From assembly GCA_000092065.1 (NCBI GenBank), contig CP000591.1: DNA of 64,000 nt; one strand, written 5' to 3'. Positions within the stretch are counted from its first letter, which is position 1. The number at the start of each line of letters is the position of its first letter. The notes beneath the pieces were generated by a model. That model was not told the origin of the DNA. It did no database searches and saw only the letters and a program-made list of their open reading frames with translations. Origin of the DNA: Ostreococcus lucimarinus (lineage: Eukaryota). The position numbers and the translations under genes were made by a program. Positions 1-64,000 of the stretch are shown here, piece after piece.

Positions 1-3000
1 GACGAACGCCGCCGGCGACGGCGCGGCGAGCGGCGATACGCAGTGCGACCACACTATTTGTCCGGCGAACATGCACGTCGTTGGTCACGTGTGCACGCCG
101 TGTCCACCGGGTATGAACCACCCAGGTGGCGACGACGCTTTTTTCGGCGACACGTCGTGCAGCGCCATTCTCTGCCAGTCGAATCAGCGCGTGCTGGGTC
201 ACGCGTGCGTCAGCTGTCCGCCCGGGACGACGAACGATGCGGACGACGACGCCTCGGGTGGCGACACGCAGTGCGATCCGGTCATCTGCGGAGCGCACAT
301 GCGCGTGCAAGATCACAACTGCGTGCAGTGCGTCGCCGGTAAGGAGAACGAAGCCGGCGACGACGCCTCACAAAGTAACACCGAGTGCGACGCCGTCATT
401 TGCGAGCCGAATCATCACGTGGCGGGCAATGTGTGCACGGCGTGTCCCGCCGGTCACGCGCACGCCGGCGGCGACGTGCAGCACGGCCCTGATACGTCGT
501 GCGACGAAGTGCTTTGCCACACGAACGAGCGCGTTCTCGGCCACCAGTGCGTGGCGTGTCCTCCGGGCTCGACGAACGCCGCCGGCGACGGCGCGGCGAG
601 CGGCGATACGCAGTGCGACCACACTATTTGTCCGGCGAACACGCACGTCGTTGGTCACGTGTGCACGCCGTGTCCACCGGGTATGAACCACCCAGGTGGC
701 GACGACGCTTTTTTCGGCGACACGTCGTGCAGCGCCATTCTCTGCCAGTCGAATCAGCGCGTGCTGGGTCACGCGTGCGTCAGCTGTCCGCCCGGGACGA
801 CGAACGATGCGGACGACGACGCCTCGGGTGGCGACACGCAGTGTGATCCGGTCATCTGCGGAGCGCACATGCGCGTGCAAGATCACAACTGCGTGCAGTG
901 CGTCGCCGGTAAGGAGAACGAAGCCGGTGACGACGCCTCACAAAGTAACACCGAGTGCGACGCCGTCATTTGCGAGCCGAATCATCACGTGGCGGGCAAT
1001 GTGTGCACGGCGTGTCCCGCCGGTCACGCGCACGCCGGCGGCGACGTGCAGCACGGCCCTGATACGTCGTGCGACGAAGTGCTTTGCCACACGAACGAGC
1101 GCGTTCTCGGCCACCAGTGCGTGGCGTGTCCTCCGGGCTCGACGAACGCCGCCGGCGACGGCGCGGCGAGCGGCGATACACAGTGCGACCACACTATTTG
1201 TCCGGCGAACACGCACGTCGTTGGTCACGTGTGCACGCCGTGCGCGCCGGGTCGTGACCACCCAGGTGGCGACGATGCGACTCTCGGCGACACGTCGTGC
1301 AGTGCCATCATGTGCGGGCCCAACCAGCACGTCGTGAGCCACGCTTGCACGGTGTGTCCAGCAGGAATGGTTAACGATGCGAACGACGACGCTTCGGGTG
1401 GCGACACGCATTGCGATCCGATACTGTGTCCATCGAATCAACGCGTGCAGGGTCATACGTGTGTGCAATGTGCGCCCGGGAAGACCAACGCACCCAATGA
1501 TGATGCCTCTAGGGGCGACACTGAGTGCGATATTACGTACTGCGCCGCAAATCAGCGCGTACAGGGCCATCAATGTGTCGCGTGTGCGCCCGGCACGACG
1601 AACGATGCCGGCGATGACGCCTCGCAAGTCGACACGCAGTGCGCTCCGATCATTTGTGGCGCACACATGCGAGTTCAAAGTCACGCGTGCGTACAGTGCG
1701 TCCCGGGTCGCGAGAACCTGGCGGGTGACGACGCCTCCGGCCAAGATACACCCTGCGATGAAATCGTGTGCGAAGAGAACCACAAGGTCGTGAGCCACCA
1801 GTGCGTGGCGTGCCCCGCGGGGAAGATACACACGGCTGGCGATGTTGCTTCGGGGCCAGACACGTCTTGCGACGCGGTGACGTGTAGCACGAACGAGCGC
1901 GTTCAAGGCCACCAGTGCGTGGCGTGTCCGGCCGGCACGACAAACGACGGCGGCGACGACGCGTCGGGTGGCGACACGCAGTGCGATCCGGTCATTTGTC
2001 CAGCACAAACGCACGTACAAAACCACGTGTGTGAGGTGTGTCCTCCCGGTCATGCGCACCCAGGTGGTGACGACGCGTCTCAAGGCGACACGCAGTGCGA
2101 CGCAGTGATGTGTGGGGCAAATTATCACGTGCAAGATCATCATTGCGTGCCATGTCCAACGGGTAAAGACAATCAAGCGAACGACAATGCCGCGGGCGCA
2201 GATACAGAGTGCGACATCATCTATTGTGCTGCCAATCAACGCGTACAAAACAACGTCTGTACCGCGTGTCCGCCCGGCACAATTAATGCAGGCGGTGATA
2301 ACGCGTTTGACCATGATACCACTTGCGATACCGTTTATTGCGGCGTGAATCAACACGTCTTTGAAAATGAATGCGTCCCTTGTCCGGCAGGGATGGTAAA
2401 CCCGTCGGGAGACGACGCCACCGGGCCCCGCACGTTTTGCGAGCCAATCATCTGCGGCGCGCACATGCACGTACAGAATCATCAGTGCGTGCAATGTGCT
2501 CCAGGTGATGAAAATTTGGCTGGCGATAGTGCCGCGCAACACGATACCACCTGCGACGAGGTCACTTGTTCTGCGAACGAGCACGTGGTGAGCCACCAAT
2601 GCACGGCGTGTCCCGCCGGTCACGCGCACGCTGGCGGCGACGTGCAGCACGGCCCTGATACGTCGTGCGACGAAGTGCTTTGCCACACGAACGAGCGCGT
2701 TCAAGGCCACCAGTGCGTGGCGTGTCCTCCGGGCTCGACGAACGCCGCCGGCGACGGCGCGGCAAGCGGCGATACGCAGTGCGACCACACTATTTGTCCG
2801 GCGAACACGCACGTCGTCGGTCACGTGTGCACGCCGTGCGCGCCAGGCTACGAACGACTTGCCGGCGACGACGCCACCGGTGGTGATACGCAATGCAGTG
2901 CTGTCTTGTGCGGCGCAAACATGCACGTGCAGAATAATTTGTGCGCGGCGTGCCCCGCTGGCACGACGAACGCCGCCGGCGACGACGCCTCGCGAGGAAA

Positions 3001-6000
3001 CTCGGAATGCGATCACACTATCTGCGAAGCGCACATGCGAGTGCAGAGTCATCAGTGCGTCGCGTGCATGGATGGCAAGGAAAATCTGGCGGGAGACGAT
3101 GCCGCTGGGGGGGACACACAATGCGATGAAGTCATCTGCGCTGCCGATCATCATGTATTAAACCATCAGTGTGTATCGTGCCCTTACGGTCACGCGCACG
3201 CCGGCGGCGACGTGCAGCACGGCCCTGATACGTCGTGCGACGAAGTGCTTTGCCACACGAACGAGCGCGTTCTCGGCCACCAGTGCGTGGCGTGTCCTCC
3301 GGGCTCAACGAACGCCGCCGGCGACGGCGCGGCGAGCGGCGATACGCAGTGCGACCACACTATTTGTCCGGCGAACACGCACGTCGTTGGTCACGTGTGC
3401 ACGCCGTGCGCGCCGGGTCGTGAACACCCAGCCGGCGACGACGCCACCGGTGGTGATACGCAATGCAGCGCCGTGATGTGCGGATCCAACATGCACGTCC
3501 AAAACCACGTGTGCACGGCGTGCCCGGCCGGGACGACGAACGCCGCCGGCGACGACGCTTCCGGAGCGAATACGCAGTGCGACCCAATCTTGTGTGGCGC
3601 GAACCAACACGTCTTGAATCATCAGTGCATGCAGTGCCCGCCCGGCACGCTCAATGACGCCAGCGATAGCGCTGCCGGTGGTAATACGCAGTGCGACGCC
3701 GTGCAGTGCGGCTGCAACCAACGCGTGCAGGGCCATCAATGTGTCACGTGTGCGCCCGGGACGACGAACGACGCCGGCGATGACGCCTCACAAGGCGATA
3801 CGCAGTGCGATCCGACCATCTGCGGCGCGCACATGCGAGTGCAAGATCACGCGTGCGTAGCGTGTGTGGACGGTCGAGAGAACCTGGCGGGTGACGACGC
3901 CTCACAAGGCAACACGCAGTGCGACGAAATCGTGTGCGAAGAGAACCACAAGGTCGTGAGCCACCAGTGCGTGGCGTGCCCCGCGGGGAAGATACACACG
4001 GCTGGCGATATTGCTTCGGGCCCAGACACGTCTTGCGACGCGGTGACGTGTAGCACGAACGAGCGCGTTCAAGGCCACCAGTGCGTGGCGTGTCCGGCTG
4101 GCACGACAAACGACGGCGGCGACGACGCGTCGGGTGGCGACACGCAGTGCGATATTACCCGGTGCACGGCGCACATGCACGTACAAAACCATGTGTGCGT
4201 GCAGTGCCCGGCCGGTAAAGAGAACGTCGCGGGTGATGACGCCTCTGGAGGTAACACGGAATGCGACGTCGTGCGATGCGGTGCCAACCAGCACGTCGTC
4301 GACCACGTGTGCACGGCGTGTCCGGCCGGGACGACGAACGATGAAGGCGACGACGCTTCGGGAGCGAACACGCAGTGCGATCCCGTCATCTGTGAATTGC
4401 ACATGCGAGTGCAGAATCATCAGTGCGTCGCGTGTGCGCCTGGCAAGGAGAATCTGGCGGGCGACGACGCCTCGCAAGGTAACACCGAGTGCGACGCCGT
4501 CATTTGTTCTGCGAACGAGCACGTGGTGAGCCACCAATGCACGGCGTGTCCCGCCGGTCACGCGCACGCCGGCGGCGACGTGCAGCACGGCCCTGATACG
4601 TCGTGCGACGAAGTGCTTTGCCACACGAACGAGCGCGTTCTCGGCCACCAGTGCGTGGCGTGTCCTCCGGGCTCAACGAACGCCGCCGGCGACGGCGCGG
4701 CGAGCGGCGATACGCAGTGCGACCACACTATTTGCCCTGCGAACACGCACGTCGTCGGTCACGCGTGCACGCCGTGTCCGCCAGGTCATGAACACCCGGC
4801 CGGCGACGACGCCACCGGTGGTGATACGCAATGCAGCGCCGTGTCGTGTGGGCCCAACATGCACGTCCAAAACCACGCGTGCACGGCGTGCCCGGCCGGG
4901 ACGACGAACGCCGCCGGCGACGACGCTTCTGGAGCGAATACGCAGTGCGATGCGACAATTTGCGCACACAACAAGCATGTTGTCAACCACGAGTGTGTTC
5001 CGTGTCCAGATGGCCATGAACACCCAGGCGTCGCTGATGCTTCTGGCTCCGATACTTCGTGTGATGTCACGCTGTGTGGCGCGAACCAACACGTCGTGAA
5101 TCATCAGTGCATGCAGTGCCCCCCCGGCACGCTCAATGACGCCAGCGATAGCGCTGCCGGTGGTAATACGCAGTGCGACACCGTGCAGTGCGGCGTCAAC
5201 CAACGCGTGCAGGGCCATCAATGTGTCACGTGTGCGCCCGGGACGACGAACGACGCCGGCGATGACGCCTCACAAGGCGATACGCAGTGCGATCCGACCA
5301 TCTGCGGCGCGCACATGCGAGTGCAAGATCACGCGTGCGTAGCGTGTGTGGACGGTCGAGAGAACCTGGCGGGTGACGACGCCTCACAAGGCAACACGCA
5401 GTGCGACGAAATCGTGTGCGAAGAGAACCACAAGGTCGTGAGCCACCAGTGCGTGGCGTGCCCCGCGGGGAAGATACACACGGCTGGCGATATTGCTTCG
5501 GGCCCAGACACGTCTTGCGACGCGGTGACGTGTAGCACGAACGAGCGCGTTCAAGGCCACCAGTGCGTGGCGTGTCCGGCTGGCACGACAAACGACGGCG
5601 GCGACGACGCGTCGGGTGGCGACACGCAGTGCGATATTACCCGGTGCACGGCGCACATGCACGTACAAAACCATGTGTGCGTGCAGTGCCCGGCCGGTAA
5701 AGAGAACGTCGCGGGTGATGACGCCTCTGGAGGTAACACGGAATGCGACGTCGTGCGATGCGGTGCCAACCAGCACGTCGTCGACCACGTGTGCACGGCG
5801 TGTCCGGCCGGGACGACGAACGATGAAGGCGACGACGCTTCGGGAGCGAACACGCAGTGCGATCCCGTCATCTGTGAATTGCACATGCGAGTGCAGAATC
5901 ATCAGTGCGTCGCGTGTGCGCCTGGCAAGGAGAACGAAGCCGGCGACGACGCCTCGCAAGGTAACACCGAGTGCGACGCCGTCATTTGTTCTGCGAACGA

Positions 6001-8278
6001 GCACGTGGTGAGCCACCAATGCACGGCGTGTCCCGCCGGTCACGCGCACGCCGGCGGCGACGTGCAGCACGGCCCTGATACGTCGTGCGACGAAGTGCTT
6101 TGCCACACGAACGAGCGCGTTCTCGGCCACCAGTGCGTGGCGTGTCCTCCGGGCTCAACGAACGCCGCCGGTGACGGCGCGGCGAGCGGCGATACGCAGT
6201 GCGACCACACTATTTGCCCTGCGAACACGCACGTCGTCGGTCACGCGTGCACGCCGTGTCCGCCAGGTCATGAACACCCGGCCGGCGACGACGCCACCGG
6301 TGGTGATACGCAATGCAGCGCCGTGATGTGCGGATCCAACATGCACGTCCAAAACCACGTGTGCACGGCGTGCCCGGCCGGGACGACGAACGCCGCCGGC
6401 GACGACGCTTCTGGAGCGAATACGCAGTGTGATGTCACGCTGTGCGGCGCGAACCAACACGTCGTGAATCATCAGTGCATGCAGTGCCCGCCCGGCACGC
6501 TCAATGACGCCAGCGATAGCGCTGCCGGTGGTAATACGCAGTGCGACGCCGTGCAGTGCGGCTGCAACCAACGCGTGCAGGGCCATCAATGTGTCACGTG
6601 TGCGCCCGGGACGACGAACGACGCCGGCGATGACGCCTCACAAGGCGATACGCAGTGCGATCCGACCATCTGCGGCGCGCACATGCGAGTGCAAGATCAC
6701 GCGTGCGTAGCGTGTGTGGACGGTCGAGAGAACCTGGCGGGTGACGACGCCTCACAAGGCAACACGCAGTGCGACGAAATCGTGTGCGAAGAGAACCACA
6801 AGGTCGTGAGCCACCAGTGCGTGGCGTGCCCCGCGGGGAAGATACACACGGCTGGCGATATTGCTTCGGGCCCAGACACGTCTTGCGACGCGGTGACGTG
6901 TAGCACGAACGAGCGCGTTCAAGGCCACCAGTGCGTGGCGTGTCCGGCTGGCACGACAAACGACGGCGGCGACGACGCGTCGGGTGGCGACACGCAGTGC
7001 GATATTACCCGGTGCACGGCGCACATGCACGTACAAAACCATGTGTGCGTGCAGTGCCCGGCCGGTAAAGAGAACGTCGCGGGTGATGACGCCTCTGGAG
7101 GTAACACGGAATGCGACGTCGTGCGATGCGGTGCCAACCAGCACGTCGTCGACCACGTGTGCACGGCGTGTCCGGCCGGGACGACGAACGATGAAGGCGA
7201 CGACGCTTCGGGAGCGAACACGCAGTGCGATCCCGTCATCTGTGAATTGCACATGCGAGTGCAGAATCATCAGTGCGTCGCGTGTGCGCCTGGCAAGGAG
7301 AACGAAGCCGGCGACGACGCCTCGCAAGGTAACACCGAGTGCGACGCCGTCATTTGTTCTGCGAACGAGCACGTGGTGAGCCACCAATGCACGGCGTGTC
7401 CCGCCGGTCACGCGCACGCTGGCGGCGACGTGCAGCACGGCCCTGATACGTCGTGCGACGAAGTGCTGTGCCACACGAACGAGCGCGTTCTCGGCCACCA
7501 GTGCGTGGCGTGTCCTCCGGGCTCAACGAACGCCGCCGGCGACGGCGCGGCGAGCGGCGATACGCAGTGCGACCACACCATTTGCCCTGCGAACACGCAC
7601 GTCGTCGGTCACGCGTGCACGCCGTGTCCGCCAGGTCATGAACACCCGGCCGGCGACGACGCCACCGGTGGTGATACGCAATGCAGCGCCGTGTCGTGCG
7701 GGCCCAACATGCACGTCCAAAACCACGTGTGCACGGCGTGCCCGGCCGGGACGTGGAACGATGAAGGCGATGACGCTTCCGGTGCGAACACGCAGTGCGA
7801 TCCGGTCATCTGTGAAGTGCACATGCGAGTGCACGATCACGCGTGCGTTGCGTGTGCGCCTGGCAAGGAGAACGAAGCCGGCGACGACGCCTCGCAAGGT
7901 AACACCGAGTGCGACGCCGTCATTTGCGAGCCGAATCATCACGTGGCGGGCAATGTGTGCACGGCGTGTCCCGCCGGTCACGCGCACGCCGGCGGCGACG
8001 TGCAGCACGGCCCTGATACGTCGTGCGACGAAGTGCTTTGCCACACGAACGAGCGCGTTCAAGACCACCAGTGCGTGGCGTGTCCTCCGGGCTCGACGAA
8101 CGCCGCCGGCGACGGCGTGGCAAGCGGCAATACGCAGTGCGACAGCACTATTTGCGGGGCGAACAGGTACGTATCAAACCATGTGTGCGTGCTTTGCCCT
8201 TACCAACACTATCGCGCCGCCGGCGACGACGCCACCGGTCCCGACACGGCATGTATACGATATTACGGTCTCGGATAG
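1..8278 (+). CDS. Giant secreted/surface-type cysteine-rich tandem-repeat protein. Ephrin-receptor-like / TNFR-like 'CxxCPxG' repeats, about 72 units of 38 aa. 5'-truncated by the window edge.
   Basis: The frame is open from nt 2 and the ORF track shows 2,735 aa. nt 1-60 repeat nt 570-629, so the gene continues upstream. The unit is C-x2-C-P-x-G-x5-GDDA-x-GDT-x-C-x4-C-x9, 114 nt long. Stop at 8278, followed by an AT-rich 3' region. Confidence 0.8.
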   Translation, partial: TNAAGDGAASGDTQCDHTICPANMHVVGHVCTPCPPGMNHPGGDDAFFGDTSCSAILCQSNQRVLGHACVSCPPGTTNDADDDASGGDTQCDPVICGAHMRVQDHNCVQCVAGKENEAGDDASQSNTECDAVICEPNHHVAGNVCTACPAGHAHAGGDVQHGPDTSCDEVLCHTNERVLGHQCVACPPGSTNAAGDGAASGDTQCDHTICPANTHVVGHVCTPCPPGMNHPGGDDAFFGDTSCSAILCQSNQRVLGHACVSCPPGTTNDADDDASGGDTQCDPVICGAHMRVQDHNCVQCVAGKENEAGDDASQSNTECDAVICEPNHHVAGNVCTACPAGHAHAGGDVQHGPDTSCDEVLCHTNERVLGHQCVACPPGSTNAAGDGAASGDTQCDHTICPANTHVVGHVCTPCAPGRDHPGGDDATLGDTSCSAIMCGPNQHVVSHACTVCPAGMVNDANDDASGGDTHCDPILCPSNQRVQGHTCVQCAPGKTNAPNDDASRGDTECDITYCAANQRVQGHQCVACAPGTTNDAGDDASQVDTQCAPIICGAHMRVQSHACVQCVPGRENLAGDDASGQDTPCDEIVCEENHKVVSHQCVACPAGKIHTAGDVASGPDTSCDAVTCSTNERVQGHQCVACPAGTTNDGGDDASGGDTQCDPVICPAQTHVQNHVCEVCPPGHAHPGGDDASQGDTQCDAVMCGANYHVQDHHCVPCPTGKDNQANDNAAGADTECDIIYCAANQRVQNNVCTACPPGTINAGGDNAFDHDTTCDTVYCGVNQHVFENECVPCPAGMVNPSGDDATGPRTFCEPIICGAHMHVQNHQCVQCAPGDENLAGDSAAQHDTTCDEVTCSANEHVVSHQCTACPAGHAHAGGDVQHGPDTSCDEVLCHTNERVQGHQCVACPPGSTNAAGDGAASGDTQCDHTICPANTHVVGHVCTPCAPGYERLAGDDATGGDTQCSAVLCGANMHVQNNLCAACPAGTTNAAGDDASRGNSECDHTICEAHMRVQSHQCVACMDGKENLAGDDAAGGDTQCDEVICAADHHVLNHQCVSCPYGHAHAGGDVQHGPDTSCDEVLCHTNERVLGHQCVACPPGSTNAAGDGAASGDTQCDHTICPANTHVVGHVCTPCAPGREHPAGDDATGGDTQCSAVMCGSNMHVQNHVCTACPAGTTNAAGDDASGANTQCDPILCGANQHVLNHQCMQCPPGTLNDASDSAAGGNTQCDAVQCGCNQRVQGHQCVTCAPGTTNDAGDDASQGDTQCDPTICGAHMRVQDHACVACVDGRENLAGDDASQGNTQCDEIVCEENHKVVSHQCVACPAGKIHTAGDIASGPDTSCDAVTCSTNERVQGHQCVACPAGTTNDGGDDASGGDTQCDITRCTAHMHVQNHVCVQCPAGKENVAGDDASGGNTECDVVRCGANQHVVDHVCTACPAGTTNDEGDDASGANTQCDPVICELHMRVQNHQCVACAPGKENLAGDDASQGNTECDAVICSANEHVVSHQCTACPAGHAHAGGDVQHGPDTSCDEVLCHTNERVLGHQCVACPPGSTNAAGDGAASGDTQCDHTICPANTHVVGHACTPCPPGHEHPAGDDATGGDTQCSAVSCGPNMHVQNHACTACPAGTTNAAGDDASGANTQCDATICAHNKHVVNHECVPCPDGHEHPGVADASGSDTSCDVTLCGANQHVVNHQCMQCPPGTLNDASDSAAGGNTQCDTVQCGVNQRVQGHQCVTCAPGTTNDAGDDASQGDTQCDPTICGAHMRVQDHACVACVDGRENLAGDDASQGNTQCDEIVCEENHKVVSHQCVACPAGKIHTAGDIASGPDTSCDAVTCSTNERVQGHQCVACPAGTTNDGGDDASGGDTQCDITRCTAHMHVQNHVCVQCPAGKENVAGDDASGGNTECDVVRCGANQHVVDHVCTACPAGTTNDEGDDASGANTQCDPVICELHMRVQNHQCVACAPGKENEAGDDASQGNTECDAVICSANEHVVSHQCTACPAGHAHAGGDVQHGPDTSCDEVLCHTNERVLGHQCVACPPGSTNAAGDGAASGDTQCDHTICPANTHVVGHACTPCPPGHEHPAGDDATGGDTQCSAVMCGSNMHVQNHVCTACPAGTTNAAGDDASGANTQCDVTLCGANQHVVNHQCMQCPPGTLNDASDSAAGGNTQCDAVQCGCNQRVQGHQCVTCAPGTTNDAGDDASQGDTQCDPTICGAHMRVQDHACVACVDGRENLAGDDASQGNTQCDEIVCEENHKVVSHQCVACPAGKIHTAGDIASGPDTSCDAVTCSTNERVQGHQCVACPAGTTNDGGDDASGGDTQCDITRCTAHMHVQNHVCVQCPAGKENVAGDDASGGNTECDVVRCGANQHVVDHVCTACPAGTTNDEGDDASGANTQCDPVICELHMRVQNHQCVACAPGKENEAGDDASQGNTECDAVICSANEHVVSHQCTACPAGHAHAGGDVQHGPDTSCDEVLCHTNERVLGHQCVACPPGSTNAAGDGAASGDTQCDHTICPANTHVVGHACTPCPPGHEHPAGDDATGGDTQCSAVSCGPNMHVQNHVCTACPAGTWNDEGDDASGANTQCDPVICEVHMRVHDHACVACAPGKENEAGDDASQGNTECDAVICEPNHHVAGNVCTACPAGHAHAGGDVQHGPDTSCDEVLCHTNERVQDHQCVACPPGSTNAAGDGVASGNTQCDSTICGANRYVSNHVCVLCPYQHYRAAGDDATGPDTACIRYYGLG

Positions 8279-8314
8279 ATGTTTAATTTTTAATAATACG
8301 TCCTAATAATCGAC

Positions 8315-8372
<58 letters not shown>

Positions 8373-8407
8373 GGCGCGCATCAAAACGCGACGCTCGAGT
8401 CGACGCG

Positions 8408-8911
8408 ATGCGCGCGTCCGCGCGCGTCGCGAGCGCGCGCGCGGTCGTGAAGCGCGAGCGCGACGCGCGATCGACGCGCGCGCGCGCGTTCGTGCCGCCC
8501 ATCGTCCCGAATCCGCGCCAGGGCGACGACGACGCGAATGCTGACGCGGCACCGACGCTGCCGAACATCGAACGCGCGCTGGCGCCGCACGGATGGGCGA
8601 TCGGCGCCGAGCGAGGGTACGACGACACGCCGCACGCGTTCAAGATATTCAAAGTGCGCGATGGGCATCACACGCTGGAACAGCTGCAAGAGGCGCTGTA
8701 CGTGAGCGACGAACGAGGGTGTCGGATACGACGCGAGACGCAGTCGTTGTTTTACATGTGCTGCGATGGCGTGCGGTGTCGGTTGAACGAGGGGAAGAAA
8801 GAGATCGTGGTGGAGATGCCGTGTGATTTGGACAGCGTGGGAGCGTACGTGGCGAAGGCCAAGGTGATTGAGGACATCATTAAGAGTTCTCAAAAGAAGA
8901 GGGCTTCGTGA
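8408..8911 (+). CDS. Hypothetical small protein (167 aa) with an Arg/Ala-rich presequence-like N-terminus.
   Basis: ATG at 8408. nt 8580-8911 look coding, with mixed codons and K/E/D-rich sequence. It lies between the convergent 3' ends of the giant gene and BRCA2. I recognise no domain. Confidence 0.35.
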   Translation: MRASARVASARAVVKRERDARSTRARAFVPPIVPNPRQGDDDANADAAPTLPNIERALAPHGWAIGAERGYDDTPHAFKIFKVRDGHHTLEQLQEALYVSDERGCRIRRETQSLFYMCCDGVRCRLNEGKKEIVVEMPCDLDSVGAYVAKAKVIEDIIKSSQKKRAS

Positions 8912-8964
8912 GCGGGCGGCGAGGTTGTAAAACATTCAACATTTTTCTAAAATATGCGTGGTGG

Positions 8965-9025
8965 CTAATCGATCGTTCGTTCTTTCGTTCTTTCGTTCGT
9001 TTTCTCGTTCGTCCGTCCGTTTTTG
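8965..9025 (+). repeat. Pyrimidine-rich (TTCG/TCCG)n simple repeat in the 3' UTR region downstream of the giant repeat gene.
   Basis: The sequence GTTCGTTCTTTCGTTCTTTCGTTCGTTTTCTCGTTCGTCCGTCCG. Similar sense-strand motifs occur in the RPL24 3' region (36440-36480, minus) and inside the HEMA intron. Confidence 0.6.
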
Positions 9026-9036
9026 TTACTAGGTGA

Positions 9037-12000
9037 TCAACGACTCGCGCTTCCTCGGCTAGAACGCCGCGGCGTTCGGCGGGGCGTCGGGGTTGGCACG
9101 ACGACGGGCGCTTTGCTCGCGCTTCGCGTGAGACGAACGGCCTCGTCGGCGAGCGATTGCGCGTTCTCATCGTTCCAATCGTCGTCCATGCTCAATCTGG
9201 GCGGATCGTATTGCGACGCGGGTTCTTGCGAAGCGTGAACCTCGTCCCATGGCATCTCGTCCACCAAAGACTCGGCGTTTTCGGGCACGCCCGTGAGTGC
9301 TCTCGCGCGCGACTTCAACGACGCGATGATCGAGCGCGATCGATCGTCTCGCGAGCCACAAAATCGCTCCAAATCGCGCGACGCAACCGAAATGCGATGG
9401 ATGCCTGGCGTTTGCGCCGCTAACGTCACCGAAACATTTTCGATCGGCACGCGCGCGACGTAGACGCCGTTGTCCGCGTCGTAATGTTGGAACTCCAAAT
9501 TTCGCAAAACGAGCGGCGGTCCACACTCGTGCCGCGCTTCGGTGAATAACTTCGTGGATGGCATCCAATCATCCGCCTTGACAAAGCTGTCATCGTCGTA
9601 TCCAGTAATCTCTACCGCCAAAAGGTGCGGACGCGCCGCGTTCGGAGTCGTCGAATCGAGGACGGATGAATCAAAGCAAAATATCCATTGCGACAGTCGA
9701 CCGCGTTGTGTCGATCGTGGAGGCCCGCAGTGTAAAGTACACGCCACGGCGTCGAATTCTTTGCGCACTAGACCCGATCGCGACAAGTCAGCCAAATCCA
9801 CGGCTGCGCGCACGCTCAAGCAGCGCCATTCATGCTCGCTGTGCTCGAGTTTTTGCGCGGCAATATCTTCCTGCGGGATCGGGGTCCAACGCGTGTAGCG
9901 CGTGGTGGATAAACTTAACTCGCCCTCGATAAACGCGTTCGCGCGTGGTTTGATTGCCGTCACCGCAAACGACTGTCCTGGCTGCGCCGCATCGACGAGT
10001 GCTTCGTCCGCGTCCCAAATCGTAAGAATCGCACTCGTCGATCCGCGGGTGATCGGCCCTCGATATGATTCGTGCTTTGACGACGGCATGAAGCCGACAA
10101 CGTTCAGACGAAGAACCGCGCTCGTACGACGATCGTATAGATTCTTCTCTTGAAGCGCCTCGCGAATCGCTCGCTCTTGATCGACTTCGCTGCCCCAACC
10201 TCCGATGCGATTGTGCATTGCGTCTTGCAACTCGTGCAAGACGCTGTCACGAGCGCGCTGCCATTCAGCATGCGCTCGACGCTCAGCGATTTCGCAACGC
10301 AATACGTTCTTGTCTGCATCCCTACGTTCTTGATGCATCATGGGATACGCGTGTCGGACATGAATCAACATACGCGGCACGACGCCGCCGTCGGGCACCA
10401 CTGAACGCAGGGGTATCGTGAGATTGTACGTGACGCGTCCCAAAGCCGCATCCCACGGCGCGAGCCGCGCGCCGTTCACGTGCAGGCATACGTACGCCAT
10501 CTCTGCATCGTCCGACAGTGGTGACACCGCATCCGTGACACCTCGTAGCTCGGCACCGACAACAAATATTTTGTACCCGACGCGCAAGCGTCCTTCGCGC
10601 ACCGCTCGCGTAAGCTTCGCGTCCAGCCGCGCGCGAACGCTATACCATCCATCCGAAATTTCGATTTCTGACATCGTAGGTACATTACCGATACCGGAAG
10701 CGGTCGTCATCGATCGAATCGCGCTCACGACGTACACTGCCGGCGCGCCTGGGTTTTCATCCTTTTCTAAAATCCTCCTCACGTGCGGTCGCTCCGCGCG
10801 GTTAATTTCGCGTTCATACTTGTACAACATGCGCTGCAGCACGGCGGATTCGCTCAAGACGCCGAAAGCATACTTTTCTGGAAACGCTCGCGCCATGCAT
10901 GCTTGTGTCCACACGATCCACTTGTACGCATTCGCCACCCACTCGTTCGTCAGAGACGCGTCGCTCGCGCCGGCTTTAATCATCAACTCGCGCATCTCTC
11001 GCCAACCAACCAGGCCGCGTTCGACGCTTGGCAAGCGCAATGACTTCGCGGTATCGGCGTTGAGCGTCGCGACGCACGTGTCGACGAACGCTGGGCGAAC
11101 TTGAAACGGGAGCAAATTATTGAAGAATGTGCAGAGCGGCGCTCTCATGCCCATGCGAACGCGCGCGGCGAATAAGTCGTGCACGGCAACACCCACGGAC
11201 GCACCAGTGCCATCGTGGCGCGATCTCTTCGCTTGTCGCGGTGCACTCGCCGCCGTTCGCGCGCCGAGTATTGACATCGGCGGCGTGAAAGCCGTCGTGC
11301 TCTTCATCGGCGGCGTGAACCCGGGCGCCTTCGATGGCGCCTTGCGAACCGCCGGGAGCGACTTCGGCGTCTTGAACGACGGCTGCGGGAACGCCGCACG
11401 CACTGGCGTGTTTTCATTCCCGACTTCCGCGAGAAAAGCGCGCGACTTCTTCAACGCCGCCTCGCTCAGCTCTAAAGTCGCGCCCGCGGCGGTCTGGAAC
11501 ACCAAACCTCCGCCGCCGCTCGCCGCGGGCGGCGTTGCGGCGGCGGCGCTCGGTCGCTCTCGACCAGACGACGACGGGTCGTTTTCATCAACGTCCGCAA
11601 ACATCGCGCGCGCGCGTCGTTTTACGTCTTCAGACACCGCGATGCTCGCACCACCGCCGGTTTGAAAGACCAAGCCCTTGGGCGCCGCCGACGTAAACAC
11701 GCCCCCGCTCTCCGCTCTCGTCGTCGCCGGCGTCTCGATCGCGGCTCGAAACGTGAACGCGTCTTCGTACGCCTCGTCGTCGTCATCAAATCTAGGTTGC
11801 TCGTCGGTTCGAATCGCGCCGTTCGCGCGCGCGATGACGCTCTTCCCACTCGCCGTCGTGAGCGTCACCGAATCCGGCGCCGGCGCGTCTAAATTCGCGT
11901 ACGGCGTCGCCGATCCCGCCATGTGTCGTTGCATGATCACGAACGGGCTCTGCGCCATCGCCGTCGCTCGCGCGCTCGGTCCCGGCGCCGACGCCGGCGC

Positions 12001-12693
12001 CCGTCGCCGACTCACCGGCGTCACCGCGTCCGCGTCGTCGTCCTCGTCTCTCAAATACATGAACCCCTTCCCTCTCGCGCGCCGCGCCGCCGCCGCCGTC
12101 TCCGGCGTCGTCCGCTGCGTCTTCGGCCACGCCGGCGTGTGCGCGAACGGGTTCCCGCACCTCGCGAGCGCGCCCACGCTCACTCCCGGCGACGGCGCCG
12201 GCATCGCCCCGAGCCCACTGATCGACGGACTCTCCCTCGCGCCTCGCGCTTCGTCCGCGTCGTCCGCGTCGTCCGCGTCGTCCGCCGTCCTCACCGCCTC
12301 GTCGTCCCGCACCTCCGTCTCCGGCACCACTCGCCCCGACCGTTCCATCGAGTCTTTCGCGCCCCTTCTCGCGTCGCCGTCGCCCTTTTCGCGCGTCTTT
12401 TCCGCCTCGGCGTCTCGCGCGCGTTCGAACGCGTCGACAGCTCCCGCGCCGTTTGAATCTCTCCTCGAGTTCGTCGTCGCCGTCGTCGCCGCTCGCGCCC
12501 GCGCGACGTACGCCGCGCACGCGGGCTCATCGCCGTCGTCGAGCGCGCCGAGCGCGTCGCACAGCGGCGTCGCGCGCGTCGCGCGCGTCGCCGCATCGTC
12601 GTTCGGTCGCGCGTCGTTCGGTCGCGGCGCGCGCTCGACGTCCCAGCGCGCTTCGCTCGCGCGCGCGCGGCGCCGCGCGACGAGGCTCGGCAT
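9037..12693 (-). CDS. BRCA2: BRCA2 homolog with BRC repeats, the BRCA2 helical domain and OB folds.
   Basis: BRC-like motifs: TTASGKSV, LVFQTGGGASIAVSEDVKRRARAMF and LVFQTAAGATLELSEAALKKSRAFL. Helical-domain match: NEWVANAYKWIVWTQACMARAFPEKY...LQRMLYKYEREIN. OB1 match: ISDGWYSVRARLDAKLTRAVREGRLRVGYKIFVVGAELRG. ATG at 12693. Confidence 0.8.
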   Translation of the reverse strand: MPSLVARRRARASEARWDVERAPRPNDARPNDDAATRATRATPLCDALGALDDGDEPACAAYVARARAATTATTNSRRDSNGAGAVDAFERARDAEAEKTREKGDGDARRGAKDSMERSGRVVPETEVRDDEAVRTADDADDADDADEARGARESPSISGLGAMPAPSPGVSVGALARCGNPFAHTPAWPKTQRTTPETAAAARRARGKGFMYLRDEDDDADAVTPVSRRRAPASAPGPSARATAMAQSPFVIMQRHMAGSATPYANLDAPAPDSVTLTTASGKSVIARANGAIRTDEQPRFDDDDEAYEDAFTFRAAIETPATTRAESGGVFTSAAPKGLVFQTGGGASIAVSEDVKRRARAMFADVDENDPSSSGRERPSAAAATPPAASGGGGLVFQTAAGATLELSEAALKKSRAFLAEVGNENTPVRAAFPQPSFKTPKSLPAVRKAPSKAPGFTPPMKSTTAFTPPMSILGARTAASAPRQAKRSRHDGTGASVGVAVHDLFAARVRMGMRAPLCTFFNNLLPFQVRPAFVDTCVATLNADTAKSLRLPSVERGLVGWREMRELMIKAGASDASLTNEWVANAYKWIVWTQACMARAFPEKYAFGVLSESAVLQRMLYKYEREINRAERPHVRRILEKDENPGAPAVYVVSAIRSMTTASGIGNVPTMSEIEISDGWYSVRARLDAKLTRAVREGRLRVGYKIFVVGAELRGVTDAVSPLSDDAEMAYVCLHVNGARLAPWDAALGRVTYNLTIPLRSVVPDGGVVPRMLIHVRHAYPMMHQERRDADKNVLRCEIAERRAHAEWQRARDSVLHELQDAMHNRIGGWGSEVDQERAIREALQEKNLYDRRTSAVLRLNVVGFMPSSKHESYRGPITRGSTSAILTIWDADEALVDAAQPGQSFAVTAIKPRANAFIEGELSLSTTRYTRWTPIPQEDIAAQKLEHSEHEWRCLSVRAAVDLADLSRSGLVRKEFDAVACTLHCGPPRSTQRGRLSQWIFCFDSSVLDSTTPNAARPHLLAVEITGYDDDSFVKADDWMPSTKLFTEARHECGPPLVLRNLEFQHYDADNGVYVARVPIENVSVTLAAQTPGIHRISVASRDLERFCGSRDDRSRSIIASLKSRARALTGVPENAESLVDEMPWDEVHASQEPASQYDPPRLSMDDDWNDENAQSLADEAVRLTRSASKAPVVVPTPTPRRTPRRSSRGSASR

Positions 12694-12775
12694 CGCGCGT
12701 CGGCGGCCGCGCGCGCGCGCGGCGCGAGGCGCGCGCGACGGTGTGCGGCGTCACAGCGCGGTGCGCGCGGATTCG

Positions 12776-13684
12776 ATGCGCGCGACGCTCGCGCGAAGCC
12801 TCGTCGCGCGCGCGGCGCGCCGCGCGCCCGGACGCGCGCGGTCGCGACGCGCGATGTCGCGCGCGCGATCCGCGAGCGACGCGGGCGCGGAGGCGCTCGC
12901 GGAGGCGCTCGCGAGGCACGAATCGCGCGCGGCGCGATTGTCGTTCGCGGAGGAAGCGCGCGTGATTCTCGACACCAACGGCTGCGGCGCGCTGTCGACG
13001 CTGGGAAACCAACGCGCGGGCGTCTTGGCGGGGTTCCCGTGCGGGAGCGTCGCGGCGTACGCGAGCGATGAGGACGGGCTGCCGATCTTCGCGCTGAGCG
13101 CGCTGTCGCAGCACGCGCGAGACGCGAGGGAAAACGGAAAGGCGACGCTCACGGTGACGCGCGCGGAGTTCGAGGACGTGAGCGACGGGAGAGTGTCGAT
13201 GAGTGGAATCCTGACCGAGGTCGACGCGGGCGAGGCGACGGCGCGGGCGCGAGCGCGGTACCTGGCGCGGCACCCGGGGGCGTTTTGGGTCGATTTCGGC
13301 GACTTCGCGTGGTACAAGATGACCGAGGTCGTGGCGATTCGCATCGTCGGAGGGTTCGCGCGCGCGGGGAGCGTGACGGTGGAAGAGTACGCGAATGCGC
13401 GACCGGATCCGGTGGCGGCGTTTTCGGCGCCGGTGTGCGGACACATGAACGCCGACCACGGGGACTCGCTTCGCGACGTGGTGAAGCACTACGTCGGCGT
13501 GGACGTGGATTCGGTCGAGATGCGCTCGATCGACGCGCTCGGGATGAACTGTCGCGTCGTCAAGGATGGCGAAAAGTACGCGTGTCGCCTACCGTTCGAA
13601 AGCGCGGCGACTGGGCGCAAAGAAGTGAAGGATCAAATCGTATTGATGACGCGAAACGCCGCGGCGGCGGCGAACGCGCAGTAA
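12776..13684 (+). CDS. PNPOx-like FMN-binding split-barrel protein with a DUF2470 C-terminal domain (GluTR-binding-protein / HugZ-like family). Organellar presequence.
   Basis: ATG at 12776 (MRATLARSLVARAARR...). Split-barrel region: ARVILDTNGCGALSTL...GFPCGSVAAYASDEDGLPIFALSALSQHARD. DUF2470-like HMNADHGDSLRDVVKHY motif. The ORF track extends it upstream to 11678, antisense to BRCA2; I consider that extension spurious. Confidence 0.65.
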   Translation: MRATLARSLVARAARRAPGRARSRRAMSRARSASDAGAEALAEALARHESRAARLSFAEEARVILDTNGCGALSTLGNQRAGVLAGFPCGSVAAYASDEDGLPIFALSALSQHARDARENGKATLTVTRAEFEDVSDGRVSMSGILTEVDAGEATARARARYLARHPGAFWVDFGDFAWYKMTEVVAIRIVGGFARAGSVTVEEYANARPDPVAAFSAPVCGHMNADHGDSLRDVVKHYVGVDVDSVEMRSIDALGMNCRVVKDGEKYACRLPFESAATGRKEVKDQIVLMTRNAAAAANAQ

Positions 13685-13881
13685 AATCGACGTCCTCCGG
13701 CGGCGACGTCGAGCCTCGCGATCGACATCGACGCTCCATCACCGAAGCGACGCGCGTCACCACCTAATCTTTATGTTTATCGCGACACCGCGACGATTCG
13801 TTTCCATCCGCGCGCGCCTTCGCGCGTTCGCCCCGCGTCGCGTCGCCTCACACCGCGCCCTCCGCCGCGCCCTCGCGGTGC

Positions 13882-14148
13882 ATGCCCGTGTCGTTCGTGT
13901 ATCAAAAGTCGTCTCGATCCAAACCTCGCGCGGGCGCCGACGTCTGCGAGATCAAGTGCAAGAAGCTCAGCTGCGCGATACAAAAGTGCATCTCCAGACT
14001 GCCCGCCACGCGGTCGCGCACGAGCGCGTCCACGGTGAACTTTGACGCGTGCGCGCCGGCGATCGAGCGCTACGACGCGTGCTGCGCCGCGGCGAGGGCG
14101 GCGGAGGCGCGAGGACGCGATGACGACGACGCGAAGCGTCGCGAGTGA
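13882..14148 (+). CDS. Small twin Cx9C (CHCH-type) protein, a putative mitochondrial intermembrane-space protein.
   Basis: ATG at 13882. Two Cx9C motifs: CKKLSCAIQKC and CAPAIERYDAC. 88 aa with a basic C-terminus. Confidence 0.4.
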   Translation: MPVSFVYQKSSRSKPRAGADVCEIKCKKLSCAIQKCISRLPATRSRTSASTVNFDACAPAIERYDACCAAARAAEARGRDDDDAKRRE

Positions 14149-14887
14149 AGCCCGGAGGCTGGGTTCGAGTCGGACGCGCGCGGCGCGGCGGCGAAGCGTC
14201 GCGAACGCGCGATGCGCGACGCGAGGTTCGAGCGGGCGGCGCGCGGTGCGGTCGCGATGGAAGGCGACGCGCGCGGCGGGCGACGCGAGCGACGAAGACG
14301 ACTCGGGAAGGTTTATCAACGACGACGCGTTTTCGGCGCTCGGCGGGTTGAAGAAGACGAAGGATCCGTTCGCGGCGAACGCGGCGCGGGAAAGACCGGC
14401 GGCGAGCAAGGCGCGCGGTGTCGGTGGATTCTCGAAAGCGGGCGCGGAGACGGCGAGTTTGCCGACGACGCGCGACGCGGATGTGATTTTGAAGCGTTTC
14501 GACGAGACGCAGCGGCGCGAGGGAGCGGAGGCGGCGACGACGGCGTGTGAGCGACCCGCGATGGAACGAGCGACGAGAGCGCTCGCGTCGCGCGCGTCGC
14601 GCGTTATGCTGGGCATATGCGCCGCGAGCGCGGAGGAGGGATTGGCGGCGCTCAAGACGTGGACGGCGGAGTTGGGACTGCCGAAGGGAAAATTACACGG
14701 CATGGATAAGGATGGTATCCCAGTGGATCCGCCGAAAGGGGCGGTGTTCATCAAGTACAACTCACTTTCGGGAGATGCGTACATTTCTGGCTACGGTGGG
14801 ACTTTTCGTGGGGTTTTGTTCACCCCCGAGCTCGACGACGGGGCGTTTCGCCAATACGGATATTTACCGCTCGACGTGTTGCTCTGA
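14120..14887 (+). CDS. Hypothetical conserved protein. N-terminus is transit-peptide-like and the C-terminal domain looks globular.
   Basis: ATG at 14120 (MTTTRSVASEARR...). Conserved-looking C-terminus: GAVFIKYNSLSGDAYISGYGGTFRGVLFTPELDDGAFRQYGYLPLDVLL. The ORF track extends it upstream to 14042. Confidence 0.4.
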   Translation: MTTTRSVASEARRLGSSRTRAARRRSVANARCATRGSSGRRAVRSRWKATRAAGDASDEDDSGRFINDDAFSALGGLKKTKDPFAANAARERPAASKARGVGGFSKAGAETASLPTTRDADVILKRFDETQRREGAEAATTACERPAMERATRALASRASRVMLGICAASAEEGLAALKTWTAELGLPKGKLHGMDKDGIPVDPPKGAVFIKYNSLSGDAYISGYGGTFRGVLFTPELDDGAFRQYGYLPLDVLL

Positions 14888-14950
14888 TCTTGTAGATCTT
14901 GTAGACAAATCTCTAGTACGGCTAAGCTAAATCGCAGTCACGATAGATTG

Positions 14951-16726
14951 TTACCAGAATGTTTCGCGGTAATCCTTGAGGAACTTGCCGAACACAGGCG
15001 GCCACGCTTGCGGCGGTTCGCTGAAACCTTCAAACACCGGCGCGAGAACGCGCGCCGCGGCGTCTTCCTCATCGATGGGCGTCTGGAAACCCTTCTCTTT
15101 CGCCAATCTCGCCGCTTTTTCCAGTGGATTCTCGTCGTTAATCCAACCGGTATCGATTGAGTTCATATAGATGCCATCTTCCGCGAAGTCTTTCCCCGAC
15201 GTCGCGCTCATCATGTTCAACGCCGCCTTCGCCATGTTGGTGTGCGAGTGCGTACTCAGTTTCGCCCGAGCGAATTGGCCTTCCATAGCGGAAACATTGA
15301 TGATAAACGCCGCGGCGTACTCGACCCCAGCCTCTTTATCGACAGCGACGGTCTTGGCCATCAATGGACGAAGCTTGCCGTTCAGCACGAAAGGTGCGGC
15401 GGCGTTCACCGCGAGCACTTCGAGCAACTCTGGAGTCTCAATTTCGCCAAGCTTCATCGTCCACGAGTTTTTCGTCCTTAAATCCACCTGCTGCCCGTTG
15501 ACATCGAGCGCGCCTTCAGGGAAGTGTTCGTTGGACTCATCGGCGTCGGAAGCGATCAGTTGGAGCTGCGACATTGCGGCTGAGGGCGCCATCCATCCAG
15601 CTTCTTTAAACTTATCGCCCTGTCGCCAATCGCTCAGCGCCGTGGGCGACGGCGCCTCGGCGTCGGCGCTCGGTAAAAAGTCGCACCGAGCGTTCGCGCC
15701 AGCGAGCGAGCGAGTAAACCCCGAGCGCGCTTCGGCTTGGAGAAGGTGCTTGTAATACGCTGGAGGTCGCCGCACGGTCTGACACGCGTTGTTCACGAGG
15801 ACGTCCAATCGAGGCAGCGTCGCGAGCAAATGCGCGCAGAGCTTTTCCAAAGCGGGCAAGTCGCGCAAATCCATGGCGAGTATCTGCAGTCGACCGATCC
15901 ATTGTCCCGCGTCATCTTCTCCTTCGAAGCGCTTCAGCGCGTCCACGGGAAAACGCGTCGTCGCGATCACGTTCGCGCCCGCGCGAAGAAGTTTCAACGC
16001 GATGCGATACCCAATCTTCACGCGCGCGCCCGTCACCACGCAAAACTTCCCTCGCATGTCCGCCGTCTGCGACCGCTTTTCCCAATTCAACTCGGCACAC
16101 TCCGGACACAACGCTGCGTAAAAGTGATGCATCTTTCGAAATCGCGACTTGCACACGTAGCACGACCGCAATAAATTGAACTCCTCCGCCTCGCCGTTTT
16201 CGCTCGCCGCGATCGACGTCGCCGAAGCGCTCGCGACGCCGTCGGGAATCATCCTCTCCCCCACCCCATCCCCGTTCGCCTCTTGCAACGCGCTCAATCG
16301 TTTCAACCTTTCGTTCCGCAGCGTCGTTTGATCCATCTTCGCTCGATCCGCCGCGCGTTCCGCCATCTTTTTCCTATTCCGCTCGCGTTTCGGCAGCTTC
16401 GCCGCGACGTACTCCGCGCGAGACATCCCGTGGAACATTTTCCCGTGCATTCGCTCCAACAGCGGCAGCAGCGCTCTGCGCAGCGCTTTATGTTTCGGGT
16501 GCTCCAGCACCGCGTTCGCGCGCGCGCGCGCGTCGTCGTCGTCGCCGTCGCCGCCGTCGCGCGCGCTCGGTGCGCTTTTCGTCCCGCTCGCGCCGCCGCC
16601 GACATCGCCGCCGCACGCCGCGATCACGCGCAGCGCGCGCGCGAGATCGTCGCTCGTGAACCCCCGCCACGCGTCGAGCGCGTCGCCGTCGAGCGCGCGC
16701 GCGTCGTCGTCGAGCGTCGTCGTCAT
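14951..16726 (-). CDS. Short-chain dehydrogenase/reductase (SDR) family oxidoreductase with an N-terminal acidic/basic region and a CxxC...CxxC zinc-ribbon-like motif.
   Basis: Rossmann motif VVTGARVKIGYRIALKLLRAGANVIATTR. NNA-like motif DVLVNNACQT. Zinc-ribbon-like CYVCKSRF...CPEC. ATG at 16726. Confidence 0.75.
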   Translation of the reverse strand: MTTTLDDDARALDGDALDAWRGFTSDDLARALRVIAACGGDVGGGASGTKSAPSARDGGDGDDDDARARANAVLEHPKHKALRRALLPLLERMHGKMFHGMSRAEYVAAKLPKRERNRKKMAERAADRAKMDQTTLRNERLKRLSALQEANGDGVGERMIPDGVASASATSIAASENGEAEEFNLLRSCYVCKSRFRKMHHFYAALCPECAELNWEKRSQTADMRGKFCVVTGARVKIGYRIALKLLRAGANVIATTRFPVDALKRFEGEDDAGQWIGRLQILAMDLRDLPALEKLCAHLLATLPRLDVLVNNACQTVRRPPAYYKHLLQAEARSGFTRSLAGANARCDFLPSADAEAPSPTALSDWRQGDKFKEAGWMAPSAAMSQLQLIASDADESNEHFPEGALDVNGQQVDLRTKNSWTMKLGEIETPELLEVLAVNAAAPFVLNGKLRPLMAKTVAVDKEAGVEYAAAFIINVSAMEGQFARAKLSTHSHTNMAKAALNMMSATSGKDFAEDGIYMNSIDTGWINDENPLEKAARLAKEKGFQTPIDEEDAAARVLAPVFEGFSEPPQAWPPVFGKFLKDYRETFW

Positions 16727-16786
16727 TCGTCCGCGCGACCGCGAGTGCGGCTCGCCGATGGGGCGCCGCGCGTGACGACGCGCGCG

Positions 16787-17818
16787 ATGTCGTACGCGAA
16801 ATCGACGCGCCCGACGCGGTTCTTAAGGGTGTGCCCGCTTCGCGCGCGCGACGAGGCGCGCGCGCTCGCCGAAGGCGCGGCGCGCGAGGCGGTGGAAGTC
16901 GACGCGCGGGACATCGACGCGAAACGCGCGGTGACGTTCGAGTTCGCGCGCGTGGAAGACGCGACGGCGGCGCTCGAGCGCCTGCGCGGAGGACGCACGC
17001 GCGCGTCTGTGTTCGGCGCGGGCGTCGCGGACGGCGAGACGGCGCTCGCGTGTGGGTACAGCGCGCGGGCGAGCGACTCGCGAGCGCCGGAGCGCGAGCG
17101 AACGAAGGCGTCGCGACGGTCGTCTGTCGAGGGACTGACGCTGATCGAGAATTTCGTCACGGTGGACGAGGAAAGAGCGTTGGCGACGCTCGCGGCGACG
17201 TCGGGGGACGAGACGCGGTTGGCGCGGCGCCGGGTGAAACATTTTGGGTACGCGTTCGATTACGGCACGCGAGACGCGAACTTGAAGGTTGTCGACGAGA
17301 TTCCTGAGCTGGCGATGGAAGTGTTGCGGAGGCTTCCGCGCGAGACGCCTGGGTATGAAGGCGCGATGCGGTGCGACCAGGTGACGGTGAATGAGTATCC
17401 TCGAGGCGTCGGCTTGGCTCCGCACGTGGACACGCACTCGGCGTTTGGCGACACAATTTTATCGCTCTCTTTGCTCGGGGGGACGGTGATGGAATTTAGG
17501 ACGAGCGGGGAAGCGCATCGGGCGATTTATCTTCCGCCTCGGTCATTGCTAGTCATGCATGGTGAATCGCGGTACCGATGGCAGCATTATATACCGCATC
17601 GGAAGTTTGACACTCTCGAGGGCGAAGCCGCGCCGACGCCTCGAGACGATGTGCGGCTCTCGTACACTTTTCGCGAGCGGAGAAGTGGACCATGCGAGTG
17701 CGCATTCCCGTTGCAGTGCGATTCGAGGGATGGCGCGCAGTCAAAGTGTAGCAAACGTAAGACGGGTAAGACCCAGGCGTTCGCAGAGCTCGTGGGAGAG
17801 TCGGGAGATAGCTTTTAG
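16787..17818 (+). CDS. ALKBH8-like protein with an RRM-like domain, an AlkB-type 2OG-Fe(II) dioxygenase domain and a C-terminal Zn finger. No methyltransferase domain.
   Basis: ATG at 16787. The sequence VTFEFARVEDATAALERLRG is RRM-like. AlkB core: VNEYPRGVGLAPHVDTHSAFGDTILSLSLLGGTVMEF...RYRWQHYIPHR. Zn-finger-like CECAFPLQCD. It is divergent from the SDR gene, with a 60-bp intergenic gap. Confidence 0.75.
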   Translation: MSYAKSTRPTRFLRVCPLRARDEARALAEGAAREAVEVDARDIDAKRAVTFEFARVEDATAALERLRGGRTRASVFGAGVADGETALACGYSARASDSRAPERERTKASRRSSVEGLTLIENFVTVDEERALATLAATSGDETRLARRRVKHFGYAFDYGTRDANLKVVDEIPELAMEVLRRLPRETPGYEGAMRCDQVTVNEYPRGVGLAPHVDTHSAFGDTILSLSLLGGTVMEFRTSGEAHRAIYLPPRSLLVMHGESRYRWQHYIPHRKFDTLEGEAAPTPRDDVRLSYTFRERRSGPCECAFPLQCDSRDGAQSKCSKRKTGKTQAFAELVGESGDSF

Positions 17819-17840
17819 TTTTGTGTAGTTTACAGATGTC

Positions 17841-19970
17841 CTAGTTGAAATCTCGCGCGAGACTAAAGTGAAAACGCGCATTTCCTTGATCATTTTTCGC
17901 GTAATCGAAGCGAATTGGTAACCCGCCGGTCTCGAACATACCTGCAACGCCATAACTGTATCCGCTTCCAGGCTTGCCGCGCGTGCCCGCGGGATCGCCG
18001 AGCACCGAACCGCCGCTGTGCAAATCGCTTCCGTAATCGAAAAACGCCGCGCCGGTAATCGTGGGGGTGACCGGCACGCGCATCTCGGCGCTACCGACGA
18101 CGTACTTGCGCCCCGTACCGATGGCACCGTCGTTATATCCACGAACGCTCGACGTCCCACCGATAGCGAAGGCTTCGTAAGGAGGCAAATCGCCGACGAC
18201 AGATCCGCCTTTGGAACTCAAAACGAGCTGCACCGGCCCGGGCAGGCTACCCACCGACAGCAAGTTGAAGGATCGCTTGGCTTTGGCAACCATGCGTGTG
18301 TAGTTGAGCCACTGCGGCTGTACAGGGAGCGCCTGCTCGGCGCTTAACATGAGCTGCGCCGCGTTTGGTCCGCCGTAAGTGAAACGCATTTGCGCCGCCA
18401 ACGCGGTGTCGCATTTCGTACCGCTAAACGTCACCGGGGCACCGTAAGCGTCGAAAAGAGAGTGATTCCCGTCGTTATCTAACACCCCGGTTCGTTTGAA
18501 ATCCACGGAAAACATCCCATTCCATCCATTCAGCAGCGGTCGCGAGTGTTCGACCGACGTCTGAAGCCTTTGTAACGACATTTCGCTCAAGCCCGGGGAC
18601 GTGATGTCGGGTTGGTCGCCGTCGACGTTTGTCGAGTTGACACCGTGTGTAGATCGCATACTACTGCTCTCACTACGCACTGACATCGCTCTGGACGTGC
18701 GCGTCGGTCCGAACCCTACCCAAGGGTCTTGGTACTGCAAATTCACTTGTGGACGCACGACGGTGAGACCTCGACCTCCTTTTCGCGGCGTCGCCTCGAC
18801 GCCGAGGTTGAGCATCTTGCCTTGACCGAACAAGTTCGTGTGAAAGGCGCTAAAATGCCCGGCGATGCCACTAAATATGCCCTCAGATAAGCCCCTGGCG
18901 GACATGCCGCCCCCGCACGTGACACCCTTCATCGACTTTTCTTTAAGCGACACCAACAGCGTGCGCTTGCCGAGCGGTCCAGGTTTCGGTAACATGTTGA
19001 TTTGTGGCTCGCCGAATCGCGGATTTTGCGCGCGAAATCGGTCGATGGTCTCGCGCACGCGCATACCATTCAAAACTTTGGTAGTCTTGATGTTTTCAAA
19101 GTACGGCATGACGCTGTCAACCTTACTCAACACCTTGTTTTCCTTCCCCGTCTTGGCGTCGATGGACGGATCGATCTCCACCTTGACGTCATTGATGTCC
19201 ACATCGACGAAACCGAGACGCAAAACCCCATCGCTCGGTTCTTCCAGCAAAGAAATCCCTTCGATCGAGTCGATTCCTCGCTTACTTTCCGCGTAAGCCT
19301 TGAAGTACTCCACCGCGCCAGAGACGTGATTCGAGTTAATCGGCTTCCCCATCATCGGCCGAAACGTCTCCTCCACCACCTTTGCCGGCACCGCCTCCAA
19401 ACCTTGCAACTCGACTCCGCGCAATATTTCGAACGGCACGACCTCAAATGTCACGCGCATTCCATCTCGAGTGTCCTTCGCGAGCGCACGAACGCTCTTA
19501 AAGATCCCCAACTCGCTCTTAATCACGTGGCTCTCCCCGGCGACTTCGCGCGCGCGATAGGAATAATTCGGCTTGAGCGTCATGACCTCCCGTATCGCCG
19601 CCTCTTGCGCGGGCGTCGCCCCGACGATATCAAATGCACATATTAACAGCGCTTTATCCACGTCAAACGTCGTCACGTCGACGCCGTGTTCGCTCTTCGC
19701 GCTCGAGCGCGGCGCCGGCGCCGCGGCGCCGTTCGCGTCCGCCGAGTCTTTACGCCCACGCGCGATTTCTGCAATCTTACGCCCCGGTGCGACGTTCGAG
19801 CGACGCGTAGTGGTGTTCTCCGTCGTCGCGCGCGACGACGCGCTCGCGAGGGCGCCTCGAGAGCGCGCGACGACGCGACGAAGCGTCGATCGCATCGCAT
19901 CCAGGCTGGGCGTCCGCGCGTTCGCGCGCGGTCCGCGCGGCGCTTCGGCGCTTCGGCGGGCGTCGGACAT
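17841..19970 (-). CDS. Plastid outer-envelope Omp85-family protein (Toc75/OEP80-like) with POTRA domains and a beta-barrel.
   Basis: Omp85 motifs AFAIGGTSSVRGY and GYSYGVAGMFETGGLPIRFDYA, C-terminal ...FHFSLARDFN. ATG at 19970 (MSDARRSAEAPRG..., transit-like). The ORF-track start at 20105 is a TTG. Confidence 0.8.
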   Translation of the reverse strand: MSDARRSAEAPRGPRANARTPSLDAMRSTLRRVVARSRGALASASSRATTENTTTRRSNVAPGRKIAEIARGRKDSADANGAAAPAPRSSAKSEHGVDVTTFDVDKALLICAFDIVGATPAQEAAIREVMTLKPNYSYRAREVAGESHVIKSELGIFKSVRALAKDTRDGMRVTFEVVPFEILRGVELQGLEAVPAKVVEETFRPMMGKPINSNHVSGAVEYFKAYAESKRGIDSIEGISLLEEPSDGVLRLGFVDVDINDVKVEIDPSIDAKTGKENKVLSKVDSVMPYFENIKTTKVLNGMRVRETIDRFRAQNPRFGEPQINMLPKPGPLGKRTLLVSLKEKSMKGVTCGGGMSARGLSEGIFSGIAGHFSAFHTNLFGQGKMLNLGVEATPRKGGRGLTVVRPQVNLQYQDPWVGFGPTRTSRAMSVRSESSSMRSTHGVNSTNVDGDQPDITSPGLSEMSLQRLQTSVEHSRPLLNGWNGMFSVDFKRTGVLDNDGNHSLFDAYGAPVTFSGTKCDTALAAQMRFTYGGPNAAQLMLSAEQALPVQPQWLNYTRMVAKAKRSFNLLSVGSLPGPVQLVLSSKGGSVVGDLPPYEAFAIGGTSSVRGYNDGAIGTGRKYVVGSAEMRVPVTPTITGAAFFDYGSDLHSGGSVLGDPAGTRGKPGSGYSYGVAGMFETGGLPIRFDYAKNDQGNARFHFSLARDFN

Positions 19971-20346
19971 GGTCGTCGACGATCCCGCTCGCAAAGTGCG
20001 TCGTTCGGTGCGCGAGCGGCCGCGCGCGAGTCGCGCGCCGAGTTTTGGCGGTTGGGCGCGCGCATCTTGCGCGCCTGGGCGCGCGCGGCGGTTGAGTCGC
20101 GGCAATGACTTCGATTCAGAATAGACGTATTTTACAGGTTCTCGAAAACTAAAGCTTAAAGAGGCGCTCAGTCAGCTGCACCACCGCGCGCGCGCGCGAT
20201 GGAACTTGAATGTGGCTCGAATGACTCGGTTGTATTGGTCGAGATTCGAGAGAGGCACCGACGTCCGTCGGTCGCCAGACTAGGAGAAATCAACGTGAAG
20301 TCGCGCTTGCGCGCGATAATAACAGGGCTTAATTGTCGCCGACTGC

Positions 20347-21680
20347 TTAGTCTTCGTCGACATTGCGCAAATCGAACATACGCTCGAGTGCGTGCATATT
20401 GACGAGGGTCAAAGCGACGGCGGTGGGGTCGGAGCCATCCGAGCGAAGCGCCGCCATCGGGCCGTGCAAAATCTTGTTGATGATGCCCCGGGAGAGTTCC
20501 TCGACGGCCTTCTTTTGCTTGTTCGTCAACCCATCGCCGAGCTTGGTCATAGCCTTATCCAATTCCGCGCTACGGATATTTTCAGCCTTTTGACGCAAGC
20601 GCTTGATCGTCGGGACGGTTTCCAAGCTATCTCTCCACGCCTCGAAGTTGCGTTGCTCCTCTAATAAAAGCGCTTCAGCCTCGAGACCCGCGGCTTCGCG
20701 CTTCGCCTTGTTGATCTCAGCGAGTTCCTTCAGGTCGTCAACGTTGTAAACCAGCGTGTTGGGGTCTTCGCAGCAGTTAGCGTCCACGTTACGCGGCACG
20801 GCAATGTCCACCAAGCGACGCTTGCCGCCGACGGCGTCGCCGCACACCGACATCTTGGCCAAGTCGTCCTTGCAAATGATCGGATCGACCGCGCTGGAGG
20901 CTGTGAAAATCACGTCATGCTCGCCCGCGAGCGTCAGGAACTGATCCATGAGTTCGATACGCATATTAACCTCCGGGAACTCTTCTGCGAGCGCCTCGGC
21001 GCGCGGCTTGGTACGGTTCACGATGGTCATCTCCGTGCAGCGCTTGGACGCCAAGTGCTTGACCAAGAGCTTGGACATCGTCCCCGCACCGACGATGAGC
21101 ACCCTGACGCCTTCGAACGATTGCGAAGGAAGCTTCATCTGCACCAGCTCAGCCGCGGCGGAAGACACAGACACGGCGCCAGAGGCGATGGAAGTCTCGC
21201 TGCGCACGCGCTTCCCGGCGGTGATGGCCGCCTTGAACAACCCAGTCAAGTGGCGACCAAACGCCTTTTCACTTTCACCCATCGCGAATACGCTCTTCAC
21301 CTGCGCCAAGATTTGTCCTTCACCCATCACAACCGAATCCAACCCACCCGAAACCTTCAACAAATGTCCCGTGGACTCGCGATCCTTGAGCACAAACAAG
21401 TGCTCGCGAAGCGACTCCACATCCACGCCCGAGTGCTTCACCATCCACTCCTCGACCTCCTTCAACCCACGCTCGTAGCTCAGCGCCACGACGTAAATCT
21501 CCATGCGATTACACGTCGACAGGATCCCAGCCTCCTCGATGTGTGGATACGCGCAAAGCTCCGCCACCGCATCGTTCCAAGCCTCCGGCGGCACCGCCAT
21601 CTTTTCCCGAATCTCCACCGGGCAGTTGTGAATGCTCAATCCCACCGTCACGATGGACGACTTGCGTTCGCTCTCGTACG
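20347..21680 (-). CDS. HEMA: Glutamyl-tRNA reductase (GluTR, HemA), exon 2.
   Basis: YESERKSSIVTVGLSIHNCPVEIREKMAVPPEAW matches plant GluTR ([34 protein letters not shown]). The NADPH-binding and dimerisation regions are present. The acceptor ...TTTTGTCGAACGCAG| ends at 21681. Confidence 0.85.
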
Positions 21681-21935
21681 CTGCGTTCGACAAAATCACC
21701 ACCAACCGTCAGTCTCGCGTTCCTTTTCACATTTCGCGCGCGCTTCCTCGCCGTGCATCGCGTCTCACGATCTCCAAACGCCCTCGGCCTCGCTCGGTCG
21801 CCCGCGCGTCGGGCAAATCACTGGATAAGCCCGTCGCCGTATCTTCCCCGATCGCGTCTCCGCGCGCGTCCACCGCCGCGCGTCGAGTTTGAGCGCTTCT
21901 ACGAGACGAACGAAACGAACGAAAACTACACGTAC
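21681..21935 (-). other. Spliceosomal intron (255 nt) in the HEMA gene, GTACGT...CAG.
   Basis: Found by aligning plant GluTR across the exon 1-2 junction. Donor C|GTACGTGTAG. Pyrimidine-rich acceptor ...GATTTTGTCGAACGCAG. Confidence 0.6.
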
Positions 21936-22185
21936 GATTTCCTCCGAGCGCGGCGAGCGCCTCGAGCGCCTTGCTCGAATCCACCACCGCGTCGCTCACC
22001 CCCGCCGGACGCAGCGTCACCGCATCGCGTGTCGGGCGTTGCACCTGCATCGGCTTCGTTTGGTCTCCCTGCGGCGTCTCGCTGTCCACGACCGCGCGCA
22101 ACGCGTGACGAAAGTTTTTCTTCGTCGGTTTTCGCGTCGCGCGGGCGCCGACGGCGATCGCGCGCGGTGCGAGCGCGGCGGACAT
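21936..22185 (-). CDS. HEMA: Glutamyl-tRNA reductase exon 1, encoding the plastid transit peptide.
   Basis: ATG at 22185. MSAALAPRAIAVGARATRK... is S/A/R-rich. ...SSKALEALAALGGN aligns with plant ..SALEQLKNSA. The donor C|GTACGT is at 21935. The intron 21681-21935 (255 nt) is phase 1, and the join gives ...GGNP-YESERKSS. Confidence 0.6.
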
Positions 22186-22440
22186 GGCGACGGTGGCGAT
22201 GCGATGCGTCGGTCGCGGGATTCGCTCTGCGACGGCGTCACGCGCGCGCGATGCCGATCGGCGCTCGGTCGCGGGCGCTCGGTGCGAGGCGAACGGACGT
22301 GCGCCGGCGTCGGCGCGAACTGTCGCGGGTCGCGCCGGCGTCGCGCGGGGACGTGTGCGGATGCGCGCAAGCCAGGGTTGGCGCCCGCGTCGTTCCCGTC
22401 GGACTAGCTGGATTCATCGCGCATTCGGACATTCGGAACG

Positions 22441-22520
22441 TGTTTTAGGTGTATTTATGTCTGTATGTAATTATGTACATCTTCGTGATTTTGGTCGTAA
22501 TCAAACGTGTGCGGGTGCTT
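22441..22520. promoter_or_regulatory. AT-rich intergenic island between the HEMA 5' end and the EGY-like 3' end. Likely contains the HEMA promoter and/or the EGY-like 3'UTR.
   Basis: Local GC drops sharply: tttaggtgtatttatgtctgtatgtaattatgtacatcttcgtgattttgg. The rest of the window is ~65-70% GC. Confidence 0.4.
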
Positions 22521-22661
22521 TGTGGAATGTCTCTGAAAATATCCTGCGGCGATCGGCGAGATCTCATCTCGAGATCTCGGCTCGCTCGAGCCCGCGAGGG
22601 CGTCGACGACGCGGCGCGGCTTCGATGTTCGATGCGGTGCGGTCACAAAACTGAATGCGGA

Positions 22662-24743
22662 TTAAAACTGAATATTGGCGATCTCGCTCGCGGTGGAAGA
22701 GACGTCCACGGGACCTGGGAGTAAGACGAGGAAGGCGACGGCGATGAGCGCGAAGGCGAGCGTGGCGCGGCCGTCGTCCACCTCGGTGACGTCGTCCTTG
22801 GGCGCGAATTCAGGCGTGCGTTGCGTGAGGACGATGTAAATGGCCCACGGTAACGCTAATGAACTGGCTATGATGCCGAAACTGAGCCCGATGTACGTAC
22901 CGAGGGAGGTGGCACCCAAGACGCGACGGCCGAACGCCGTTTGCGTCATGCGACCGCCGTCGATGGAACCGACGGGGAGCAAGTTTAGGGCTTGCGTCGT
23001 CAGCGCGCACCAGCCTGCGATGAAGTACGGATGCACCATCACACCCTTGGCGCCTGCGTGTAAGAAGAGTTGCGAGATGCCGCCGAGTAAGAGACTAGAG
23101 TTGAACAACGCGTTGGGAATGGGAATCAAATCCGGGCTGTCGCCGCCCATGGAGAGCGTCAAGCCGTACACGAACAAGTTCAGGGCAACCATACCTCCCG
23201 CAACGGGACCCGCAGCGGCGACGTCGAAGAGATCAGCGCGAGTTTCCGGCGTGCTCTTGATTTGCGTCAGCGTCCCGAACGTGCCGAGCTGGGAGTTCGG
23301 GATGAGAAAGGGAATGCCGATTTTAATCTTGCGCATGAAAGCCGCGATTTGATGTCCGACTTCGTGACCGACGCTCGCCGCCATGACGCCGATCGTCACG
23401 GGAAGCGCCGATTCGACGTACGCGACGGAGTCAAAGTTCTCCAACCCGGGTGGTAGAGCACCCTCGGGCAGTTCGACGTCGCCGGCTTGTTGCAACCAAG
23501 ACATCGTCTCCGGCGGGAGCTTGGACACCTCTGCCACCAAGCCGAGCTGCACGGCGGACCCGACGGTGAGACCCATGAGCGCCAATGCGAGAAGATACTG
23601 CCATCCCGCCGTGCCCGGACTCGGGCCCGCGCGATCGCTCGGGACGATGAGAAAACTCACGCGCGGACCGTACTTCGAGTCGATGGCGACGTCTCCGCTC
23701 GGACCATCCTCTCCCGGCGGTTCTTCAAGCATGAACGCCGTGTACTCGCCGTTGAACATGCGTTCAAGATCGGCTTGCACGGTTTCCCACACCTTGGCGC
23801 GCTCGGTGCGCAAGTTACCTTTGAATAATACCCCAGCTCCGTTCATCTCCGCCCCCAAGTTCTCCACGGCGGTGACGTAAAATGTTTGCATGCCAAAAAT
23901 TTCCTTCTTGATCCGCTCCACATCCTTCGGCGCGATCGCCGCCTCCTCGGGAGACTCCAAGATGTTCACTAACTTACTGAACGACGCCTGGAGCTCGGGG
24001 TCTTCATCCGCTTTCTTCCCCGACGCCTTATTCTTGCTCGCCCTGGCGCTCAAGTCGTTCAGAACCTTTTCCAACTCCTCGCCTTTGTCTTTCCCCAATC
24101 CCTGCCTCTGCGTCTCCGCATTCTTCAGCGCCTCCAGCGCTTGCGGGCTTATCGACGTGCCACTCACTCCCTCGTCCGAGCTCCCATCGTCCACCGAAGA
24201 CGCCGCGTCCTCGTCCGTGGACGGCTGTCGCAGCGTCGCTCGAAACGCCGCCTCTTCCTCCTCCTTCGCCTTCGCCTCCGCCTCGCTGTCGATCCCGAGC
24301 AACGCGTCCAAATCGCTCAGCGTCGTCTTCATGTCCACCGGCTCCAAATCCGACGACCCACTCACGTTCGGCGTCCAATCACCGCTCGCGTTCGCGTTCG
24401 CGTTCGCGTTCGCGTCTTCGGGTTTCCCCGTCGCCGCGCCGTCGTCGTCCCCGTCCGGCTTTTCGTCCTCCTCCCGCGCCTCGCCCTCGTCCCGGCTGAA
24501 GAACTTTTTCAAAAACCGCGCGCGCGTCGCGTCGCCGCGCCTTCGCGCGCCGCCGTCGCGCCGCGCCGCCGTCGCCATCGCCGACGTGGTCGATCGAGCG
24601 TCGTCATCTCTCTCGCGCGCCCTCGCGAGTCCATCGATCGCGCGTCGCGGTCGCGCCGCGCGCGTCGCGCACCGTCGCGTCGTCGCGCGACCGCGCGGCG
24701 CGGCGAGCGCGCGCATCGGCGCGCGCGCGGTCGTCATCGCCAT
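22662..24743 (-). CDS. EGY-like site-2-protease family membrane metalloprotease (peptidase M50) with a transit-like, low-complexity N-terminus.
   Basis: HExxH in SVGHEVGHQIAAF. NLLPVGSIDGGRM is an S2P LDG-type motif. Multiple TM segments. ATG at 24743 (MAMTTARAPMRALAAPRG...). The track ORF continues upstream to 25535; I consider that extension spurious. Confidence 0.75.
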   Translation of the reverse strand: MAMTTARAPMRALAAPRGRATTRRCATRAARPRRAIDGLARARERDDDARSTTSAMATAARRDGGARRRGDATRARFLKKFFSRDEGEAREEDEKPDGDDDGAATGKPEDANANANANASGDWTPNVSGSSDLEPVDMKTTLSDLDALLGIDSEAEAKAKEEEEAAFRATLRQPSTDEDAASSVDDGSSDEGVSGTSISPQALEALKNAETQRQGLGKDKGEELEKVLNDLSARASKNKASGKKADEDPELQASFSKLVNILESPEEAAIAPKDVERIKKEIFGMQTFYVTAVENLGAEMNGAGVLFKGNLRTERAKVWETVQADLERMFNGEYTAFMLEEPPGEDGPSGDVAIDSKYGPRVSFLIVPSDRAGPSPGTAGWQYLLALALMGLTVGSAVQLGLVAEVSKLPPETMSWLQQAGDVELPEGALPPGLENFDSVAYVESALPVTIGVMAASVGHEVGHQIAAFMRKIKIGIPFLIPNSQLGTFGTLTQIKSTPETRADLFDVAAAGPVAGGMVALNLFVYGLTLSMGGDSPDLIPIPNALFNSSLLLGGISQLFLHAGAKGVMVHPYFIAGWCALTTQALNLLPVGSIDGGRMTQTAFGRRVLGATSLGTYIGLSFGIIASSLALPWAIYIVLTQRTPEFAPKDDVTEVDDGRATLAFALIAVAFLVLLPGPVDVSSTASEIANIQF

Positions 24744-24780
24744 TCCGCGTCGCCGTCTGACGATGCTGCGGTGCGCGCGC

Positions 24781-24788
24781 GCGCCGAC

Positions 24789-24825
<37 letters not shown>
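24781..24825. repeat. Hexanucleotide microsatellite (CGCCGA)n.
   Basis: cgccgacgccgacgccgacgccgacgccgacg. It encodes the (GV)n stretch RVGVGVGVGVGGVG in the antisense ORF-track extension upstream of the EGY-like start. Confidence 0.7.
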
Positions 24826-25010
24826 GGCGCGCGCGCGCGCGTCCGCCGCGCGTCGACGCGCGCGCGCGCGCTCGACGACGACGACGCGCGACGCGATTCG
24901 AGATTCGCGAGCGAGGACGAGCGCCGACGCGCCGTCGAGCGGCTCGCGCCGCCGAAGCGCGACGGCGATCGCGCCAAGCCGCGCCTGCGCGAGCTCGGAA
25001 AGAAGCGCGC

Positions 25011-25614
25011 GATGGGATTTACGAGCGGCGCGGCGTCGAGCGGGGAGGCGCGAGAGGCGGCGCGAAGGGCGAGGCTGGAGAGGCGAGACGCGCGAGCGAC
25101 GCGCGAGTCGAGAGAAATCATGTCGGCGATGCGCGACGCGCTGGACGCGTGGGAGAGCGAGATCGATGGGATGACGGATTTCGCGCGCGCGAGCGTCTTG
25201 GAACAGGCGTCGACGGCGACGGAGATGTTCGAGAGGCTTCGAGACGAAGGGTTCGGCGCGGTCGAGAGCGCCTTCGCGGTGATGAGCTGGATGGACGACG
25301 CGATCGAGGACGCCGCGGCGCGCGCGGACGAGGACGCGGCGACGTCGACGTCGACGTCGAAGGAACGGGTCGAGGACGCGTCGAAGGCGTCGAAGTCGAA
25401 AACGGCGCCGGACGGCGTCGTCGGCGCGCTCTCCGACGCGCTGAGACAATGGTTCGCGATAGACATCACAGAGTTGGAGGATGGTCGCAAATCGATCGTC
25501 GTCAACGCGAGCGCGGAGTTTTTAGCGGTTTTCATTCTGCTTCTCGTCGCGTCGGCGCACTTTGGCGGTGAGTTAGTGAGCGACTTCTTGGCGCCCGACC
25601 CGCTGCTGCGGTGA
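25011..25614 (+). CDS. Hypothetical acidic protein with a C-terminal TM helix.
   Basis: ATG at 25011 (MGFTSGAASS...). C-terminal helix ...AEFLAVFILLLVASAHFGG. It is the 3' part of a 574-aa track ORF whose 5' part is antisense to the EGY-like gene. Weak support. Confidence 0.3.
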
Positions 25615-25795
25615 GCTCGGAACGAGTTCGGGAACGAGTCGCGGACGATGAATGAGTTGGGAATAGCGTGCGTTTAGAATCGCGCGAGTTTAGCATCGAC
25701 GATAGCAGCGGTCGACCCGACGCGGTTGTAACGCACGACGACGACGACGACGACGCGCCCGCGGCGCCAGCAGCGCCGCACATCGCGACGTCGAG

Positions 25796-27079
25796 ATGTC
25801 TCGTCGCGCGGTCGACGCCGCGCGCGACGACCGAGTCGTGTCGTGCGATGACGACGTCGACTCGCGTTCGCTCGCGTCCGATCCGTCGCGCGCGTCCACG
25901 TCGCACGCGGCGACGACGGATTTCGCCGTGCTCTTGCACCCGACCGCGCACTTCATCCTCGTCGCCGCGGCCACTATTGGCTCGCTCGCGCTGTACGGCG
26001 TCTTGCAAGAGCGCGTGATGACGATTCCGTACGCGCGCGAGCGCGGTGAGAGCGTGGCGCTGGGCCGTGGCGATGGCGGCGACGGCGGCGCGTTGGCTCG
26101 GGCGTTGCGAGGGGCGTTCACGCGCCGCGGCGAGACGAGCGCGGCCGAGGACGCGCCATCGAAGGAGGACGTATTCACGTGCAGCATGTTTCTAGTTTTC
26201 ATGAATCGCTGGGTCGCGCTCGCGTCCTCGGGGGCGTTGGCGATGGTGACGGGATGGGGCGGAGGCGCGACGCGCGGCGGCGCCAAGGATTACGCCGCGG
26301 TGTCCTTTAGTAATCTCGTCGCCACGGTGTGTCAGTACGAGGTGCTGAAGTACTTGACGTACAGCGTGAGCACGCTCGCTAAGACGATGAAGGTGGTGCC
26401 GGTGATGATTTGGGGACAGTTTTTAGGAGAGAAGAAATTTACGTCGCGAGAATACTTTGACGCGGCGGTGATGACGTTCGGATGTTTCGTCTTCGTCGCC
26501 AATCGTGGTTGGCGCAGCGCGGTGCAGAAGCGATACGAGGGTGAGTACGACGAATCGTCCTTGGAATGGGCCGCCAACGCCGGTTTTCTGATATTGGCTG
26601 TGTACTTTGTCTTCGACGGCTTCACGTCGACGTTTCAACAAAAGATGTACCGCCGAGATGGCGTCACGGTTACGGCACAAGTATTCTTCACGTCATTTTT
26701 CACAACCGTATTCGGGTTCGCTTGGCTCGTCATCACCGACCAGCTTTCGCCCTCGATTCGGTTCGTGCACGACCACCCAGCGATCGTTGGCGACATTTTA
26801 TTATTGAGCTGCGCGTCCACCGTCGCGCAATTCAGCATCGCGTACACCATCAAGAGCTACTCCGCCGTCATCTTAGCCTCCATCATGACGTTCCGCCAAT
26901 TCCTCAGCGTCCTCATCAGCTGCTACGTGTTCAGTTCGCCGCTCAACGTCGTGCAGTGGCTCGGCATCTTGCTCATACTCGCCCCCTTGACGTTCAAGCA
27001 CGTCGCCTTCGCGAATTGGGCCGAATCCGCGCACCCGTCGTCGTCCAAATCCGACGACGATCGCTTGAACGCCCTGTAA
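25796..27079 (+). CDS. UAA/SLC35B-family nucleotide-sugar/PAPS transporter.
   Basis: ATG at 25796. Multi-TM. Characteristic of the SLC35B UAA transporter family: MFLVFMNRWVALASSGALAM..., KTMKVVPVMIWGQFLGEKKF, FRQFLSVLISCYVFSSPLNVVQWLG. Confidence 0.75.
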   Translation: MSRRAVDAARDDRVVSCDDDVDSRSLASDPSRASTSHAATTDFAVLLHPTAHFILVAAATIGSLALYGVLQERVMTIPYARERGESVALGRGDGGDGGALARALRGAFTRRGETSAAEDAPSKEDVFTCSMFLVFMNRWVALASSGALAMVTGWGGGATRGGAKDYAAVSFSNLVATVCQYEVLKYLTYSVSTLAKTMKVVPVMIWGQFLGEKKFTSREYFDAAVMTFGCFVFVANRGWRSAVQKRYEGEYDESSLEWAANAGFLILAVYFVFDGFTSTFQQKMYRRDGVTVTAQVFFTSFFTTVFGFAWLVITDQLSPSIRFVHDHPAIVGDILLLSCASTVAQFSIAYTIKSYSAVILASIMTFRQFLSVLISCYVFSSPLNVVQWLGILLILAPLTFKHVAFANWAESAHPSSSKSDDDRLNAL

Positions 27080-27280
27080 TCCACGCTCTCTCGCGCCCGC
27101 GTTCGCCTCGAATCGCGCGCGCGCCGTCGCCATCGCTCTCATCCGTCGTCGTCCGGCGTCGTCGTTCGAGATTCGTCGTTCGAGTCGCGTCCCTCGGCGC
27201 GGCGTCTTTGAATCCCCGTTCGAGCTGTCGGTGCGACATCGATCGTCATCATCGGACGCGTCGCGTCGCGCGCGGCGCGC

Positions 27281-29881
27281 ATGTCCATAGCTGCGTGGTC
27301 CACCGCGCGCGACGCCGCGACCGCGTTCGCCGCGCGCGACGCCCTCGTCCCGATCGACGACGCCGCGCGCGCCGCGTTCGCCGAACTGCGGTCGCAGCGC
27401 TGCGAAGACTTGCTCGAGCGCGCGTTTCTCCGCGCGTTCGAGCGCGCGCTGCGCGACGACGCGCTCCCGCGATGGCGCGAAGCGTGCGCGATGCCGTCGT
27501 CGATCGACGCGGGCGCGCTGGAGCGGACGAACGCGGAGGAGAGGGACGAAGAGGAGGAGGAGACGCGCGCGCGCGCCGAGGGGTGGACGCGAGCGGAGGC
27601 GGCGCCGGCGACGACGGCGTTCGCGGAGTGGATCGAAAGAGGGCGCGAACGCGCGCGAGCGTTCAGCGCGGGCGTGCGGGGGGTGAGTGAGGACGATGAC
27701 GCGGTGCGGACGTTCGAACGGGCGTTCGATGCGATGGTGGGAGGAACGTGCGCGGCGCGGGGACCGCCGCGGTTGTCGGCGATTTTGAGCGCGTGGTACA
27801 GAGCGAGAGCGCGGGAGTTTGATCACGCCGTGCGTAAGAGGTGGGGGGAGACGAGCGATGATGACGAGAACGATAGGATGGAGACGAGCGTACTCGAGCG
27901 GCAGAGCTCGATCGGGGCGGATATAGCGAGTTGTGGCGAGGTCATGGGGAGGGCGTGGGCGGCGGAGACGAGCGCGATGGGCGAAACGTTGGCGCGATGT
28001 CACGCGTCGTTGGGACGAGTGGCGGAAAATGCGGCGGCTCGGGCGTTAGGAGAGTGTGTGAAGCGACATGTCATTCGTCGCTGTCGCGGTGCGTTCGATG
28101 CGCCGAAGCTGTGGCCGACGTTACGATGGGTTCGAGCGGTGCCGCTCGAGTTTTTCAAGACGGCACTGCGATTAAAGCGCGTCGACGGCGCGGCAATCGA
28201 GTCTTGGCGCGGGCGATTAGAATACACCGTGCACGAACACCTCGGCGCGCTGCGCATTCACGAGCTGTTCGACATTATTGTCGACTATCCTGACTCTTTG
28301 CCCGCGATTACGGATTTGCGCACGTGTTTACAAAACACGACGCTACACGCGGCGCTCGTGGACTCGTTCGTCGACGCGATGCGGTCACGTTTACTCCACG
28401 CCGGCGCTTCGACGGTAGACATCGTGCAGCAGTACATCGGTACGATCAAAACTCTGCTCGAGCTTGACCCTTCGGGCGTCGTCCTCGAACTCGTGAGCGG
28501 GCCCGTGAAGGAATACTTGCGCGAGCGCAAAGATACCATTCGCTGTGTTGTGACGATGCTCACTGATGACGGCGGTGAAGACGGCGGCGAAGGCGGCGAA
28601 GGCGCACTTTACGTTGAGCTCGGTCGTCTCGCACGAGGAGAAAGCATAGAAATCGCCGAGTCGAGCGTGCCAGCGCCGAATCCAAACGCCACTGTGAGCG
28701 GAACAGACAACTTGGACCGAATGGACAGCATCACGGCTGAGATGGTCGCCATCGCCGCCGGAGCGAACGATGACGATCTAGCCGACGGTGTGCAGTCAAC
28801 ACAGCAAGTTCTGTCGGGCTGGGACGCATGGGAGCCCGAGCCCGTGGAGACGGAGGCCGCGGCGAGTCGCGGACGTCGACGCAAAGCGGGAGACATCATC
28901 GGTCTTCTGGTCGGCATTTACGGCTCAAAGGAACTCTTCATCAACGAGTATCGTACCATGCTCGCGGAAAAACTATTGAGCAAGTCGAATTACGATACTG
29001 AGCGTGAAATGCACGCGTTGGAGTTGTTGAAGCTTCGATTCGGTGAGACGAGCTTGCACAACTGCGAAGTCATGCTCAAAGATTTCGCCGACAGTAAGCG
29101 CGCCAACGCCAACATCAAGACGCGTCCGACGACGGGTACTCCGTCCGCGAAGGACAGACGCACGAGTGATATTTTGATACAGACGCCCGTTGAGGCGACG
29201 ATCGTGTCATCGTTGTTCTGGCCCGCGTTCTCGACCGATTTGACCGATTTCAAACTCCCCACAGAGATTCAAGAACACATGGATGCGTACGCGAGACGAT
29301 ATCATCAAATCAAGGCGCCGCGTAAAATGGAATGGAAGGCTTCTCTTGGTACGGTGGTCATGGACGTCACGCACAACGATCGAACGTTCGAGGCGAGCGT
29401 GAATCCCCTGCAGGCGGCGATTTTGCATTACTTCCAACGAGAGAAAGTTTGGCGAGCGAATGATTTAGCGAACGCCTTGGGCGTGAGCGTGGACGCTCTG
29501 CGCAAACGTATAGTCATTTGGATGAACAACGGCGTGCTCGTCGAGCGAAAGGAAGGGCATGTCATATCATACGCGCTCGCGGAACCTTCGGATGAAGTCG
29601 ACGCCATGGATGGCGTACACGACGACGATGAGCACGTCAGCGGCGTCGCGACGGCGGAGGAAACCGCCGCGGCGGGAATGATGGTGTACGAGCAATACAT
29701 CATGGGTATGCTGACCAATTTCCCGAGCCTACCGCTCGATCGCATCCATAATATGCTGAAAATGTTCGTCGTCGAACCTGTGTACGATAAAACCGTGGCA
29801 GAGCTCGAGGGTTTCTTGTTAGAACTCGTCGCGCAGGATAAACTCGCGATGGATGGTTCGGCGTTCGCGAAGAAAAAGTAA
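27281..29881 (+). CDS. APC2: Anaphase-promoting complex subunit 2 (cullin-homology protein).
   Basis: Cullin-homology region: IIGLLVGIYGSKELFINEYRTMLAEKLL...LELLKLRFGE. APC2 winged-helix C-terminus: QAAILHYFQREKVWRANDLANALGVSVDALRKRIVIWMNNGVL...EPVYDKTVAELEGFLLELVAQDKL. Confidence 0.85.
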   Translation: MSIAAWSTARDAATAFAARDALVPIDDAARAAFAELRSQRCEDLLERAFLRAFERALRDDALPRWREACAMPSSIDAGALERTNAEERDEEEEETRARAEGWTRAEAAPATTAFAEWIERGRERARAFSAGVRGVSEDDDAVRTFERAFDAMVGGTCAARGPPRLSAILSAWYRARAREFDHAVRKRWGETSDDDENDRMETSVLERQSSIGADIASCGEVMGRAWAAETSAMGETLARCHASLGRVAENAAARALGECVKRHVIRRCRGAFDAPKLWPTLRWVRAVPLEFFKTALRLKRVDGAAIESWRGRLEYTVHEHLGALRIHELFDIIVDYPDSLPAITDLRTCLQNTTLHAALVDSFVDAMRSRLLHAGASTVDIVQQYIGTIKTLLELDPSGVVLELVSGPVKEYLRERKDTIRCVVTMLTDDGGEDGGEGGEGALYVELGRLARGESIEIAESSVPAPNPNATVSGTDNLDRMDSITAEMVAIAAGANDDDLADGVQSTQQVLSGWDAWEPEPVETEAAASRGRRRKAGDIIGLLVGIYGSKELFINEYRTMLAEKLLSKSNYDTEREMHALELLKLRFGETSLHNCEVMLKDFADSKRANANIKTRPTTGTPSAKDRRTSDILIQTPVEATIVSSLFWPAFSTDLTDFKLPTEIQEHMDAYARRYHQIKAPRKMEWKASLGTVVMDVTHNDRTFEASVNPLQAAILHYFQREKVWRANDLANALGVSVDALRKRIVIWMNNGVLVERKEGHVISYALAEPSDEVDAMDGVHDDDEHVSGVATAEETAAAGMMVYEQYIMGMLTNFPSLPLDRIHNMLKMFVVEPVYDKTVAELEGFLLELVAQDKLAMDGSAFAKKK

Positions 29882-30027
29882 ATAGTGATCACGACGGATC
29901 CGCGTTATAGATAATACAACAGATTAGCAACATATACGATGCGTCGCAGCGGGCGGGCGTGTGTGCGTGGTCGTTTCATGATTTTCTTGTTTGTTGCTTC
30001 TCGAGGCTCGCTCTTCGGCTTGCTCGC

Positions 30028-30831
30028 CTACTTGTCGTCCAACACCGGGAAACCCTTCATCTCCTTTATTTGCCTCAACTGGTCTTCGTTCAAGTTCTCT
30101 TTGATTTGACGCCCGATTTGCGTCTGTTCGAGCGCTAAATCCAAGCTCCATTCGCTCGGCGACGGCTTTTCGTTTTGACTCGGCGGCAAGCGGCTCAGCA
30201 TGACCTCGTAAAGCATCTTCCCATCCATGATGATCGGAAAGAAGTGCGGCTGTCCATCGCTCTTTGTCTGCGTCTCCTTAAAGTACACCAAGCACGGAAA
30301 TCCCGGCCACCAGAACTCCCAATTCGTGATGGTGTCGTACGCCCAGCGATTCTCCCCGCCGCCCTGCAGTTTATTATCGCCGCTCGACGCCACGTCCGTC
30401 GCCAGCGCCGCCGAGTCATCCGCCCCCGGTTCGATGAACACCACCTCCAGATCCGTTCGCGTGAACCGAAATCGCACGCGCGACGCCTGAAACGCGAGAA
30501 ATCCGCCCAGGACCCCGTGCACCAAGAACTGCGTCCAGAGGTGCAGCGCCGGTCCCGTGAGCAGCGCGACGCCGAGCAGCACGCCGCCGACGCGATAGTC
30601 CCCCGGCACGACCACGACGTCGTCATCGAGCGACGACGCGCGCGTCGCGACGCTCGCGCGCGCGCGCGCCGCCGTCCTCGGTCGGATCGATTCGATTTCG
30701 ATCGTTCGCCGAACGCCAACCGTCGCGCGTTTGAGCGCCAACGCGTCGCGCGCGCGCGCGCCGCGCCCCGTTCGACGCGCGCACGCGTTCAAGGGCGCGC
30801 TCGCGCGCGCGAGTGCGGACGCGCAGCGCAT
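30028..30831 (-). CDS. Conserved plastid/cyanobacterial-type membrane protein (possibly DUF3119-like) with a transit-peptide-like N-terminus.
   Basis: ATG at 30831 ([20 protein letters not shown]...). Two TM helices: GGVLLGVALLTGPALHLWTQFLVHGVLGGFLAF. Conserved-looking ITNWEFWWPGFPCLVYFKETQTKSDGQPHFFPII. Confidence 0.5.
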   Translation of the reverse strand: MRCASALARASAPLNACARRTGRGARARDALALKRATVGVRRTIEIESIRPRTAARARASVATRASSLDDDVVVVPGDYRVGGVLLGVALLTGPALHLWTQFLVHGVLGGFLAFQASRVRFRFTRTDLEVVFIEPGADDSAALATDVASSGDNKLQGGGENRWAYDTITNWEFWWPGFPCLVYFKETQTKSDGQPHFFPIIMDGKMLYEVMLSRLPPSQNEKPSPSEWSLDLALEQTQIGRQIKENLNEDQLRQIKEMKGFPVLDDK

Positions 30832-30909
30832 GGTTCGCTCGCGGACGCGCGATGCGCGGCGAGATGTGCGGCGCGGTCGGTCGGTCGCCGTCAGTCCGCG
30901 ACGCGCGAC

Positions 30910-32241
30910 ATGGCGTCGCGCGGCGCGGCGATGGCGCGCGCGGCGCTCGGCGTCGTCGACGCGAACGCGAACGCGCGCGCGCGCGCGCGGGACGACGGCG
31001 CGGGCGATCGAGCGGCGAAGAGGGCGGCGGGACGGGACGACGGCGGCGCGGGGTGTTTGAATTCAAACTCGAGCGCGACGAAACGACGGCGGAGCGACGC
31101 GGGAAGGCGCGCGGACGACGCGCGGGACGCGAGGGAGGAGGACAAACGTAGCGCGCGAGCGTCCGGGGCGAACGAGGTCGCGCGGGCGACGACGGGGGAG
31201 GCGGTGGCGGCGAATGAACGACAGAGGCTGCCGAAAAAGTTTGAAACGCTGCGAGCGACGAGCGAGGCGGCGTTGGTCGTCGCGCGATTCATGCGCGCGC
31301 GAGGGCAGAGGGCGACCGCGGATGCGATGTGTGCGAATATTGAGCGATCGACGGGGCGGCGGTGCTCGTTGGAGACGTTGCGGATGGTGGCGGCGTGCGC
31401 GCCGGCGGGGACGATTACGTTTCGAGCGAAGACGAGTCGGGCGGATGATTTGAAGAACATTCACGTGGATGTGGATTTAGGCATCGAGGAGGGATCGAGT
31501 GGGAACGATAAGGCTGGGATGGTCGCCATGCGGGCGAAAATGGCGGCGATACGGGCGAAGATGGTTATGATTGTGGCGAACACGCACGAAGGCGACGCGT
31601 ACGACGCCTCGGCGGCGCCGCCAGAGTCGTGGCGCGAGGATTTCGATCTCGAAAGCGTCCCTCTGCCCGAACCGGTGAAAATCGCGTTCATGGAAGATTC
31701 ATCGAGAGACGGTCCGCGACTGTTATCGTCCACGAGCGCGCCGTTGCTCGGCGAAGCGTCGACCTCGGCGCTCGGTCGCGGCGGCGTGAGCGAAGGAGAG
31801 CTCACGCGCGCCATGTCAGATTTGGGTCCGGACGGTAAAGGCATCTCCGCGCGCGCCGTTCAAGCCGTGCTTGAGCGACAAGCCATCGTCGAGGCGTTCA
31901 ATGATCCCAGCGCCGTGGCTGATCGCGAGCGGCGTCGTCTGCACGGTCGACTTCCGCACGTCTTCGACGCCGTGCGCACCGCCTTCGCCGCGCGCAAGCG
32001 AAGCGTCATGGAACTCGACCCACTTCTGGACGAGCTGATGCACACGAACGCTCGCGCCGAGATCAGCGCGCACGAACTCGCCGACGGTGTTCGCATCCTC
32101 GCTCGGATGTGCCCCGAGTGGTGCACCATCGTTCACGCGCGGCACGGGGACGAAGAACTCTTTCGAATCGTCTCTCGCGACCCGGCGACGGCTCGCGTCG
32201 CGCGCGCCAAACTCGCCAAGCTCTGCCGTGACGCCGCGTGA
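30910..32241 (+). CDS. CDT1: CDT1-like DNA replication licensing factor (middle and C-terminal winged-helix domains).
   Basis: ATG at 30910. LPKKFETLRATSEAALVVARFMRARGQRATADAMCANIERSTGRRCSLETLRMVAACAPAGTITFR resembles the Cdt1 middle domain. C-terminus ...LDPLLDELMH...ELADGVRILARMCPEWCTIV resembles Cdt1_C. The ORF track extends it upstream to 30175. Confidence 0.6.
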   Translation: MASRGAAMARAALGVVDANANARARARDDGAGDRAAKRAAGRDDGGAGCLNSNSSATKRRRSDAGRRADDARDAREEDKRSARASGANEVARATTGEAVAANERQRLPKKFETLRATSEAALVVARFMRARGQRATADAMCANIERSTGRRCSLETLRMVAACAPAGTITFRAKTSRADDLKNIHVDVDLGIEEGSSGNDKAGMVAMRAKMAAIRAKMVMIVANTHEGDAYDASAAPPESWREDFDLESVPLPEPVKIAFMEDSSRDGPRLLSSTSAPLLGEASTSALGRGGVSEGELTRAMSDLGPDGKGISARAVQAVLERQAIVEAFNDPSAVADRERRRLHGRLPHVFDAVRTAFAARKRSVMELDPLLDELMHTNARAEISAHELADGVRILARMCPEWCTIVHARHGDEELFRIVSRDPATARVARAKLAKLCRDAA

Positions 32242-32505
32242 GCGTCGCGACGCAATATAGATTTTCACGCGTACAAATATTTCAGATATAGAATTTTTCA
32301 TCGACGTCCACTTTCCACGCGCTGCCCGTCGCCGTCGTCTCCCGCCCGCGAGCCGTCGGCGCGCCGCCCTAATTCAATCAACTTCACTTCACCGCGCACG
32401 GACGCGAGTGCGGTCGCGGGTCTAACTCGCTCCAGAGGTTGAAACGCGCGCGCACCGCGTCCTCGATCGCACGTCGCGCGCTATAACGCCTCACGCGCCG
32501 CGAAC

Positions 32506-32558
32506 ATGGACCCTTTGCGTTTGATTAGAGATCATACCATCGCCGGTATAATCGCCGA
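32506..32558 (+). CDS. CDC73: CDC73/parafibromin exon 1.
   Basis: ATG at 32506. MDPLRLIRDHTIAGIIA aligns with human MADVLSVLRQYNIQ. GTGCGT donor at 32559. Intron 32559-32662 (104 nt), phase 2. Confidence 0.55.
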
Positions 32559-32662
32559 GTGCGTCCTCGACGCGCCGCCGCTCACGCGCTCACGCGCCGC
32601 GCGCCGCGCGGAAACGGTTCGAACGCGCGCGACTGACGATGGGCGCTCGAAACGGGACGTAG
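32559..32662 (+). other. Spliceosomal intron (104 nt) in CDC73, GTGCGT...TAG.
   Basis: It joins the MDPLRLIRDH exon to the IHLKDVDVEL exon in phase 2. Both sides align to parafibromin. Confidence 0.55.
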
Positions 32663-33953
32663 GTCGACGCACGACGATGAAAGGATTCACCTGAAGGATG
32701 TCGACGTCGAGCTCCGGCGGACGACGGAGACGAATTACAGATCCAAGGCTGGGAACAAGCTGCTGAAGGTGGAGGCGATATGGTATTTCATCAAGTATCA
32801 CGTTGCGAACCCCGACGCGGCGCACACGGCTTACATGAAGGCGGCGATCGCGGCGGGGTTCTCGACGCTGTCTATGTTGGATCGGAAAGATTTGATCGCG
32901 TACTTGACGGGGGAGCGAGCTACGAGCGATCGAATCGATATCACCGTGCCGGTGATCGTGGATGAGGAGGGTGTGTCGACGGTTGACGCGAAACGCGCGC
33001 GCGAGGAAGACGAGGCGGAAGGCGTGCCGCGAGAGCGCGTGTTAAGAGATAGGAACTCAGTGCTTCGCGCGCCGAAGGATATGACGAGCGTGTTGGATTT
33101 CTTCGCGGCGCCGGAGGAGGAGAAGGAACGTTTAGAAGAGGAGAAGCAGCAGGCGGCTGATTTAGCCAAGGGGATTAAAAACCAGAGATATCGCGACGTG
33201 AAGGAGCAGGTGTTTTGGAGAGAGCACGTCGGGAGCGACTTTGATATGATGAATTTGGACACCAATGCGTCCTTCTTGAGTGGGCCCAAGCCACCCGTAG
33301 ACGACGGCACCGACATGTTGATGACGGACGCACGCGCGATGGAAAAACAGCCGACCGCACCGAGCGGTCCGTCGACTGCGAGTCGTGGAGGACCCGCTGC
33401 GGCCGCCAAGGCTCCGCGCAAGACATCAGGCAAACCGGGCGGCGTCCCGATCATCATCGTCCCCGCCGGGTTCAATCAAAAGGTCGTTCTCAACATGTTC
33501 AACGCCAAGGAGTTCTTGCAGGACGGCAAGTTTACGCAGTGGGATGTGGTGCAAAAAGGCGGCGCTAAAAAGTCAAGCTCCGTGTACATTTCGCGCACGT
33601 ACAAGCGCGACGGCGCCAAGGTCAAGTACGAAGTCACCGAAAAAGCCCCTCACAAACGTTCCGAAGACTGGGCCCGCGTCGCCGCGGTCTTCGTCCTCGG
33701 TGCTAAGTGGCAATTCAAAGACTGGCCCTTCCGCGGCGTCGAAGACGGTGATCTCGTCGAAACCTTCACCAAGATTCGCGGCTTTCACGCCCGCTTTGAC
33801 GGCGATCCCGAAGTCGACGTCGTCAAGACCTGGAACGTCAAGCCCATCACCATCAGTCGCACCAAGCGTCACGGCGATCGCGCCGCGTTCGAGTTCTTCT
33901 GGGACGAGCTCGATCGTCACCTCGCCCTTCGTAGCAGCGCCTTGAAGTATTAA
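32663..33953 (+). CDS. CDC73: CDC73/parafibromin (Paf1 complex) exon 2.
   Basis: After the acceptor ...GGGACGTAG| the sequence reads ESTHDDERIHLKDVDVEL...TETNYRSKAG...AIWYFIKYHV...DRKDLIAYLTGE. This aligns with KKEIVVKGDEVIF...KTNYVVWGTG...DRKDLLGYLNGE. C-terminal Ras-like domain: PIIIVPAGFNQKVVLNMFNAKEFLQDGKF. Confidence 0.85.
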
Positions 33954-34435
33954 TCGCCGCGTCCGCGGACGCGGACGCTTCCAAACGAAAACCCATCCCA
34001 AGTCGCTCACCTCGCGTCGCCGCGCGCGCGTGGTGACGTCGCGCCCCCGACGTCGACATCGCGCACACCGCGTCGCGCGCGACCGTCCGTCGCGCGTCGT
34101 CCGCTCGCAAACCGACGCGAGTTTTTCTCACCGTCCACCGCTCGCGCGCCCGCGCGCGAACGACGCGCGCGCGCCCGCACGGACGCGCGAACGCGACGCG
34201 CGCGCCGGGCGGCGACGAGGGCATCGCGTGACGACGCGCATCGCGACGGTTTTCGCGCGACACGCGCGCGTCGAGCGCGTGCGAAGGCGCGAACGCGCGC
34301 GAGCAGGCGCGCGCGAAGGAACCGCGAGAGTCGGCGCGCGCGGAGAGGCGAGAACCGGCGCGCGCGGGCGAGGAAGGCGCGGTGAAGACGCGGTGAAGGT
34401 TGATCGAATCAAAAAGCGCTCGAACGGGACGCGCG

Positions 34436-36301
34436 ATGGCGACGAAACCGGGCGCGTTGTATGACTTCCCGTGGGCGGAGTGGGGATCGATGAAGTATGC
34501 GGTGTTTTTGCCGTTCGTGGCGACGGTAGCGCTCGGAAAAGACGATGGGGATTCGTTTTGTTGGCACTTGTTGGCGATCGCGGCGCTGCGGTACGCGAGC
34601 GCGCAACTTTGGATAAGCTTGTCGCGAGTGCACGCGTGGACGAGGAAAACGCGGATACAAGCCAGAGGGATCGACTTTAAACAGGTCGATAGGGAGGATA
34701 ATTGGGATGATTACATATTGCTCCAAACGCTGGTGATCGCGCTCGTGCATTGGATGCCGGGATTGGGGTTTAATAATTTCCCGGCGACGAATGAAAAGAC
34801 GGCGGTGCAGCTGTTGTTGTTGCACGCGGGGCCGACTGAGTTCATTTATTATTGGCTGCATCGCGCGTTGCATCATCACAAATTGTACAGTGCGTATCAC
34901 TCGCATCATCACGCGAGCTTTGTCACCGAACCGATCACCGGGAGCGTGCATCCGTTCATGGAGCACTTGATGTACACCGCGAACTTCGCCATTCCGCTCA
35001 TCGGGACGTGGGCGCTCGGCGGCGGCTCCATCGCGATGTTTTACATGTACTTGCTCGGCTTTGACATGCTCAACGCCATCGGGCACTGTAACTTTGAGTT
35101 CATCCCGCGTTGGTTCATGAGACTGCCGCTGATGAAGTACTTGATTTACACGCCGAGCTATCATTCGTTGCACCACTCGCGCGTGCACACAAATTTTTGC
35201 TTGTTCATGCCGCTGTACGACCACGTGTACGGCACAGCGGATGTAACGAGCGACGAGTTGTACGAGAAGGCGATCAATGGGCGGGCGGTACCGGTCACGG
35301 CGCCTGATGTGGTGTTTATGGCCCACGGAACTGAGTTATTGAGCGTGTTCCACTTGCCTTTCATGTTGCGCAGCTTTTCGTCTCGCCCGTTTGTCTCGCA
35401 GTGGTGGCTGAAACCGTTTTGGCCGCTGTGCGTGCCTTTTGTGCTTGTGTTGCGAATGTTCGGCAAATCTTTCGTAGCCGATCGACACCGGCTCAAGACG
35501 TTGAACTGTGAGACGTGGGTGACGCCCGCGTGGGGGTTTCAATTCTTCATCAAGAGTGAATTTAATCACATCAACAGGAAGATTGAGGAGGCGATTTTGG
35601 ACGCCGATCGCGCCGGAGTGAAAGTCGTCGGCTTGGGAGCGCTGAATAAGAACGAGGCGCTAAACGGGGGAGGCGCACTGTTCGTCAACAAGCATGGGAA
35701 GTCTCTGAAGACGAGAGTCGTGCACGGGAACACGCTCACGGCGGCGGCGATTTTACAGAAAATCCCGAGCGAGTGCAAGGAAATTTTCCTCACGGGGGCG
35801 ACGTCCAAACTTGGACGAGCGATCGCTCTTTATTGCGTGGAGAGAGGCATGCGTGTGGTGATGTACACAACGAGCGAAGAGAGGTTCGAAAAGATCAGAA
35901 ATGAAGCGGCGAAGAAGGATCAGCATCTCCTCGTGCAATCTACGTCCCTGAGCGACGGGGCAAAGATAAAGGACTGGGTCATCGGCAAGCACTGCCCGGA
36001 GAAGGATCAAAATATGGCGCCGAGGGGCGCGATATTCCACCAGTTTGTCGTGCCGCCAATCCCCGAAACGCGAAAGGATTGCGTGTACACCGACCTGCCC
36101 GCGTTCAAGCTTCCTAAAGAGGCAAAAGACTTCCGGTCATGCGAGATGACGATGAAGCGTGGTCACATTCACGCGTGCCACGCGGGCGCCCTCGTGCACT
36201 CGCTAGAAGGCTGGGATCACCACGAAGTCGGTGCCATCGACCACACGCGCATAGATACTACTTGGGAAGCGGCGCTGAAGCACGGATTCGCCTTGGCTTA
36301 A
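34436..36301 (+). CDS. CER1/CER3 (ECERIFERUM)-like protein, with a fatty-acid hydroxylase/His-box domain plus a WAX2 C-terminal domain.
   Basis: ATG at 34436. MATKPGALYDFPWAEWGSMKY matches the CER1 N-terminus. NWDDYILLQ also matches. His boxes HRALHHHKLYSAYHSHHH and SYHSLHH. C-terminal NAD(P)-binding-like GLGALNKNE...LTGATSKLGRAIALY. Confidence 0.85.
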   Translation: MATKPGALYDFPWAEWGSMKYAVFLPFVATVALGKDDGDSFCWHLLAIAALRYASAQLWISLSRVHAWTRKTRIQARGIDFKQVDREDNWDDYILLQTLVIALVHWMPGLGFNNFPATNEKTAVQLLLLHAGPTEFIYYWLHRALHHHKLYSAYHSHHHASFVTEPITGSVHPFMEHLMYTANFAIPLIGTWALGGGSIAMFYMYLLGFDMLNAIGHCNFEFIPRWFMRLPLMKYLIYTPSYHSLHHSRVHTNFCLFMPLYDHVYGTADVTSDELYEKAINGRAVPVTAPDVVFMAHGTELLSVFHLPFMLRSFSSRPFVSQWWLKPFWPLCVPFVLVLRMFGKSFVADRHRLKTLNCETWVTPAWGFQFFIKSEFNHINRKIEEAILDADRAGVKVVGLGALNKNEALNGGGALFVNKHGKSLKTRVVHGNTLTAAAILQKIPSECKEIFLTGATSKLGRAIALYCVERGMRVVMYTTSEERFEKIRNEAAKKDQHLLVQSTSLSDGAKIKDWVIGKHCPEKDQNMAPRGAIFHQFVVPPIPETRKDCVYTDLPAFKLPKEAKDFRSCEMTMKRGHIHACHAGALVHSLEGWDHHEVGAIDHTRIDTTWEAALKHGFALA

Positions 36302-36643
36302 GCTTTCACGCTCTTGCATAATTTTTAGGATGACTTCGCCGAGGCTCTCGACATTACAGAGCCGATTCGGGGTTGTCCAGTCGCTCGCTTCACGCGATTT
36401 TGTAGCCATAGGGGCCTGCCCCGCAACTCATTGAAATTTCAACGCTAATGTTAATTCGCGAACGAACGAACGAACGACGGACGGGTCGAAATGCGCGTTT
36501 GCGCGACGCGCCCGCTACGTCGAAAACCTCAGGCGAGGGCTTTACTTTACTGGCCTGCGTTTGTGACTGAATGAATGATTTTATTTAAACAAAGTCCAAA
36601 GAGCTATACTTTACTTTATCTCAAGCTACTAGAGGCGGCAAAG

Positions 36644-37051
36644 CTAGTTGGCGAGCACTTCGCCCGTTTTCTTCAACACGCGAACCTTCTTGCCTCCCTC
36701 TTCCTTCGTGCCGATGCGCGACCGGACGGACTTCGCCTCGCTGTAGTGCATCACGTTGGAGTGATGAATCGGGAACTCACGCTGAATAATTTGTCCCGTC
36801 TCGCCTTCGCCGCGCGGCTTGACGTGCTTCGTCTTCACGTTAACATCCTTGCAGAGCACCTCCCCGGTCTTGGTGAAGACTTCCACCACGTTCGTCACCT
36901 TGCCTTTATCCGCCCCCGCGATGACGACGACCTTGTCGTTCGTCTTCACGTGCATCGGGATGCGCACCGGAAGTCCACGCGGCGTGAGCGCTTGCTTTTC
37001 CCACTTCTTCTTCGCCACGATTTCCATGCCGCTTCGGCGCGCCGCGGGCAC
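36644..37051 (-). CDS. RPL24: Plastid-type (bacterial uL24) ribosomal protein L24, nuclear-encoded. Only the mature part was found; the upstream transit-peptide exon is unresolved.
   Basis: KKKWEKQALTPRGLPVRIPMHVKTNDKVVVIAGADKGKVTNVVEV...VNVKTKHVKP...GQIIQREFPIHHSNVMHY matches chloroplast RPL24 (KRWERKECKPNSLPKLHKMHVKVGD...KTKHVK...GQII...IHSSNVM). The in-frame TAG at 37066-37064 is a candidate acceptor. Confidence 0.75.
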   Translation of the reverse strand: MPAARRSGMEIVAKKKWEKQALTPRGLPVRIPMHVKTNDKVVVIAGADKGKVTNVVEVFTKTGEVLCKDVNVKTKHVKPRGEGETGQIIQREFPIHHSNVMHYSEAKSVRSRIGTKEEGGKKVRVLKKTGEVLAN

Positions 37052-37612
37052 CGGGCTCGAGACCTACGTCGTTCGCGTCGTGCGCGTCTGTCAGTCGTCG
37101 CTCGGGGGTGCTGATTCTAGCCTCAATCGCTTTTCCACCCTTCTCACGTCTCGCACGCGTCCCGCGCGCCACCGCACTGGACGCGTCGACGCGATTAATA
37201 CGCATCCACCGCGTACTCGTCACGGCGTCATCATAGCGCGTCGCGCGTCGTCGTCGTCGTCGCTGACGCTTCGCGCGCGCGTAAACCTAGGGCTTCGCGG
37301 TCGTCGCGATGCGTCGGCTCTATCGTCGCGCGCGACGCGCGCGGCAGCTCATCGACGACGCACCTTGTTAGAAGAAATAGCATTCGCGTTGAACGCGGCG
37401 TGGCGCGCCGAGAGGGCGTGAGAAGCCAACATGTCGACGCGGTGTTCAATGCGGCGTGACGTGGCGACGGCGGAGGGGTGTCGAAGGGCTGTAATCCGTG
37501 TTTTAAGTGGGATGCGCGCGAGACTGGACGCGTCGACGACGCGCAGACGACGCGGGCGCGGTTCGAGGGCTAGATTGCTATGAAAGACAATGTTTCTAGG
37601 ACGTCGCGTCGC

Positions 37613-38530
37613 TCAGGTGACGCGAACGATGAAATCGCACAGCGGGGCGAGTTGATTTTTCATCGCGCTGACGCGGTCGCACACGACGCCCGGGCGTCTC
37701 GAGGCTTTGGTAAAGGCGTCGAACGTGAACGTTTCCCCGGGTCTTTGACAGAGCGTACGGTACTTGTCGCGCTTTTTCTTTGCCACGGCGTTCGCGCGGC
37801 GCTGAGCGGCGGTGATTGCCATTTCGGGGAGGGAGCCGGCGTCGGCGGCGCGCGCCGCGTCGATTTCTCGTTCCAGACGTTTTCGAATGAAATCCGGTGG
37901 GTGCGCCGTGAGCTTCTCGCACTTGTTGCACGCGATCATGAGTGGGATCTTGCGCGTTTGAAACGATTCGTCGCTCAGGATGTCGAACAGGAACTTGGCG
38001 ACTTCCTTGCGTTCGCTCGCGAAGGACACGCTGTCCACGACGAAGACGACGGCGCGCGCCCGCGCCAACTCTCGCAGCGCTTCCTTGCGCAGCTTGGCGT
38101 GTCCTGGAACGTCCACGACGCGCACGTGCGACTTTGTCACCTCTCGCCCTCGGCTATTCTTCCCGACGACGACCGCGTCGCCGCACTCGTTCGCCTCGAC
38201 GCTCGTCGTCGTCCTGAAACGCTGCTCTCCGTACTTCAACCCCTGCCACAGCGCCGTCTTCCCGCAACCTTTACCGCCGAGCAGCAACACCGCGGGTTTA
38301 TACGTCTTCGAACGCGAGCCCGGACCGCTCGCGAGGGCGGCGAAGGCGCCACCGACGCCGAAAACGACGCGGAAAGCGACGACGATGGCCAGGAGCGTGA
38401 CGATCGCGACGAGCGCGTGCGCGGCGTTGGCGTCGTCGACGGCCAAACGGTGCGAGAGGACATCTCGCGCAAACGTGTGTGAGGTGTTGTACGCGTCGAC
38501 GGCGCGCGCGGTGAGGGCGGCGACGTCCAT
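37613..38530 (-). CDS. SRPRB: Signal recognition particle receptor beta subunit (Arf-like GTPase with an N-terminal TM anchor).
   Basis: ATG at 38530. TM helix LVAIVTLLAIVVAFRVVFGV. P-loop LLLGGKGCGKTALW. VVDVPGH. The NKCEK G4-like motif. Confidence 0.75.
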   Translation of the reverse strand: MDVAALTARAVDAYNTSHTFARDVLSHRLAVDDANAAHALVAIVTLLAIVVAFRVVFGVGGAFAALASGPGSRSKTYKPAVLLLGGKGCGKTALWQGLKYGEQRFRTTTSVEANECGDAVVVGKNSRGREVTKSHVRVVDVPGHAKLRKEALRELARARAVVFVVDSVSFASERKEVAKFLFDILSDESFQTRKIPLMIACNKCEKLTAHPPDFIRKRLEREIDAARAADAGSLPEMAITAAQRRANAVAKKKRDKYRTLCQRPGETFTFDAFTKASRRPGVVCDRVSAMKNQLAPLCDFIVRVT

Positions 38531-38617
38531 GGGGCGTTGTGCGGGACGAAGCGCGAGACGACTGGCGACGGGCGAAACCGAACCGGCGAGCTAGCGGTGG
38601 GTACTAATACAACGCGC

Positions 38618-40825
38618 TCAGGACGCGTTCAGGATGGACTGTCGAAGTTGCGAAATCACCTGCGCGGGATTGGCGGCGCCGAAGACGGCGCTGCCGGCGA
38701 CGAGGACGTTGGCGCCGGCGCGCGCGCAGAGCTCGGCGGTGCTCGGATTGACGCCGCCGTCCATTTGAATGTCCAAGTCTGGATACCTCGCGCGGAGGGC
38801 GGAGACTTTGTCACACACCGCGGGGTTGAACTTTTGACCACCGAACCCGGGTTCGACGGACAAGCACAGGACCATGTCGACGAGACCGGCGTCGACGAGC
38901 TCGTACACGCCGCCGTCTTCGTCGCACGGCGTGGACGGTTTGCACGCCACGGCGGCGCGCATGCCGAGCGATCGAATGGTTTTGCAGAGCTCCTCTGCGG
39001 CGGTACCGCTGACAACTTCGATATGGAACGTCACGCTCGACGCACCGGCGGCGGCGAGCGCGGGAACGAGCGTCGCAGGATTGCTCACGCTCAAGTGACA
39101 ATCGAAGAACGCGTCGCGCGGGCCGACGCGTTTCGCCAAATCCGCCACCACGGGAGGACCGATGGTCAAATTAGGGACGAAATGTCCGTCCATGATGTCG
39201 ACGTGCAACCAATCAGCGCCTTCGTCGAGCATGCGGTTGACTTCGGAGGCTAAAGCGCCTTGGTCGGCCGCCAACAGTGACGGGCAAACGATGGCGCGTT
39301 TGGTCGTCGAAACCGCGGGCGCTCGGCGCGCGCCCCACGTCTCGCGGAATGACGGATATAGTCGTAGGTACGCGGCGTACACGTCGGCATACGCTGCGTG
39401 TGCCTCTGGGTTCGGACTGATGACGCGCGATTTGCGAACCATCGCCGCGACGGCTTCGCGCACGCTTCCAAACAACCCCGCGCCGAAGGCGGCGAGTATT
39501 GCGCAACCGAGCGCGGGGGCGTCCGAACACTCGGTGACGACATGCGGCACTCCCGTGACGTCGGCGTGAATCTGTAACCAAAGTTCGCTTCGCGTCGCCC
39601 CGCCGGCGATGACGACTTCCTTCGGTTCGTACCCTCCGCGGGTCATGGTTTCAAAAATCAATCGCGTACCGCAACACACGCCCTCCAAAATCGCACGGAA
39701 CACGTGCGCTTTCGAGTGCTTGAGCGTGAGACCGGAGATCACTCCGCGGCTGAGTGCGTCCACGTGCGGGGTTCGGTTGCCTTGAAAGTGGTCGAGCGCG
39801 ACGACGCCTTCGCATCCAGGCGGGATCGCGCTCGCTTCGCGGTTCATGTCGTCGTAAAACGAATCGCCGCCGCCGCATAAATTCTTAAACCAATTCACCA
39901 CGGACCCCGTGCTCGTCTGACCACCCTCGACGACGAACGGCGCGCTCTCCACGAGCGCGTTTCTATACGTCCCGAAGATACCCTTCGCGTGAAATTCCTC
40001 CTCCGCGACGCCCAAGTGCAGGTGCGACGAGCCCGTGATCAGCGCTAACTGCCCCGGTTCGATGACTCCCAGCCCGACCATTCCCACGAACGCGTCCGCG
40101 CCTCCCTGAATCACCTTCGTGCCCTCGAGCAACCCGCACGCCGCCGCCGCTCGTGCCGTCATCCCGCCCACCGCCGCGCCCATCGGTAATATCTCCTTCG
40201 GCCACTTTTCCACCAACTCCGCGCACCCAAGCTTTTCTAACATCGTCATCGGCGGTCTCCCGTCGCCGTCGAAGTGCCACCGCACGCCGACGTTGTTCAT
40301 CGACCCGCAGTACCGTCCCGTGAGCCACAGGTTTACGTAATCCTGATACTCGCAAATCATCGTCGCTCTGTCGTACCGCTCCCGGTCGTTTCGCTTCAGC
40401 CACAGCGCCTTGGGCACCATCCACTCCGCGCTCACCGGTCCCGCGCCCGCGCAGTTGACGCGAAGCGCGTCGTCTTCCGTCTCGACGCACGCCGTCGCCT
40501 CGTCGCTCGCGCGGACGTCCATCCACAGCACGCTGTTCCCGATCGCGTCGCCGCGCGCGTCGAGCGCGACGACCGAGCAGCACGTCGTGTCGACGCACAC
40601 GGCCGCGACGTCGCGCGCGTCGACGCCGCACAGGCGCCGCGCCTCGGCGATGGCGGTCGCGAGCCCGTCGAGCCACGACGCGGGGACTTGCTCGGCGCGA
40701 CCGGGCGCGGGGTGCGAGGTGGCGTACGGGACGTCGGCGAACGCGAGCGGGACGCCGGTGAGGGTGAAGACACCGGCGCGGATGCCGGTGGTGCCGCCGT
40801 CGACGCCGACGACGACGGGAGGCAT
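38618..40825 (-). CDS. Bifunctional fusion: FGGY-family carbohydrate kinase (ribulokinase/xylulokinase-like) fused to ribulose-phosphate 3-epimerase.
   Basis: One uninterrupted 735-aa ORF. N-terminal FGGY: VVGVDGGTTGIRAGVF...CVDTTCCSVVAL...AGGATRSELWLQIHADVTGVPHVV. C-terminal RPE: SLLAADQGALASEVNRMLDEGADWLHVDIMDGHFVPNLTIGPPVV...DCHLSVSNP...LCLSVEPGFGGQKF...MDGGVNPST. ATG at 40825. Confidence 0.8.
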   Translation of the reverse strand: MPPVVVGVDGGTTGIRAGVFTLTGVPLAFADVPYATSHPAPGRAEQVPASWLDGLATAIAEARRLCGVDARDVAAVCVDTTCCSVVALDARGDAIGNSVLWMDVRASDEATACVETEDDALRVNCAGAGPVSAEWMVPKALWLKRNDRERYDRATMICEYQDYVNLWLTGRYCGSMNNVGVRWHFDGDGRPPMTMLEKLGCAELVEKWPKEILPMGAAVGGMTARAAAACGLLEGTKVIQGGADAFVGMVGLGVIEPGQLALITGSSHLHLGVAEEEFHAKGIFGTYRNALVESAPFVVEGGQTSTGSVVNWFKNLCGGGDSFYDDMNREASAIPPGCEGVVALDHFQGNRTPHVDALSRGVISGLTLKHSKAHVFRAILEGVCCGTRLIFETMTRGGYEPKEVVIAGGATRSELWLQIHADVTGVPHVVTECSDAPALGCAILAAFGAGLFGSVREAVAAMVRKSRVISPNPEAHAAYADVYAAYLRLYPSFRETWGARRAPAVSTTKRAIVCPSLLAADQGALASEVNRMLDEGADWLHVDIMDGHFVPNLTIGPPVVADLAKRVGPRDAFFDCHLSVSNPATLVPALAAAGASSVTFHIEVVSGTAAEELCKTIRSLGMRAAVACKPSTPCDEDGGVYELVDAGLVDMVLCLSVEPGFGGQKFNPAVCDKVSALRARYPDLDIQMDGGVNPSTAELCARAGANVLVAGSAVFGAANPAQVISQLRQSILNAS

Positions 40826-40889
40826 GACGAGGGGGAGGCGCGCGAGGCGCGTTGAGCGGCGAGCGGCGAACGGCGACGACGCCGCGAAG

Positions 40890-43292
40890 TTACAAATCGT
40901 CGTCGGAATCGATCCAAGGCGGACGCGGGACGACGAGGGGATTGGGTTCGGGCGCGGCGTTCGGTTTGGCGGTGACGTGGACGTATCGGGAGAGTAAAGC
41001 GCCGCGGAGGATGTCGTCGTCGGCGACGGCGGCGGCGGCGGCGGCGCTCGGCGGTTCGGGGGCGTCGGCGAGGTCTGCGCGCGACGTCGGGTCGAACGAG
41101 CGTTCGGAGTCCGTCATCGCGATGATACTCGGCGGTATGGGAGCGTTTGTGAGGTCCTCGCTCGAGGCGGCGGCGGCGGCGGCGAGCCGACGCGCGCGAA
41201 GCGTCGCGGAGCCCAAGCGTCGATGGGACCTTTCCGACGCGGTTTCGCTCGTCGTGTCGCTCGTCGTCTTGAACTTTCGCCTAGGTTTCACGGACACGGC
41301 CTCAGAGGCTTCGGAATCGGAGTCGCCGCGCGTTGGTGACGGTGGATTCTTCGCGCGCGGCGCGGAAGCGCGAAGTCGCGGATTCTCGTTCGCCCGTCGC
41401 CACGCGTCTTCGAGTTCTTTTTGTTTGTCAGCCAGATCCATCAAGTCCAGGTTCAGCGTTCGGCTGATCTCTCGGATCTCCGTCGAGAGCGTATCCATGC
41501 GCTTCAGCAGGTCGTCGTCTGCGCCACTCGTCGTCGCGATGATGGATGCAATTTCTCTTCTCACCGCCTCTCTCGTCGCCGCCTCTTTCGTCGCCGCGTG
41601 CTCGATGTCTTCCTCCCATTTTTGCTCACGAACGTCGATAGCGAACTGGAGCTTGGCGAACTGTGCGTTCACTGACGCCATCTCACCTTTCGCTGCATCT
41701 AAGAGCTGCTGCGCCTCCTCGCACGTGATGGCGGTGTCGAGTTTTGCAAGGTGCGCGTCCGCGTCTACGGCGGCGGCGCGGTCGGCTTTCAGCTGTTCAA
41801 TTTCTTTCTCGAGCGCGACGACGTGCGCATCGTACGCACGCTTACTCGACTCCATGTGCTCGTTCAATCGATCCATCTCTTCGATCGCCTTCGACTCTAC
41901 GAACCGCACGCGCTCCGACGCCTTAGTGGCGAGCGACGCGTACTCTTCGCCGAATTTGTTCAACGCCTGTTCCATGCGCTCGATGACTTTACTCTTTTTT
42001 CGCCCGCTCGAACGTTCGGCTTCGAGCGCTTTTACGACTAACCGTAAATGTCTCGGCGCAGCATCGCGCTCGTGCGCGCGTAGCTCCGTCTCCGCGCCGA
42101 CTTCTAGACAGCCGAATGCGGCGAACGCGCACGGCTTGCTCGCCCCGACGCAAAAGAATTCTTGGTGGGCGTCAAACGCTCTCGTACGCACCATGGCGCG
42201 GCATCGAGGACAAGGCCGTCTAGACTCTTCACACTTCACCGCGTGTATCGATGCGTGCATTGCGTTAACCACGGCATCGCAGCTCGGACAGTGCCACGGG
42301 CGAAAGTCGCAATCTGTCCTGTGTGAGTCGATGGCGTCACGCTCGCATCCGTACAAGCAGCCGTTGCCGTCCTCGTGCTGCAAGTTAATAAATCCACACT
42401 TGATGTACTCCCGAGGGCAGATCTCACGGTGTTCGGCGAGCTCACGTCGTTTACCATCCCACTCGCACTCGTTCGGGCATTTCACGAGCGCGCTCGGGCA
42501 CGTCAACGCGTGCTGCGTCATCTTACAAAACGGCACAACGTCTTCGCAACCCTTGACGTCGCACTTCACCGACCGCCACGCGCATTCACTCACGTGACTC
42601 ACGTAGGCAATCTTCGTCACGATCGCGCCGCAGTAATCCCTCCCCTTTCGCGCCTCGTTCGCCTCGCACTCCACGCGCGAGTCGTACGGATACCAACATC
42701 GTCTCGGCACGAAGGCGCACTCGCGATCGTGCACGTCTCGTAAACGCAACCGAATACCGCTCTCACCGCACCCATCCGCCTTCCAGCACCACTCACTCGC
42801 GCCCTGCGCGTTTCGCTTCAACACCATCGCGCGTCTGCACAGCACGGGCAACGACTGAATCGCATCCTCGACCTCGGCGTCCTCCGCGAGCGCGTCCTCC
42901 GCGTCCTCCCTCGGCGCGCACTTCGCGCAATACGTCGTCCCGTTCTCCGCCACCACGGGCGACAGCATCACGTCTCGACACTGCGGACACACCAAGCTCG
43001 CGTGCGGAAACCCCACGAAAACCGTCGGCGCGTGTTCGAGCGCGTCGTCCTCCGCGGCTTCCTCCGCGTCGTCGCCGCGCGTCGCCGCCGTCGAATCCTC
43101 GCCCGCGGTCTCCATCCTCCCCGACGTCATCGCCGCCCCTCCGCGCGCGTCGACGCCATCCAGCGTCGCGCCCGCGTCGCGCCGCGCCCGTCCGAGCGCG
43201 CCGCGCGCCGTCCACGGCGTCGCGCGGTTCGTTGACATCCAAAAATCCGTTCCATTGCCTCGCGCGTCCCGAAGCCTCACGAGCCCGCCCAT
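40890..43292 (-). CDS. TRAF-type zinc-finger protein with an N-terminal RING-like CxxC pair, several TRAF-type zinc fingers and a C-terminal coiled coil.
   Basis: CPQCRDVM...YCAKC. Repeated TRAF-type fingers: H..EC...CPNECEW..KRRELAEHREICP. HCPSCDAVVNAMHASIHAVKC. Long heptad region: KALEAERSS...EKEIEQLKADRAA. ATG at 43292. Confidence 0.65.
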   Translation of the reverse strand: MGGLVRLRDARGNGTDFWMSTNRATPWTARGALGRARRDAGATLDGVDARGGAAMTSGRMETAGEDSTAATRGDDAEEAAEDDALEHAPTVFVGFPHASLVCPQCRDVMLSPVVAENGTTYCAKCAPREDAEDALAEDAEVEDAIQSLPVLCRRAMVLKRNAQGASEWCWKADGCGESGIRLRLRDVHDRECAFVPRRCWYPYDSRVECEANEARKGRDYCGAIVTKIAYVSHVSECAWRSVKCDVKGCEDVVPFCKMTQHALTCPSALVKCPNECEWDGKRRELAEHREICPREYIKCGFINLQHEDGNGCLYGCERDAIDSHRTDCDFRPWHCPSCDAVVNAMHASIHAVKCEESRRPCPRCRAMVRTRAFDAHQEFFCVGASKPCAFAAFGCLEVGAETELRAHERDAAPRHLRLVVKALEAERSSGRKKSKVIERMEQALNKFGEEYASLATKASERVRFVESKAIEEMDRLNEHMESSKRAYDAHVVALEKEIEQLKADRAAAVDADAHLAKLDTAITCEEAQQLLDAAKGEMASVNAQFAKLQFAIDVREQKWEEDIEHAATKEAATREAVRREIASIIATTSGADDDLLKRMDTLSTEIREISRTLNLDLMDLADKQKELEDAWRRANENPRLRASAPRAKNPPSPTRGDSDSEASEAVSVKPRRKFKTTSDTTSETASERSHRRLGSATLRARRLAAAAAASSEDLTNAPIPPSIIAMTDSERSFDPTSRADLADAPEPPSAAAAAAVADDDILRGALLSRYVHVTAKPNAAPEPNPLVVPRPPWIDSDDDL

Positions 43293-43753
43293 GGCGCGCG
43301 CGCCGCGTCGCGCGTCGCGCTCGCGCGCGCTCGCGCGGTCCGTCGCGACGTCGCGGTTCGCGCGACGCCCGCGCGACGCGCGCGCGTCTGACGGTCGCGC
43401 GCCGGCGCACCGGCCTCGAGTCCCCCCGTTCTCGAATCAAGACTCGTCAAATGATGGGCGTTTCGAGTTTGATGGGCGTTTCGAGCGCGCAATACGTGGA
43501 GCGAGGCGCGCGCGCGCGGACGGCGCGAAGTCTCGCCTCAGTGCGCGTCGCGACGCCATCGCGCCGCCGACACGCCGCCGCGCGACGCGTCGATTTCCAC
43601 GCCACCGCGAGACGGCGCCGCGCGACCGCGAACGCCCTCGAGCGACGCGCATTCGAACGAATTCTCGAACCCTATTGATCCCCGCGATCGACCGCGCATT
43701 CCGTGGAATCGCATTCGCGACGCGTTCACCGACGAAACGCGCGATTCGGCGTC

Positions 43754-43963
43754 ATGTCGCTCACGAGCGATGAGATGAATTATTTGGTGTATCGATATTT
43801 GCTCGAAAGTGGGTTCACGCACGCGGCGTTCGCGCTCGGGAACGAGAGCTACGTCGATGGGCGAAAGTTGACCGACGGCCAACGCGAGGTTCCCCCGGGG
43901 GCGTTGATCTCGTTCGTGCAGAAGGGGTTGCAGTACTGCGAGCTCGAGGCGAATCTGAATGAG
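43754..43963 (+). CDS. TBL1/ebi-like WD40 protein, exon 1 (LisH domain).
   Basis: ATG at 43754. MSLTSDEMNYLVYRYLLESGFTHAAFALGNESY matches the TBL1 LisH [26 protein letters not shown]. ...GALISFVQKGLQYCELEANLNE. The donor |GTGCGTGAAG is at 43964. Confidence 0.8.
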
Positions 43964-44151
43964 GTGCGTGAAGTGATGACGCGCGCGCGCGACGCGGGAG
44001 GCGGGCGGAACGGGGCGCGCGGGACGACGCGGGCGCGCGACGCGTCGACGCGCGCGAGCGAGGAAATGTTAAAAATTAAACGCGGACGAACGCGCGGCGA
44101 CGGTGCGCGGATGACTGACGGTGTCGGTGACGGTTTTATTTCGTTATGTAG
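43964..44151 (+). other. Spliceosomal intron (188 nt) in the TBL1-like gene, GTGCGT...TAG.
   Basis: The junction restores the conserved TBL1 ...NEDGT... sequence. The in-frame stop is removed. Confidence 0.8.
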
Positions 44152-45492
44152 GATGGTACGGATGTTGACGCCGATTTTAGCGTGCTGAGCGCTAAGGATT
44201 TGCTGTCGCTGAGCGTGGACGAGTTGAAGGAACTCGTCTCCGCGCGGAGAAATATGACAGAGGAGGAGCGCAAGGCATTGAGGGAGGAGGAAGAGAAGGA
44301 GGCGCGCGCCAAGGCGGAGGCGAATGGGATCAAGATCGAGAGTGATATTGAGCGAGAGATCAAGTCGGAGGAAGTGACGGTGTTGGATGGACACACGAGC
44401 GAGGTTTTCATATGCGCGTGGAACCCGACGAAGCAAATGCTGGCGAGCGGTAGCGGAGACAGCACGGCGCGGGTGTGGACCGTGCCGGCTGGGCCGTCCG
44501 GGCGCGAGGCACAGACGAAGTTGGCGAAGCCGAAGGTGCTGGATCACAAAGCGAGCGGTGATGGCGTCGAGGCGATGGATACAGACGAGAAGAGCGCGGC
44601 GCCCGACGGCAAGTCGATGCAAGGCGACGTCACCACGCTCGACTGGAACGCGGACGGTACTCTGCTCGCGACTGGCTCGTACGATGGCCAGGCACGCATT
44701 TGGGATACGAATGGCAAGCTAAAAATGAGCTTGAAGCATCACAAGGGCCCGATTTTCTCCCTCAAGTGGAACAAGACGGGCGACTGCTTGCTCAGCGGTT
44801 CCGTGGACAAGACGGCTATCGTGTGGGACGCGAAGACGGGCGACATGAAGCAGCAGTTCGCGTTCCACTCCGCGCCCACACTTGATGTGGACTGGCGAAG
44901 CCCCACGGAGTTCGCCACGTCTTCCATGGATCACTCCATCTACGTGTGCAAACTTGGGGACGACAAGCCCATCAAGGCGTTCAACGGGCACACTGACGAG
45001 GTGAACGCCATCAAGTGGGATCCGAGCGGAACGCTCCTCGCGTCTTGCTCGGACGACTTCACGGCAAAAGTGTGGAGCTTGAAGAAGGATACGTGCGTGC
45101 ACGACTTCAACGAGCACGAGAAGGAAATATATACCATCAAATGGAGCCCCACGGGCCCCGGCACGGAGAATCCCGACCTCCCGCTCCTTCTCGCCACCGC
45201 GTCGTACGACGCCACCATCAAGCTTTGGGACGTGGAGTCCGGTAAGTGTTTGCACACGTTGGAAGGTCACACTGACCCGGTGTACTCCGTCGCCTTTAGT
45301 CCCGACGGCAAGTACCTCGCGAGCGGTTCTTTCGATAAGCACTTGCACATTTGGAACGTAAAGGATGGGAGCTTGATGCGAACGTATCAAGGAGAGGGTG
45401 GTATTTTCGAGGTTTGCTGGAACAAGGAAGGGACCAAAGTCGCCGCTTGCTTTTCGAATAATAGGGTGTCTGTCCTGGATTTCGAGAATTAG
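44152..45492 (+). CDS. TBL1/ebi-like WD40 protein, exon 2 (WD40 repeats).
   Basis: The acceptor ...TCGTTATGTAG| ends at 44151. The join gives ...NLNE-DGTDVD..., matching TBL1 ...SINEDGTVFDG. WD40 repeats: [13 protein letters not shown]...[34 protein letters not shown] and others. Intron 43964-44151 (188 nt), phase 0. Confidence 0.85.
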
Positions 45493-45568
45493 CGCGAGTT
45501 AGCGGAGAGAGAAGTTTTTTTAATTCGAATGGTCGATTCCAGAAAATTTCATTCCATTATTCATCGCA

Positions 45569-47401
45569 TCACGGCCGAGGCGTCGAATACACGTCCCACA
45601 GCGCGTGCGCGTCGTCGAGCGATTCCTGCGGTACCGCGCACACGTCCTTGATGAACGCTATCTTTCCATCATCGCATTTCCACTCCTCGAAACGCTCACG
45701 CAAGATGTGCCCCGTCATTTTCGTCCGCCGCGTGTCGTCTCTCAAGTGTTGCGAGACGAAGACGGCCCACTCGCACCGTCCTCGCTCAGGCATACCAAGA
45801 AGCTGCGTCGCGAAGGCGACGGTGATTTCGTCCGCCAACGCGTCCATGCCCTCGCCCTCTAGCACACCGATCGCGTTTAAGACGCCGAATAGGTGCCAAG
45901 CAAGCGACGCGTTCAAGACGTCATCCGAGTACGTGAGCGGGTGAAACGCCACGCGCACCTCCGCCGTGCTCGGCGACCCGCCTTCGTCCTCGGTGGACGC
46001 GGCGAGGGCGAGAATGTTGAACGCCACGTCGCGCAAGTGTGTCGCTTGGTTCGCGTCGAGTGCTTCGTAAGTCGCAACCGGCGGCAGCGGGTTCGCCGCG
46101 CGCTGTTGCGCGACGGCGTCGAGGTAGTTCTTCACCACGTCGCGCAGCGGCGACGTCGGTCCGGCGGCGAGCCACATGTGTAAGCCTAAGTTTTGATACC
46201 AACCCATCCCGTCATCGTCGCGCTCGACCTCACCGGCGAGAAGCTTGAATGCTTGCTCGCTGAACTCGTCGATGTACTTGCCCACCGACCCCGCGCGCCA
46301 GCGCGTGAGCTGTTGCTTGGCGTAGAACGCCACGTTTTTGCCGGCGCCGATTTGCGCCAAACACGTCGCCAAACGCGGATCTCCGTGCGCTGCCGCAGCG
46401 CGTGCAGCGCTCACGGTTCGACCACCGGCGACGTGCGTTAACGCCGCACGTCTACCGAACAGCTCTTCCTCGCAAGGCGCAGCGCGCGCGACTTGTTCTC
46501 GCAACCAAGCGCTCACGCCGGCGCGTCTTCGGTGCACCTCCGCCGCGGTGCCTCGAGACGCCCCGAGCTTGTCCTCGGCGAACAACTCACTCACGAGCGC
46601 CCACGCGCTGACTTCCGCCGCCGCGCGATCGCGCGCGACGACGTCGTCGCCATTACTATTCGCTAACGCCTCAACCACGGCCTCCAACTGTCGCAAGCAC
46701 GTCGCGGCGATGCCATACGGTTTCGATTCCGTCGACTCGCGCGAGCACGCCTGACGCAATCCCCCACTCGCGCGTCGCACCGACTGATCCAGGGCCACCT
46801 CCAGCGCACCCACGACGCCCGCAAACGTCATCTTCGTCCGAACCGCGCACGCGACGACGCCGTCGTCTCCGATCGCCGGCGTCGCCAACGCGCCGCGCGC
46901 GCCGAACGCGGCGCCGCGAGACCCCGCGAGCGCGCCGTACGCGTCCACCCCTCCCACCGACGCCTCCCGCGTCGCCGGCGCCGCGCGCGTCGACGCATAC
47001 CGCATCGACGCCGTCGCTCGCATCGCGTGTCCGAGCGCTCTCGCCATGGGCGGCGGCCGAGGCCTCGCGACCGCGTCGCCGCGCGCTTCGTTTGAATCCG
47101 TCTCCAACGCGCGCGCCTCATTTTCACCGTCATCCACGGATAAGAACGCCCCGAACGCGTCCGCGGTGGAGGTCTGACGCGCGCGCAACGCTTCGAGCGC
47201 GTCCTCGTGCGCGCGCAGCGCTTCCGCGGTGGCGCGCGAGTCGTAAAGGTCTACGATCGCATCGTCGCGCGCGTCTTCATCCATGAAATCGTCGCCGTCG
47301 ACGCGCTTCGCGAGACGACGCGCGCCGACGACGCCGAGCGGGACGTCGTCATCGTCCGAGACGTCGCTGTCGGCGTCGAGGAGACCGACGCGCGTGGCCA
47401 T
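45569..47401 (-). CDS. Hypothetical protein, possibly Nup96-like nucleoporin C-terminal domain (low-confidence family call).
   Basis: ATG at 47401. GMGWYQNLGLHMWLAAGP resembles the Nup96 W..LALHLWY motif. The rest is Ala-rich and likely alpha-helical. There is no Nup98 autoproteolytic domain. Confidence 0.4.
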   Translation of the reverse strand: MATRVGLLDADSDVSDDDDVPLGVVGARRLAKRVDGDDFMDEDARDDAIVDLYDSRATAEALRAHEDALEALRARQTSTADAFGAFLSVDDGENEARALETDSNEARGDAVARPRPPPMARALGHAMRATASMRYASTRAAPATREASVGGVDAYGALAGSRGAAFGARGALATPAIGDDGVVACAVRTKMTFAGVVGALEVALDQSVRRASGGLRQACSRESTESKPYGIAATCLRQLEAVVEALANSNGDDVVARDRAAAEVSAWALVSELFAEDKLGASRGTAAEVHRRRAGVSAWLREQVARAAPCEEELFGRRAALTHVAGGRTVSAARAAAAHGDPRLATCLAQIGAGKNVAFYAKQQLTRWRAGSVGKYIDEFSEQAFKLLAGEVERDDDGMGWYQNLGLHMWLAAGPTSPLRDVVKNYLDAVAQQRAANPLPPVATYEALDANQATHLRDVAFNILALAASTEDEGGSPSTAEVRVAFHPLTYSDDVLNASLAWHLFGVLNAIGVLEGEGMDALADEITVAFATQLLGMPERGRCEWAVFVSQHLRDDTRRTKMTGHILRERFEEWKCDDGKIAFIKDVCAVPQESLDDAHALWDVYSTPRP

Positions 47402-47528
47402 GGCGCGACGGCGTCTGCGGGGGACGACGCGCGACGCGGCGGTTCGGTCGCGGTTTCAAACGGTGGCGTCGCGCGGCGCGTGCGGTGCGTGTTTCCGCGG
47501 TGTCTGCGTTTGCTTGAATGAAATCACA

Positions 47529-50500
47529 TCACGGAGCGATGGTGTCTAAAGCCATGTAGGTATCGCACCAGGCGGTGTGCAGGGCGCTCGGTTCCGTCGC
47601 GTCGCGAATCGGCGGTACGCCGCGGCCGCGATACGCCGCGCGCGTGAGCTTTTCCACTTCCTCCGGCGGTCGTTCGTTCGCTAAGTTATCCCAATCGATG
47701 TCGCAGAGCAGCGCGGATCGCTTGACTAATGTGGCGTCGTGCATGCGGTCTTTTGGGTTGACCACGAGAAGCGCGCGAGCCAAGGCGACGGCTTTGGGAT
47801 CGGCGTCGCCGCGGAAGATCGTGGATAAATCGCACCGACAAATTGACTCGTACGTCTTGTGCGTGACTTTCATCCCGAACGGTGGCGTCCCGTTGAGTAA
47901 GTGCACGATGAACGTCCCGAGCGAAAACCAGTCCGCGCGTTCGTCGTGGCCGACGCCGCGAACGACTTCGGGCGCCATGTACGCCGCGGCGCCGCACGCC
48001 GTAAACGTCTTTCCGGGCGTGTCGTCCGTCACCGCGAGATGTTTAGCGAAGCGGAAGTCAGTCAACCGCAGCGCGCCGTGCTGATCGATCGTCATCGTCT
48101 CCGGGTCCATTCCTCGGAATACGATGTCCATGGCGTGGACGTACTCGAACACGAGCGTAAACGCGGCGACGTAGTACTTGACGACTTCGGGCTTGGAGCC
48201 GCCGCCGCACGCGATGACAGCTTCGAGCGCACATCTCGGCGCGAATGGGTACGGAATGGAGATGAAACTCGAGTCTTTCGATGGGATGGCGGGTATGGGA
48301 ATGAATGCCGGCGGCTTGGCTGAGCCCGCCGTGAGCATTGTGATGATGGCGCGCTCGCGCAACACGCCCTCGACTCGCGCGAGCGATTCTGTTCTCGCGA
48401 GCGAGATCTGCACCGTCGCCTCCTTAGACGCCCCCTTCGTTTCGCGCAAGTGACCGAGCAACGTCATGTACAGCGCCTCACGCGAGGCTCGCTCGTCGTC
48501 CCCGAAACTTAATCGCCGCTCGTGCGGATCTAAAGCGCGCTGGGGCGATCGGATGCGTTCCATCGACGACGATCGCTCGAGAGTGGCGCTCGACGTCCGC
48601 ACGATCGCCTCGGTTCCGGTGACGTTTGTTATATCGGTCAGCTTAACGCGCCATACCTCAACGTCGTCGCTGATGGCTTGAATATTAGTCGCACACGGCG
48701 CGCCACTTCTCGAGAGAAGCGCGCGTTCACCAAAATATTGCCCACTCGTCAACTTGAGCACCACCCTCGGCGTCTCGCTCTCGTCGCGCGCATTCGCACG
48801 CACGGTGCACGACACATCCCCCCTACTGATGATGTACATAGCATTTATCTGCTGTCCCTGACGCGCGATGAGCTCGCTTGTTTGAGCCTTTACGAGAGAT
48901 TTCCCGCGCTTATCGACGATGTTCGTGGCGATTCGGCGCAAGTCGCTGATGCTCACGGCTTTCAGCGCGTCCACGCCGCGCAGCGCGCTCGTGAGCGTGT
49001 TTACGCTCGGCTCGTCGTCCTCGCGCATGAGACGCGTGTAAGTGGCGAAGTCAAGCACCCAGAGGACCACGTCACTGTTCGCGGTGACGGTCTCGTGCGG
49101 ATTTTGGGCGTGCGCCATGCACTGTTCGTTGAAGCACATTCTGTCGCCGCCTTTGCCATACGTTCGCACCTTGACGGCTTCCTTCTTCTCCGCATTCTCG
49201 TCTCCCTCGTTCTCGACCCACGCGACGTTGTCGCGCCCCGTGAGAGTGCCACTCTGTACGGCATAAAGCGCACGCAGCGAATACTTGTCGTTTTGCGTCA
49301 CGACGACATCGCCGTCGTACACTCTTTTCCTGTACATCGCCTCCGCGACTTCGTTCAAAATCGCATCCGAGACGCCGATAAATAAGAATGATTGCTTGAG
49401 AATCGATAATAACGCCGATTTGTCCTCCGCGGTGGCGATGGACAGATCTCCCATCTGCTCTTCCAGTGAACCTCTCGTGTTGAACGAGATATCGGACGGT
49501 AAACCGTAAGGGTGCACCACGCGATAACTGCGGCGCGTTTGCATGGTGAACGACGGCACGACGCGACGTCGAGGTCTCGCCGACGTTGGGAACGGCGACG
49601 AGAGCTGGTTCGCGCGATCGGGAAAGTTGAACAGCGCACTGACGCTCACGGACTTTCTCGGCGTGACGGGATCGGGATCGGGATGGGTTTCGTCCGGGAA
49701 GTCTTCAATCAAGATGACGATGACGGTGATGTCGTCCGTGCGCGTCTCGTATTGAAGCCAGAGCTTGTACGATTCCACCACGAGCGCGATTGCGCTCTGC
49801 TGTGGATCGCTCGTCGCCATCGCGGCTTTGATCACGCTTGTGGACGGAATGAATTCGAAAACTCCATCTGAAGCGATCACGATCGCCTTCGTGTCTTTGT
49901 TCAAGCGCACGCGCTCGATTTCCGGCGTCGCGACGACGCCGATGCGCTCGGCGACGGCGTCGCCTATGGAACGAGTAAACGCCGTGCCAGGATACATCCC
50001 ATTCTTCGCCCACAGTCGCGGGGGATCGCCATCGTCGTCTTGCTCCGTCCCCCAACACTGCACGGTGGGATCTTTGAACCCCTCGAGCTGATCGAGCGTC
50101 ATCACGCGCGCGCCCGCCTTCTTCACCCGCTCGCACTCATCCGCGCGAAACGGCGTCTGATCCGAACTCAAATCCACCGTCTCCACCACAACCTCTCCCT
50201 TATCGTCCGCCTTCTCTATCCCCATCGTCGCCCGCGAGTCCCCCACGTTTATCACGTACAAATCCCTCCCCTTCACGTGCGCGATGATCCCCGTCGTCCC
50301 GCTCAACGAATCGTCCACCTCGCTCCTTCGCAGCGCCTCGTTCGTCGTTCGAAACGCCTCCTCGTACCCTTTCGCGTCCCCAAACTCTCGCTTCGCCATC
50401 TCCATCGGCACTCTCATCGCCGCGAACCTCGCGCACTCCGTTCCAAACTCCCCGTGTCCGTCGAAGACGCCGAAGACGCACTCGTCGTCGCGATCTCCAA

Positions 50501-50885
50501 ATCTCGCCTCGCTCACGTGCGCGTCCTGGTTCGCCTTGCTCAGCGCCTCTGGGTAGTACCCTCGCTGCGAGCACGCCGCGTATCGCATCGCGTACGACTG
50601 CGCGCGACCGCGTTCGTCCGTGAACGCCACTCGGACCGTCTTCGCGCCCTTGACGCCGGCGAGACGGGCGTTGTATTGCTCCTGCGTCAGCGGGCCGCCG
50701 CGCAGGCGCACTTGGTACCGCACGGGGGCGTCGTCCGTCGGATCGACGCATTCGTCGTCGTCGCGCGCGCGCGCGCGATCGGCGACGGGACGAACGGGGC
50801 GCGCGCGCGATGGAGACGCGGGCGCGCGAGGCGCCGCGTCGCGCGCGGCGCTCGCGGCGTCCGCGGCGGAGGACGCGCATCCCAT
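47529..50885 (-). CDS. PP2C phosphatase, two cNMP-binding domains and a Ser/Thr protein kinase as one tri-domain protein, with an N-terminal MGC acylation motif.
   Basis: MGCASS start (ATG at 50885). PP2C: FGVFDGHGEFG...YVINVGDSRA...ASDGVFEF. cNMP-binding: FLFIGVSDAILNEVAEAM and FGERALL...APCATNIQA. Kinase: RLTDFRFAKHL...AAYMAPEVV...DWFSLGTFIVHLL. Same architecture as Arabidopsis At2g20050. Confidence 0.85.
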   Translation of the reverse strand: MGCASSAADAASAARDAAPRAPASPSRARPVRPVADRARARDDDECVDPTDDAPVRYQVRLRGGPLTQEQYNARLAGVKGAKTVRVAFTDERGRAQSYAMRYAACSQRGYYPEALSKANQDAHVSEARFGDRDDECVFGVFDGHGEFGTECARFAAMRVPMEMAKREFGDAKGYEEAFRTTNEALRRSEVDDSLSGTTGIIAHVKGRDLYVINVGDSRATMGIEKADDKGEVVVETVDLSSDQTPFRADECERVKKAGARVMTLDQLEGFKDPTVQCWGTEQDDDGDPPRLWAKNGMYPGTAFTRSIGDAVAERIGVVATPEIERVRLNKDTKAIVIASDGVFEFIPSTSVIKAAMATSDPQQSAIALVVESYKLWLQYETRTDDITVIVILIEDFPDETHPDPDPVTPRKSVSVSALFNFPDRANQLSSPFPTSARPRRRVVPSFTMQTRRSYRVVHPYGLPSDISFNTRGSLEEQMGDLSIATAEDKSALLSILKQSFLFIGVSDAILNEVAEAMYRKRVYDGDVVVTQNDKYSLRALYAVQSGTLTGRDNVAWVENEGDENAEKKEAVKVRTYGKGGDRMCFNEQCMAHAQNPHETVTANSDVVLWVLDFATYTRLMREDDEPSVNTLTSALRGVDALKAVSISDLRRIATNIVDKRGKSLVKAQTSELIARQGQQINAMYIISRGDVSCTVRANARDESETPRVVLKLTSGQYFGERALLSRSGAPCATNIQAISDDVEVWRVKLTDITNVTGTEAIVRTSSATLERSSSMERIRSPQRALDPHERRLSFGDDERASREALYMTLLGHLRETKGASKEATVQISLARTESLARVEGVLRERAIITMLTAGSAKPPAFIPIPAIPSKDSSFISIPYPFAPRCALEAVIACGGGSKPEVVKYYVAAFTLVFEYVHAMDIVFRGMDPETMTIDQHGALRLTDFRFAKHLAVTDDTPGKTFTACGAAAYMAPEVVRGVGHDERADWFSLGTFIVHLLNGTPPFGMKVTHKTYESICRCDLSTIFRGDADPKAVALARALLVVNPKDRMHDATLVKRSALLCDIDWDNLANERPPEEVEKLTRAAYRGRGVPPIRDATEPSALHTAWCDTYMALDTIAP

Positions 50886-51086
50886 GCGCGCGGCGAAGAG
50901 TGCGGCAACGGTTTGGATTTGGAGGCGAGCGGGACGGGACGCGCGAGACGAGACGCGATTCGAATGGATCGAGAGAACCGCGAGGGACGCGCGACGAAAA
51001 GCGCGGATAAGGTGATACTAAGGATGCTACGCGCGCGCGTTCGCGCGAGGGACGAGGGGCGTCGCGACGGCGGTGGACGGGACGAG

Positions 51087-53975
51087 CTAGAGCGCGTCGC
51101 GCAAGACGCCGTCGGCGCGGTACTTGTCCTTCTCGGCCTGCCGCGCTCGCGCCCTGTCGGGGTCGACGCGACGAATGCCTTGGATGCCCACGGTCGGGGG
51201 ACGACGCTCGCGTTCCCAAACTTCTTCTTCGTTGTCGATGTGGGTGGTGACGGAGAGCTTCGTGCCGCGTTTGGCGGCTTGTTCAATCTTTTCGCGAATG
51301 GCGTCGGATTGTAACGCGCTGAACGGGGCGGCGTCTTTTCCGCCGCCGGCGCCGCCGCTTTGGGAGCCGGACTTTCTAAAATCAAATACTTGTTTACCGC
51401 CGCCGCCGCCGCCGCCGTGCCACCCGCCAGCCTCCATGCTCAGACCGTTCGAGGCGATTTGTTGCAGCGACTGGTACACCGCCTCCACGTTCAACTCCAT
51501 GTTCAGTTGTTTCTCTTCAATCGTGTCGTTGCTGATGATGATGTGTGACACGTTCGACGCGGTGTCTTGGCCAACAACTTGCACTTCCTTGACAGCGATC
51601 ATGACTTGCGCGATTTGCTCTGAAATATTTACTATGTCGGCGTGCATTTGTTGCATCGCGAGCTTGATGGCGCCCATCGTCGCCCCGGGCGCCGCTCCCG
51701 AGACTGGTACATTCGTATCCTTGAATCCACCCGCTGTGACCGTTCCGATTGCACCAGCTTGCTCCCTCGCACGTCTTTTCGTATCCTCTTGGGCGCGTTC
51801 CTGCTGCAGCAACTCGCGCCAATTCGAGCACACGTTGCGCGTTGTTTCTTCTAAAAATCTTCGCATGTCGCACTCGCTCAACGCGATGCGCGCCATCTTT
51901 GGTTTGTTCAGCGCTTGTAGCGCGTGCAAAAACTCATCCTCGAAGTTACGCAATAGAGTCGGTTGATGTTGCGCGCAAATATCATAAAACACCGCGTGGT
52001 CCATGACGAGCGCCTCGACGTGTTTGTCAAACGGCATGGCGCACAACATGCCTTTATAGAACCCGGAAAGTAAACCGGGGTTGAGCACTGTGCCCGGGCC
52101 GCGGAGCAAACCTTTTTCTTCCGCGAGTTCGATTTGCTGTTCTCGCAATCGCTTGCGCTTGATTTTCTGTACGTGGGAGTGGTGGAATCCGGACGCCTCG
52201 TCGGGGGAATACGAAACTCTCCCGTTGAGCGTGATGATGAACTTATCCGCAAGTTCGTACGGATAGCATATACGTGCGCCTCGCGCGTACATGTGCGTAT
52301 CCATGGTACGACAGAGGATCTCTATCACAATCCCGTCGGGCTGCACCGTGCCATTGGCCTTTAAACCTATGGACAGCGCTTTACCGTAAATGTAAAAGTT
52401 GACGTCGGCGCGAATCGCCTCGGGGAGCGGTTGGATGATATCTCGGTTCACCAGTTTTTGAGGTTTCGCGGAAGCCTTGTAGTGCGACCGGACGCGCGAT
52501 TTCAATCCGTTTGGCATCTTGTGCTCGGACAAAAGTTCGCGTACGTGGTTCATGAGCACCGCGAAGCGATTCCCGGGCGAGTCTTCATCCATGGACATGT
52601 TCACGCCGGAGATGATGGCGGAAAATACAAAGCCCCCGGTGATCATCACGAGGATGGCTATGACGCGTTCATCGACAGTGGTCGGAACGACGTTACCGTA
52701 GCCTACCGTCGTGAGTGTTTGCACCGACCAAAACAACGCGGCAACGTACATTTCACTCTTGTGCGACTCTACACCGCTCGCGTCTTCGCGTTGAAAGTCG
52801 TACACGTAGGCGTACGCACACGCCATCCAGTGAGAAAGGAGCACTAAAAGCGCGAGCAAGCGCCCGAGAGTCACCATTTTATACACGCGCATAAGATTCT
52901 CTTGATAACGTTCCAAGATTCTACCCGTGCGCATCACGCGAAGTAGGCGCAGCATTTTGAACAAACGCAGCACCTCGGGCACTTGTGAATTCTCAGCCGC
53001 GGCGCCACACGCCGCCTCAGACTCCCACGAACACGTCAACGTGCCATCGATGCTGCGAGAAACGTAATCCACGGGGATTAGCGATATGGCGTCCGGAATG
53101 AACCAGCCTTTCAAGTAATGCTTTTGAATCTTCCACAAATTCGTCACGTAGTGAAAGTCGTCGTCATCGGCGCTCGTCTCCCAGTACGCCGTGAAGAAGT
53201 TGAAAAACATGTCAATGTAGAAATAAATATCGACCAGAAAATCCGCGACGTACCACAATCCGTACGACGGCTCGCTGAACCCGATGCGATAGGGCACGGA
53301 AATCGCGATGTACAGCAACAGGAAAATTTGTAGAAAATCCCAATACTGCCGCAGCTTCGTCGTCGGGTGCATGACGAATAACGATCTCGCCTCGTCGTCA
53401 TCGCCGTATTTCGCGATCGCCGAGGCTTCATCTTCGTCCTCATCGCTGTCCGCCGCGTTCCAATCGGCCTCGGACTCGTCGCCGTGATCCAAGAAATTTT
53501 CCAACCGGGTGGTATCAAACATCTTTTGCTTGTGCTTCTCCGACGCCGCCGCCGTCATCGCCGCCCTCGCCATCTTATTCTCATCTAACCGCCGCCTCGT
53601 GTCGCCCTCCTCCTTTTCGCGCAGCGCCTTCGCGCTCGTCGCCAACCCATGCTTCGCTCTCGCCGCGCTTCCCCGCGGCACGTTGACGATGCCCGCCTTC
53701 GCCGCCTCCTTCGCCCTTCGAATCGCATCCTTCACCTTCTCCGCCCGCGTCATCGCTCGCGTCCCGTTCGCCGCGTCGAGCTTTCCATCGCCATCCCCGC
53801 GCGCGCCCTCGTCGCTTCCCGCGCTGTCGTGCGCGCTCGCCGTCGTCGCGTCGCGCGCGTCGCTCGCGTTTGGTGTTGCGCCCGCGCCGAAGAATTCGTC
53901 GTCGGAATCGCCGTCGCGCGTCGCGCGCGTCGCGCGATCGCGCGTCTTCGCGCGCGCGCGCTCGGCGGCGGCCAT
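51087..53975 (-). CDS. Voltage-gated-type K+ channel (6-TM, GYG pore) with a C-terminal cyclic-nucleotide-binding domain (EAG/AKT-like).
   Basis: Pore: SVQTLTTVGYGNVVP. S4-like LRLFKMLRLLRVMRTGRI. CNBD: FYIYGKALSIGLKANGTVQPDGIVIEILCRTM...ARGARICYPYELADKFIITLNGRV. ATG at 53975; the track start at 54068 is a GTG. Confidence 0.8.
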   Translation of the reverse strand: MAAAERARAKTRDRATRATRDGDSDDEFFGAGATPNASDARDATTASAHDSAGSDEGARGDGDGKLDAANGTRAMTRAEKVKDAIRRAKEAAKAGIVNVPRGSAARAKHGLATSAKALREKEEGDTRRRLDENKMARAAMTAAASEKHKQKMFDTTRLENFLDHGDESEADWNAADSDEDEDEASAIAKYGDDDEARSLFVMHPTTKLRQYWDFLQIFLLLYIAISVPYRIGFSEPSYGLWYVADFLVDIYFYIDMFFNFFTAYWETSADDDDFHYVTNLWKIQKHYLKGWFIPDAISLIPVDYVSRSIDGTLTCSWESEAACGAAAENSQVPEVLRLFKMLRLLRVMRTGRILERYQENLMRVYKMVTLGRLLALLVLLSHWMACAYAYVYDFQREDASGVESHKSEMYVAALFWSVQTLTTVGYGNVVPTTVDERVIAILVMITGGFVFSAIISGVNMSMDEDSPGNRFAVLMNHVRELLSEHKMPNGLKSRVRSHYKASAKPQKLVNRDIIQPLPEAIRADVNFYIYGKALSIGLKANGTVQPDGIVIEILCRTMDTHMYARGARICYPYELADKFIITLNGRVSYSPDEASGFHHSHVQKIKRKRLREQQIELAEEKGLLRGPGTVLNPGLLSGFYKGMLCAMPFDKHVEALVMDHAVFYDICAQHQPTLLRNFEDEFLHALQALNKPKMARIALSECDMRRFLEETTRNVCSNWRELLQQERAQEDTKRRAREQAGAIGTVTAGGFKDTNVPVSGAAPGATMGAIKLAMQQMHADIVNISEQIAQVMIAVKEVQVVGQDTASNVSHIIISNDTIEEKQLNMELNVEAVYQSLQQIASNGLSMEAGGWHGGGGGGGKQVFDFRKSGSQSGGAGGGKDAAPFSALQSDAIREKIEQAAKRGTKLSVTTHIDNEEEVWERERRPPTVGIQGIRRVDPDRARARQAEKDKYRADGVLRDAL

Positions 53976-54159
53976 CGCGCGCCTGCGCGGCGACGCGACG
54001 TCGCGACGACGCGGTGTGCGACGCGTCGCGCCGCGACCGACCGACCGACGCGCGCGTCCGTGCGCCACATCGTATGGGCAAACAGTATAACGTTAATATA
54101 AACCATCGCCCCGACGCCGCGCCGTCGACGCGCGCGGCGCCGCGCACGCGCGCGCGCCG

Positions 54160-54594
54160 ATGTTCGCGCCCGCGACGCGCCGCGCGCTGACGCGCGCCGC
54201 GCGACGCGCGATGTGCGGCGCGCGCGCGTCCGTCGACGACGGACTGACGCTCACCGACGCGTGCGCGACGCGCCTGCGCGCCATCGCCGACGAAGACGGA
54301 AGCGCGCCCGCGCGCCTGCGGCTCGCCGTCGAGGGCGGCGGGTGCTCGGGGTTCAAGTACGAGTTCACCCTCGAGCGCGACGCGGCGACGGCGCGCGATA
54401 AGACGTTTCGAGCGGCGAACGGGGCGGAGGTGGTGGTGGATGCGATTTCGTACGAATTCGTCAAGGGGGCGACGATCGATTACGCGGAGGAGATGATCAA
54501 GAGCTCGTTCGAGGTGGTGAAGAATCCGCAGGCGGAGACGTCGTGCGGGTGCGGGGCGTCGTTCGGGGCGAAGGACGGCGCGTTCGGGGGGTGA
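54160..54594 (+). CDS. ISCA: A-type iron-sulfur cluster assembly carrier (IscA/HesB family) with a mitochondrial-type presequence.
   Basis: ATG at 54160. LRLAVEGGGCSGFKYEF...VVVD..S..FVKGATIDYAEEMIKSSFEVVKNPQAETSCGCGASF. The three conserved Cys are present. Confidence 0.9.
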   Translation: MFAPATRRALTRAARRAMCGARASVDDGLTLTDACATRLRAIADEDGSAPARLRLAVEGGGCSGFKYEFTLERDAATARDKTFRAANGAEVVVDAISYEFVKGATIDYAEEMIKSSFEVVKNPQAETSCGCGASFGAKDGAFGG

Positions 54595-54778
54595 CGAGGA
54601 CGACGGAACGCGTCGGCGAACCGAAGACGGAAGCGCGGGAGGGGGCGCGGGGGGTAATTTTTTCTGTACCGCGCGGCGCACGGCGCGAGATTTAGGATAG
54701 GACTGCGATTGCAACACGACGATGGCTACGTTTACGAGACGACGACGGAGGGCTCGAGAGGGCTTCGATCGCGCGCGT

Positions 54779-55498
54779 CTACGCGGTCGCCGCGTCGATT
54801 TCCGCCGATACGCGCGCGGCGTCGCCCGCGGCGACGACGCGCGGCGTTCCCGCGGGAGGATCGCGACACATCTCCGGCCCAATCGTGGAATCGTCCACCA
54901 TGGTGAAGCACGGCACGTCCTTGAACTTGCCGTCGGCGTATTCGTGAATCTTTTTGACGCCGTCCAAAAACGGCAAGCTCACCATCGCCGCGAACTCGTG
55001 CACGCGCGCGCCGAGCTGATCGACGAGATTGAACCCCGCCAACGCCGTCCCACCCGTGGCGATCAAATCATCGATCAGAACCACGCGATCGCCCGCTTTG
55101 ACGCTCCCCAGGCGCATCACCGTCTCGTCCGTCGAATACTCGGTGACGTACGTCCCGCTCGACACCAGCACCCCCGGCAGCTTCCCAGCCTTGCGAATCA
55201 TCACGAACGGCACGTTCAGCGCCATCGCGATCGGCGGTCCGAACAGGAACCCTCGCGCGTCGAATCCCGCGATGTGCGTCGGTCCCGCCTCGCCCTGCGC
55301 GCGATACCTCGCGACGAACAGCTCCGTCACCGCGCGAAACACCTCGGGATTCTCCGTGATCCCGCTCACGTCGTAAAACGACGGCACGTCGTGCGGCGAG
55401 TACTCGGGTCCGTACCACGGCAGCGCCGCCGCGATCGCGCGCACCGCCGCGTCGTTTTGGTCCAAGCAAAAGTGATTTTCCCTGTCGCGCGCGCGCAT
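54779..55498 (-). CDS. APT: Adenine phosphoribosyltransferase.
   Basis: PRPP-binding motif DRVVLIDDLIATGGTALAG. Type-I PRTase fold signatures (GFDARGFLFGPPIA). ATG at 55498. Confidence 0.85.
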   Translation of the reverse strand: MRARDRENHFCLDQNDAAVRAIAAALPWYGPEYSPHDVPSFYDVSGITENPEVFRAVTELFVARYRAQGEAGPTHIAGFDARGFLFGPPIAMALNVPFVMIRKAGKLPGVLVSSGTYVTEYSTDETVMRLGSVKAGDRVVLIDDLIATGGTALAGFNLVDQLGARVHEFAAMVSLPFLDGVKKIHEYADGKFKDVPCFTMVDDSTIGPEMCRDPPAGTPRVVAAGDAARVSAEIDAATA

Positions 55499-55724
55499 CC
55501 ATCCCGAACCGTCGTCAGCGCGTCGTTCGCGCGCGCGCGTCGTCGCGTCGCCGCGCGTCGATCGAGCGCGCGTTCGCGCTCGCGCGTCGCGCGCACCCGA
55601 GCGTTTTCACCGCGGGCGTCGCCATCGCGCGTGCGTCGTCGCGCGCGCGCGCGTCGAGGTGTGCCGACCGACGGCGTCGCCGCACGTCGCGACGCGCGTC
55701 GGACGCGCGCCGGACGCGCGCGCG

Positions 55725-56882
55725 ATGGCGTCGCGCGTCGCGTCGAGCGCGCGCGCGTCGTCGTCGCGCGTCGCGCGCGGCGAAGACGGCGCGAGGCGCG
55801 CGCGCGCGTCGGCGGTTTCGAGACGGCGCGCGGGCGCGGTCGGCGACGCGCGCGTGTGCGTCGAGACGGCGCTGCGCGACGACGACGAGACGTCGGGAGT
55901 CGCGGACGGGCCGGGGTGCTTCGCGCTCGAGGACGCGGCGGGCGCGGTGGTGTTCGTGGGGGGCGGGCGGCGCGCGCGGGACGCGCTGCGGGCGTACGCG
56001 GCGACGACGACGAGAGACGTCCGGAACGAGGTGTTCGTCGGCGCGGTCGAGACGCTGCCGAAGCGATCGAGATCGAGCGCGGTGCGAAACGCGATGAAGG
56101 CGATGCTCGAGGGGTTGGAGTACGCGCCGGAAGATAACGCGGCGGCGACGACGGCGGCGACGGCGGAAACCGTCGGATACGCGTTCTCGAGCGATCACCT
56201 GCGCGCGCTCGAGCGCGATGGGTACGTCGTCGTGGATGATTTGATATCGCAAGACGTCGCGCGGGCCGCCGCGGCGTCGGCGCGGGCGATGTACGATCGC
56301 GGGGTGATGCAGAATTTGCGACAAGAGGGCAGGGACGACGACGTCGCCGTGTTGGCGACGTCGAGCCTTCCGGCCGGGGACGAGTTCGCCGGCCTGCGGC
56401 CTTGCGTCGAGGCGTTGCTGCGCGTTCCGGACGATCTTCGACGCGTCGTCGCGCGCGTCGACGACGACGCGCTCGGTGCGGACGTCGTATCAAAAGTTCG
56501 CGCGTGTCGAGCCCCCGACCGCCTGATGCTCGCTCGATACGGCTCCGAGAGCTGTCGATACGTCCCGCATCTCGACAACGACCCCTCCGACGACGCGAAC
56601 GACGCCGGATCGCCCGGTTTACGACCATCGGACAGAGTGTTCACCCTGATCGCGTATTTGAACCCCGATTGGGACGCGACGCGCGGCGGTCGCTTTCGAG
56701 CCTATCGCCCCGGCGTCGCCGCCGACGCCGCCTCGCCGTCTGATTTCGTCGACATCGACCCGATTCTCGGCCGCGTCGTCGTCTTCGACGCCGCCAAGCT
56801 CTTGCACGAGGTTCGTCCGAGTTTTCACGACCGTTACGCCGTCACCGTGTGGACGCGCGGCGCAGAGCTTTTGCCCGCGTAG
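55725..56882 (+). CDS. 2OG-Fe(II) oxygenase superfamily protein (prolyl-4-hydroxylase-like).
   Basis: ATG at 55725 (MASRVASSARASSSRVARG...). HxD...H core: YVPHLDNDPSD...RVFTLIAYLNPDWDATRGGRFRAY...GRVVVFDAAKLLHEVRPSFHDRYAVTVW. Confidence 0.7.
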   Translation: MASRVASSARASSSRVARGEDGARRARASAVSRRRAGAVGDARVCVETALRDDDETSGVADGPGCFALEDAAGAVVFVGGGRRARDALRAYAATTTRDVRNEVFVGAVETLPKRSRSSAVRNAMKAMLEGLEYAPEDNAAATTAATAETVGYAFSSDHLRALERDGYVVVDDLISQDVARAAAASARAMYDRGVMQNLRQEGRDDDVAVLATSSLPAGDEFAGLRPCVEALLRVPDDLRRVVARVDDDALGADVVSKVRACRAPDRLMLARYGSESCRYVPHLDNDPSDDANDAGSPGLRPSDRVFTLIAYLNPDWDATRGGRFRAYRPGVAADAASPSDFVDIDPILGRVVVFDAAKLLHEVRPSFHDRYAVTVWTRGAELLPA

Positions 56883-57019
56883 CTCCGGAGCCAGCCTTCC
56901 CGCCATATCCGATTGTCACGCGAGACTGCATTATTCGTCATCGCACGGCTCGACGCACCGCGCGCGCGCGCGCCGACGACCGCCCGAGCGAGACATCGCC
57001 CGCGCGCGCGTCGTCGCCG

Positions 57020-59506
57020 ATGTCGCGCGCCGACGCCGCGTCAGCGACGCCCGCGGCGCCGATTCCCGGTGACGAATTAATCGACGACGCGCCGTCGCCG
57101 ATCGACGCGACCGCGACCGCGACCGCGACCGCGACGGGACGCGCGCGCGACGCGGTCGCGAATGATGACTCGAGACCGACGACGAGCGCGTCGAGCGAGG
57201 ACTCGAACGCGACGATGGAGGACGTGAAAGCGTCGGACGTGGTCGAGAAGAAGATGTCGCTAAACGCGAGGCGGGTGGACCGCGGACGAACGGCGAACGG
57301 CGCGAACGCGACGGGCGCCGAACGAGGATCGAGACGACAACATGAGTCGAATAAGTTTTTGCCGTGGTTACCGGAGAGAGCGACGCTCGAGGGGACGCTC
57401 GAGAAGAAGGCGGAGGAGACGAGTTGGTTCGCGAGCGTCTTCGGCGGCGCGACGGATACTTGGAATTTGAGACACTTCATGCTGTACGAGGCGCACTTGT
57501 TTTGGGGGAAAGGATTCAGCACGATGCACGGGTACGGGACGATTTTGAGTGCGAAAGAGGCACCCGAACACGGACCTGCGGCGTTCGTGATCGAGATGAT
57601 GGCGGTGCCGAAGCGGTCGCTGCGTAGAAGTCTTCAGGAAAACGCCGACTTTATGGATCTCCTCTCGGGATTGTGCTGCAAGCCCGCGGGGTTCAAGACG
57701 ATGACTTTGCGCGCTGGAAGTCCGACGGATCGCGCGCGATGGATCGACGCGCTGCAACTGGGAATGACGAGCTCGCCGCTTTCGGCAAGAATGCCGCTTG
57801 AGTGCTCGGACGAGATCCCGCCGAGCCCGCGCGTTTCCACGGATAGCGATCGGTCCTCGCTTGATTTCAGTTTCGGGAACAAACACAAAAAGTACGAAGA
57901 ACCGCCGCCGCCGATGTCACCAGGTGCGGCGCCCGGGCGACTGTCTCAAAACGCTGCTCCGATCGACGATGAAGATGTTGGAAAATACGCCTTCAATTTG
58001 AGCGAGAACACAGGCGTCTCGAGCGGATTGCCGCCGCTGCCGAAGAAGGTGCTCGATCGTATCCCTTCGGCGCTCAAGAAGGGTTCGAGTTTTTCCACGT
58101 CGATAAACGTCAGGCGTAACTCTAGCGATGGAAACTCTAAGTCGGTGACGTTCAACGAGCACGTAGAGACGCAAGTGATCGCCAAGTCGCCGAGTAAACA
58201 CGGCCTCGCCGCGGCAGAGGAGACTGATAAAGAGTTCAGAACGCGCACGCGTCTTCTCCAAGCCGCGGGGAAGTTTAAGATCGCGGAGGAAGAGTTATCC
58301 ATAGGTGCTAAACTCGGTGTTGGGTCTTTTGGTGTCGTGCATCGCGCGAAGTGGAACGACACCGACGTCGCCTACAAAACCATGATTGCCGACAAAATGA
58401 ACGACGACACCATCAATGCCTTTGCGGAGGAGATTCGCATGATGCGCGCGTTGCGTCATCCAAACATCGTACTGTTCCTCGGTGCGGTGATTCAGCGGGG
58501 TCGAATGGGAATCGTTTCCGAGCTCATGAAGCGCGGAAACTTGGAGCAACTGTTGCACGGCAACGGTAAGTGGAGCGAGTCGCTTCGTAGCAATGGGATG
58601 CTTCGCAGACAAATGGCGGCGGATTGCGCGCGCGGGATGTTGTATTTACACTCCCTCGCCCACCCTGTTGTACATCACGACTTGAAACCGGCAAACTTGC
58701 TGGTCGATGCAAATTGGACACTGAAAGTGAGTGATTTTGGGATGAGCGAGTTGAAGAGCTACACGTACGGATCGAATTGCAAAGCTCCCGGGGGAACGCC
58801 CGAATGGATGGCGCCCGAGGCGCTTCGCGGCGACGACGTCAACGAGCTCTCCGACGTGTTTTCGTTCGGTGTCATTCTGTGGGAGCTCATCACCCTGAAT
58901 TTCCCGTGGGCCGATCTCTCGTCACCCGTGCAAATCGTCGCTCAAGTCGCGTTTTTGCACCGACGGTTGAAAATTCCGAGCTGGGTCGAGGACCCGATGG
59001 AGCAACTATTGCACGATTGCTGGACGCGTGAGACGGAGGCGCGACCAACGTTTGCGAGCATCGTCGAACGCCTCGTGGGCGATTACCCAGCCGCGTGGTC
59101 GCAAGGTAAAGAGTCGAAATCCGCCGAGCAAGAAGCGGCCGACATTCTCGCCCTGATGTCCAAAGACGACGGTTCCCCGACGTCGGCGATCGAAGACGAC
59201 GAATTCGTCGACGCTAGCGACGACATCGACGTCTCCGTCATCTCTGCCTTCGCCCCTCGCGGATTGGCCCCGATTCGCACCCCGACGCCCGTCCACGACG
59301 CCACCGCGTCCAGGACTCTCGGTTCCGAGGACGATTCCGCGGAGGAATCCAACTCGCTCGATTCCTCCGCCGAAGTCTCCGTCGCGAATTCCCCTCGTAA
59401 GCCCCCTCTCACCGCCAGCGTCGCCGCCAACGTCGGCGCTTTCCGCCCGAAGATCCTCTCGCCCCTCAAAACCCCTCGCGCGCGCGCCGGCGTCGCCGAG
59501 CCTTAG
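57020..59506 (+). CDS. PH-domain-containing Ser/Thr protein kinase (TKL/Raf-EDR1-like).
   Basis: ATG at 57020. PH-like: WNLRHFMLYEAHLFWGKGF...MTLRAGSPTDRARWIDALQLG. Kinase: LGVGSFGVVHRAKW...HPNIVLFLGA...VHHDLKPANLLVD...VSDFGMS...GTPEWMAPE...SDVFSFGVILWEL. Confidence 0.8.
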   Translation: MSRADAASATPAAPIPGDELIDDAPSPIDATATATATATGRARDAVANDDSRPTTSASSEDSNATMEDVKASDVVEKKMSLNARRVDRGRTANGANATGAERGSRRQHESNKFLPWLPERATLEGTLEKKAEETSWFASVFGGATDTWNLRHFMLYEAHLFWGKGFSTMHGYGTILSAKEAPEHGPAAFVIEMMAVPKRSLRRSLQENADFMDLLSGLCCKPAGFKTMTLRAGSPTDRARWIDALQLGMTSSPLSARMPLECSDEIPPSPRVSTDSDRSSLDFSFGNKHKKYEEPPPPMSPGAAPGRLSQNAAPIDDEDVGKYAFNLSENTGVSSGLPPLPKKVLDRIPSALKKGSSFSTSINVRRNSSDGNSKSVTFNEHVETQVIAKSPSKHGLAAAEETDKEFRTRTRLLQAAGKFKIAEEELSIGAKLGVGSFGVVHRAKWNDTDVAYKTMIADKMNDDTINAFAEEIRMMRALRHPNIVLFLGAVIQRGRMGIVSELMKRGNLEQLLHGNGKWSESLRSNGMLRRQMAADCARGMLYLHSLAHPVVHHDLKPANLLVDANWTLKVSDFGMSELKSYTYGSNCKAPGGTPEWMAPEALRGDDVNELSDVFSFGVILWELITLNFPWADLSSPVQIVAQVAFLHRRLKIPSWVEDPMEQLLHDCWTRETEARPTFASIVERLVGDYPAAWSQGKESKSAEQEAADILALMSKDDGSPTSAIEDDEFVDASDDIDVSVISAFAPRGLAPIRTPTPVHDATASRTLGSEDDSAEESNSLDSSAEVSVANSPRKPPLTASVAANVGAFRPKILSPLKTPRARAGVAEP
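57104..57136. repeat. Hexanucleotide microsatellite (GACCGC)n.
   Basis: gacgcgaccgcgaccgcgaccgcgaccgcgacg. It encodes (AT)n in the kinase N-terminal disordered region. Confidence 0.7.
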
Positions 59507-59852
59507 CCGCCAGCCCTTTGTAAAGTTATAATTCGACTCGACGCCGCGACGCCGTCCCGTCCCGCCCAGTCCCACGCTCCCATCTTCACTCGACGCGTCA
59601 CAACGCCTCGGCCCGCGACGCGCCTCGCGCCGCCGCCGCACCGCGCGCGATGGACCCCTCGATGTTCACGCCCGAGATGATCGTGCGTCGCGACGCGCGA
59701 GCGCCGCGCCGCGACGCGAACGCGCGCGCGATGACGACCGCGACGCTTCGAAAGATCGCGCGACGCCGCGAACGCGCGCGCGACGCGAGCGAACGACTGA
59801 CGGAACGACGGATCGCGCGACTTGAACGCGAACGCAGGCGCAAGCGCAACAG

Positions 59853-61241
59853 ATGATGTCGAACATGACGCCCGAACAGATGGCGCAGATGCAACGCATG
59901 GCGGGGTCGATGGGCCTCGGCGCGCCGCCGGGCGCGGCGGAGGCGATGAAAAATATGACGGCGGAGGACATGCGACGAGCGGCGCAAGAGATGGGGAACA
60001 TGACGCCGGAACAGTTGAAGACGCAGTACGAACAGGCGCAGGGACACGCGAAAGCGAGCGCGGATTATCGATACGCGGGGAGCGAGACGCTGAAGAAGGA
60101 GGGGAATAAACTCGTGGGAGAGGGGAAACACGCGGATGCGGTGGAGAAGTACGCGCGAGTGAAGGAAAACTTGAAGGATGATGTGAACGCGGCGGCGAAG
60201 ACGCTGCGGTTGTCGTGCATGTTGAACATGGCGCTTTGTTTTAACAAGATTGGGAAGCACGACGGGGCGATTAGCGAGTGCACCGAGGCGCTCGAGCTCG
60301 AACCGCGGAGCTTGAAGGCGTACTATCGACGCGGACAAGCGTACGTGGCGAAGGGTGAGCTCGAACAAGGTGTGAATGATTTGATGCGGGCGAATAAGCT
60401 CAGTCCTGGAGATGAGACAGTGGCGGGAGAGCTCGAAGCAGCCGTCAAGCGCATGGAATCGCAAGGATTAGCCGTGCCGGCCGCCGCGCCGGAATTCGAC
60501 CATCCCGAGGCGGCGCCCACGACGAGCGCCGGCTCGAGCGGTAGTGCGATGCCGGGGATGCCTGGGATGCCGACGCTCACGCCTGATGTTCAAGCACAGG
60601 TGAGCGCGATGATGAGCGACCCGAACGCCATGGAGCAAATGTCGTCGATGATGGGCAACTTGTCCGACGATCAAATCGAGCAGATGGCGGCGACGAATCC
60701 CATGATGGCGGGCATGGACCCGGATCACGTGAAAAAGGCAGCGGGCATGATGAAGAACATGAAGCCGGAGACTATGCAAAGCATGATGAAGATGGCGCAG
60801 AGCATGGGCACGGAGGGCGGGAAAGGCTTCGACCCGAACGACCCCGAAATGATGTCCAAGATGCAAAAGGAGTTGAACAACCCGGAGATGCGCGAGGCCA
60901 TGGTTGAAATGATCCAGGGTATGGATTCGGAGTCTTTGAAGGAGATGTCCAAGAGCATGGGCATGACGATGGACGACGCGCAAGCTGAGCAAGCGGTCAA
61001 CGCTCTCAAGAACATTTCGCCAAAGACCATGGAACGGATGCTCTCAATGGCTTCCGTCGCGGGCGGGATCTACAGTCGATTCAAGCGACCGATCGATTGG
61101 GCTATGCGCAACAAGCGCACGGCGCTCAGCATCTTTGTCGTGTTCACGGCCATGGGGACGACGTACGTGCTGCGATGGTGGCGTCGCCGCGGAGGAGCCG
61201 TGGAAGCGGCTGACAACCAAACCTCGACCTCAACGTTTTAA
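59853..61241 (+). CDS. Tail-anchored TPR (carboxylate-clamp type) protein with methionine-rich repeats flanking the TPR domain and a C-terminal TM helix (OEP61/TPR7- or Sgt2-like chaperone receptor or co-chaperone).
   Basis: ATG at 59853. Repeats NMTPEQM / NMTAEDM / NMTPEQL. TPR: KKEGNKLVGEGKHADAVEKYARV...MLNMALCFNKIGKHDGAISECTEALELEPRSLKAYYRRGQAY. Met-rich block MMSDPNAMEQMSSMMGNL...MMKNMKPETMQSMMKMAQSMG. C-terminal TM ALSIFVVFTAMGTTYVLRWWRRR. Confidence 0.7.
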   Translation: MMSNMTPEQMAQMQRMAGSMGLGAPPGAAEAMKNMTAEDMRRAAQEMGNMTPEQLKTQYEQAQGHAKASADYRYAGSETLKKEGNKLVGEGKHADAVEKYARVKENLKDDVNAAAKTLRLSCMLNMALCFNKIGKHDGAISECTEALELEPRSLKAYYRRGQAYVAKGELEQGVNDLMRANKLSPGDETVAGELEAAVKRMESQGLAVPAAAPEFDHPEAAPTTSAGSSGSAMPGMPGMPTLTPDVQAQVSAMMSDPNAMEQMSSMMGNLSDDQIEQMAATNPMMAGMDPDHVKKAAGMMKNMKPETMQSMMKMAQSMGTEGGKGFDPNDPEMMSKMQKELNNPEMREAMVEMIQGMDSESLKEMSKSMGMTMDDAQAEQAVNALKNISPKTMERMLSMASVAGGIYSRFKRPIDWAMRNKRTALSIFVVFTAMGTTYVLRWWRRRGGAVEAADNQTSTSTF

Positions 61242-61270
61242 TGCTATCCTTCGTGTCAACAATTACATTC

Positions 61271-63766
61271 CTAATCGCTCGTGTGGACGATGCACTGACG
61301 GGCAGCGTCGTACGAGAAGTGCGAGTTTCTGAAGGCTGAACTGCCGTAAAACGGCGCCAAATCCTCGATGCCGTACGCTCTCGCCTTGCTCTCGAGATCG
61401 CGGCAACGCACTGTCGTCGTCTGACCCGCGGTATCCGCTTGACTGTTCGGCTTGGCGCCGACATTTTCCCAGCGCATCGTTTCCCGAAGTAGTCCGCGAA
61501 GAATTTCGAGGAGCAAAGCGTCGTAGTCGCGATGGAAGTGCGTGTATCGCGCAAACTTCTTCTGCAGGGTCTTTTGCACGGATTGCTTTTGAGTGCCGAT
61601 GAAAGACTGCAGCATGCATCCAATCGCAGCGTCGATGTCATCAGCCGATACTTGCTGGCTAAGTCGCATCGCCGCTCGAGCTTCACTCATTCGGATGATG
61701 GACTCGATGTGACGCACGGCGACGGGCATGCCTTCACGCGTCACAGACTCCTTTCGCAATTCGGCGTAGACTCGTTGAATCTTCGGCAAGTCTTGCTGAT
61801 TTAGCTTTGGGCGACATTCTTTTTTCGCGTACGAAATATACTTGCGCAACAATTTTTGATCAATCGGCTCGATGTCGTCGTCGTCATTTTCCCCAAATGG
61901 ATTCTGCAACGGCGCTTCCGGATCGTCTTCAAATCTCGGATGGCACTTGACGTGGGAGTGTACCACGAACTTAGCGAGCCTTTCATCTAAGACAGGGTCA
62001 ATAACGTCGCGAACGACGCAAAGAATATCGAAGCGGGAAAGGATTGGATCCGTCAGTTCAACGTTGTCGCTGAACGTCTTGGACGAATCGTATCGACCGC
62101 CGATGGGGTTCGCTGCGGCGATGACCGAGCATCTCGCTTGTAAAGAAGTCACAATACCAGCCTTGGAGATAGATATGGATTGCTGCTCCATTGCCTCGTG
62201 AATGGAGACGCGATCTTGCTCGTTCATCTTATCGAATTCGTCAATGAGGCACACACCGCGATCGGCGAGCACGAGGGCGCCGCCTTCCAGCACAAACTCG
62301 CGAGTCACCGGATCTTTGTGCACGGCAGCTGTTAAACCGACCGCAGACGCGCCTTTACCAGTGGTGTACACGGCGCGACCCGCGGTGGCTTGTGTGTACT
62401 TCAAAAACTGTGATTTCGCAACACCGGGATCCCCGAGCAACAACATGTTGATGTCGCCGCGCAATCGCGTCTTGCCCTTGACGAACTTTTCTTGACCGCC
62501 AAACAGCGCAAATGCGATACCCATCTTGATATCTTCGTGCCCGTGAATGGACGGCGCGATAGACTTCATGATGCGTCGAACGATTTTGGGATCACGGCTG
62601 AGCTTTCTGATGTCCTCGCGATCTTCATCCGTGAGATTGCCCGACGAGTACAAATCTCCTTTTCGTTTGACGTAATTCGCCTCGATGTACGTCGTGAATA
62701 CGGGAAATCCCTGCTGACGCGTGTTCAGCGACGCTTCGAAGTTATTTGTGTACACCCCGGTGACTTCAATCTCGTCACCCGGTTTCGCCATGTCAATCAA
62801 GTCGTTCAACACGATAACCTCTTTACTTCGCGGAATGCGGCCAGCCGGAACGCTTCCCGGAGATTCCTGCAACGTCAACTTCTGGTAGTTGCGATACACC
62901 GTCTTTGCGGAGTTAATCTGCCATCTACCTTTTTGATGGCACTCCGGGCAGGCATTCGGGCGCTCCTCTTCTCTGCTACTATTTTGGAAGATTGGACCGA
63001 CGTTGTACGAACACACCATGCACGTGTACGTCACATTTTTCAGTTGCGGAAACACACCCGTGCGTCGCGTCACGACACCGCTGACGCGAATCAATGAGTT
63101 TAAGTGCGATTGGCGAATATCACGAATAGCGTCCTCGACGGGCAAATCCACGATTCGCACGAACACGTCGGGATGAATGTCGCCGTACGACGGGTAAAGC
63201 TTCAACACTTCGGTGAGCGCGACTTCGTCGAATAGATCGAGCATGTCCTTCGGCGCGTCCGCGACCCAAACCGCGATCAGAGACTCACTCTTCGCCAGGT
63301 GCATGTAACTGATTTCCAAACTCTGCAAGTTGTTGTTGCACATCTCGCGAATCTTTTTGTGATAAAGCGACCGCCCGGCTTCGTCGACTTGTCCTTTGCG
63401 CAAAAACCGACTCAAACGCTTGCGAATCTCCACCTTCGTGCGATCCTTCGTGATCCACTCGCGAAGAGGGCAATCGTACACGTCAATGTTCACGTCGAAT
63501 TCCTCGTCATCGTCTTCCATGTCCCCATCTGCGGCGCGATCCGCGGCCCTTCGCCTTCGCGCCTGCCGCAACCATTCGTCCTCGCCCTCCTCGAGCGCCC
63601 GCGGCCGCACCCGACCCGCGCGTCGTCCACCACGATCTTCATAAATATCCCGCTGTTCCATCAACTCTTCCGCGCGCAATCGCGCCTCGAGTTCGGCCTC
63701 CGCATCGTACTCTTCGTCCTCCTGCGCCAGTCCCGCCTCTTCGTACTGGTCCAAGTGCGGCATCAC
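61271..63766 (-). CDS. MCM2: DNA replication licensing factor MCM2.
   Basis: Zn-finger CMVCSYN...CPECHQ. Walker A GDPGVAKSQFLKY. Walker B/arginine finger CLIDEFDKMNEQDRVSIHEAMEQQSISISKAGIV. The acidic N-terminus with MMPHLDQYEE start (ATG at 63766) is typical of MCM2. Confidence 0.9.
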   Translation of the reverse strand: MMPHLDQYEEAGLAQEDEEYDAEAELEARLRAEELMEQRDIYEDRGGRRAGRVRPRALEEGEDEWLRQARRRRAADRAADGDMEDDDEEFDVNIDVYDCPLREWITKDRTKVEIRKRLSRFLRKGQVDEAGRSLYHKKIREMCNNNLQSLEISYMHLAKSESLIAVWVADAPKDMLDLFDEVALTEVLKLYPSYGDIHPDVFVRIVDLPVEDAIRDIRQSHLNSLIRVSGVVTRRTGVFPQLKNVTYTCMVCSYNVGPIFQNSSREEERPNACPECHQKGRWQINSAKTVYRNYQKLTLQESPGSVPAGRIPRSKEVIVLNDLIDMAKPGDEIEVTGVYTNNFEASLNTRQQGFPVFTTYIEANYVKRKGDLYSSGNLTDEDREDIRKLSRDPKIVRRIMKSIAPSIHGHEDIKMGIAFALFGGQEKFVKGKTRLRGDINMLLLGDPGVAKSQFLKYTQATAGRAVYTTGKGASAVGLTAAVHKDPVTREFVLEGGALVLADRGVCLIDEFDKMNEQDRVSIHEAMEQQSISISKAGIVTSLQARCSVIAAANPIGGRYDSSKTFSDNVELTDPILSRFDILCVVRDVIDPVLDERLAKFVVHSHVKCHPRFEDDPEAPLQNPFGENDDDDIEPIDQKLLRKYISYAKKECRPKLNQQDLPKIQRVYAELRKESVTREGMPVAVRHIESIIRMSEARAAMRLSQQVSADDIDAAIGCMLQSFIGTQKQSVQKTLQKKFARYTHFHRDYDALLLEILRGLLRETMRWENVGAKPNSQADTAGQTTTVRCRDLESKARAYGIEDLAPFYGSSAFRNSHFSYDAARQCIVHTSD

Positions 63767-64000
63767 TTGGTAATCCCTACGCCGTACGAAAATAACGCGT
63801 TCCTCACGTTCGTCAGTCGCGCGATCCGACGCTCACTCCATCCCCACCGTCGCGTCTCGCCCCGCGCGCCGCCCTTGGCGCGTCTTCCCCGCTCTCGCGT
63901 CGTCCGCGCGCGAGCGACAGCTCGAAATTCAAATATTCAAACCCGCGTCCCGTCCCCGTTCTCGCCCTCGCGCGTCGCGCGTCGCTCGCGTCGCTCCCGC

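What the first reader, a model, noticed from the sequence alone, without database searches (positions are those of the whole stretch)
1..8278. Giant (>2,735 aa, 5'-truncated) protein built entirely from ~72 tandem 38-aa cysteine-rich 'CxxCPxG...GDDAxGDT' repeats
The whole 8.3-kb ORF is a perfectly in-phase array of 114-nt units. Each unit encodes C-x2-C-P-x-G-x5-G-D-D-A-x-x-G-D-T-x-C-x4-C-x9, with four invariant Cys and an acidic GDDA-GDT core. Spacing and the CxxCPxG signature resemble ephrin-receptor-like / TNFR-type cysteine-rich modules. The 38-aa period and the invariant GDD...GDT motif do not match any family I can name with confidence. No TM segment is visible in the window, so a secreted or N-terminally anchored protein is most likely. 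Candidate roles are cell-surface adhesion, scale or wall matrix, or a metal-binding lattice; the acidic GDD/GDT motifs might bind Ca2+. The gene continues beyond the window start.
Basis: seen in the sequence. Interest (0 to 1): 0.8.

Follow-up and report, generated by a model that had tools for sequence, protein, structure and literature searches.

The report
Giant cysteine-rich surface stalk protein
The tiny marine alga Ostreococcus lucimarinus encodes a protein of more than 3,200 residues, probably membrane-anchored, whose outer part is about 75 copies of a 38-residue disulfide-bonded module; the module is an unnamed relative of TNF-receptor-type repeats that other organisms, mostly Myxococcota bacteria, use in 4-22 copies next to other extracellular domains.

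Summary
Window 2-8278 (+) is one open frame of 2,758 codons. It holds a 30-residue partial unit, 71 gapless 38-residue units and a truncated last unit. Four Cys, G7 and V34 are invariant. The window is Ostreococcus lucimarinus CCE9901.

Related contigs supply the missing 5' end: an Arg-rich tail, one transmembrane helix, a roughly 150-200-residue Cys-containing domain, then the repeats. This predicts a type II anchor with the array outside the cell.

The array is real. The matching gene on a long-read contig, from a related lineage or a paralogous locus, carries at least 54 units with the same unit types and higher-order blocks. dN/dS between matched units is 0.12.

The module has no curated family. 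The nearest is Pfam PF23091 (ELAPOR1-like, TNFR-like), and the window scores just below its threshold. No solved structure matches by sequence. AlphaFold2 models four units at pLDDT 97.6, and the weak fold matches are mostly TNFR, EphA2 and mastigoneme cysteine-rich domains.

The repeat is rare: 1,330 of 1.84 billion representative proteins. It occurs mainly in Myxococcota and some protists, beside propellers, lectins or proteases.

Most likely it forms a long, acidic, disulfide-laddered surface rod. Its function is untested. I rate it a new variant of a known kind, of moderate interest.

The parts
2..8278 (+). 3' 8.3 kb of the giant ORF (2,758 codons plus stop). The 5' end lies beyond the window start.
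   Evidence: Single open frame. GC3 is 0.728, like neighbouring genes. dN/dS is 0.12 against the matching gene in L068.
2..91 (+). Partial repeat unit (positions 9-38 of a unit of the 5/10 type). Probably the 4th unit of the gene.
   Evidence: Register analysis. P0127 shows the order N-terminus, unit 0, a type-3 unit, a type-4 unit, a type-5 unit, a type-1 unit.
92..8185 (+). 71 complete 114-nt / 38-aa units with no indels.
92..1231 (+). Two copies of a 5-unit higher-order block (units 1-5 and 6-10), 99-100% identical.
   Evidence: Unit identity matrix.
1232..3625 (+). Units 11-31: the diverged, mostly single-copy part of the array.
   Evidence: For most of these units the best non-self nt identity is 62-88%. 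Units 16, 23, 24, 28, 29, 30 and 31 have closer copies elsewhere in the array.
3626..5107 (+). Higher-order block, copy 1 (units 32-44, 13 units).
   Evidence: Core units are 100% identical to copies 2 and 3. The longest exact repeats are 738-855 nt.
5108..6475 (+). Higher-order block, copy 2 (units 45-56, 12 units).
6476..7729 (+). Higher-order block, copy 3 (units 57-67).
7730..8185 (+). Units 68-71: the distal units. These are retained in the collapsed short-read versions of the gene.
   Evidence: L001 aligns to window 7711-18286 at 99.4%. P0043 sequence.
8186..8278 (+). Truncated last unit (CVLCPYQHYRAAGDDATGPDTACIRYYGLG) and stop codon. No C-terminal hydrophobic segment.
   Evidence: The maximum 19-residue hydropathy in the window protein is 0.75.

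Best explanation
The window holds the 3' 8.3 kb of a native Ostreococcus lucimarinus gene for a giant type II membrane protein of at least about 3,250 aa.

Predicted layout, from the N-terminus:
- an Arg-rich cytoplasmic tail;
- one transmembrane helix;
- a short linker;
- a Cys-containing beta-rich domain shared with smaller proteins of presumably related (Mamiellales) picoalgae; its conserved core is about 150 residues;
- about 75 tandem 38-residue modules that end without any distal domain.

Each module has four Cys, which would form two disulfides. It folds as a beta-hairpin plus a conserved GDDASGxDT loop and is a distant, unnamed relative of TNFR / ephrin-receptor / ELAPOR1-type cysteine-rich modules. 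Stacked head to tail, the modules should form a stiff, disulfide-laddered, strongly acidic (pI 4.5), His-rich rod. By analogy with TNFR domains and the MST1 disulfide ladder, the rod would be roughly 0.15-0.2 micrometres long and project from the surface of this naked cell.

In other organisms the same module occurs in 4-22 copies between a membrane or lipid anchor and a distal functional domain, so its generic job looks like that of an extracellular stalk or spacer. In Ostreococcus the stalk has been expanded by unequal crossing-over of 5- and 12/13-unit blocks. It probably acts as a surface fibril or coat, for adhesion or as a physical barrier.

Shown: the ORF, repeat anatomy, selective constraint, the existence of a long array on an independent assembly, family distribution, the confident model and the weak TNFR-like fold class.

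Inferred: topology, disulfides, rod length, surface location and function.
For: Organism and nativeness:
- The APC2 ORF equals XP_001420260.1 of O. lucimarinus CCE9901.
- The neighbours are eukaryotic.
- GC3 matches the neighbours.

5' end and topology:
- P0043 and P0127 come from contigs 99.4% identical to the window.
- They have a single hydrophobic segment after RERARERGGARRGRG.

The array is real and constrained:
- The long-read contig L068 carries at least 54 units over 7.15 kb, with the same unit order and higher-order blocks.
- dN is 0.11 and dS 0.89 between matched units.

Module structure:
- AlphaFold2 gives pLDDT 97.6 and pTM 0.75, with one beta-hairpin per unit.
- PF23091 is hit by 31 of 61 fragments.

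Stalk role:
- In P0001 the order is signal peptide, FG-GAP, repeats, TM. In P0082 it is subtilisin, repeats, TM. In P0005 and P0109 it is lipobox, repeats, FG-GAP. In P0094 it is lipobox, repeats, SUEL lectin. In P0073 it is TM, N-domain, 6 units, C-domain.

Analogies from the literature:
- MST1 has a disulfide ladder with about 11 A spacing in an extracellular algal filament (PMC10602792).
- Unidentified ~5-nm extracellular filaments and surface complexes were seen on O. tauri by cryo-ET (PMC1939878).
Against: - There is no expression, localisation or biochemical evidence for this gene.
- I could not read the model coordinates, so disulfide pairing and rise per unit are not measured.
- The 5' end comes from collapsed short-read contigs, not from the window's own record, so more units may lie upstream.
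- L068 has different upstream neighbours. It may be a paralogous locus rather than the strict orthologue.
- The protein has no distal domain, so 'stalk' does not by itself say what it binds or does.
Confidence: 0.6

Rival explanations
1. It is a metal- or calcium-binding polyanion. In this reading the conserved acidic GDDASGxDT loops bind Ca2+, or the Ostreococcus-specific His enrichment binds Zn, Cu, Fe or Ni. The array would then serve as a cation store, buffer or mineral-nucleating lattice at the cell surface.
For: D+E is 362 against K+R 71, and pI is 4.5. His is 6.6-6.9% against 2.3% in homologues. D14, D/N20 and T21 are almost invariant across the whole family.
Against: The loop matches no known Ca-binding signature that I could recognise (not DxDxDG, RTX or TSP3; by eye). 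No Pfam Ca-binding family is hit. AlphaFold2 models the loop at pLDDT above 95 without ions, which is compatible with a purely structural Asx/Thr-capped turn. The acidic loop is equally conserved in bacterial proteins where the array is only a short linker.
Confidence: 0.15
2. It is a ligand-binding receptor or decoy in the manner of TNFR or Eph receptors. For example, it could be an attachment site or decoy for prasinoviruses or grazers, with copy number tuning susceptibility.
For: TNFR-like fold class. Surface topology. Higher-order blocks evolve rapidly and are homogenised independently in two lineages.
Against: The cytoplasmic tail is short and has no signalling domain. 75 near-uniform modules, 35 types at 90% identity, look structural rather than like a binding site. 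Purifying selection (dN/dS 0.12) argues against an arms-race surface. No TNF-like ligand is known in the lineage (not tested).
Confidence: 0.12
3. It is an assembly artefact or a decaying pseudogene. In this reading the true gene has about 5 units, as in all short-read metagenome versions.
For: All 15 members of the P0043 cluster are at most 603 aa, with about 5 units. Exact internal repeats of 738-855 nt invite mis-assembly.
Against: The frame is intact over 2,758 codons. The three block copies differ at their edges: units 39 and 52 are 96% identical, and units 43-44 occur only in copy 1. An independent long-read contig carries at least 54 units with the same architecture. Selection is purifying. 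The collapse junction in L001/P0043 lies exactly in sequence shared by units 3-4 and 69-70, as expected for de Bruijn collapse.
Confidence: 0.04

Closest known systems
Pfam PF23091 TNFR_ELAPOR1_6th (ELAPOR1-like, TNF receptor-like module)
   Same: It is a module of about 40 residues with C-x4-C-x9/10-C-x2-C-x2-G spacing. Model positions 10-35 align to unit positions 19-38 plus 1-7 of the next unit. 31 of 61 family fragments hit it, best E 2.8e-9. ELAPOR1 structures appear among the fold matches.
   Different: The window segments score 32 and 15 bits against a cut-off of 33.2. The strict 38-residue period, the conserved GTTNxAGDDASGxDT loop and arrays of tens of copies are not features of ELAPOR1.
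TNF-receptor superfamily cysteine-rich domains (Pfam TNFR_c6) and the ephrin-receptor cysteine-rich domain / Ephrin_rec_like (PF07699)
Chlamydomonas MST1 mastigoneme subunit
   Same: It is a green-algal extracellular filament protein whose tandem cysteine-rich domains, which its authors liken to the ephrin-receptor CRD, form a disulfide ladder that gives mechanical robustness (PMC10602792). It matches in Foldseek at E 0.05-0.07.
   Different: MST1 also has Ig-like domains and a polyproline-II helix, polymerises and sits on cilia. Ostreococcus has no flagella (my own knowledge). There is no sequence similarity, and polymerisation of the Ostreococcus protein is unknown.
Homologous 38-aa repeat proteins of Myxococcota/Bradymonadia and protists (unnamed family)
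   Same: They share the same consensus, CVxCPxGTTNxAGDDASGxDTxCDxxxCxxNExVxxNx, and the same 38-aa / 114-nt period. Four-unit blocks are 36-56% identical to the window's.
   Different: They carry 4-22 units, not about 75. They are usually joined to FG-GAP or RCC1 propellers, lectins, proteases or VWA domains. They are His-poor, with N instead of H at position 37.
Giardia VSP/HCMP-type CxxC-rich surface proteins (from memory; not tested)
   Same: They are protist surface proteins rich in CxxC motifs.
   Different: They are type I proteins with a conserved C-terminal tail and irregular repeats. No similarity was detected in any search here.

Membership tests
Pfam PF23091 TNFR_ELAPOR1_6th | Score at or above the gathering threshold (33.2 bits) against the 41-position model | tested here: inconclusive
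   Window residues 1-599 score 32.0 bits over 6 stretches, and the C-terminal 425 aa score 15.3 bits. 31 of 61 four-unit family fragments match at E <= 1, best 2.8e-9.
TNFR superfamily CRD (Pfam TNFR_c6 PF00020) | Match to the TNFR_c6 profile; about 40-aa domain with six Cys | tested here: not met
   No hit at E <= 1. The unit has four Cys per 38 aa.
TNFR superfamily CRD | TNFR-like three-dimensional fold | tested here: inconclusive
Ephrin_rec_like / GCC2_GCC3 (PF07699) | Match to the profile above threshold | tested here: not met
   The two window segments scanned directly and the first window fragment of A1 do not hit it. Across all 61 fragments only 5 match, best E 0.019.
Myxococcus cysteine-rich repeat (TIGR02232 / PF13948 DUF4215) | Match to the NCBIfam or Pfam model | tested here: not met
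   NCBIfam gives 0 families at E <= 1. PF13948 is not hit by the window. It co-occurs in one homologue, P0077, as a separate domain.
Unnamed 38-aa 'CxxCPxGTTN-GDDASGxDT' repeat family (defined here) | 38-residue period; Cys at 1, 4, 23, 28; G7, G13, D14, T21, V34 | tested here: met
   71 of 71 units conform. The same invariants hold in 61 fragments from about 50 proteins. 443 inter-unit spacings of exactly 38 were found in 120 homologues.
Type II (N-in) single-pass membrane protein | One N-terminal hydrophobic helix with positive charges on its N-side and no cleavable signal peptide | tested here: met
   P0043 residues 86-104, GTIAVGAMCVAIGVAIGSV (hydropathy 2.04), follow RERARERGGARRGRG. This is prediction only and comes from contigs outside the window.
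Calcium-binding repeat (EF-hand-like DxDxDG, TSP3, RTX) | Recognised Ca-binding signature or profile match; measured Ca2+ binding | not testable with these tools
   No Pfam hit to such families. Binding needs experiment.

The most novel reading that the evidence does not exclude
Ostreococcus is described as a naked cell. In this reading it carries a coat of ~0.2-micrometre hair-like fibrils made of this one giant protein, and these are the unidentified ~5-nm extracellular filaments seen by cryo-ET. The array length, set by unequal crossing-over of 5- and 12/13-unit blocks, would vary between strains and tune adhesion, sinking, or access of prasinoviruses and grazers to the membrane. The module would be a previously unrecognised, structurally distinct cysteine-rich stalk family shared between predatory Myxococcota and several protist lineages, possibly through ancient horizontal transfer.
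Probability: 0.15. Interest if true: 0.7.

Novelty: new variant of a known kind. Interest (0 to 1): 0.45.

Why it matters

If the protein forms surface fibrils, it would change the picture of a 'naked' picoalga. It would also give a molecular handle on cell-surface interactions such as virus adsorption, grazing and aggregation, which shape the ecology of an abundant marine primary producer.

The module is a very confidently modelled, disulfide-rich 38-residue unit. It has no curated family and no solved relative by sequence, so it is a clear candidate for a new domain family. It may also suit use as a rigid, modular extracellular spacer.

The case also shows how short-read assemblies hide such genes. 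Every short-read metagenome version found here has only about 5 units.

Tried and rejected
- NCBIfam scan found nothing.
- A PDB sequence search with the family profile gave 0 hits even at E = 10.
I replaced it with a degenerate DNA pattern for AGDDASGxDTxC.
- A homologue search with the N-terminal domain alone returned nothing, not even the source protein. This looks like a tool sensitivity limit.
- AlphaFold2 of the N-domain from 6 sequences gave pLDDT 51, too poor for a fold search.
- The afdb50 fold library was not available.
- The BFVD viral fold search gave only weak TNFR-like matches.
- Literature searches for the repeat in Ostreococcus/Mamiellales or as an ephrin-like or TNFR-like family gave no description of this gene.
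- A look-up of APC2 to place the window in the chromosome returned only short Logan contigs.
- I considered recent horizontal transfer and rejected it: GC3 and composition match the neighbouring genes.
- I considered antisense ORFs (for example 938-3154, minus strand, 738 aa) as genes and rejected them. They are by-products of a stop-poor GC-rich repeat. Only the + frame is open throughout, carries the motif and shows dN/dS well below 1.
Full report
**1.

Window 2-8278 on the + strand is one uninterrupted reading frame of 2,758 codons followed by a stop. Read with a 38-residue period from residue 31, it gives 71 complete units (nt 92-8185). A 30-residue partial unit sits at the window edge and a 30-residue truncated last unit (…CIRYYGLG*) closes the array. 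There is no insertion or deletion anywhere.

- C1, C4, G7, C23, C28 and V34 occur in 71/71 units.
- D14 and T21 occur in 70/71, and H37 in 65/71.
- The consensus is CVACPPGTTNAAGDDASGGDTQCDAVICGANMHVQGHQ.
- The motif is found in no other frame or place in the 64-kb window.

**2. The array has two layers**

Unrelated units are only about 60% identical in DNA (median). This is why Tandem Repeats Finder reports the 114-nt period only for 1-859. On top of this old divergence lie recent higher-order duplications.

- Units 1-5 equal units 6-10 at 99-100%.
- A 12/13-unit block is present three times (units 32-44, 45-56 and 57-67). Its core units are 100% identical.
- Exact internal repeats reach 855 nt.
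- All direct-repeat spacings are multiples of 114.
- At 90% aa identity there are 35 unit types.

**3. Organism and context**

The neighbouring ORFs are eukaryotic: BRCA2, APC2, MCM2, an Omp85/Toc75-like protein and kinases. The APC2 ORF is identical to XP_001420260.1 of Ostreococcus lucimarinus CCE9901. The giant ORF has the same GC and GC3 (0.728) as its neighbours. It is therefore a native gene and not a recent import.

**4. The missing 5' end**

The homologue search returned P0043 (552 aa), encoded on a Tara Oceans short-read contig (L001). L001 is 99.4% identical to window 7711-18286 and syntenic downstream, with BRCA2, an SDR and Omp85. P0043 has the same C-terminus as the window protein but only about 5 units.

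Its junction lies in sequence shared by window units 3-4 and 69-70. It is therefore a de Bruijn collapse of the array, which is expected given exact repeats longer than any k-mer.

These contigs still give the N-terminus, in this order:
- an Arg-rich tail;
- one hydrophobic helix (GTIAVGAMCVAIGVAIGSV);
- a linker;
- a Cys-containing domain with 8 conserved Cys, whose conserved core is about 150 residues;
- the first repeat.

By the positive-inside rule this is a type II anchor with the repeats outside. A second contig (P0127) shows the order unit 0, a type-3 unit, a type-4 unit, a type-5 unit, a type-1 unit. The window therefore probably starts in the 4th unit. The full protein would have at least about 3,250 aa and about 75 units, and more copies upstream cannot be excluded.

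The N-domain has no Pfam match. AlphaFold2 could not model it from 6 sequences (pLDDT 51).

**5. The array is real and under selection**

A member of the P0028 cluster has an N-domain 73% identical to that of P0043. It maps to the end of a 1.165-Mb pilon-polished long-read metagenome contig (L068).

- There, the N-terminal part is followed by at least 54 recognisable units over 7.15 kb.
- The frame is broken only by a few frame shifts that look like long-read indels, and the array runs off the contig end.
- The same unit types occur in the same order as in the window, with the same kind of 5- and 12/13-unit blocks amplified.
- Matched units give dN 0.11 and dS 0.89, a ratio of 0.12.

This rules out an assembly artefact or pseudogene as the main explanation. 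One caveat: L068 has different upstream genes, so it may be a related lineage or a paralogous locus.

**6. What the module is**

- Pfam gives only PF23091 (TNFR_ELAPOR1_6th), just under threshold (32 against 33.2 bits). NCBIfam gives nothing.
- Of 61 four-unit fragments from the family, 31 touch PF23091 (best 2.8e-9), 5 touch Ephrin_rec_like (best 0.019) and none touch TNFR_c6.
- A profile of the family finds no PDB chain even at E = 10.
- AlphaFold2 on the 61-row alignment gives a very confident model: pLDDT 97.6, pTM 0.75, all residues above 90, with one beta-hairpin per unit at positions 32-35 and 38-41.
- Viral structures give the same picture.

The module therefore belongs to the broad TNFR / ephrin-receptor-like class of disulfide-stapled modules. 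It is a distinct subfamily that no curated library used here names.

**7. Distribution**

- Against 1.84 billion representative proteins, the profile finds 1,330 proteins at E <= 1e-3 and 830 at E <= 1e-10.
- In 120 homologues, 443 inter-unit spacings are exactly 38 residues.
- The family consensus is CVxCPxGTTNxAGDDASGxDTxCDxxxCxxNExVxxNx.
- A DNA pattern for AGDDASGxDTxC finds 63 loci among 185,579 prokaryotic species. Most are titled as Myxococcota or Bradymonadia MAGs, a few carry other or unresolved labels, and the matches are spaced 114 nt apart.
- Eukaryotic members include Chromera velia (a subtilisin, P0082), the dinoflagellate Biecheleria cincta (P0015) and several marine-metagenome proteins, presumably from related Mamiellales picoalgae, that share the TM plus N-domain architecture (P0073, P0045, P0011, P0021).
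- Copy numbers are 4-14 in the best 300 proteins and at least 22 in one bacterial locus truncated by the fetch limit. The Ostreococcus arrays are the longest seen here.

**8. How it most likely works**

In homologues the array sits between an anchor and a distal domain:
- P0005 and P0109: lipobox, repeats, FG-GAP propeller.
- P0094: lipobox, repeats, SUEL lectin.
- P0001: signal peptide, FG-GAP, repeats, TM.
- P0082: subtilisin, repeats, TM.
- P0073: TM, N-domain, 6 units, a 330-aa C-domain.

This pattern argues that the module is a generic rigid extracellular stalk. The Ostreococcus protein has no distal domain, so the rod itself must be the functional part.

The window portion has these properties:
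- 280 kDa and pI 4.5;
- 10.6% Cys;
- 6.9% His, three times the level in homologues;
- D+E 362 against K+R 71.

Two analogies give a rough length. TNFR domains span about 25-30 A each (my own knowledge). MST1's disulfide ladder has about 11 A spacing (PMC10602792). On either basis, about 75 units would span roughly 0.15-0.2 micrometres. This is an inference; I could not read the model coordinates.

Cryo-tomography of O. tauri reported unidentified ~5-nm extracellular filaments and large surface complexes (PMC1939878). That is a lead, not evidence. I therefore favour a surface fibril or coat with an adhesive or barrier role (confidence about 0.6 for the structural picture, lower for the specific role).

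**9. Rival explanations**

- Metal or Ca2+-binding polyanion (0.15). The composition fits, but no known signature matches and the loop is modelled confidently without ions.
- Receptor or decoy for viruses or grazers (0.12). The surface location and fast-evolving blocks fit. Against it are purifying selection, uniform modules and the lack of a signalling tail.
- Artefact or pseudogene (0.04). This is contradicted by sections 1, 2 and 5.

**10. Novelty and verdict**

No paper found here describes this gene or the repeat. No protein in the 5.8-billion-cluster database resembles the query closely over its length: the best hits are 45-65% identical. The full-length product therefore appears to be unrepresented there.

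It is not a new kind of thing. Giant repetitive Cys-rich surface proteins and TNFR-like modules are both well known. It is a new, well-defined variant: an unnamed 38-residue subfamily with an extreme, conserved, block-wise expansion in a minimal eukaryote.

Interest is moderate at 0.45. It would rise if the link to surface fibrils or to virus interaction were shown.

Noticed in passing
window 2-8275 (+): The 2,758-residue protein has no N-x-S/T glycosylation sequon despite 164 Asn. All 24 units with N at position 20 have Q or E at position 22, while 18 of the 46 units with D at position 20 have S or T there. This suggests avoidance of N-glycosylation sites.
   Followed up: partly
protein P0303 (= MAK95759.1), cluster of P0028: A protein annotated as 'hypothetical protein [Euryarchaeota archaeon]' in a public MAG is at least 90% identical to the Ostreococcus-type N-domain plus repeat gene. 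A picoalgal contig seems to have been mis-binned into an archaeal MAG.
   Followed up: no
L065 (IMG/VR UViG_3300020185_000019) 316-12026; L066/L067: Contigs filed as viral carry the same 38-aa repeat. L065 has an open frame of at least 3,903 aa at 47% GC with at least 9 units. This is either a giant-virus gene or mis-filed eukaryotic DNA.
   Followed up: partly
window 8322-8488 and 8969-9021: CG-rich simple repeats lie just 3' of the giant ORF: (GC)n and a 21-22-nt CGCGC…CACAGCG unit in 2.6 copies. A (TCGT)13 tract lies just beyond the 3' end of the BRCA2 ORF.
   Followed up: no
window 47529-50885 (-) and 38618-40825 (-): Two multidomain fusion ORFs: PP2C phosphatase + cNMP-binding + protein kinase (1,118 aa), and FGGY sugar kinase + ribulose-phosphate 3-epimerase (735 aa).
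   Followed up: no
proteins P0073/P0045 (817-818 aa), P0011, P0021: Proteins from marine metagenomes, presumably related Mamiellales picoalgae, share the TM plus N-domain followed by 6-17 units. P0073, P0045 and P0011 also have an uncharacterised C-terminal domain of about 330 aa with no Pfam match (P0021 has none). The clusters are abundant in marine metagenomes, with 68-137 members each.
   Followed up: partly
L068 11057-18212: The 1.165-Mb long-read contig ends inside the repeat array. This gene is therefore an assembly breakpoint even for long reads.
   Followed up: yes

Follow-up and report, generated by a model that had tools for sequence, protein, structure and literature searches.

The 3′ part of a giant gene in the green picoalga Ostreococcus lucimarinus consists of 38-aa modules, many of them arranged in near-identical multi-module blocks. 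On our reading, to which we give a probability of about 0.8, this locus, which occupies one end of the 64,000-nt window analysed here, is a coding higher-order repeat in the extracellular part of a giant membrane-anchored protein, produced by recent unequal recombination and gene conversion. The protein, of at least ~3,100 aa, would be a membrane-anchored, cysteine-rich rod, and the array is old, diverged and under purifying selection at the protein level (dN/dS 0.14–0.26 between old modules). The repeat evolution is real but of an ordinary kind.

Modules and blocks of the array

The open reading frame comprises 72.6 modules (2–8278, plus strand), each exactly 114 nt (38 aa) with no change of length anywhere in the register table, and ends with ...DTACIRYYGLG and a stop codon at 8276–8278. 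C15, C20, V26, C31 and C34 are invariant and in register across all 72 modules, and the four invariant cysteines predict two disulfides per module. A search of the window with a module profile matched the frame of the giant gene only, with none past 8278, ruling out further module copies elsewhere in the window.

Self-comparison of positions 1–8300 in 114-nt steps, with shifts ranked by identity, placed 2850, 1368, 570 and 1482 nt at the top; at these shifts identity is 96–100% across 11–12 successive modules, over a background of 50–65%. Clustering at an 88% threshold yields 31 module types. Under an operational definition of a higher-order repeat, adjacent monomers are clearly diverged (most module pairs are 50–65% identical in nucleotides), and the blocks lie head to tail and are near-identical (98.1–99.1% for 12-module blocks, 98.5–100% for 5-module blocks). 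The 12-module block has the order E-A-U-V-W-X-J-K-Y-Z-a-b (1368 nt), and every block boundary falls at E-A (Table 1).

Table 1 Features of the giant gene in the window
Feature	Position	Strand	Basis
3′ part of giant ORF, already open at window start	2..8278	+	Translation; register table without indels
5-module repeat A-B-C-D-E (570 nt), two copies and one more A	2..1255	+	Shift 570
Modules F-Q, twelve, older, mostly single-copy	1256..2623	+	Clustering; dS; order also in wild contigs L004, L012
E-A, then unique R-S-T	2624..3193	+	Clustering; also in L004, L012
Block copy 1, modules 28-39, E A U V W X J K Y Z a b	3194..4561	+	Private variants V31, b39 in wild L006, L012
Homogenized E+A tract, ~200 nt (E and most of A), example	3194..3400	+	Mismatch map, sharp 5′ boundary
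Block copy 2, 13 modules, c + d in place of V	4562..6043	+	Order from copy 1 into E A U c d in wild L006, L005
Extra 114 nt, in-frame peptide CDATICAHNKHVVNHECVPCPDGHEHPGVADASGSDTS	4945..5058	+	Best single 114-nt deletion alignment
Block copy 3, modules 53-64	6044..7411	+	V56, b52 variants in wild L008
Partial fourth block copy, E A U	7412..7753	+	Module types, identity extent; order A U a D E e in L010, L011
Terminal modules a-D-E-e and 22-aa tail	7754..8275	+	Register table, module types

A sequence-only reading of this DNA had placed near-identical segments at 3171, 4539 and 6021 and had proposed the self-comparison of 1–8300. Its periodicity was right, 23 nt out of module phase (3194/4562/6044), and the comparison returned high-identity shifts of 1368, 1482, 2850 and 570 nt. 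The frame-shifted ORFs that it had seen recur do so at offsets of 1482 and 1368 nt (121 aa at 3744/5226/6594, 248 aa at 3902/5384/6752 and 111 aa at 4069/5551/6919). Other parts needed revision. The supposed shorter copies at 1–640, 454–1212, 2580–2830 and 7390–8120 have only E-A, or E-A-U, in common with the block; 2–1255 is a separate 5-module (570-nt) repeat, with 1–685 and 571–1255 being 98.5% identical and the first A truncated by the window edge; and the block region, which had been ended at 7620, continues to ~7770, the limit of fourth-copy similarity.

Between copies 1 and 3, high identity extends over 3175–4914 and 6025–7764 (26 of 1368 sites differ); between copies 1 and 2, over 3175–3589 and 4543–4957 and then, at shift 1482, over 3586–4964 and 5068–6446; and between copies 2 and 3, over 5049–6402 and 6417–7770 (12 of 1368 sites differ once 114 nt are removed from copy 2). 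The longest exact runs are 855 nt (5197–6051 = 6565–7419), 838 nt and 738 nt. Older relationships are visible as well: F-G-H-I-J-K is a diverged counterpart of U-V-W-X-J-K (dS 0.45–1.2 against the young block), the stretch at 2624–3193 is a diverged 5-module unit, and the order of module classes (12345 12345 ... 1216 345 34 345) indicates that a 5-module ancestor is nested within the 12-module block.

The one extra 38-aa unit reported for copy 2 is real, the peptide given earlier being the same insertion 4 aa out of phase. Its placement is ambiguous by 4 nt, and module V of copy 3 equals c (1–44) followed by d (45–114). No close copy was found elsewhere in the window; the best other in-register match is 72/114 nt, on which ground a fresh duplicate of a neighbour was rejected, and the unit is an old, diverged module. 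A 30-mer from it had no match in a first metagenome scan because wild copies carry a SNP; contigs L006 and L005 do hold modules c and d.

Copy number in wild assemblies

The warning of an assembly hazard was well founded. Non-unique 127-mers span 4768 of the 8300 nt, and in at least seven conspecific metagenome contigs only 5.5 modules of the array are left, with the join inside a 162-nt exact repeat that is common to modules 8–9 and 69–70 and longer than k = 127. Other contigs from wild samples break inside the array or carry long stretches of it, and alternative joins connect D8 to E70, K16 to Y36 and K35 to L17. Such short or differently joined contigs reflect either collapse during assembly or genuine variation in length, and block copies cannot be counted in short-read assemblies.

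It is possible, although we do not favour it, that the 5.5-module gene is the prevalent allele in nature, the giant array having expanded in certain strains only. The short form (N-term-u0-C*-D joined to E-e-stop) is seen in contigs of 6–108 kb that span the locus and stem from different samples and pipelines, at the kind of repeat where assemblers usually break rather than cross; one of the encoded proteins, P0124, has a different E variant at the join; and several contigs likewise give the sister-species ortholog in a short form, of 566 aa and 6.4 modules. However, a join placed exactly inside an exact repeat longer than k is how collapse looks, long stretches of array do occur in other wild contigs, and contigs L013, of the short form, and L011, of the long form, show 100% identity across 2.5 kb of downstream sequence. 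Separate haplotype lineages for the two forms were therefore rejected, the flanks being 99.9–100% identical. The protein that appears as ‘complete’ at 551 aa in public metagenome assemblies has probably been collapsed from one of more than 3,100 aa.

A bolder and, in our view, unlikely reading takes the locus for a naturally hypervariable length switch, with wild alleles from ~5.5 to more than 76 modules and rod length under diversifying selection. The E-A and J-K tracts would then often undergo unequal exchange, the three alternative joins would be real recombinant haplotypes, selection would come from, for example, prasinoviruses or grazers, and the site would be an ordinary chromosome and not one of the known outlier chromosomes.

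Still to be weighed is an assembly artefact, in which fewer real copies were over-expanded or misordered, or alleles or strain variants were laid in tandem. The extent of non-unique 127-mers, exact runs of up to 855 nt that exceed a Sanger or Illumina read, and the several conflicting ways in which short-read contigs resolve the locus all speak for it, yet we consider it improbable. JGI contigs L004, L006, L008, L012, L010 and L011 reproduce modules 10–44 and 66–71 and copy-3-type modules at 109–114/114 nt identity (all but one at 111 or more), and the terminal D, E and e match L001, L010 and L011 at 111–114/114 nt. Each block has private variants (V31/b39 in copy 1, c + d in copy 2, V56/b52 in copy 3), all three recovered in independent contigs; in L006 and L005 the copy 2-specific c-d modules are joined in tandem to the end of copy 1, and a diverged 114-nt module is not something that an assembler invents. 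Because independent contigs contain the extra module and all three block variants, with the modules in the same order, the blocks are not assembly inventions; what is doubtful is their number, not their existence.

Recent duplication and the homogenized E-A tract

Between block copies dS is 0.011–0.055, as against a pS of ~0.67 (pN ~0.32) for the other, older module types, which are saturated at synonymous sites; by this measure the block copies are recent duplicates, as young as within-species variation. The differences between copies are clustered, as conversion would leave them, and wild contigs hold fine-scale mosaics of copy-specific variants, such as a switch in L008 between sites 18 nt apart. 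Besides the example in Table 1, copies of the E+A tract start at 458, 1028, 2624, 4562, 6044 and 7412, with module E only at 7982. The tract is near-identical at eight places, even between copies whose flanking sequences show no relationship at synonymous sites: seven copies compared pairwise differ at 1–14 of 228 nt, and the orthologous tract in the sister species differs at 45 of 228. Low dS, clustered differences and this homogenized tract support the recent unequal crossing-over or concerted evolution that had been proposed from the letters of the DNA.

Strong purifying selection on an old duplication is a highly improbable source of the near-identity. Constraint on the protein is clear from the dN/dS values, and the N-terminal half of module E is protein-identical in the sister species; but silent sites are identical too, with 738–855 nt free of change, and 21 codons of the orthologous E-A tract differ only synonymously between the species, so that silent sites are free to change. 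Selection alone was rejected on these synonymous-site data.

The old array was recently enlarged in whole modules, on the 5′ side by duplication of a 5-module block and, at 3194–7770, by triplication of a 12/13-module block with a partial fourth copy. We infer out-of-register homologous recombination between paralogous modules, whether by unequal sister-chromatid or meiotic exchange or by replication-template switching. Pairing would take place mainly at the near-identical E-A tract, which recurs every 5–14 modules, and both this tract and the block copies would be kept alike by gene conversion over short tracts. Since each event would be a multiple of 114 nt, frame and cysteine pattern would be preserved, and the only phenotype would be a longer or shorter rod. 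On the surface of the wall-less cell this rod would perhaps act as a long fibril or spacer whose length depends on repeat number.

The encoded protein and comparison with known systems

The N terminus of the protein lies upstream of the window and was read from the Tara Oceans contig L001, the downstream 10 kb of which are 99.78% identical to the window. In its sequence (P0018), RRGRG precedes a hydrophobic segment of 20 residues, and the N terminus looks like a signal anchor with a lineage-restricted domain. The predicted topology is a cytosolic N terminus, one transmembrane helix, a domain of ~250 aa and a repeat rod pointing outward; it is only this signal-anchor-like N terminus that suggests a surface location. 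An ortholog search with the N-terminal domain returned two clusters only, from the species itself and one sister species, no Pfam or NCBIfam model reached its cut-off in scans of the N-terminal part, and AlphaFold2 produced an unusable model of the N-terminal extracellular domain from a two-sequence alignment (pLDDT 31).

Four modules are confidently modelled by AlphaFold2 as a rod, with a pLDDT of 96. The best fold matches, all with weak scores, are cysteine-rich domains (CRDs) of the TNFR superfamily, the EphA2 CRD, ELAPOR1 and a Chlamydomonas mastigoneme protein, and the modelled module weakly resembles the TNF-receptor and ephrin-receptor CRDs. In Pfam and NCBIfam scans of the modules no model scored above cut-off. 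PF23091 (TNFR_ELAPOR1_6th) stayed below its gathering threshold at 14.1 bits (cut-off 33.2), and some homologues carry precomputed matches to it; PF00053 (Laminin-type EGF) likewise, at 16 bits (cut-off 21), and laminin-type EGF domains have 8 Cys, in contrast to 4 per algal module. PF07699 (Ephrin_rec_like / GCC2_GCC3) and PF13948 / TIGR02232 (DUF4215 / Myxococcus cysteine-rich repeat) were absent from the Pfam and NCBIfam results at E <= 1, and the module profile had no match among PDB sequences. The sole occurrence of PF13948 was in homologue P0017, where it accompanies the module.

Unnamed bacterial and protist proteins (P0001, P0004, P0061, P0043 and others, in 1310 50%-identity clusters) contain the same 38-aa module, with 45–55% identity and the common consensus C-x4-C-x10-C-x2-C-x2-G-x-x-N-x-A-G-D-D-A-S-G-x-D-T-x-C. 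Unlike the algal protein, they join their modules to FG-GAP_2, RCC1, SUEL-lectin and other domains, and the five read directly have ~6–15 modules each rather than more than 72. The top-scoring homologues are mostly metagenomic with bacterial architectures (FG-GAP_2, RCC1, Myxococcota names) and long antisense ORFs lie within the array, but the notion of a non-coding minisatellite or foreign (bacterial) insert in place of an algal gene can be set aside almost entirely, given a single frame open over 8.3 kb, invariant cysteines and a confident fold, a G+C equal to that of the flanks, an N-terminal part that is specific to eukaryotes and has an ortholog in the sister species, and contiguity with BRCA2, Toc75 and other eukaryotic genes in both the window and independent contigs. 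BRCA2 lies downstream of the giant gene, and in L001 an adenosine-deaminase-like gene is found upstream of it. The APC2 ORF matches XP_001420260.1 of O. lucimarinus CCE9901 with 100% identity. Literature searches on Ostreococcus turned up nothing relevant to the giant gene or the 38-aa module.

For genome users, this is a warning that the gene cannot be assembled from short reads. The locus adds a giant, unannotated and putatively surface-located protein from an alga that ranks among the smallest free-living eukaryotes, a widespread disulfide module of 38 aa for which Pfam and NCBIfam have no model, and a clear case of coding repeats that grow block by block, with a homogenized tract that would be dedicated to pairing. 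Should the wild length variants prove real, the locus could serve as a marker and would be a candidate source of surface variation in interactions with viruses or grazers.

Centromeric alpha-satellite higher-order repeats, made by unequal crossing-over and homogenized by conversion, have monomers that are 35–50% different, multi-monomer blocks that are 98–100% alike and block variants with one-monomer indels. The algal array is similar in its diverged monomers, near-identical blocks and one-monomer indel variant; it differs in being protein-coding and under purifying selection, in its whole codon-phased modules and in having only about three block copies. Super-repeats are also known in nebulin (7 modules) and titin (7 or 11 domains), which are coding arrays in ruler-like rod proteins with a multi-module block as the duplication unit, although theirs are ancient, diverged and of unrelated fold, whereas the algal blocks are young. 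TNF-receptor ectodomains have only a few CRDs, and the algal protein iterates one module type more than 72 times. The likeness to TNF-receptor and ephrin-receptor-like CRDs would lie in modules of ~40 aa with a β-hairpin and two disulfides (predicted in the alga), stacked end to end in an extracellular rod; TNFR-type CRDs, including ELAPOR1 (PF23091), differ in that sequence-level membership is lacking and structural scores are weak. The paper on MST1, the Chlamydomonas mastigoneme protein, likens its own SD domains to the ephrin-receptor CRD (PMC10602792).

Megasatellites have motifs of 126–429 bp and occur in adhesin genes of Candida glabrata, in in-frame arrays of up to ~10 kb (Thierry et al. 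2008, PMC2566889). The megasatellites and compound minisatellites of C. glabrata resemble the algal array, which is in frame over at least 8.2 kb, as long in-frame tandem repeats in genes for cell-surface proteins (putatively so in the alga), and megasatellites share with it the gain and loss of whole motifs, difficult assembly and the intermingling of several motif types (PMC2566889). The algal base motif of 114 nt falls short of the megasatellite size range described there, which only the blocks (570 and 1368 nt) surpass; and megasatellites are Ser/Thr-rich and of low complexity, whereas the algal motif is a disulfide-knotted folded module, found in a green picoalga and arranged in a two-level block structure of 570 and 1368 nt (PMC2566889).

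A giant coding array and its nested blocks

The array is carried by a + strand reading frame that is already open at the start of the window (nt 2) and runs to a stop codon at 8276–8278, as seen by translation and ORF scan. Slicing this frame every 114 nt yields 72 full modules and a 22-residue tail, with zero length changes. Within each 38-residue module the cysteines at positions 15, 20, 31 and 34 and one valine are invariant, and Gly37, Asp6, Thr13 and His29 nearly so, giving the consensus xNxAGDDASGGDTQC-DxVxC-xANxHVxxHxC-VAC-PPGx. In a profile search, module matches were confined to this single frame, with none 3′ of 8278. Antisense and other-frame ORFs of up to 738 aa (for example, 938–3154 on the − strand) recur with the blocks in 1–8300; they show no sign of being genes in the ORF scan or module profile and look like by-products of GC-rich, stop-poor repeats. 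The recurring out-of-frame ORFs cited in the sequence-only reading are present at the offsets it gave.

Self-comparison of 1–8300 gives peaks at shifts of 2850, 1368, 570 and 1482 nt, and clustering of modules at 88% nucleotide identity gives the order of module types ABCDE ABCDE A FGHIJKLMNOPQ EA RST EA UVWXJKYZab EA UcdWXJKYZab EA UVWXJKYZab EA UaDE e. These analyses bear out the near-identical blocks of 12 × 114 nt proposed from sequence alone, together with the single extra unit in the second copy (Table). What had been taken for shorter copies of the block are repeats of the E–A (or E–A–U) modules only and not of the block as a whole, and the supposed block copies at the start of the window are instead a repeat of their own. 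Copies 1 and 3 differ at 26 of 1,368 sites; for copies 2 and 3, with the extra 114 nt of copy 2 left out, the figure is 12 of 1,368. The longest exact runs between copies are 855, 838 and 738 nt.

Table. Repeat features of the window and metagenome contigs mapped to the array
Feature	Position	Strand	Basis
Block copy 1 (E A U V W X J K Y Z a b, 12 modules, 1368 nt)	3194–4561	+	module clustering
Block copy 2 (13 modules)	4562–6043	+	module clustering
Block copy 3 (12 modules)	6044–7411	+	module clustering
Partial fourth copy (E A U)	after 7411, similarity to ~7770	+	module clustering and self-comparison
Separate 5-module repeat, 570 nt	2–1255	+	self-comparison and module clustering
Extra 114 nt of copy 2	4945–5058, ± 4 nt	+	copy alignment
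L004	modules 10–30		module mapping
L012	modules 17–35		module mapping
L006 (copy 1 and private variants, in tandem with copy 2 including c, d)	modules 29–44		module mapping
L008	copy-3 variants		module mapping
L010, L011	modules 66–71		module mapping

In copy 3, module V corresponds exactly to c up to nt 44 and from there to the final 70 nt of d; c and d are themselves only 56% identical and have just a few bases in common at the junction. The best other match of the extra 114 nt in the window is 72 of 114 nt, a background level, which rules out a fresh duplicate and indicates an old, diverged module. Either the 12-module copies have undergone a deletion or copy 2 has gained an insertion. Judging from the 12-module spacing of the older F–G–H–I block and the peptide DPILC, common to module V of copy 1 and module G, the form with 12 modules is more probably the earlier state.

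Gene identity and relatives

The gene has eukaryotic ORFs for neighbours (BRCA2, a Toc75-like Omp85 protein, APC2, MCM2 and others), and the product of the APC2 ORF matches XP_001420260.1 of Ostreococcus lucimarinus CCE9901 at 100% identity. The N terminus lies upstream of the window and was taken from a Tara Oceans contig (L001) with identical gene order, in which about 85 residues, RRGRG, a 20-residue hydrophobic segment and a Cys-containing domain of about 250 aa precede the modules. Read by the positive-inside rule, RRGRG and the hydrophobic segment suggest a type II anchor, which would put the rod of repeats on the cell exterior. The N-terminal domain is without a Pfam match and, among 5.8 billion proteins, forms two clusters only, from O. 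lucimarinus and one sister species (57% identity). The sister-species ortholog (contig L002, 178–1878), recovered in several contigs as a 566-aa gene, has 6.4 modules with the same starting order u0–C–D–E–A–U, ends in DTQCV followed by a stop, and has different downstream neighbours (6PF2K, not BRCA2). GenBank MAK95759.1, from a MAG labelled 'Euryarchaeota archaeon', falls in the picoalgal gene's cluster (that of P0024) and is probably a eukaryotic contig mis-binned into an archaeal MAG.

The module, claimed by no sequence family in Pfam, NCBIfam or PDB sequence searches, is widespread (1,310 clusters at 50% identity, E ≤ 1e-3), mostly in proteins of bacterial-type architecture, with a few from protists. 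Bacterial-looking homologues of 6044–8278 (P0001, P0004, P0061 and others), with FG-GAP_2, RCC1 and SUEL lectin domains and Myxococcota names, are about 50% identical to the algal modules; the module is either very old or has moved between bacteria and protists. Elsewhere in the window, 38618–40825 (−) is a single 735-aa ORF that fuses an FGGY-family sugar kinase to ribulose-phosphate 3-epimerase, the same protein being called at identical length on an independent Logan contig, and 47529–50885 (−) is a 1,118-aa ORF with PP2C phosphatase, cyclic-nucleotide-binding and protein kinase domains.

Age of the array and proposed exchange at E–A

Between different module types, synonymous sites are saturated (mean pS 0.67, pN 0.32) and dN/dS is 0.14–0.26, indicating that the array is old and under purifying selection. 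Between block copies dS is only 0.011–0.055, with inter-copy differences clustered rather than scattered; as a yardstick, divergence between the same-species wild contig L001 and the window is 0.22% over the downstream 10 kb. Protein-level module classes recur as 12345 12345 ... 1216 345 34 345, a pattern that shows a five-module ancestor nested inside the 12-module block.

A tract of about 200 nt, the whole of E and most of A, is near-identical at eight sites, seven of which differ pairwise by 1–14 per 228 nt. Its 5′ edge is sharp even beside unique, saturated modules (for example, around R–S–T and L–Q), and E–A stands at every block boundary. The orthologous E–A of the sister species differs at 45 of 228 nt and 21 codons differ only synonymously; silent sites are therefore free to change, so the identity within the array reflects concerted evolution. 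Module E also has an atypical loop, GDVQHGPDTSC in place of GDDASGxDTQC (458–571 and seven other E modules), and over its N-terminal half the sister species has the same protein sequence; besides its proposed role as a recombination tract, the module may have a specific function.

We infer that out-of-register homologous exchange, pairing mainly at E–A, would have produced the blocks, whose copies would be kept alike by gene conversion over short tracts. Both the unequal crossing-over or concerted evolution and the assembly hazard raised by the sequence-only reading stand, with coordinates and structure refined.

Wild contigs and the assembly

Nine JGI metagenome contigs, fetched with a 30-mer from module E, were mapped module by module to the window. 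The six in the Table match it at 109–114 of 114 nt per module (at least 111 in all but one), and L011 continues into the downstream flank. Because these independent contigs match module by module, the blocks are real, and so are the extra module, the variants private to each block and most module joins; the contigs do not fix how many blocks there are. Some wild contigs are mosaics of copy-specific variants that switch between sites just 18 nt apart, which excludes k-mer artefacts, and conversion between copies is thus ongoing in nature. Simple repeats rich in GC (8322–8488), a (GC)n run among them, begin 45 nt past the stop codon. The JGI contigs L007 and L010 track the window to 8323 and then depart into 2.9–3.7 kb of unrelated sequence, 99.8% identical between the two; either a rearrangement has its breakpoint at the (GC)n tract or the two contigs are chimeras joined there.

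Three kinds of contig depart from the window. In the first, comprising at least seven contigs 6–108 kb long, the gene is 'complete' at about 551 aa and has 5.5 modules. In this short form, module D at array position 8 is joined to E at position 70 within an exact repeat whose 162 nt exceed the assembler k of 127. L009 joins K16 to Y36 inside a 54-nt common stretch and L005 joins K35 to L17 inside one of 77 nt. Each of the three joins is either a shortcut taken by the assembler or a genuine outcome of unequal exchange. The flanks of short-form and long-form contigs are 99.9–100% identical, which mildly favours collapse of the short form; it may also be a recent real deletion, and the higher-interest reading would be extreme natural length polymorphism of a picoalgal surface protein.

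As a coding higher-order repeat from unequal exchange and conversion, the phenomenon is of a well-known kind; what is new is a giant, undescribed, lineage-restricted gene for a surface-rod protein (its surface position predicted), along with a 38-residue module family without a model and the E–A tract that punctuates it.

Follow-up and report, generated by a model that had tools for sequence, protein, structure and literature searches.

What is encoded by the long open reading frame (ORF) between positions 38618 and 40825 of the window, i.e. the 64,000-nucleotide stretch of the Ostreococcus lucimarinus contig CP000591.1 (GCA_000092065.1) analysed here, and which reactions would its product catalyse? 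An initial annotation had read the ORF as an FGGY-family sugar kinase fused to a ribulose-phosphate 3-epimerase (RPE), and had left out the strand, which is minus. The features of the locus are:

38618..40825, minus strand: kinase-RPE fusion ORF, complete, 735 aa, with the stop codon at 38618-38620
40073..40813, minus strand: FGGY_N domain (aa 5-251), Pfam PF00370, E=2e-26
40790-40801, minus strand: phosphate-1 motif DGGT (aa 9-12), in FGGY_N
In FGGY_N, minus strand: sugar-binding strand VDTTCCS (aa 78-84)
40091-40105, minus strand: catalytic-base motif GGADA (aa 241-245), containing D244
39482..40045, minus strand: FGGY_C domain (aa 261-448), Pfam PF02782, E=3e-38
In FGGY_C, minus strand: motifs GSSH (aa 265-268), EGGQTSTG (300-307), DHFQGNRTP (345-353) and GGATRS (408-413, ATP site), recognised by conservation
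39347..39481, minus strand: C-terminal helical tail of the kinase (aa 449-493), with AlphaFold helices at 455-462 and 473-493 of high pLDDT
39296..39346, minus strand: interdomain linker (aa 494-510, GARRAPAVSTTKR region), disordered
38621..39295, minus strand: RPE domain (aa 511-735), a (beta/alpha)8 barrel, Pfam PF00834, E=3e-58

The translated ORF starts with ATG and has zero internal stops, and the gene is intron-free in the source organism. The genome is a compact, GC-rich (~62%) eukaryotic nuclear genome. The first strand of the kinase begins 4 residues after the start, and the ~50 in-frame codons inspected upstream contain no start codon. All three Pfam profiles match end to end and without a frame break, far beyond chance: FGGY_N with 93.3 bits (cutoff 28.8, profile positions 2-245 of 245), FGGY_C with 132 bits (cutoff 27, 2-197 of 198) and Ribul_P_3_epim, at aa 513-715, with 196.9 bits (cutoff 21.1, 2-198 of 198). 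The claim that a complete FGGY kinase and a complete RPE share a single 735-aa polypeptide is thus correct.

In principle, an error in sequencing or assembly, or an overlooked intron or stop, could have merged two neighbouring genes. The sole hint of such an artefact is a few database entries that contain one half (P0070, P0536, P0587). However, the same 735-aa protein is found, identical, in three independent SRA assemblies (Logan), members of its cluster occur on up to 158 contigs, and >130 homologues are collinear with it. Transcript continuity, a point raised initially, is addressed indirectly by related algae, in which the MMETSP transcripts P0029, P0049 and P0067 hold the three domains in one complete ORF. 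We therefore reject the merged-gene explanation, whose probability is close to nil. The fusion is a genuine single gene. Stand-alone orthologues of the kinase exist in bacteria and stand-alone cytosolic RPEs, with 55-58% identity, in plants, red algae and fungi, so it is of the Rosetta-stone type.

A search of other genomes for the same domain pair shows that the fusion is widespread in algae. The architecture is present in >130 database proteins, and 119 of the 120 best homologues, complete MMETSP transcript ORFs included, contain all three Pfam domains. The carriers are Chlorophyta and, outside this group, a haptophyte, a xanthophyte and a brown alga, among them Prymnesium, Scytosiphon and Tribonema. 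Across the >130 homologues, the protein is under strong purifying selection. The JGI pipeline already labels the fusion 'ribulokinase/ribulose-phosphate 3-epimerase'. Given this label and the spread over green algae, haptophytes and ochrophytes, the architecture is already annotated in databases and thus not new, contrary to the first assessment, while no description of the fusion was found in the literature.

How are the two halves connected? The linker had been placed at aa 466-510, i.e. 45 aa. Most of this segment is instead the conserved helix at the C-terminal end of the kinase (aa 473-493), and the actual linker has a length of only ~15-17 aa. The residues P471, Y479, Y486 and Y490 are invariant, also in the stand-alone bacterial kinases, and the NCBIfam kinase profiles extend to aa 490-497. 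Together with the modelled helices, this assigns aa 449-493 to the FGGY fold and not to the linker. The AlphaFold model of the fusion protein (pLDDT 86.7, pTM 0.67) consists of two folded domains and a disordered segment, 494-508, in which pLDDT is <50. In the alignment, the linker is the most gapped and most variable stretch, in both length and sequence. The idea that the product of the kinase is channelled to the epimerase finds nothing in its support here, as a short, disordered linker and a pTM of 0.67 give no reason to assume a fixed interface. Probably, the benefit of the fusion is that both activities are co-expressed and co-localised, and not that the intermediate is truly channelled.

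The N-terminal half belongs to the FGGY family: both actin-like ATPase domains are full-length and above the Pfam gathering scores, and the catalytic and ATP motifs are present. We take the roles of DGGT, GGADA and GGATRS, in catalysis and in the ATP site, to be those generally known for FGGY kinases. In the alignment of homologues, D9, T12, D244 and the GGATRS motif are invariant, D244 in 15 fused and 12 mixed sequences.

In the profile search, the kinase reaches no NCBIfam equivalog or subfamily cutoff that would assign a specificity. The top raw score is obtained with PRK04123 / NF003154 (AraB-type ribulokinase, 275 bits, cutoff 428). The other models are TIGR01312 (XylB, 257 bits, cutoff 380), TIGR01234 (AraB, 227 bits, cutoff 583) and TIGR01315 (FGGY pentulose kinase, 212 bits in two stretches, cutoff 408.7). 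In BLASTP, the best characterised match is the DarK-type D-ribulokinase, represented by the kinase that E. coli BL21(DE3) carries as an insertion in its fuc locus (WP_000551482), with 232 bits and 32% identity over 515 aa; LyxK, XylB and AraB score 115, 114 and 84 bits. In the motifs VDTTCCS and EGGQTSTG, the algal kinase is similar to DarK and AraB and unlike XylB or LyxK; for example, the sugar-binding strand reads IAGQMHG in E. coli XylB. The best PDB match, 3ifr, is named only 'carbohydrate kinase, FGGY', and for the algal clade neither a solved structure nor a characterised member was found. By these sequence comparisons, the kinase is a distinct, uncharacterised FGGY clade on the ribulokinase branch, and D-ribulose is, we infer, its most probable substrate. 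Of the proposed conversion of D-ribulose to ribulose-5-P (Ru5P) and xylulose-5-P (Xu5P), the relationship to ribulokinases, especially of the DarK type, therefore stands and makes this route the best supported one, whereas a match to a defined FGGY subfamily does not.

The top raw score could also point to an L-ribulokinase of AraB type, to which a housekeeping cytosolic RPE became fused without any pathway logic. Both JGI and NCBI name relatives 'ribulokinase', and a class II aldolase/AraD-like gene adjoins the kinase in some bacterial loci. However, this aldolase scores as FucA-like and not as AraD, the scores with PRK04123 and TIGR01234 fall far below the cutoffs, and of the four reference kinases E. 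coli AraB (24% identity) gives the weakest match. Further, L-Ru5P is not a substrate of RPE; in the established AraBAD pathway it requires a 4-epimerase. It is also unlikely that a fusion without logic would be retained in Chlorophyta, haptophytes and ochrophytes, and we consider an AraB-type function highly improbable.

With a D-xylulokinase, the order of the products would be reversed, i.e. D-xylulose would be converted to Xu5P and then to Ru5P, for the regeneration of RuBP or the synthesis of ribose-5-P in a photosynthetic cell. As RPE is reversible, the fusion fits either direction equally. The TIGR01312 score is close to that of the ribulokinase model, and TIGR01312 is the top model of some bacterial orthologues. 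Against this stand the missed XylB cutoff, the much lower BLASTP score of XylB compared with DarK, and the sugar-binding strand and EGGQ motif, which follow the ribulokinase pattern. A xylulokinase is thus unlikely.

We suggest that the protein is a bifunctional cytosolic enzyme of algae for the salvage of D-ribulose, a proposal towards which the balance of probability leans slightly. First, the N-terminal FGGY kinase would phosphorylate free D-ribulose with ATP to D-ribulose-5-P. The kinase would be joined by a flexible linker of ~15 aa to the cytosolic-type RPE, and this half would then turn D-ribulose-5-P into D-xylulose-5-P. In plants, Xu5P is the form of pentose phosphate that is exchanged with the plastid, so its return to the pentose-phosphate/Calvin-cycle pools would constitute a salvage or repair route. 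Such a physiological role as salvage is what we infer from the fusion. A cytosolic location is predicted because too few residues precede the kinase domain to form an N-terminal transit peptide.

The bacterial orthologues of the kinase are stand-alone proteins with 50-64% identity to the algal kinase, annotated in their sources as ribulokinase or pentulose kinase. Their gene context was surveyed in 80 loci with 8-kb flanks, in which the kinase is 50-58% identical to the algal one. A conserved pairing of the bacterial kinase gene with rpe would have supported the functional link, but no rpe gene lies within 8 kb of the kinase in any of the 80 loci. In keeping with a ribulokinase-like kinase, the orthologues are found in sugar clusters of pentose/fucose type, together with ribokinase, an RbsD/FucU-like mutarotase and a FucA-like aldolase. 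A ketose 3-epimerase similar to psicose-3-epimerase is part of the cluster in 6 loci. The commonest arrangement is DhaK-DhaL-AcoA-AcoB-AcoC-kinase-(FucU/RbsD-like), and a second one consists of lactonase-like, FucU, FucDH-like SDR and kinase genes. No literature on the combination of DhaKL, AcoABC and kinase was found, and this context is no obvious pointer to D-ribulose.

The C-terminal half scores 185.8 bits against the subfamily model NF004076 (cutoff 165) and narrowly misses the equivalog TIGR01163 (198.8 bits, cutoff 212.6). Its best PDB matches include the rice cytosolic enzyme 1h1y (242 bits), human 3ovp (199 bits) and the Toxoplasma RPE, and the best stand-alone database matches are 'cytoplasmic isoform' RPEs of plants with 55-58% identity. 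On sequence grounds, it is a eukaryotic RPE of the cytosolic type.

The presence of the metal and substrate residues of RPE had been reported, and this is largely correct. The four motifs quoted are located at 541-549 (HVDIMDGHF), 575-583 (DCHLSVSNP), 658-666 (EPGFGGQKF) and 688-691 (MDGG). The metal/catalytic tetrad H541, D543, H577 and D689 aligns with H35, D37, H70 and D175 of the human enzyme, and the phosphate loops are GFGG 660-663, DGG 689-691 and GS 711-712. The GFG, DGG and GS loops, like the tetrad, are retained in 116 of 116 fused homologues, and the S10 and L12 substrate-contact elements are also canonical. However, two of the three active-site methionines are replaced. These correspond to Met76/107/178 in CrRPE1 and M39/72/141 in the human enzyme, and in the window protein M545 is kept while S579 and L655 take the place of the other two.

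This remodelling of the methionines is family-wide and had been missed initially. At human position 72, methionine is found in 0 of 135 fused proteins, all of which have Ser, Cys, Ala or Gly instead, versus all 114 stand-alone controls of the cytosolic type, which are M,M,M at the three positions. E. coli Rpe and AlsE also have methionine at position 72. In most fused homologues all three methionines are gone, the pattern being F / S,C,A / L. The shared substitution at position 72 is a better argument for a single fusion event than the NJ tree, in which the fused kinases are not resolved as monophyletic relative to their bacterial orthologues. In human RPE, mutation of Met72 reportedly impairs activity, which is not counted as evidence here. 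The active-site methionines have been described as stabilising the 2,3-enediolate (bioRxiv 10.1101/2022.09.29.510120). As part of the methionine environment of this intermediate is lost, the RPE half may differ from a housekeeping RPE in its kinetics or specificity, and the loss of Met-72 could mean either a non-canonical substrate or a weak activity.

It can be speculated that the two halves have co-evolved for another substrate pair, so that a different ketose, e.g. a tetrulose, a hexulose or a deoxy-pentulose, is phosphorylated and its phospho-ketose, and not Ru5P/Xu5P, is 3-epimerised. The consistent absence of these enediolate stabilisers at position 72 would fit such a change, as would the failure of the kinase to reach a specificity cutoff and the uncharacterised bacterial operon that encodes DhaKL and a ketol-cleaving complex resembling acetoin dehydrogenase. 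Loss of methionine is, however, not a known marker of specificity, since AlsE, which acts on hexulose-6-P, keeps all three. In addition, the remaining RPE contacts that were checked are canonical, the similarity is to bona fide plant cytosolic RPEs, and the sugar-binding motifs of the kinase are ribulokinase-like. We regard another substrate pair as possible but doubtful. Equally tentative is its consequence, that a kinase for a non-textbook ketose and a retuned RPE barrel would form an unrecognised salvage or repair route in green algae, haptophytes and ochrophytes. The points that speak against the proposed D-ribulose salvage enzyme are the missed kinase cutoffs, the absence of rpe neighbours in the 80 bacterial loci, the DhaKL/Aco context, the TIGR01163 miss and the Met-72 loss.

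If the D-ribulose route is correct, many ecologically dominant marine and freshwater algae would own a dedicated cytosolic path that brings free D-ribulose back into the pentose-phosphate/Calvin pools. Its source could be, for example, the dephosphorylation of the abundant Ru5P/RuBP-cycle intermediates. Metabolite repair based on D-ribulokinase has been proposed for yeast and mammals, and algal salvage would complement this idea. The fusion also gives a probable pathway to a large uncharacterised clade of bacterial FGGY kinases. Further, the 'cytosolic RPE2' of algal metabolic models may be bifunctional and have a non-canonical active site, and the fused RPE family offers a natural experiment by which the function of the methionine cushion can be examined. 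The absence of introns in the source organism makes direct expression of the gene possible.

Compared with known systems, the kinase half is most similar to DarK, which belongs with human FGGY and yeast Ydr109c to the DarK-type/TIGR01315 group. They share the two-domain FGGY fold, the sugar-binding D-x-T-C-S, the EGGQS motif and HGNR(T/S)P. However, the algal domain scores 212 with TIGR01315 while DarK scores 532, the algal kinase forms a separate clade with its own bacterial orthologues, and it is fused to an epimerase, which DarK is not.

The RPE half shares the full-length barrel, the tetrad, S10/L12, the phosphate loops and the lack of a transit peptide with rice 1h1y, human 3ovp and the plant cytosolic RPEs. 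It differs from them by being attached to a 500-aa kinase and, in the window protein, by having only one of the three active-site methionines (M545). RPE2 of Chlamydomonas reinhardtii (Cre02.g116450) probably belongs to the same family, since C. incerta, C. schloesseri and Edaphochlamys, the closest sequenced relatives of C. reinhardtii, encode the kinase-RPE fusion. In the literature, RPE2 is a predicted cytosolic RPE that is only 41% identical to the plastid RPE1, and it is treated as a plain RPE with no mention of a kinase domain, whereas the fusion protein has one.

The order of a kinase followed by an epimerase, leading from a free pentulose to D-xylulose-5-P, is also found in the E. coli araB-araD and lyxK-sgbU-sgbE systems. 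There, the enzymes are separate polypeptides, and the epimerases have other folds, a class II aldolase-like 4-epimerase and a xylose-isomerase-like 3-epimerase, while in the algal protein a barrel of the RPE family is joined to the kinase in cis.

The ORF at 38618-40825, which the initial annotation described as a complete FGGY sugar kinase followed by a complete ribulose-phosphate 3-epimerase (RPE), does contain both enzymes in one reading frame. All three Pfam models match near end-to-end, with E-values from 2e-26 to 3e-58. The features are:

38618-40825, minus strand: fusion ORF, 735 codons, ATG start, single ORF
aa 5-251, minus strand: FGGY_N
aa 261-448, minus strand: FGGY_C
aa 513-715, minus strand: Ribul_P_3_epim
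40826-40889: 64-bp spacer from the fusion to the stop of the upstream TRAF/Sina-zinc-finger coiled-coil gene (minus strand)
38531-38617: 87-bp spacer from the fusion to the start of the downstream SRP-receptor-beta-like gene (minus strand)

Sequence matches in the PDB are FGGY kinases over aa 5-495 and RPEs over aa 507-732, and no solved chain among them spans both halves. The identical 735-aa protein, with unchanged neighbours, is called in three SRA assemblies that are independent of one another, and its cluster has near-identical members on as many as 158 metagenomic contigs. All three domains are present in 119 of the 120 best database matches, including four transcriptome ORFs marked complete (P0029, P0049, P0067 and P0118), which for related algae settles the question of a single transcript. 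It is extremely improbable that the ORF is an artefact. The window is compact eukaryotic nuclear DNA, probably of a prasinophyte-like picoalga, encoding BRCA2, APC2, CDT1, Nup96, an Omp85/Toc75-like protein and SRP-receptor beta, and contains no tRNAs. The fusion and both flanking genes are all on the minus strand and these ORFs lack introns; the genome is very compact, with extremely short spacers around the fusion gene. Three other ORFs in the window deserve mention:

71-8278, plus strand: uninterrupted, very long ORF, 2735 aa
34400-36301, plus strand: 633 aa, fatty-acid hydroxylase domain and CER1/WAX2-like C-terminal domain (from Pfam on the matching gene in locus L001); probably a plant-type alkane/wax-synthesis-like protein in a picoalga
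47529-50885, minus strand: 1118 aa, PP2C phosphatase, cyclic-nucleotide-binding and protein kinase domains; apparently another multi-domain signalling fusion

Named carriers of the same architecture are green algae (Trebouxiophyceae, Chlorophyceae, Pedinophyceae and Cymbomonas) and, beyond these, Tribonema (a xanthophyte), Scytosiphon (a brown alga) and Prymnesium (a haptophyte). The fusion had been taken to be undescribed; it is, however, already visible in public databases, and its JGI name, 'ribulokinase/ribulose-phosphate 3-epimerase', gives both activities. Full-text literature searches found no paper describing or assaying it. UniRef/NCBI names vary between 'glycerol kinase', 'carbohydrate kinase' and 'ribulose-phosphate 3-epimerase'. 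The first of these, in the UniRef names of P0026, P0031, P0040, P0053, P0064, P0069, P0115, P0119 and P0560, is very likely a rule-based misannotation, since glycerol kinase models reach ~122 bits on the fusion protein against a cutoff of 590. A few eukaryote-like entries hold the kinase half alone: P0536 (520 aa, with 88% identity to the kinase half of Chlamydomonas schloesseri), P0587 (501 aa, from Auxenochlorella) and P0070 (546 aa). They may be gene models that were truncated or split, perhaps with an older split model from C. reinhardtii among them, or products of secondary fission. In the Chlamydomonas literature, RPE2 (Cre02.g116450) is simply a predicted cytosolic RPE; all the nearest relatives of C. 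reinhardtii have the fusion, and its own RPE2 may be the fused protein too.

The RPE half passes the family and subfamily tests. Its best solved relatives are eukaryotic cytosolic enzymes (rice 1h1y, 242 bits; Toxoplasma; human), with plastid and bacterial RPEs scoring well behind, and its best stand-alone matches are land-plant 'cytoplasmic isoform' RPEs (55-58% identity). The RPE motifs quoted in the initial annotation are all where it placed them. The metal and substrate residues are present as far as the H541, D543, H577, D689 tetrad, S10/L12 and the three phosphate loops are concerned, all invariant in 116 fused homologues, but the methionine triad is altered, which the initial annotation missed.

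In the human enzyme the triad is M39, M72 and M141, corresponding to Met76, Met107 and Met178 of CrRPE1, the Chlamydomonas plastid RPE. The CrRPE1 study states that the three methionines stabilise the 2,3-enediolate intermediate (bioRxiv 10.1101/2022.09.29.510120). In the 116 fused homologues the M72 position is Ser (68), Cys (30) or Ala (18) and never Met, the M141 position is Leu in 103 and the M39 position is Phe in 84; the window protein has M545, S579 and L655, and thus the RPE half fails this feature. Position 72 is non-Met in 19 further fused proteins, haptophyte and brown-algal ones included. As a control we used the best 120 matches to the RPE domain alone, where each of the 114 genuine stand-alone enzymes keeps Met throughout the triad. 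The other six, fragments of 190-319 aa on short contigs and 61-92% identical to the window protein, evidently derive from the fused gene. Both E. coli Rpe and the hexulose-phosphate enzyme AlsE have M,M,M. As the triad is altered in fused proteins and intact in all of these, its substitution is a shared derived character that marks the fusion family. It speaks for one fusion event only, and for an epimerase half whose kinetics or specificity has changed. The two halves might even have co-evolved for a non-canonical substrate pair; the altered triad would fit this, while the invariant tetrad and phosphate loops fit the canonical reaction, and we consider it unlikely.

In the kinase half, the catalytic and nucleotide-site motifs are conserved (DGGT at 9-12, GGADA with D244, GSSH, GGATRS). 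It falls short of every defined specificity family, missing each NCBIfam specificity cutoff: PRK04123 ribulokinase (275 vs 428), XylB (257 vs 380), L-ribulokinase (227 vs 583) and TIGR01315 pentulose kinase (212 vs 409). The FGGY kinase insert in the fuc locus of E. coli BL21(DE3), used as DarK-type reference, is a clear TIGR01315 member (532 bits) and matches the position described for the D-ribulokinase DarK (PMC12307932). It is the closest characterised-type relative of the window kinase (32% identity, BLASTP 232 bits), compared with E. coli XylB (26%, 114 bits), LyxK (23%, 115 bits) and AraB (24%, 84 bits). The sugar-binding strand VDTTCCS and EGGQTSTG follow the DarK/AraB pattern and not that of XylB/LyxK. 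From this best match and these motifs, the alignment to FGGY subfamilies proposed in the initial annotation places the kinase, in all likelihood, on the ribulokinase branch, with its specificity unassigned; D-ribulose would be the best guess. A D-xylulokinase, with the fusion run in the reverse direction, is quite improbable: the XylB model scores close to the ribulokinase one, but the sugar-binding strand differs. An AraB-like L-ribulokinase, to which RPE was fused without pathway logic, would share the strand pattern, but AraB has the lowest BLASTP score and we give this very little credence.

An exhaustive search with the kinase half, together with a scan that took a single genome for each prokaryotic species, reveals a tight orthologous group of stand-alone kinases (490-520 aa), 50-58% identical to the window kinase domain over its full length and 59-64% to that of C. 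schloesseri. They are mostly from Alphaproteobacteria, and also from SAR324, Deinococcota, Gemmatimonadota and other phyla. In an NJ tree they and the fused algal domains fall into a single clade, distant from E. coli AraB, XylB and LyxK (22-25% identity). One polypeptide carries intact catalytic residues in two halves that are strongly constrained and that are separate elsewhere.

Modelling with AlphaFold from 15 diverse fused sequences gives a mean pLDDT of 86.7 and a pTM of 0.67, and residues 494-508 are the sole stretch below 50. The linker, first put at ~45 aa (aa 466-510), is mostly the last kinase helix (aa 473-493), where Y479, Y486 and Y490, like P471 ahead of it, are invariant even in stand-alone bacterial kinases. 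The true linker is ~15-17 residues and has the highest alignment variability. The model offers no grounds for positing a fixed interdomain interface, and the proposed channelling between the halves is unsupported. The protein starts just four residues ahead of its first kinase strand (MPPVVVGVDGGT) and no upstream start codon exists in the ~50 in-frame codons inspected, so there is no room for a transit peptide and the protein is probably cytosolic.

The interpretation of the initial annotation is thus partly supported. We infer the substrate, compartment and physiological role as follows: the N-terminal half would phosphorylate free D-ribulose at C5, the C-terminal half would epimerise the resulting D-ribulose-5-P at C3 to D-xylulose-5-P, and this cytosolic route would salvage dephosphorylated pentulose into the pentose-phosphate/Calvin pools. 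We lean, by a little, towards this whole chain.

In 80 bacterial loci with a kinase orthologue, no RPE homologue lies within 8 kb of the kinase; the pairing of this kinase with RPE is therefore peculiar to the eukaryotic fusion. The gene order met most often (~19-25 of the 63 loci that could be analysed, with L008 and L009, the best matches, among them) reads sugar ABC transporter, DhaK, DhaL, E1-alpha, E1-beta, AcoC-type protein, FGGY kinase and FucU/RbsD-like mutarotase, often with a SorC/LsrR-like regulator. The E1 subunits are PDH/acetoin-dehydrogenase-like and the AcoC-type lipoyl/alpha-beta-hydrolase protein scores 311.8 on NF011457 (cutoff 307). This operon recurs in L008, L009, L030, L035, L036, L048, L052, L067, L074, L079 and L084, in most of which the kinase match starts near position 8001. 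It suggests an oxidative TPP/lipoyl-dependent ketose-cleavage pathway and is apparently uncharacterised, literature searches finding nothing on it. Other loci contain a ribokinase (TIGR02152, 303.6, cutoff 299.65), a FucA-like class II aldolase, or an L-fucose-dehydrogenase-like SDR with an amidohydrolase. Overall, the bacterial context points to a pentose/fucose (D-arabinose)-type theme rather than to one defined substrate.

The fusion is real, conserved and unstudied, and its one unexpected feature is the loss of the methionine cushion, beside the unassigned kinase clade. Each half comes from a well-known superfamily, and the fusion is no new type of system. Its pairing of a kinase with a 3-epimerase has a non-homologous counterpart in six bacterial loci (L036, L048, L052, L069, L079 and L084), where a psicose-3-epimerase-like TIM barrel of xylose-isomerase-like type (best NCBIfam match D-psicose 3-epimerase, 160 bits, under cutoff) shares an operon with the kinase, its gene lying between those of the regulator and AcoA.
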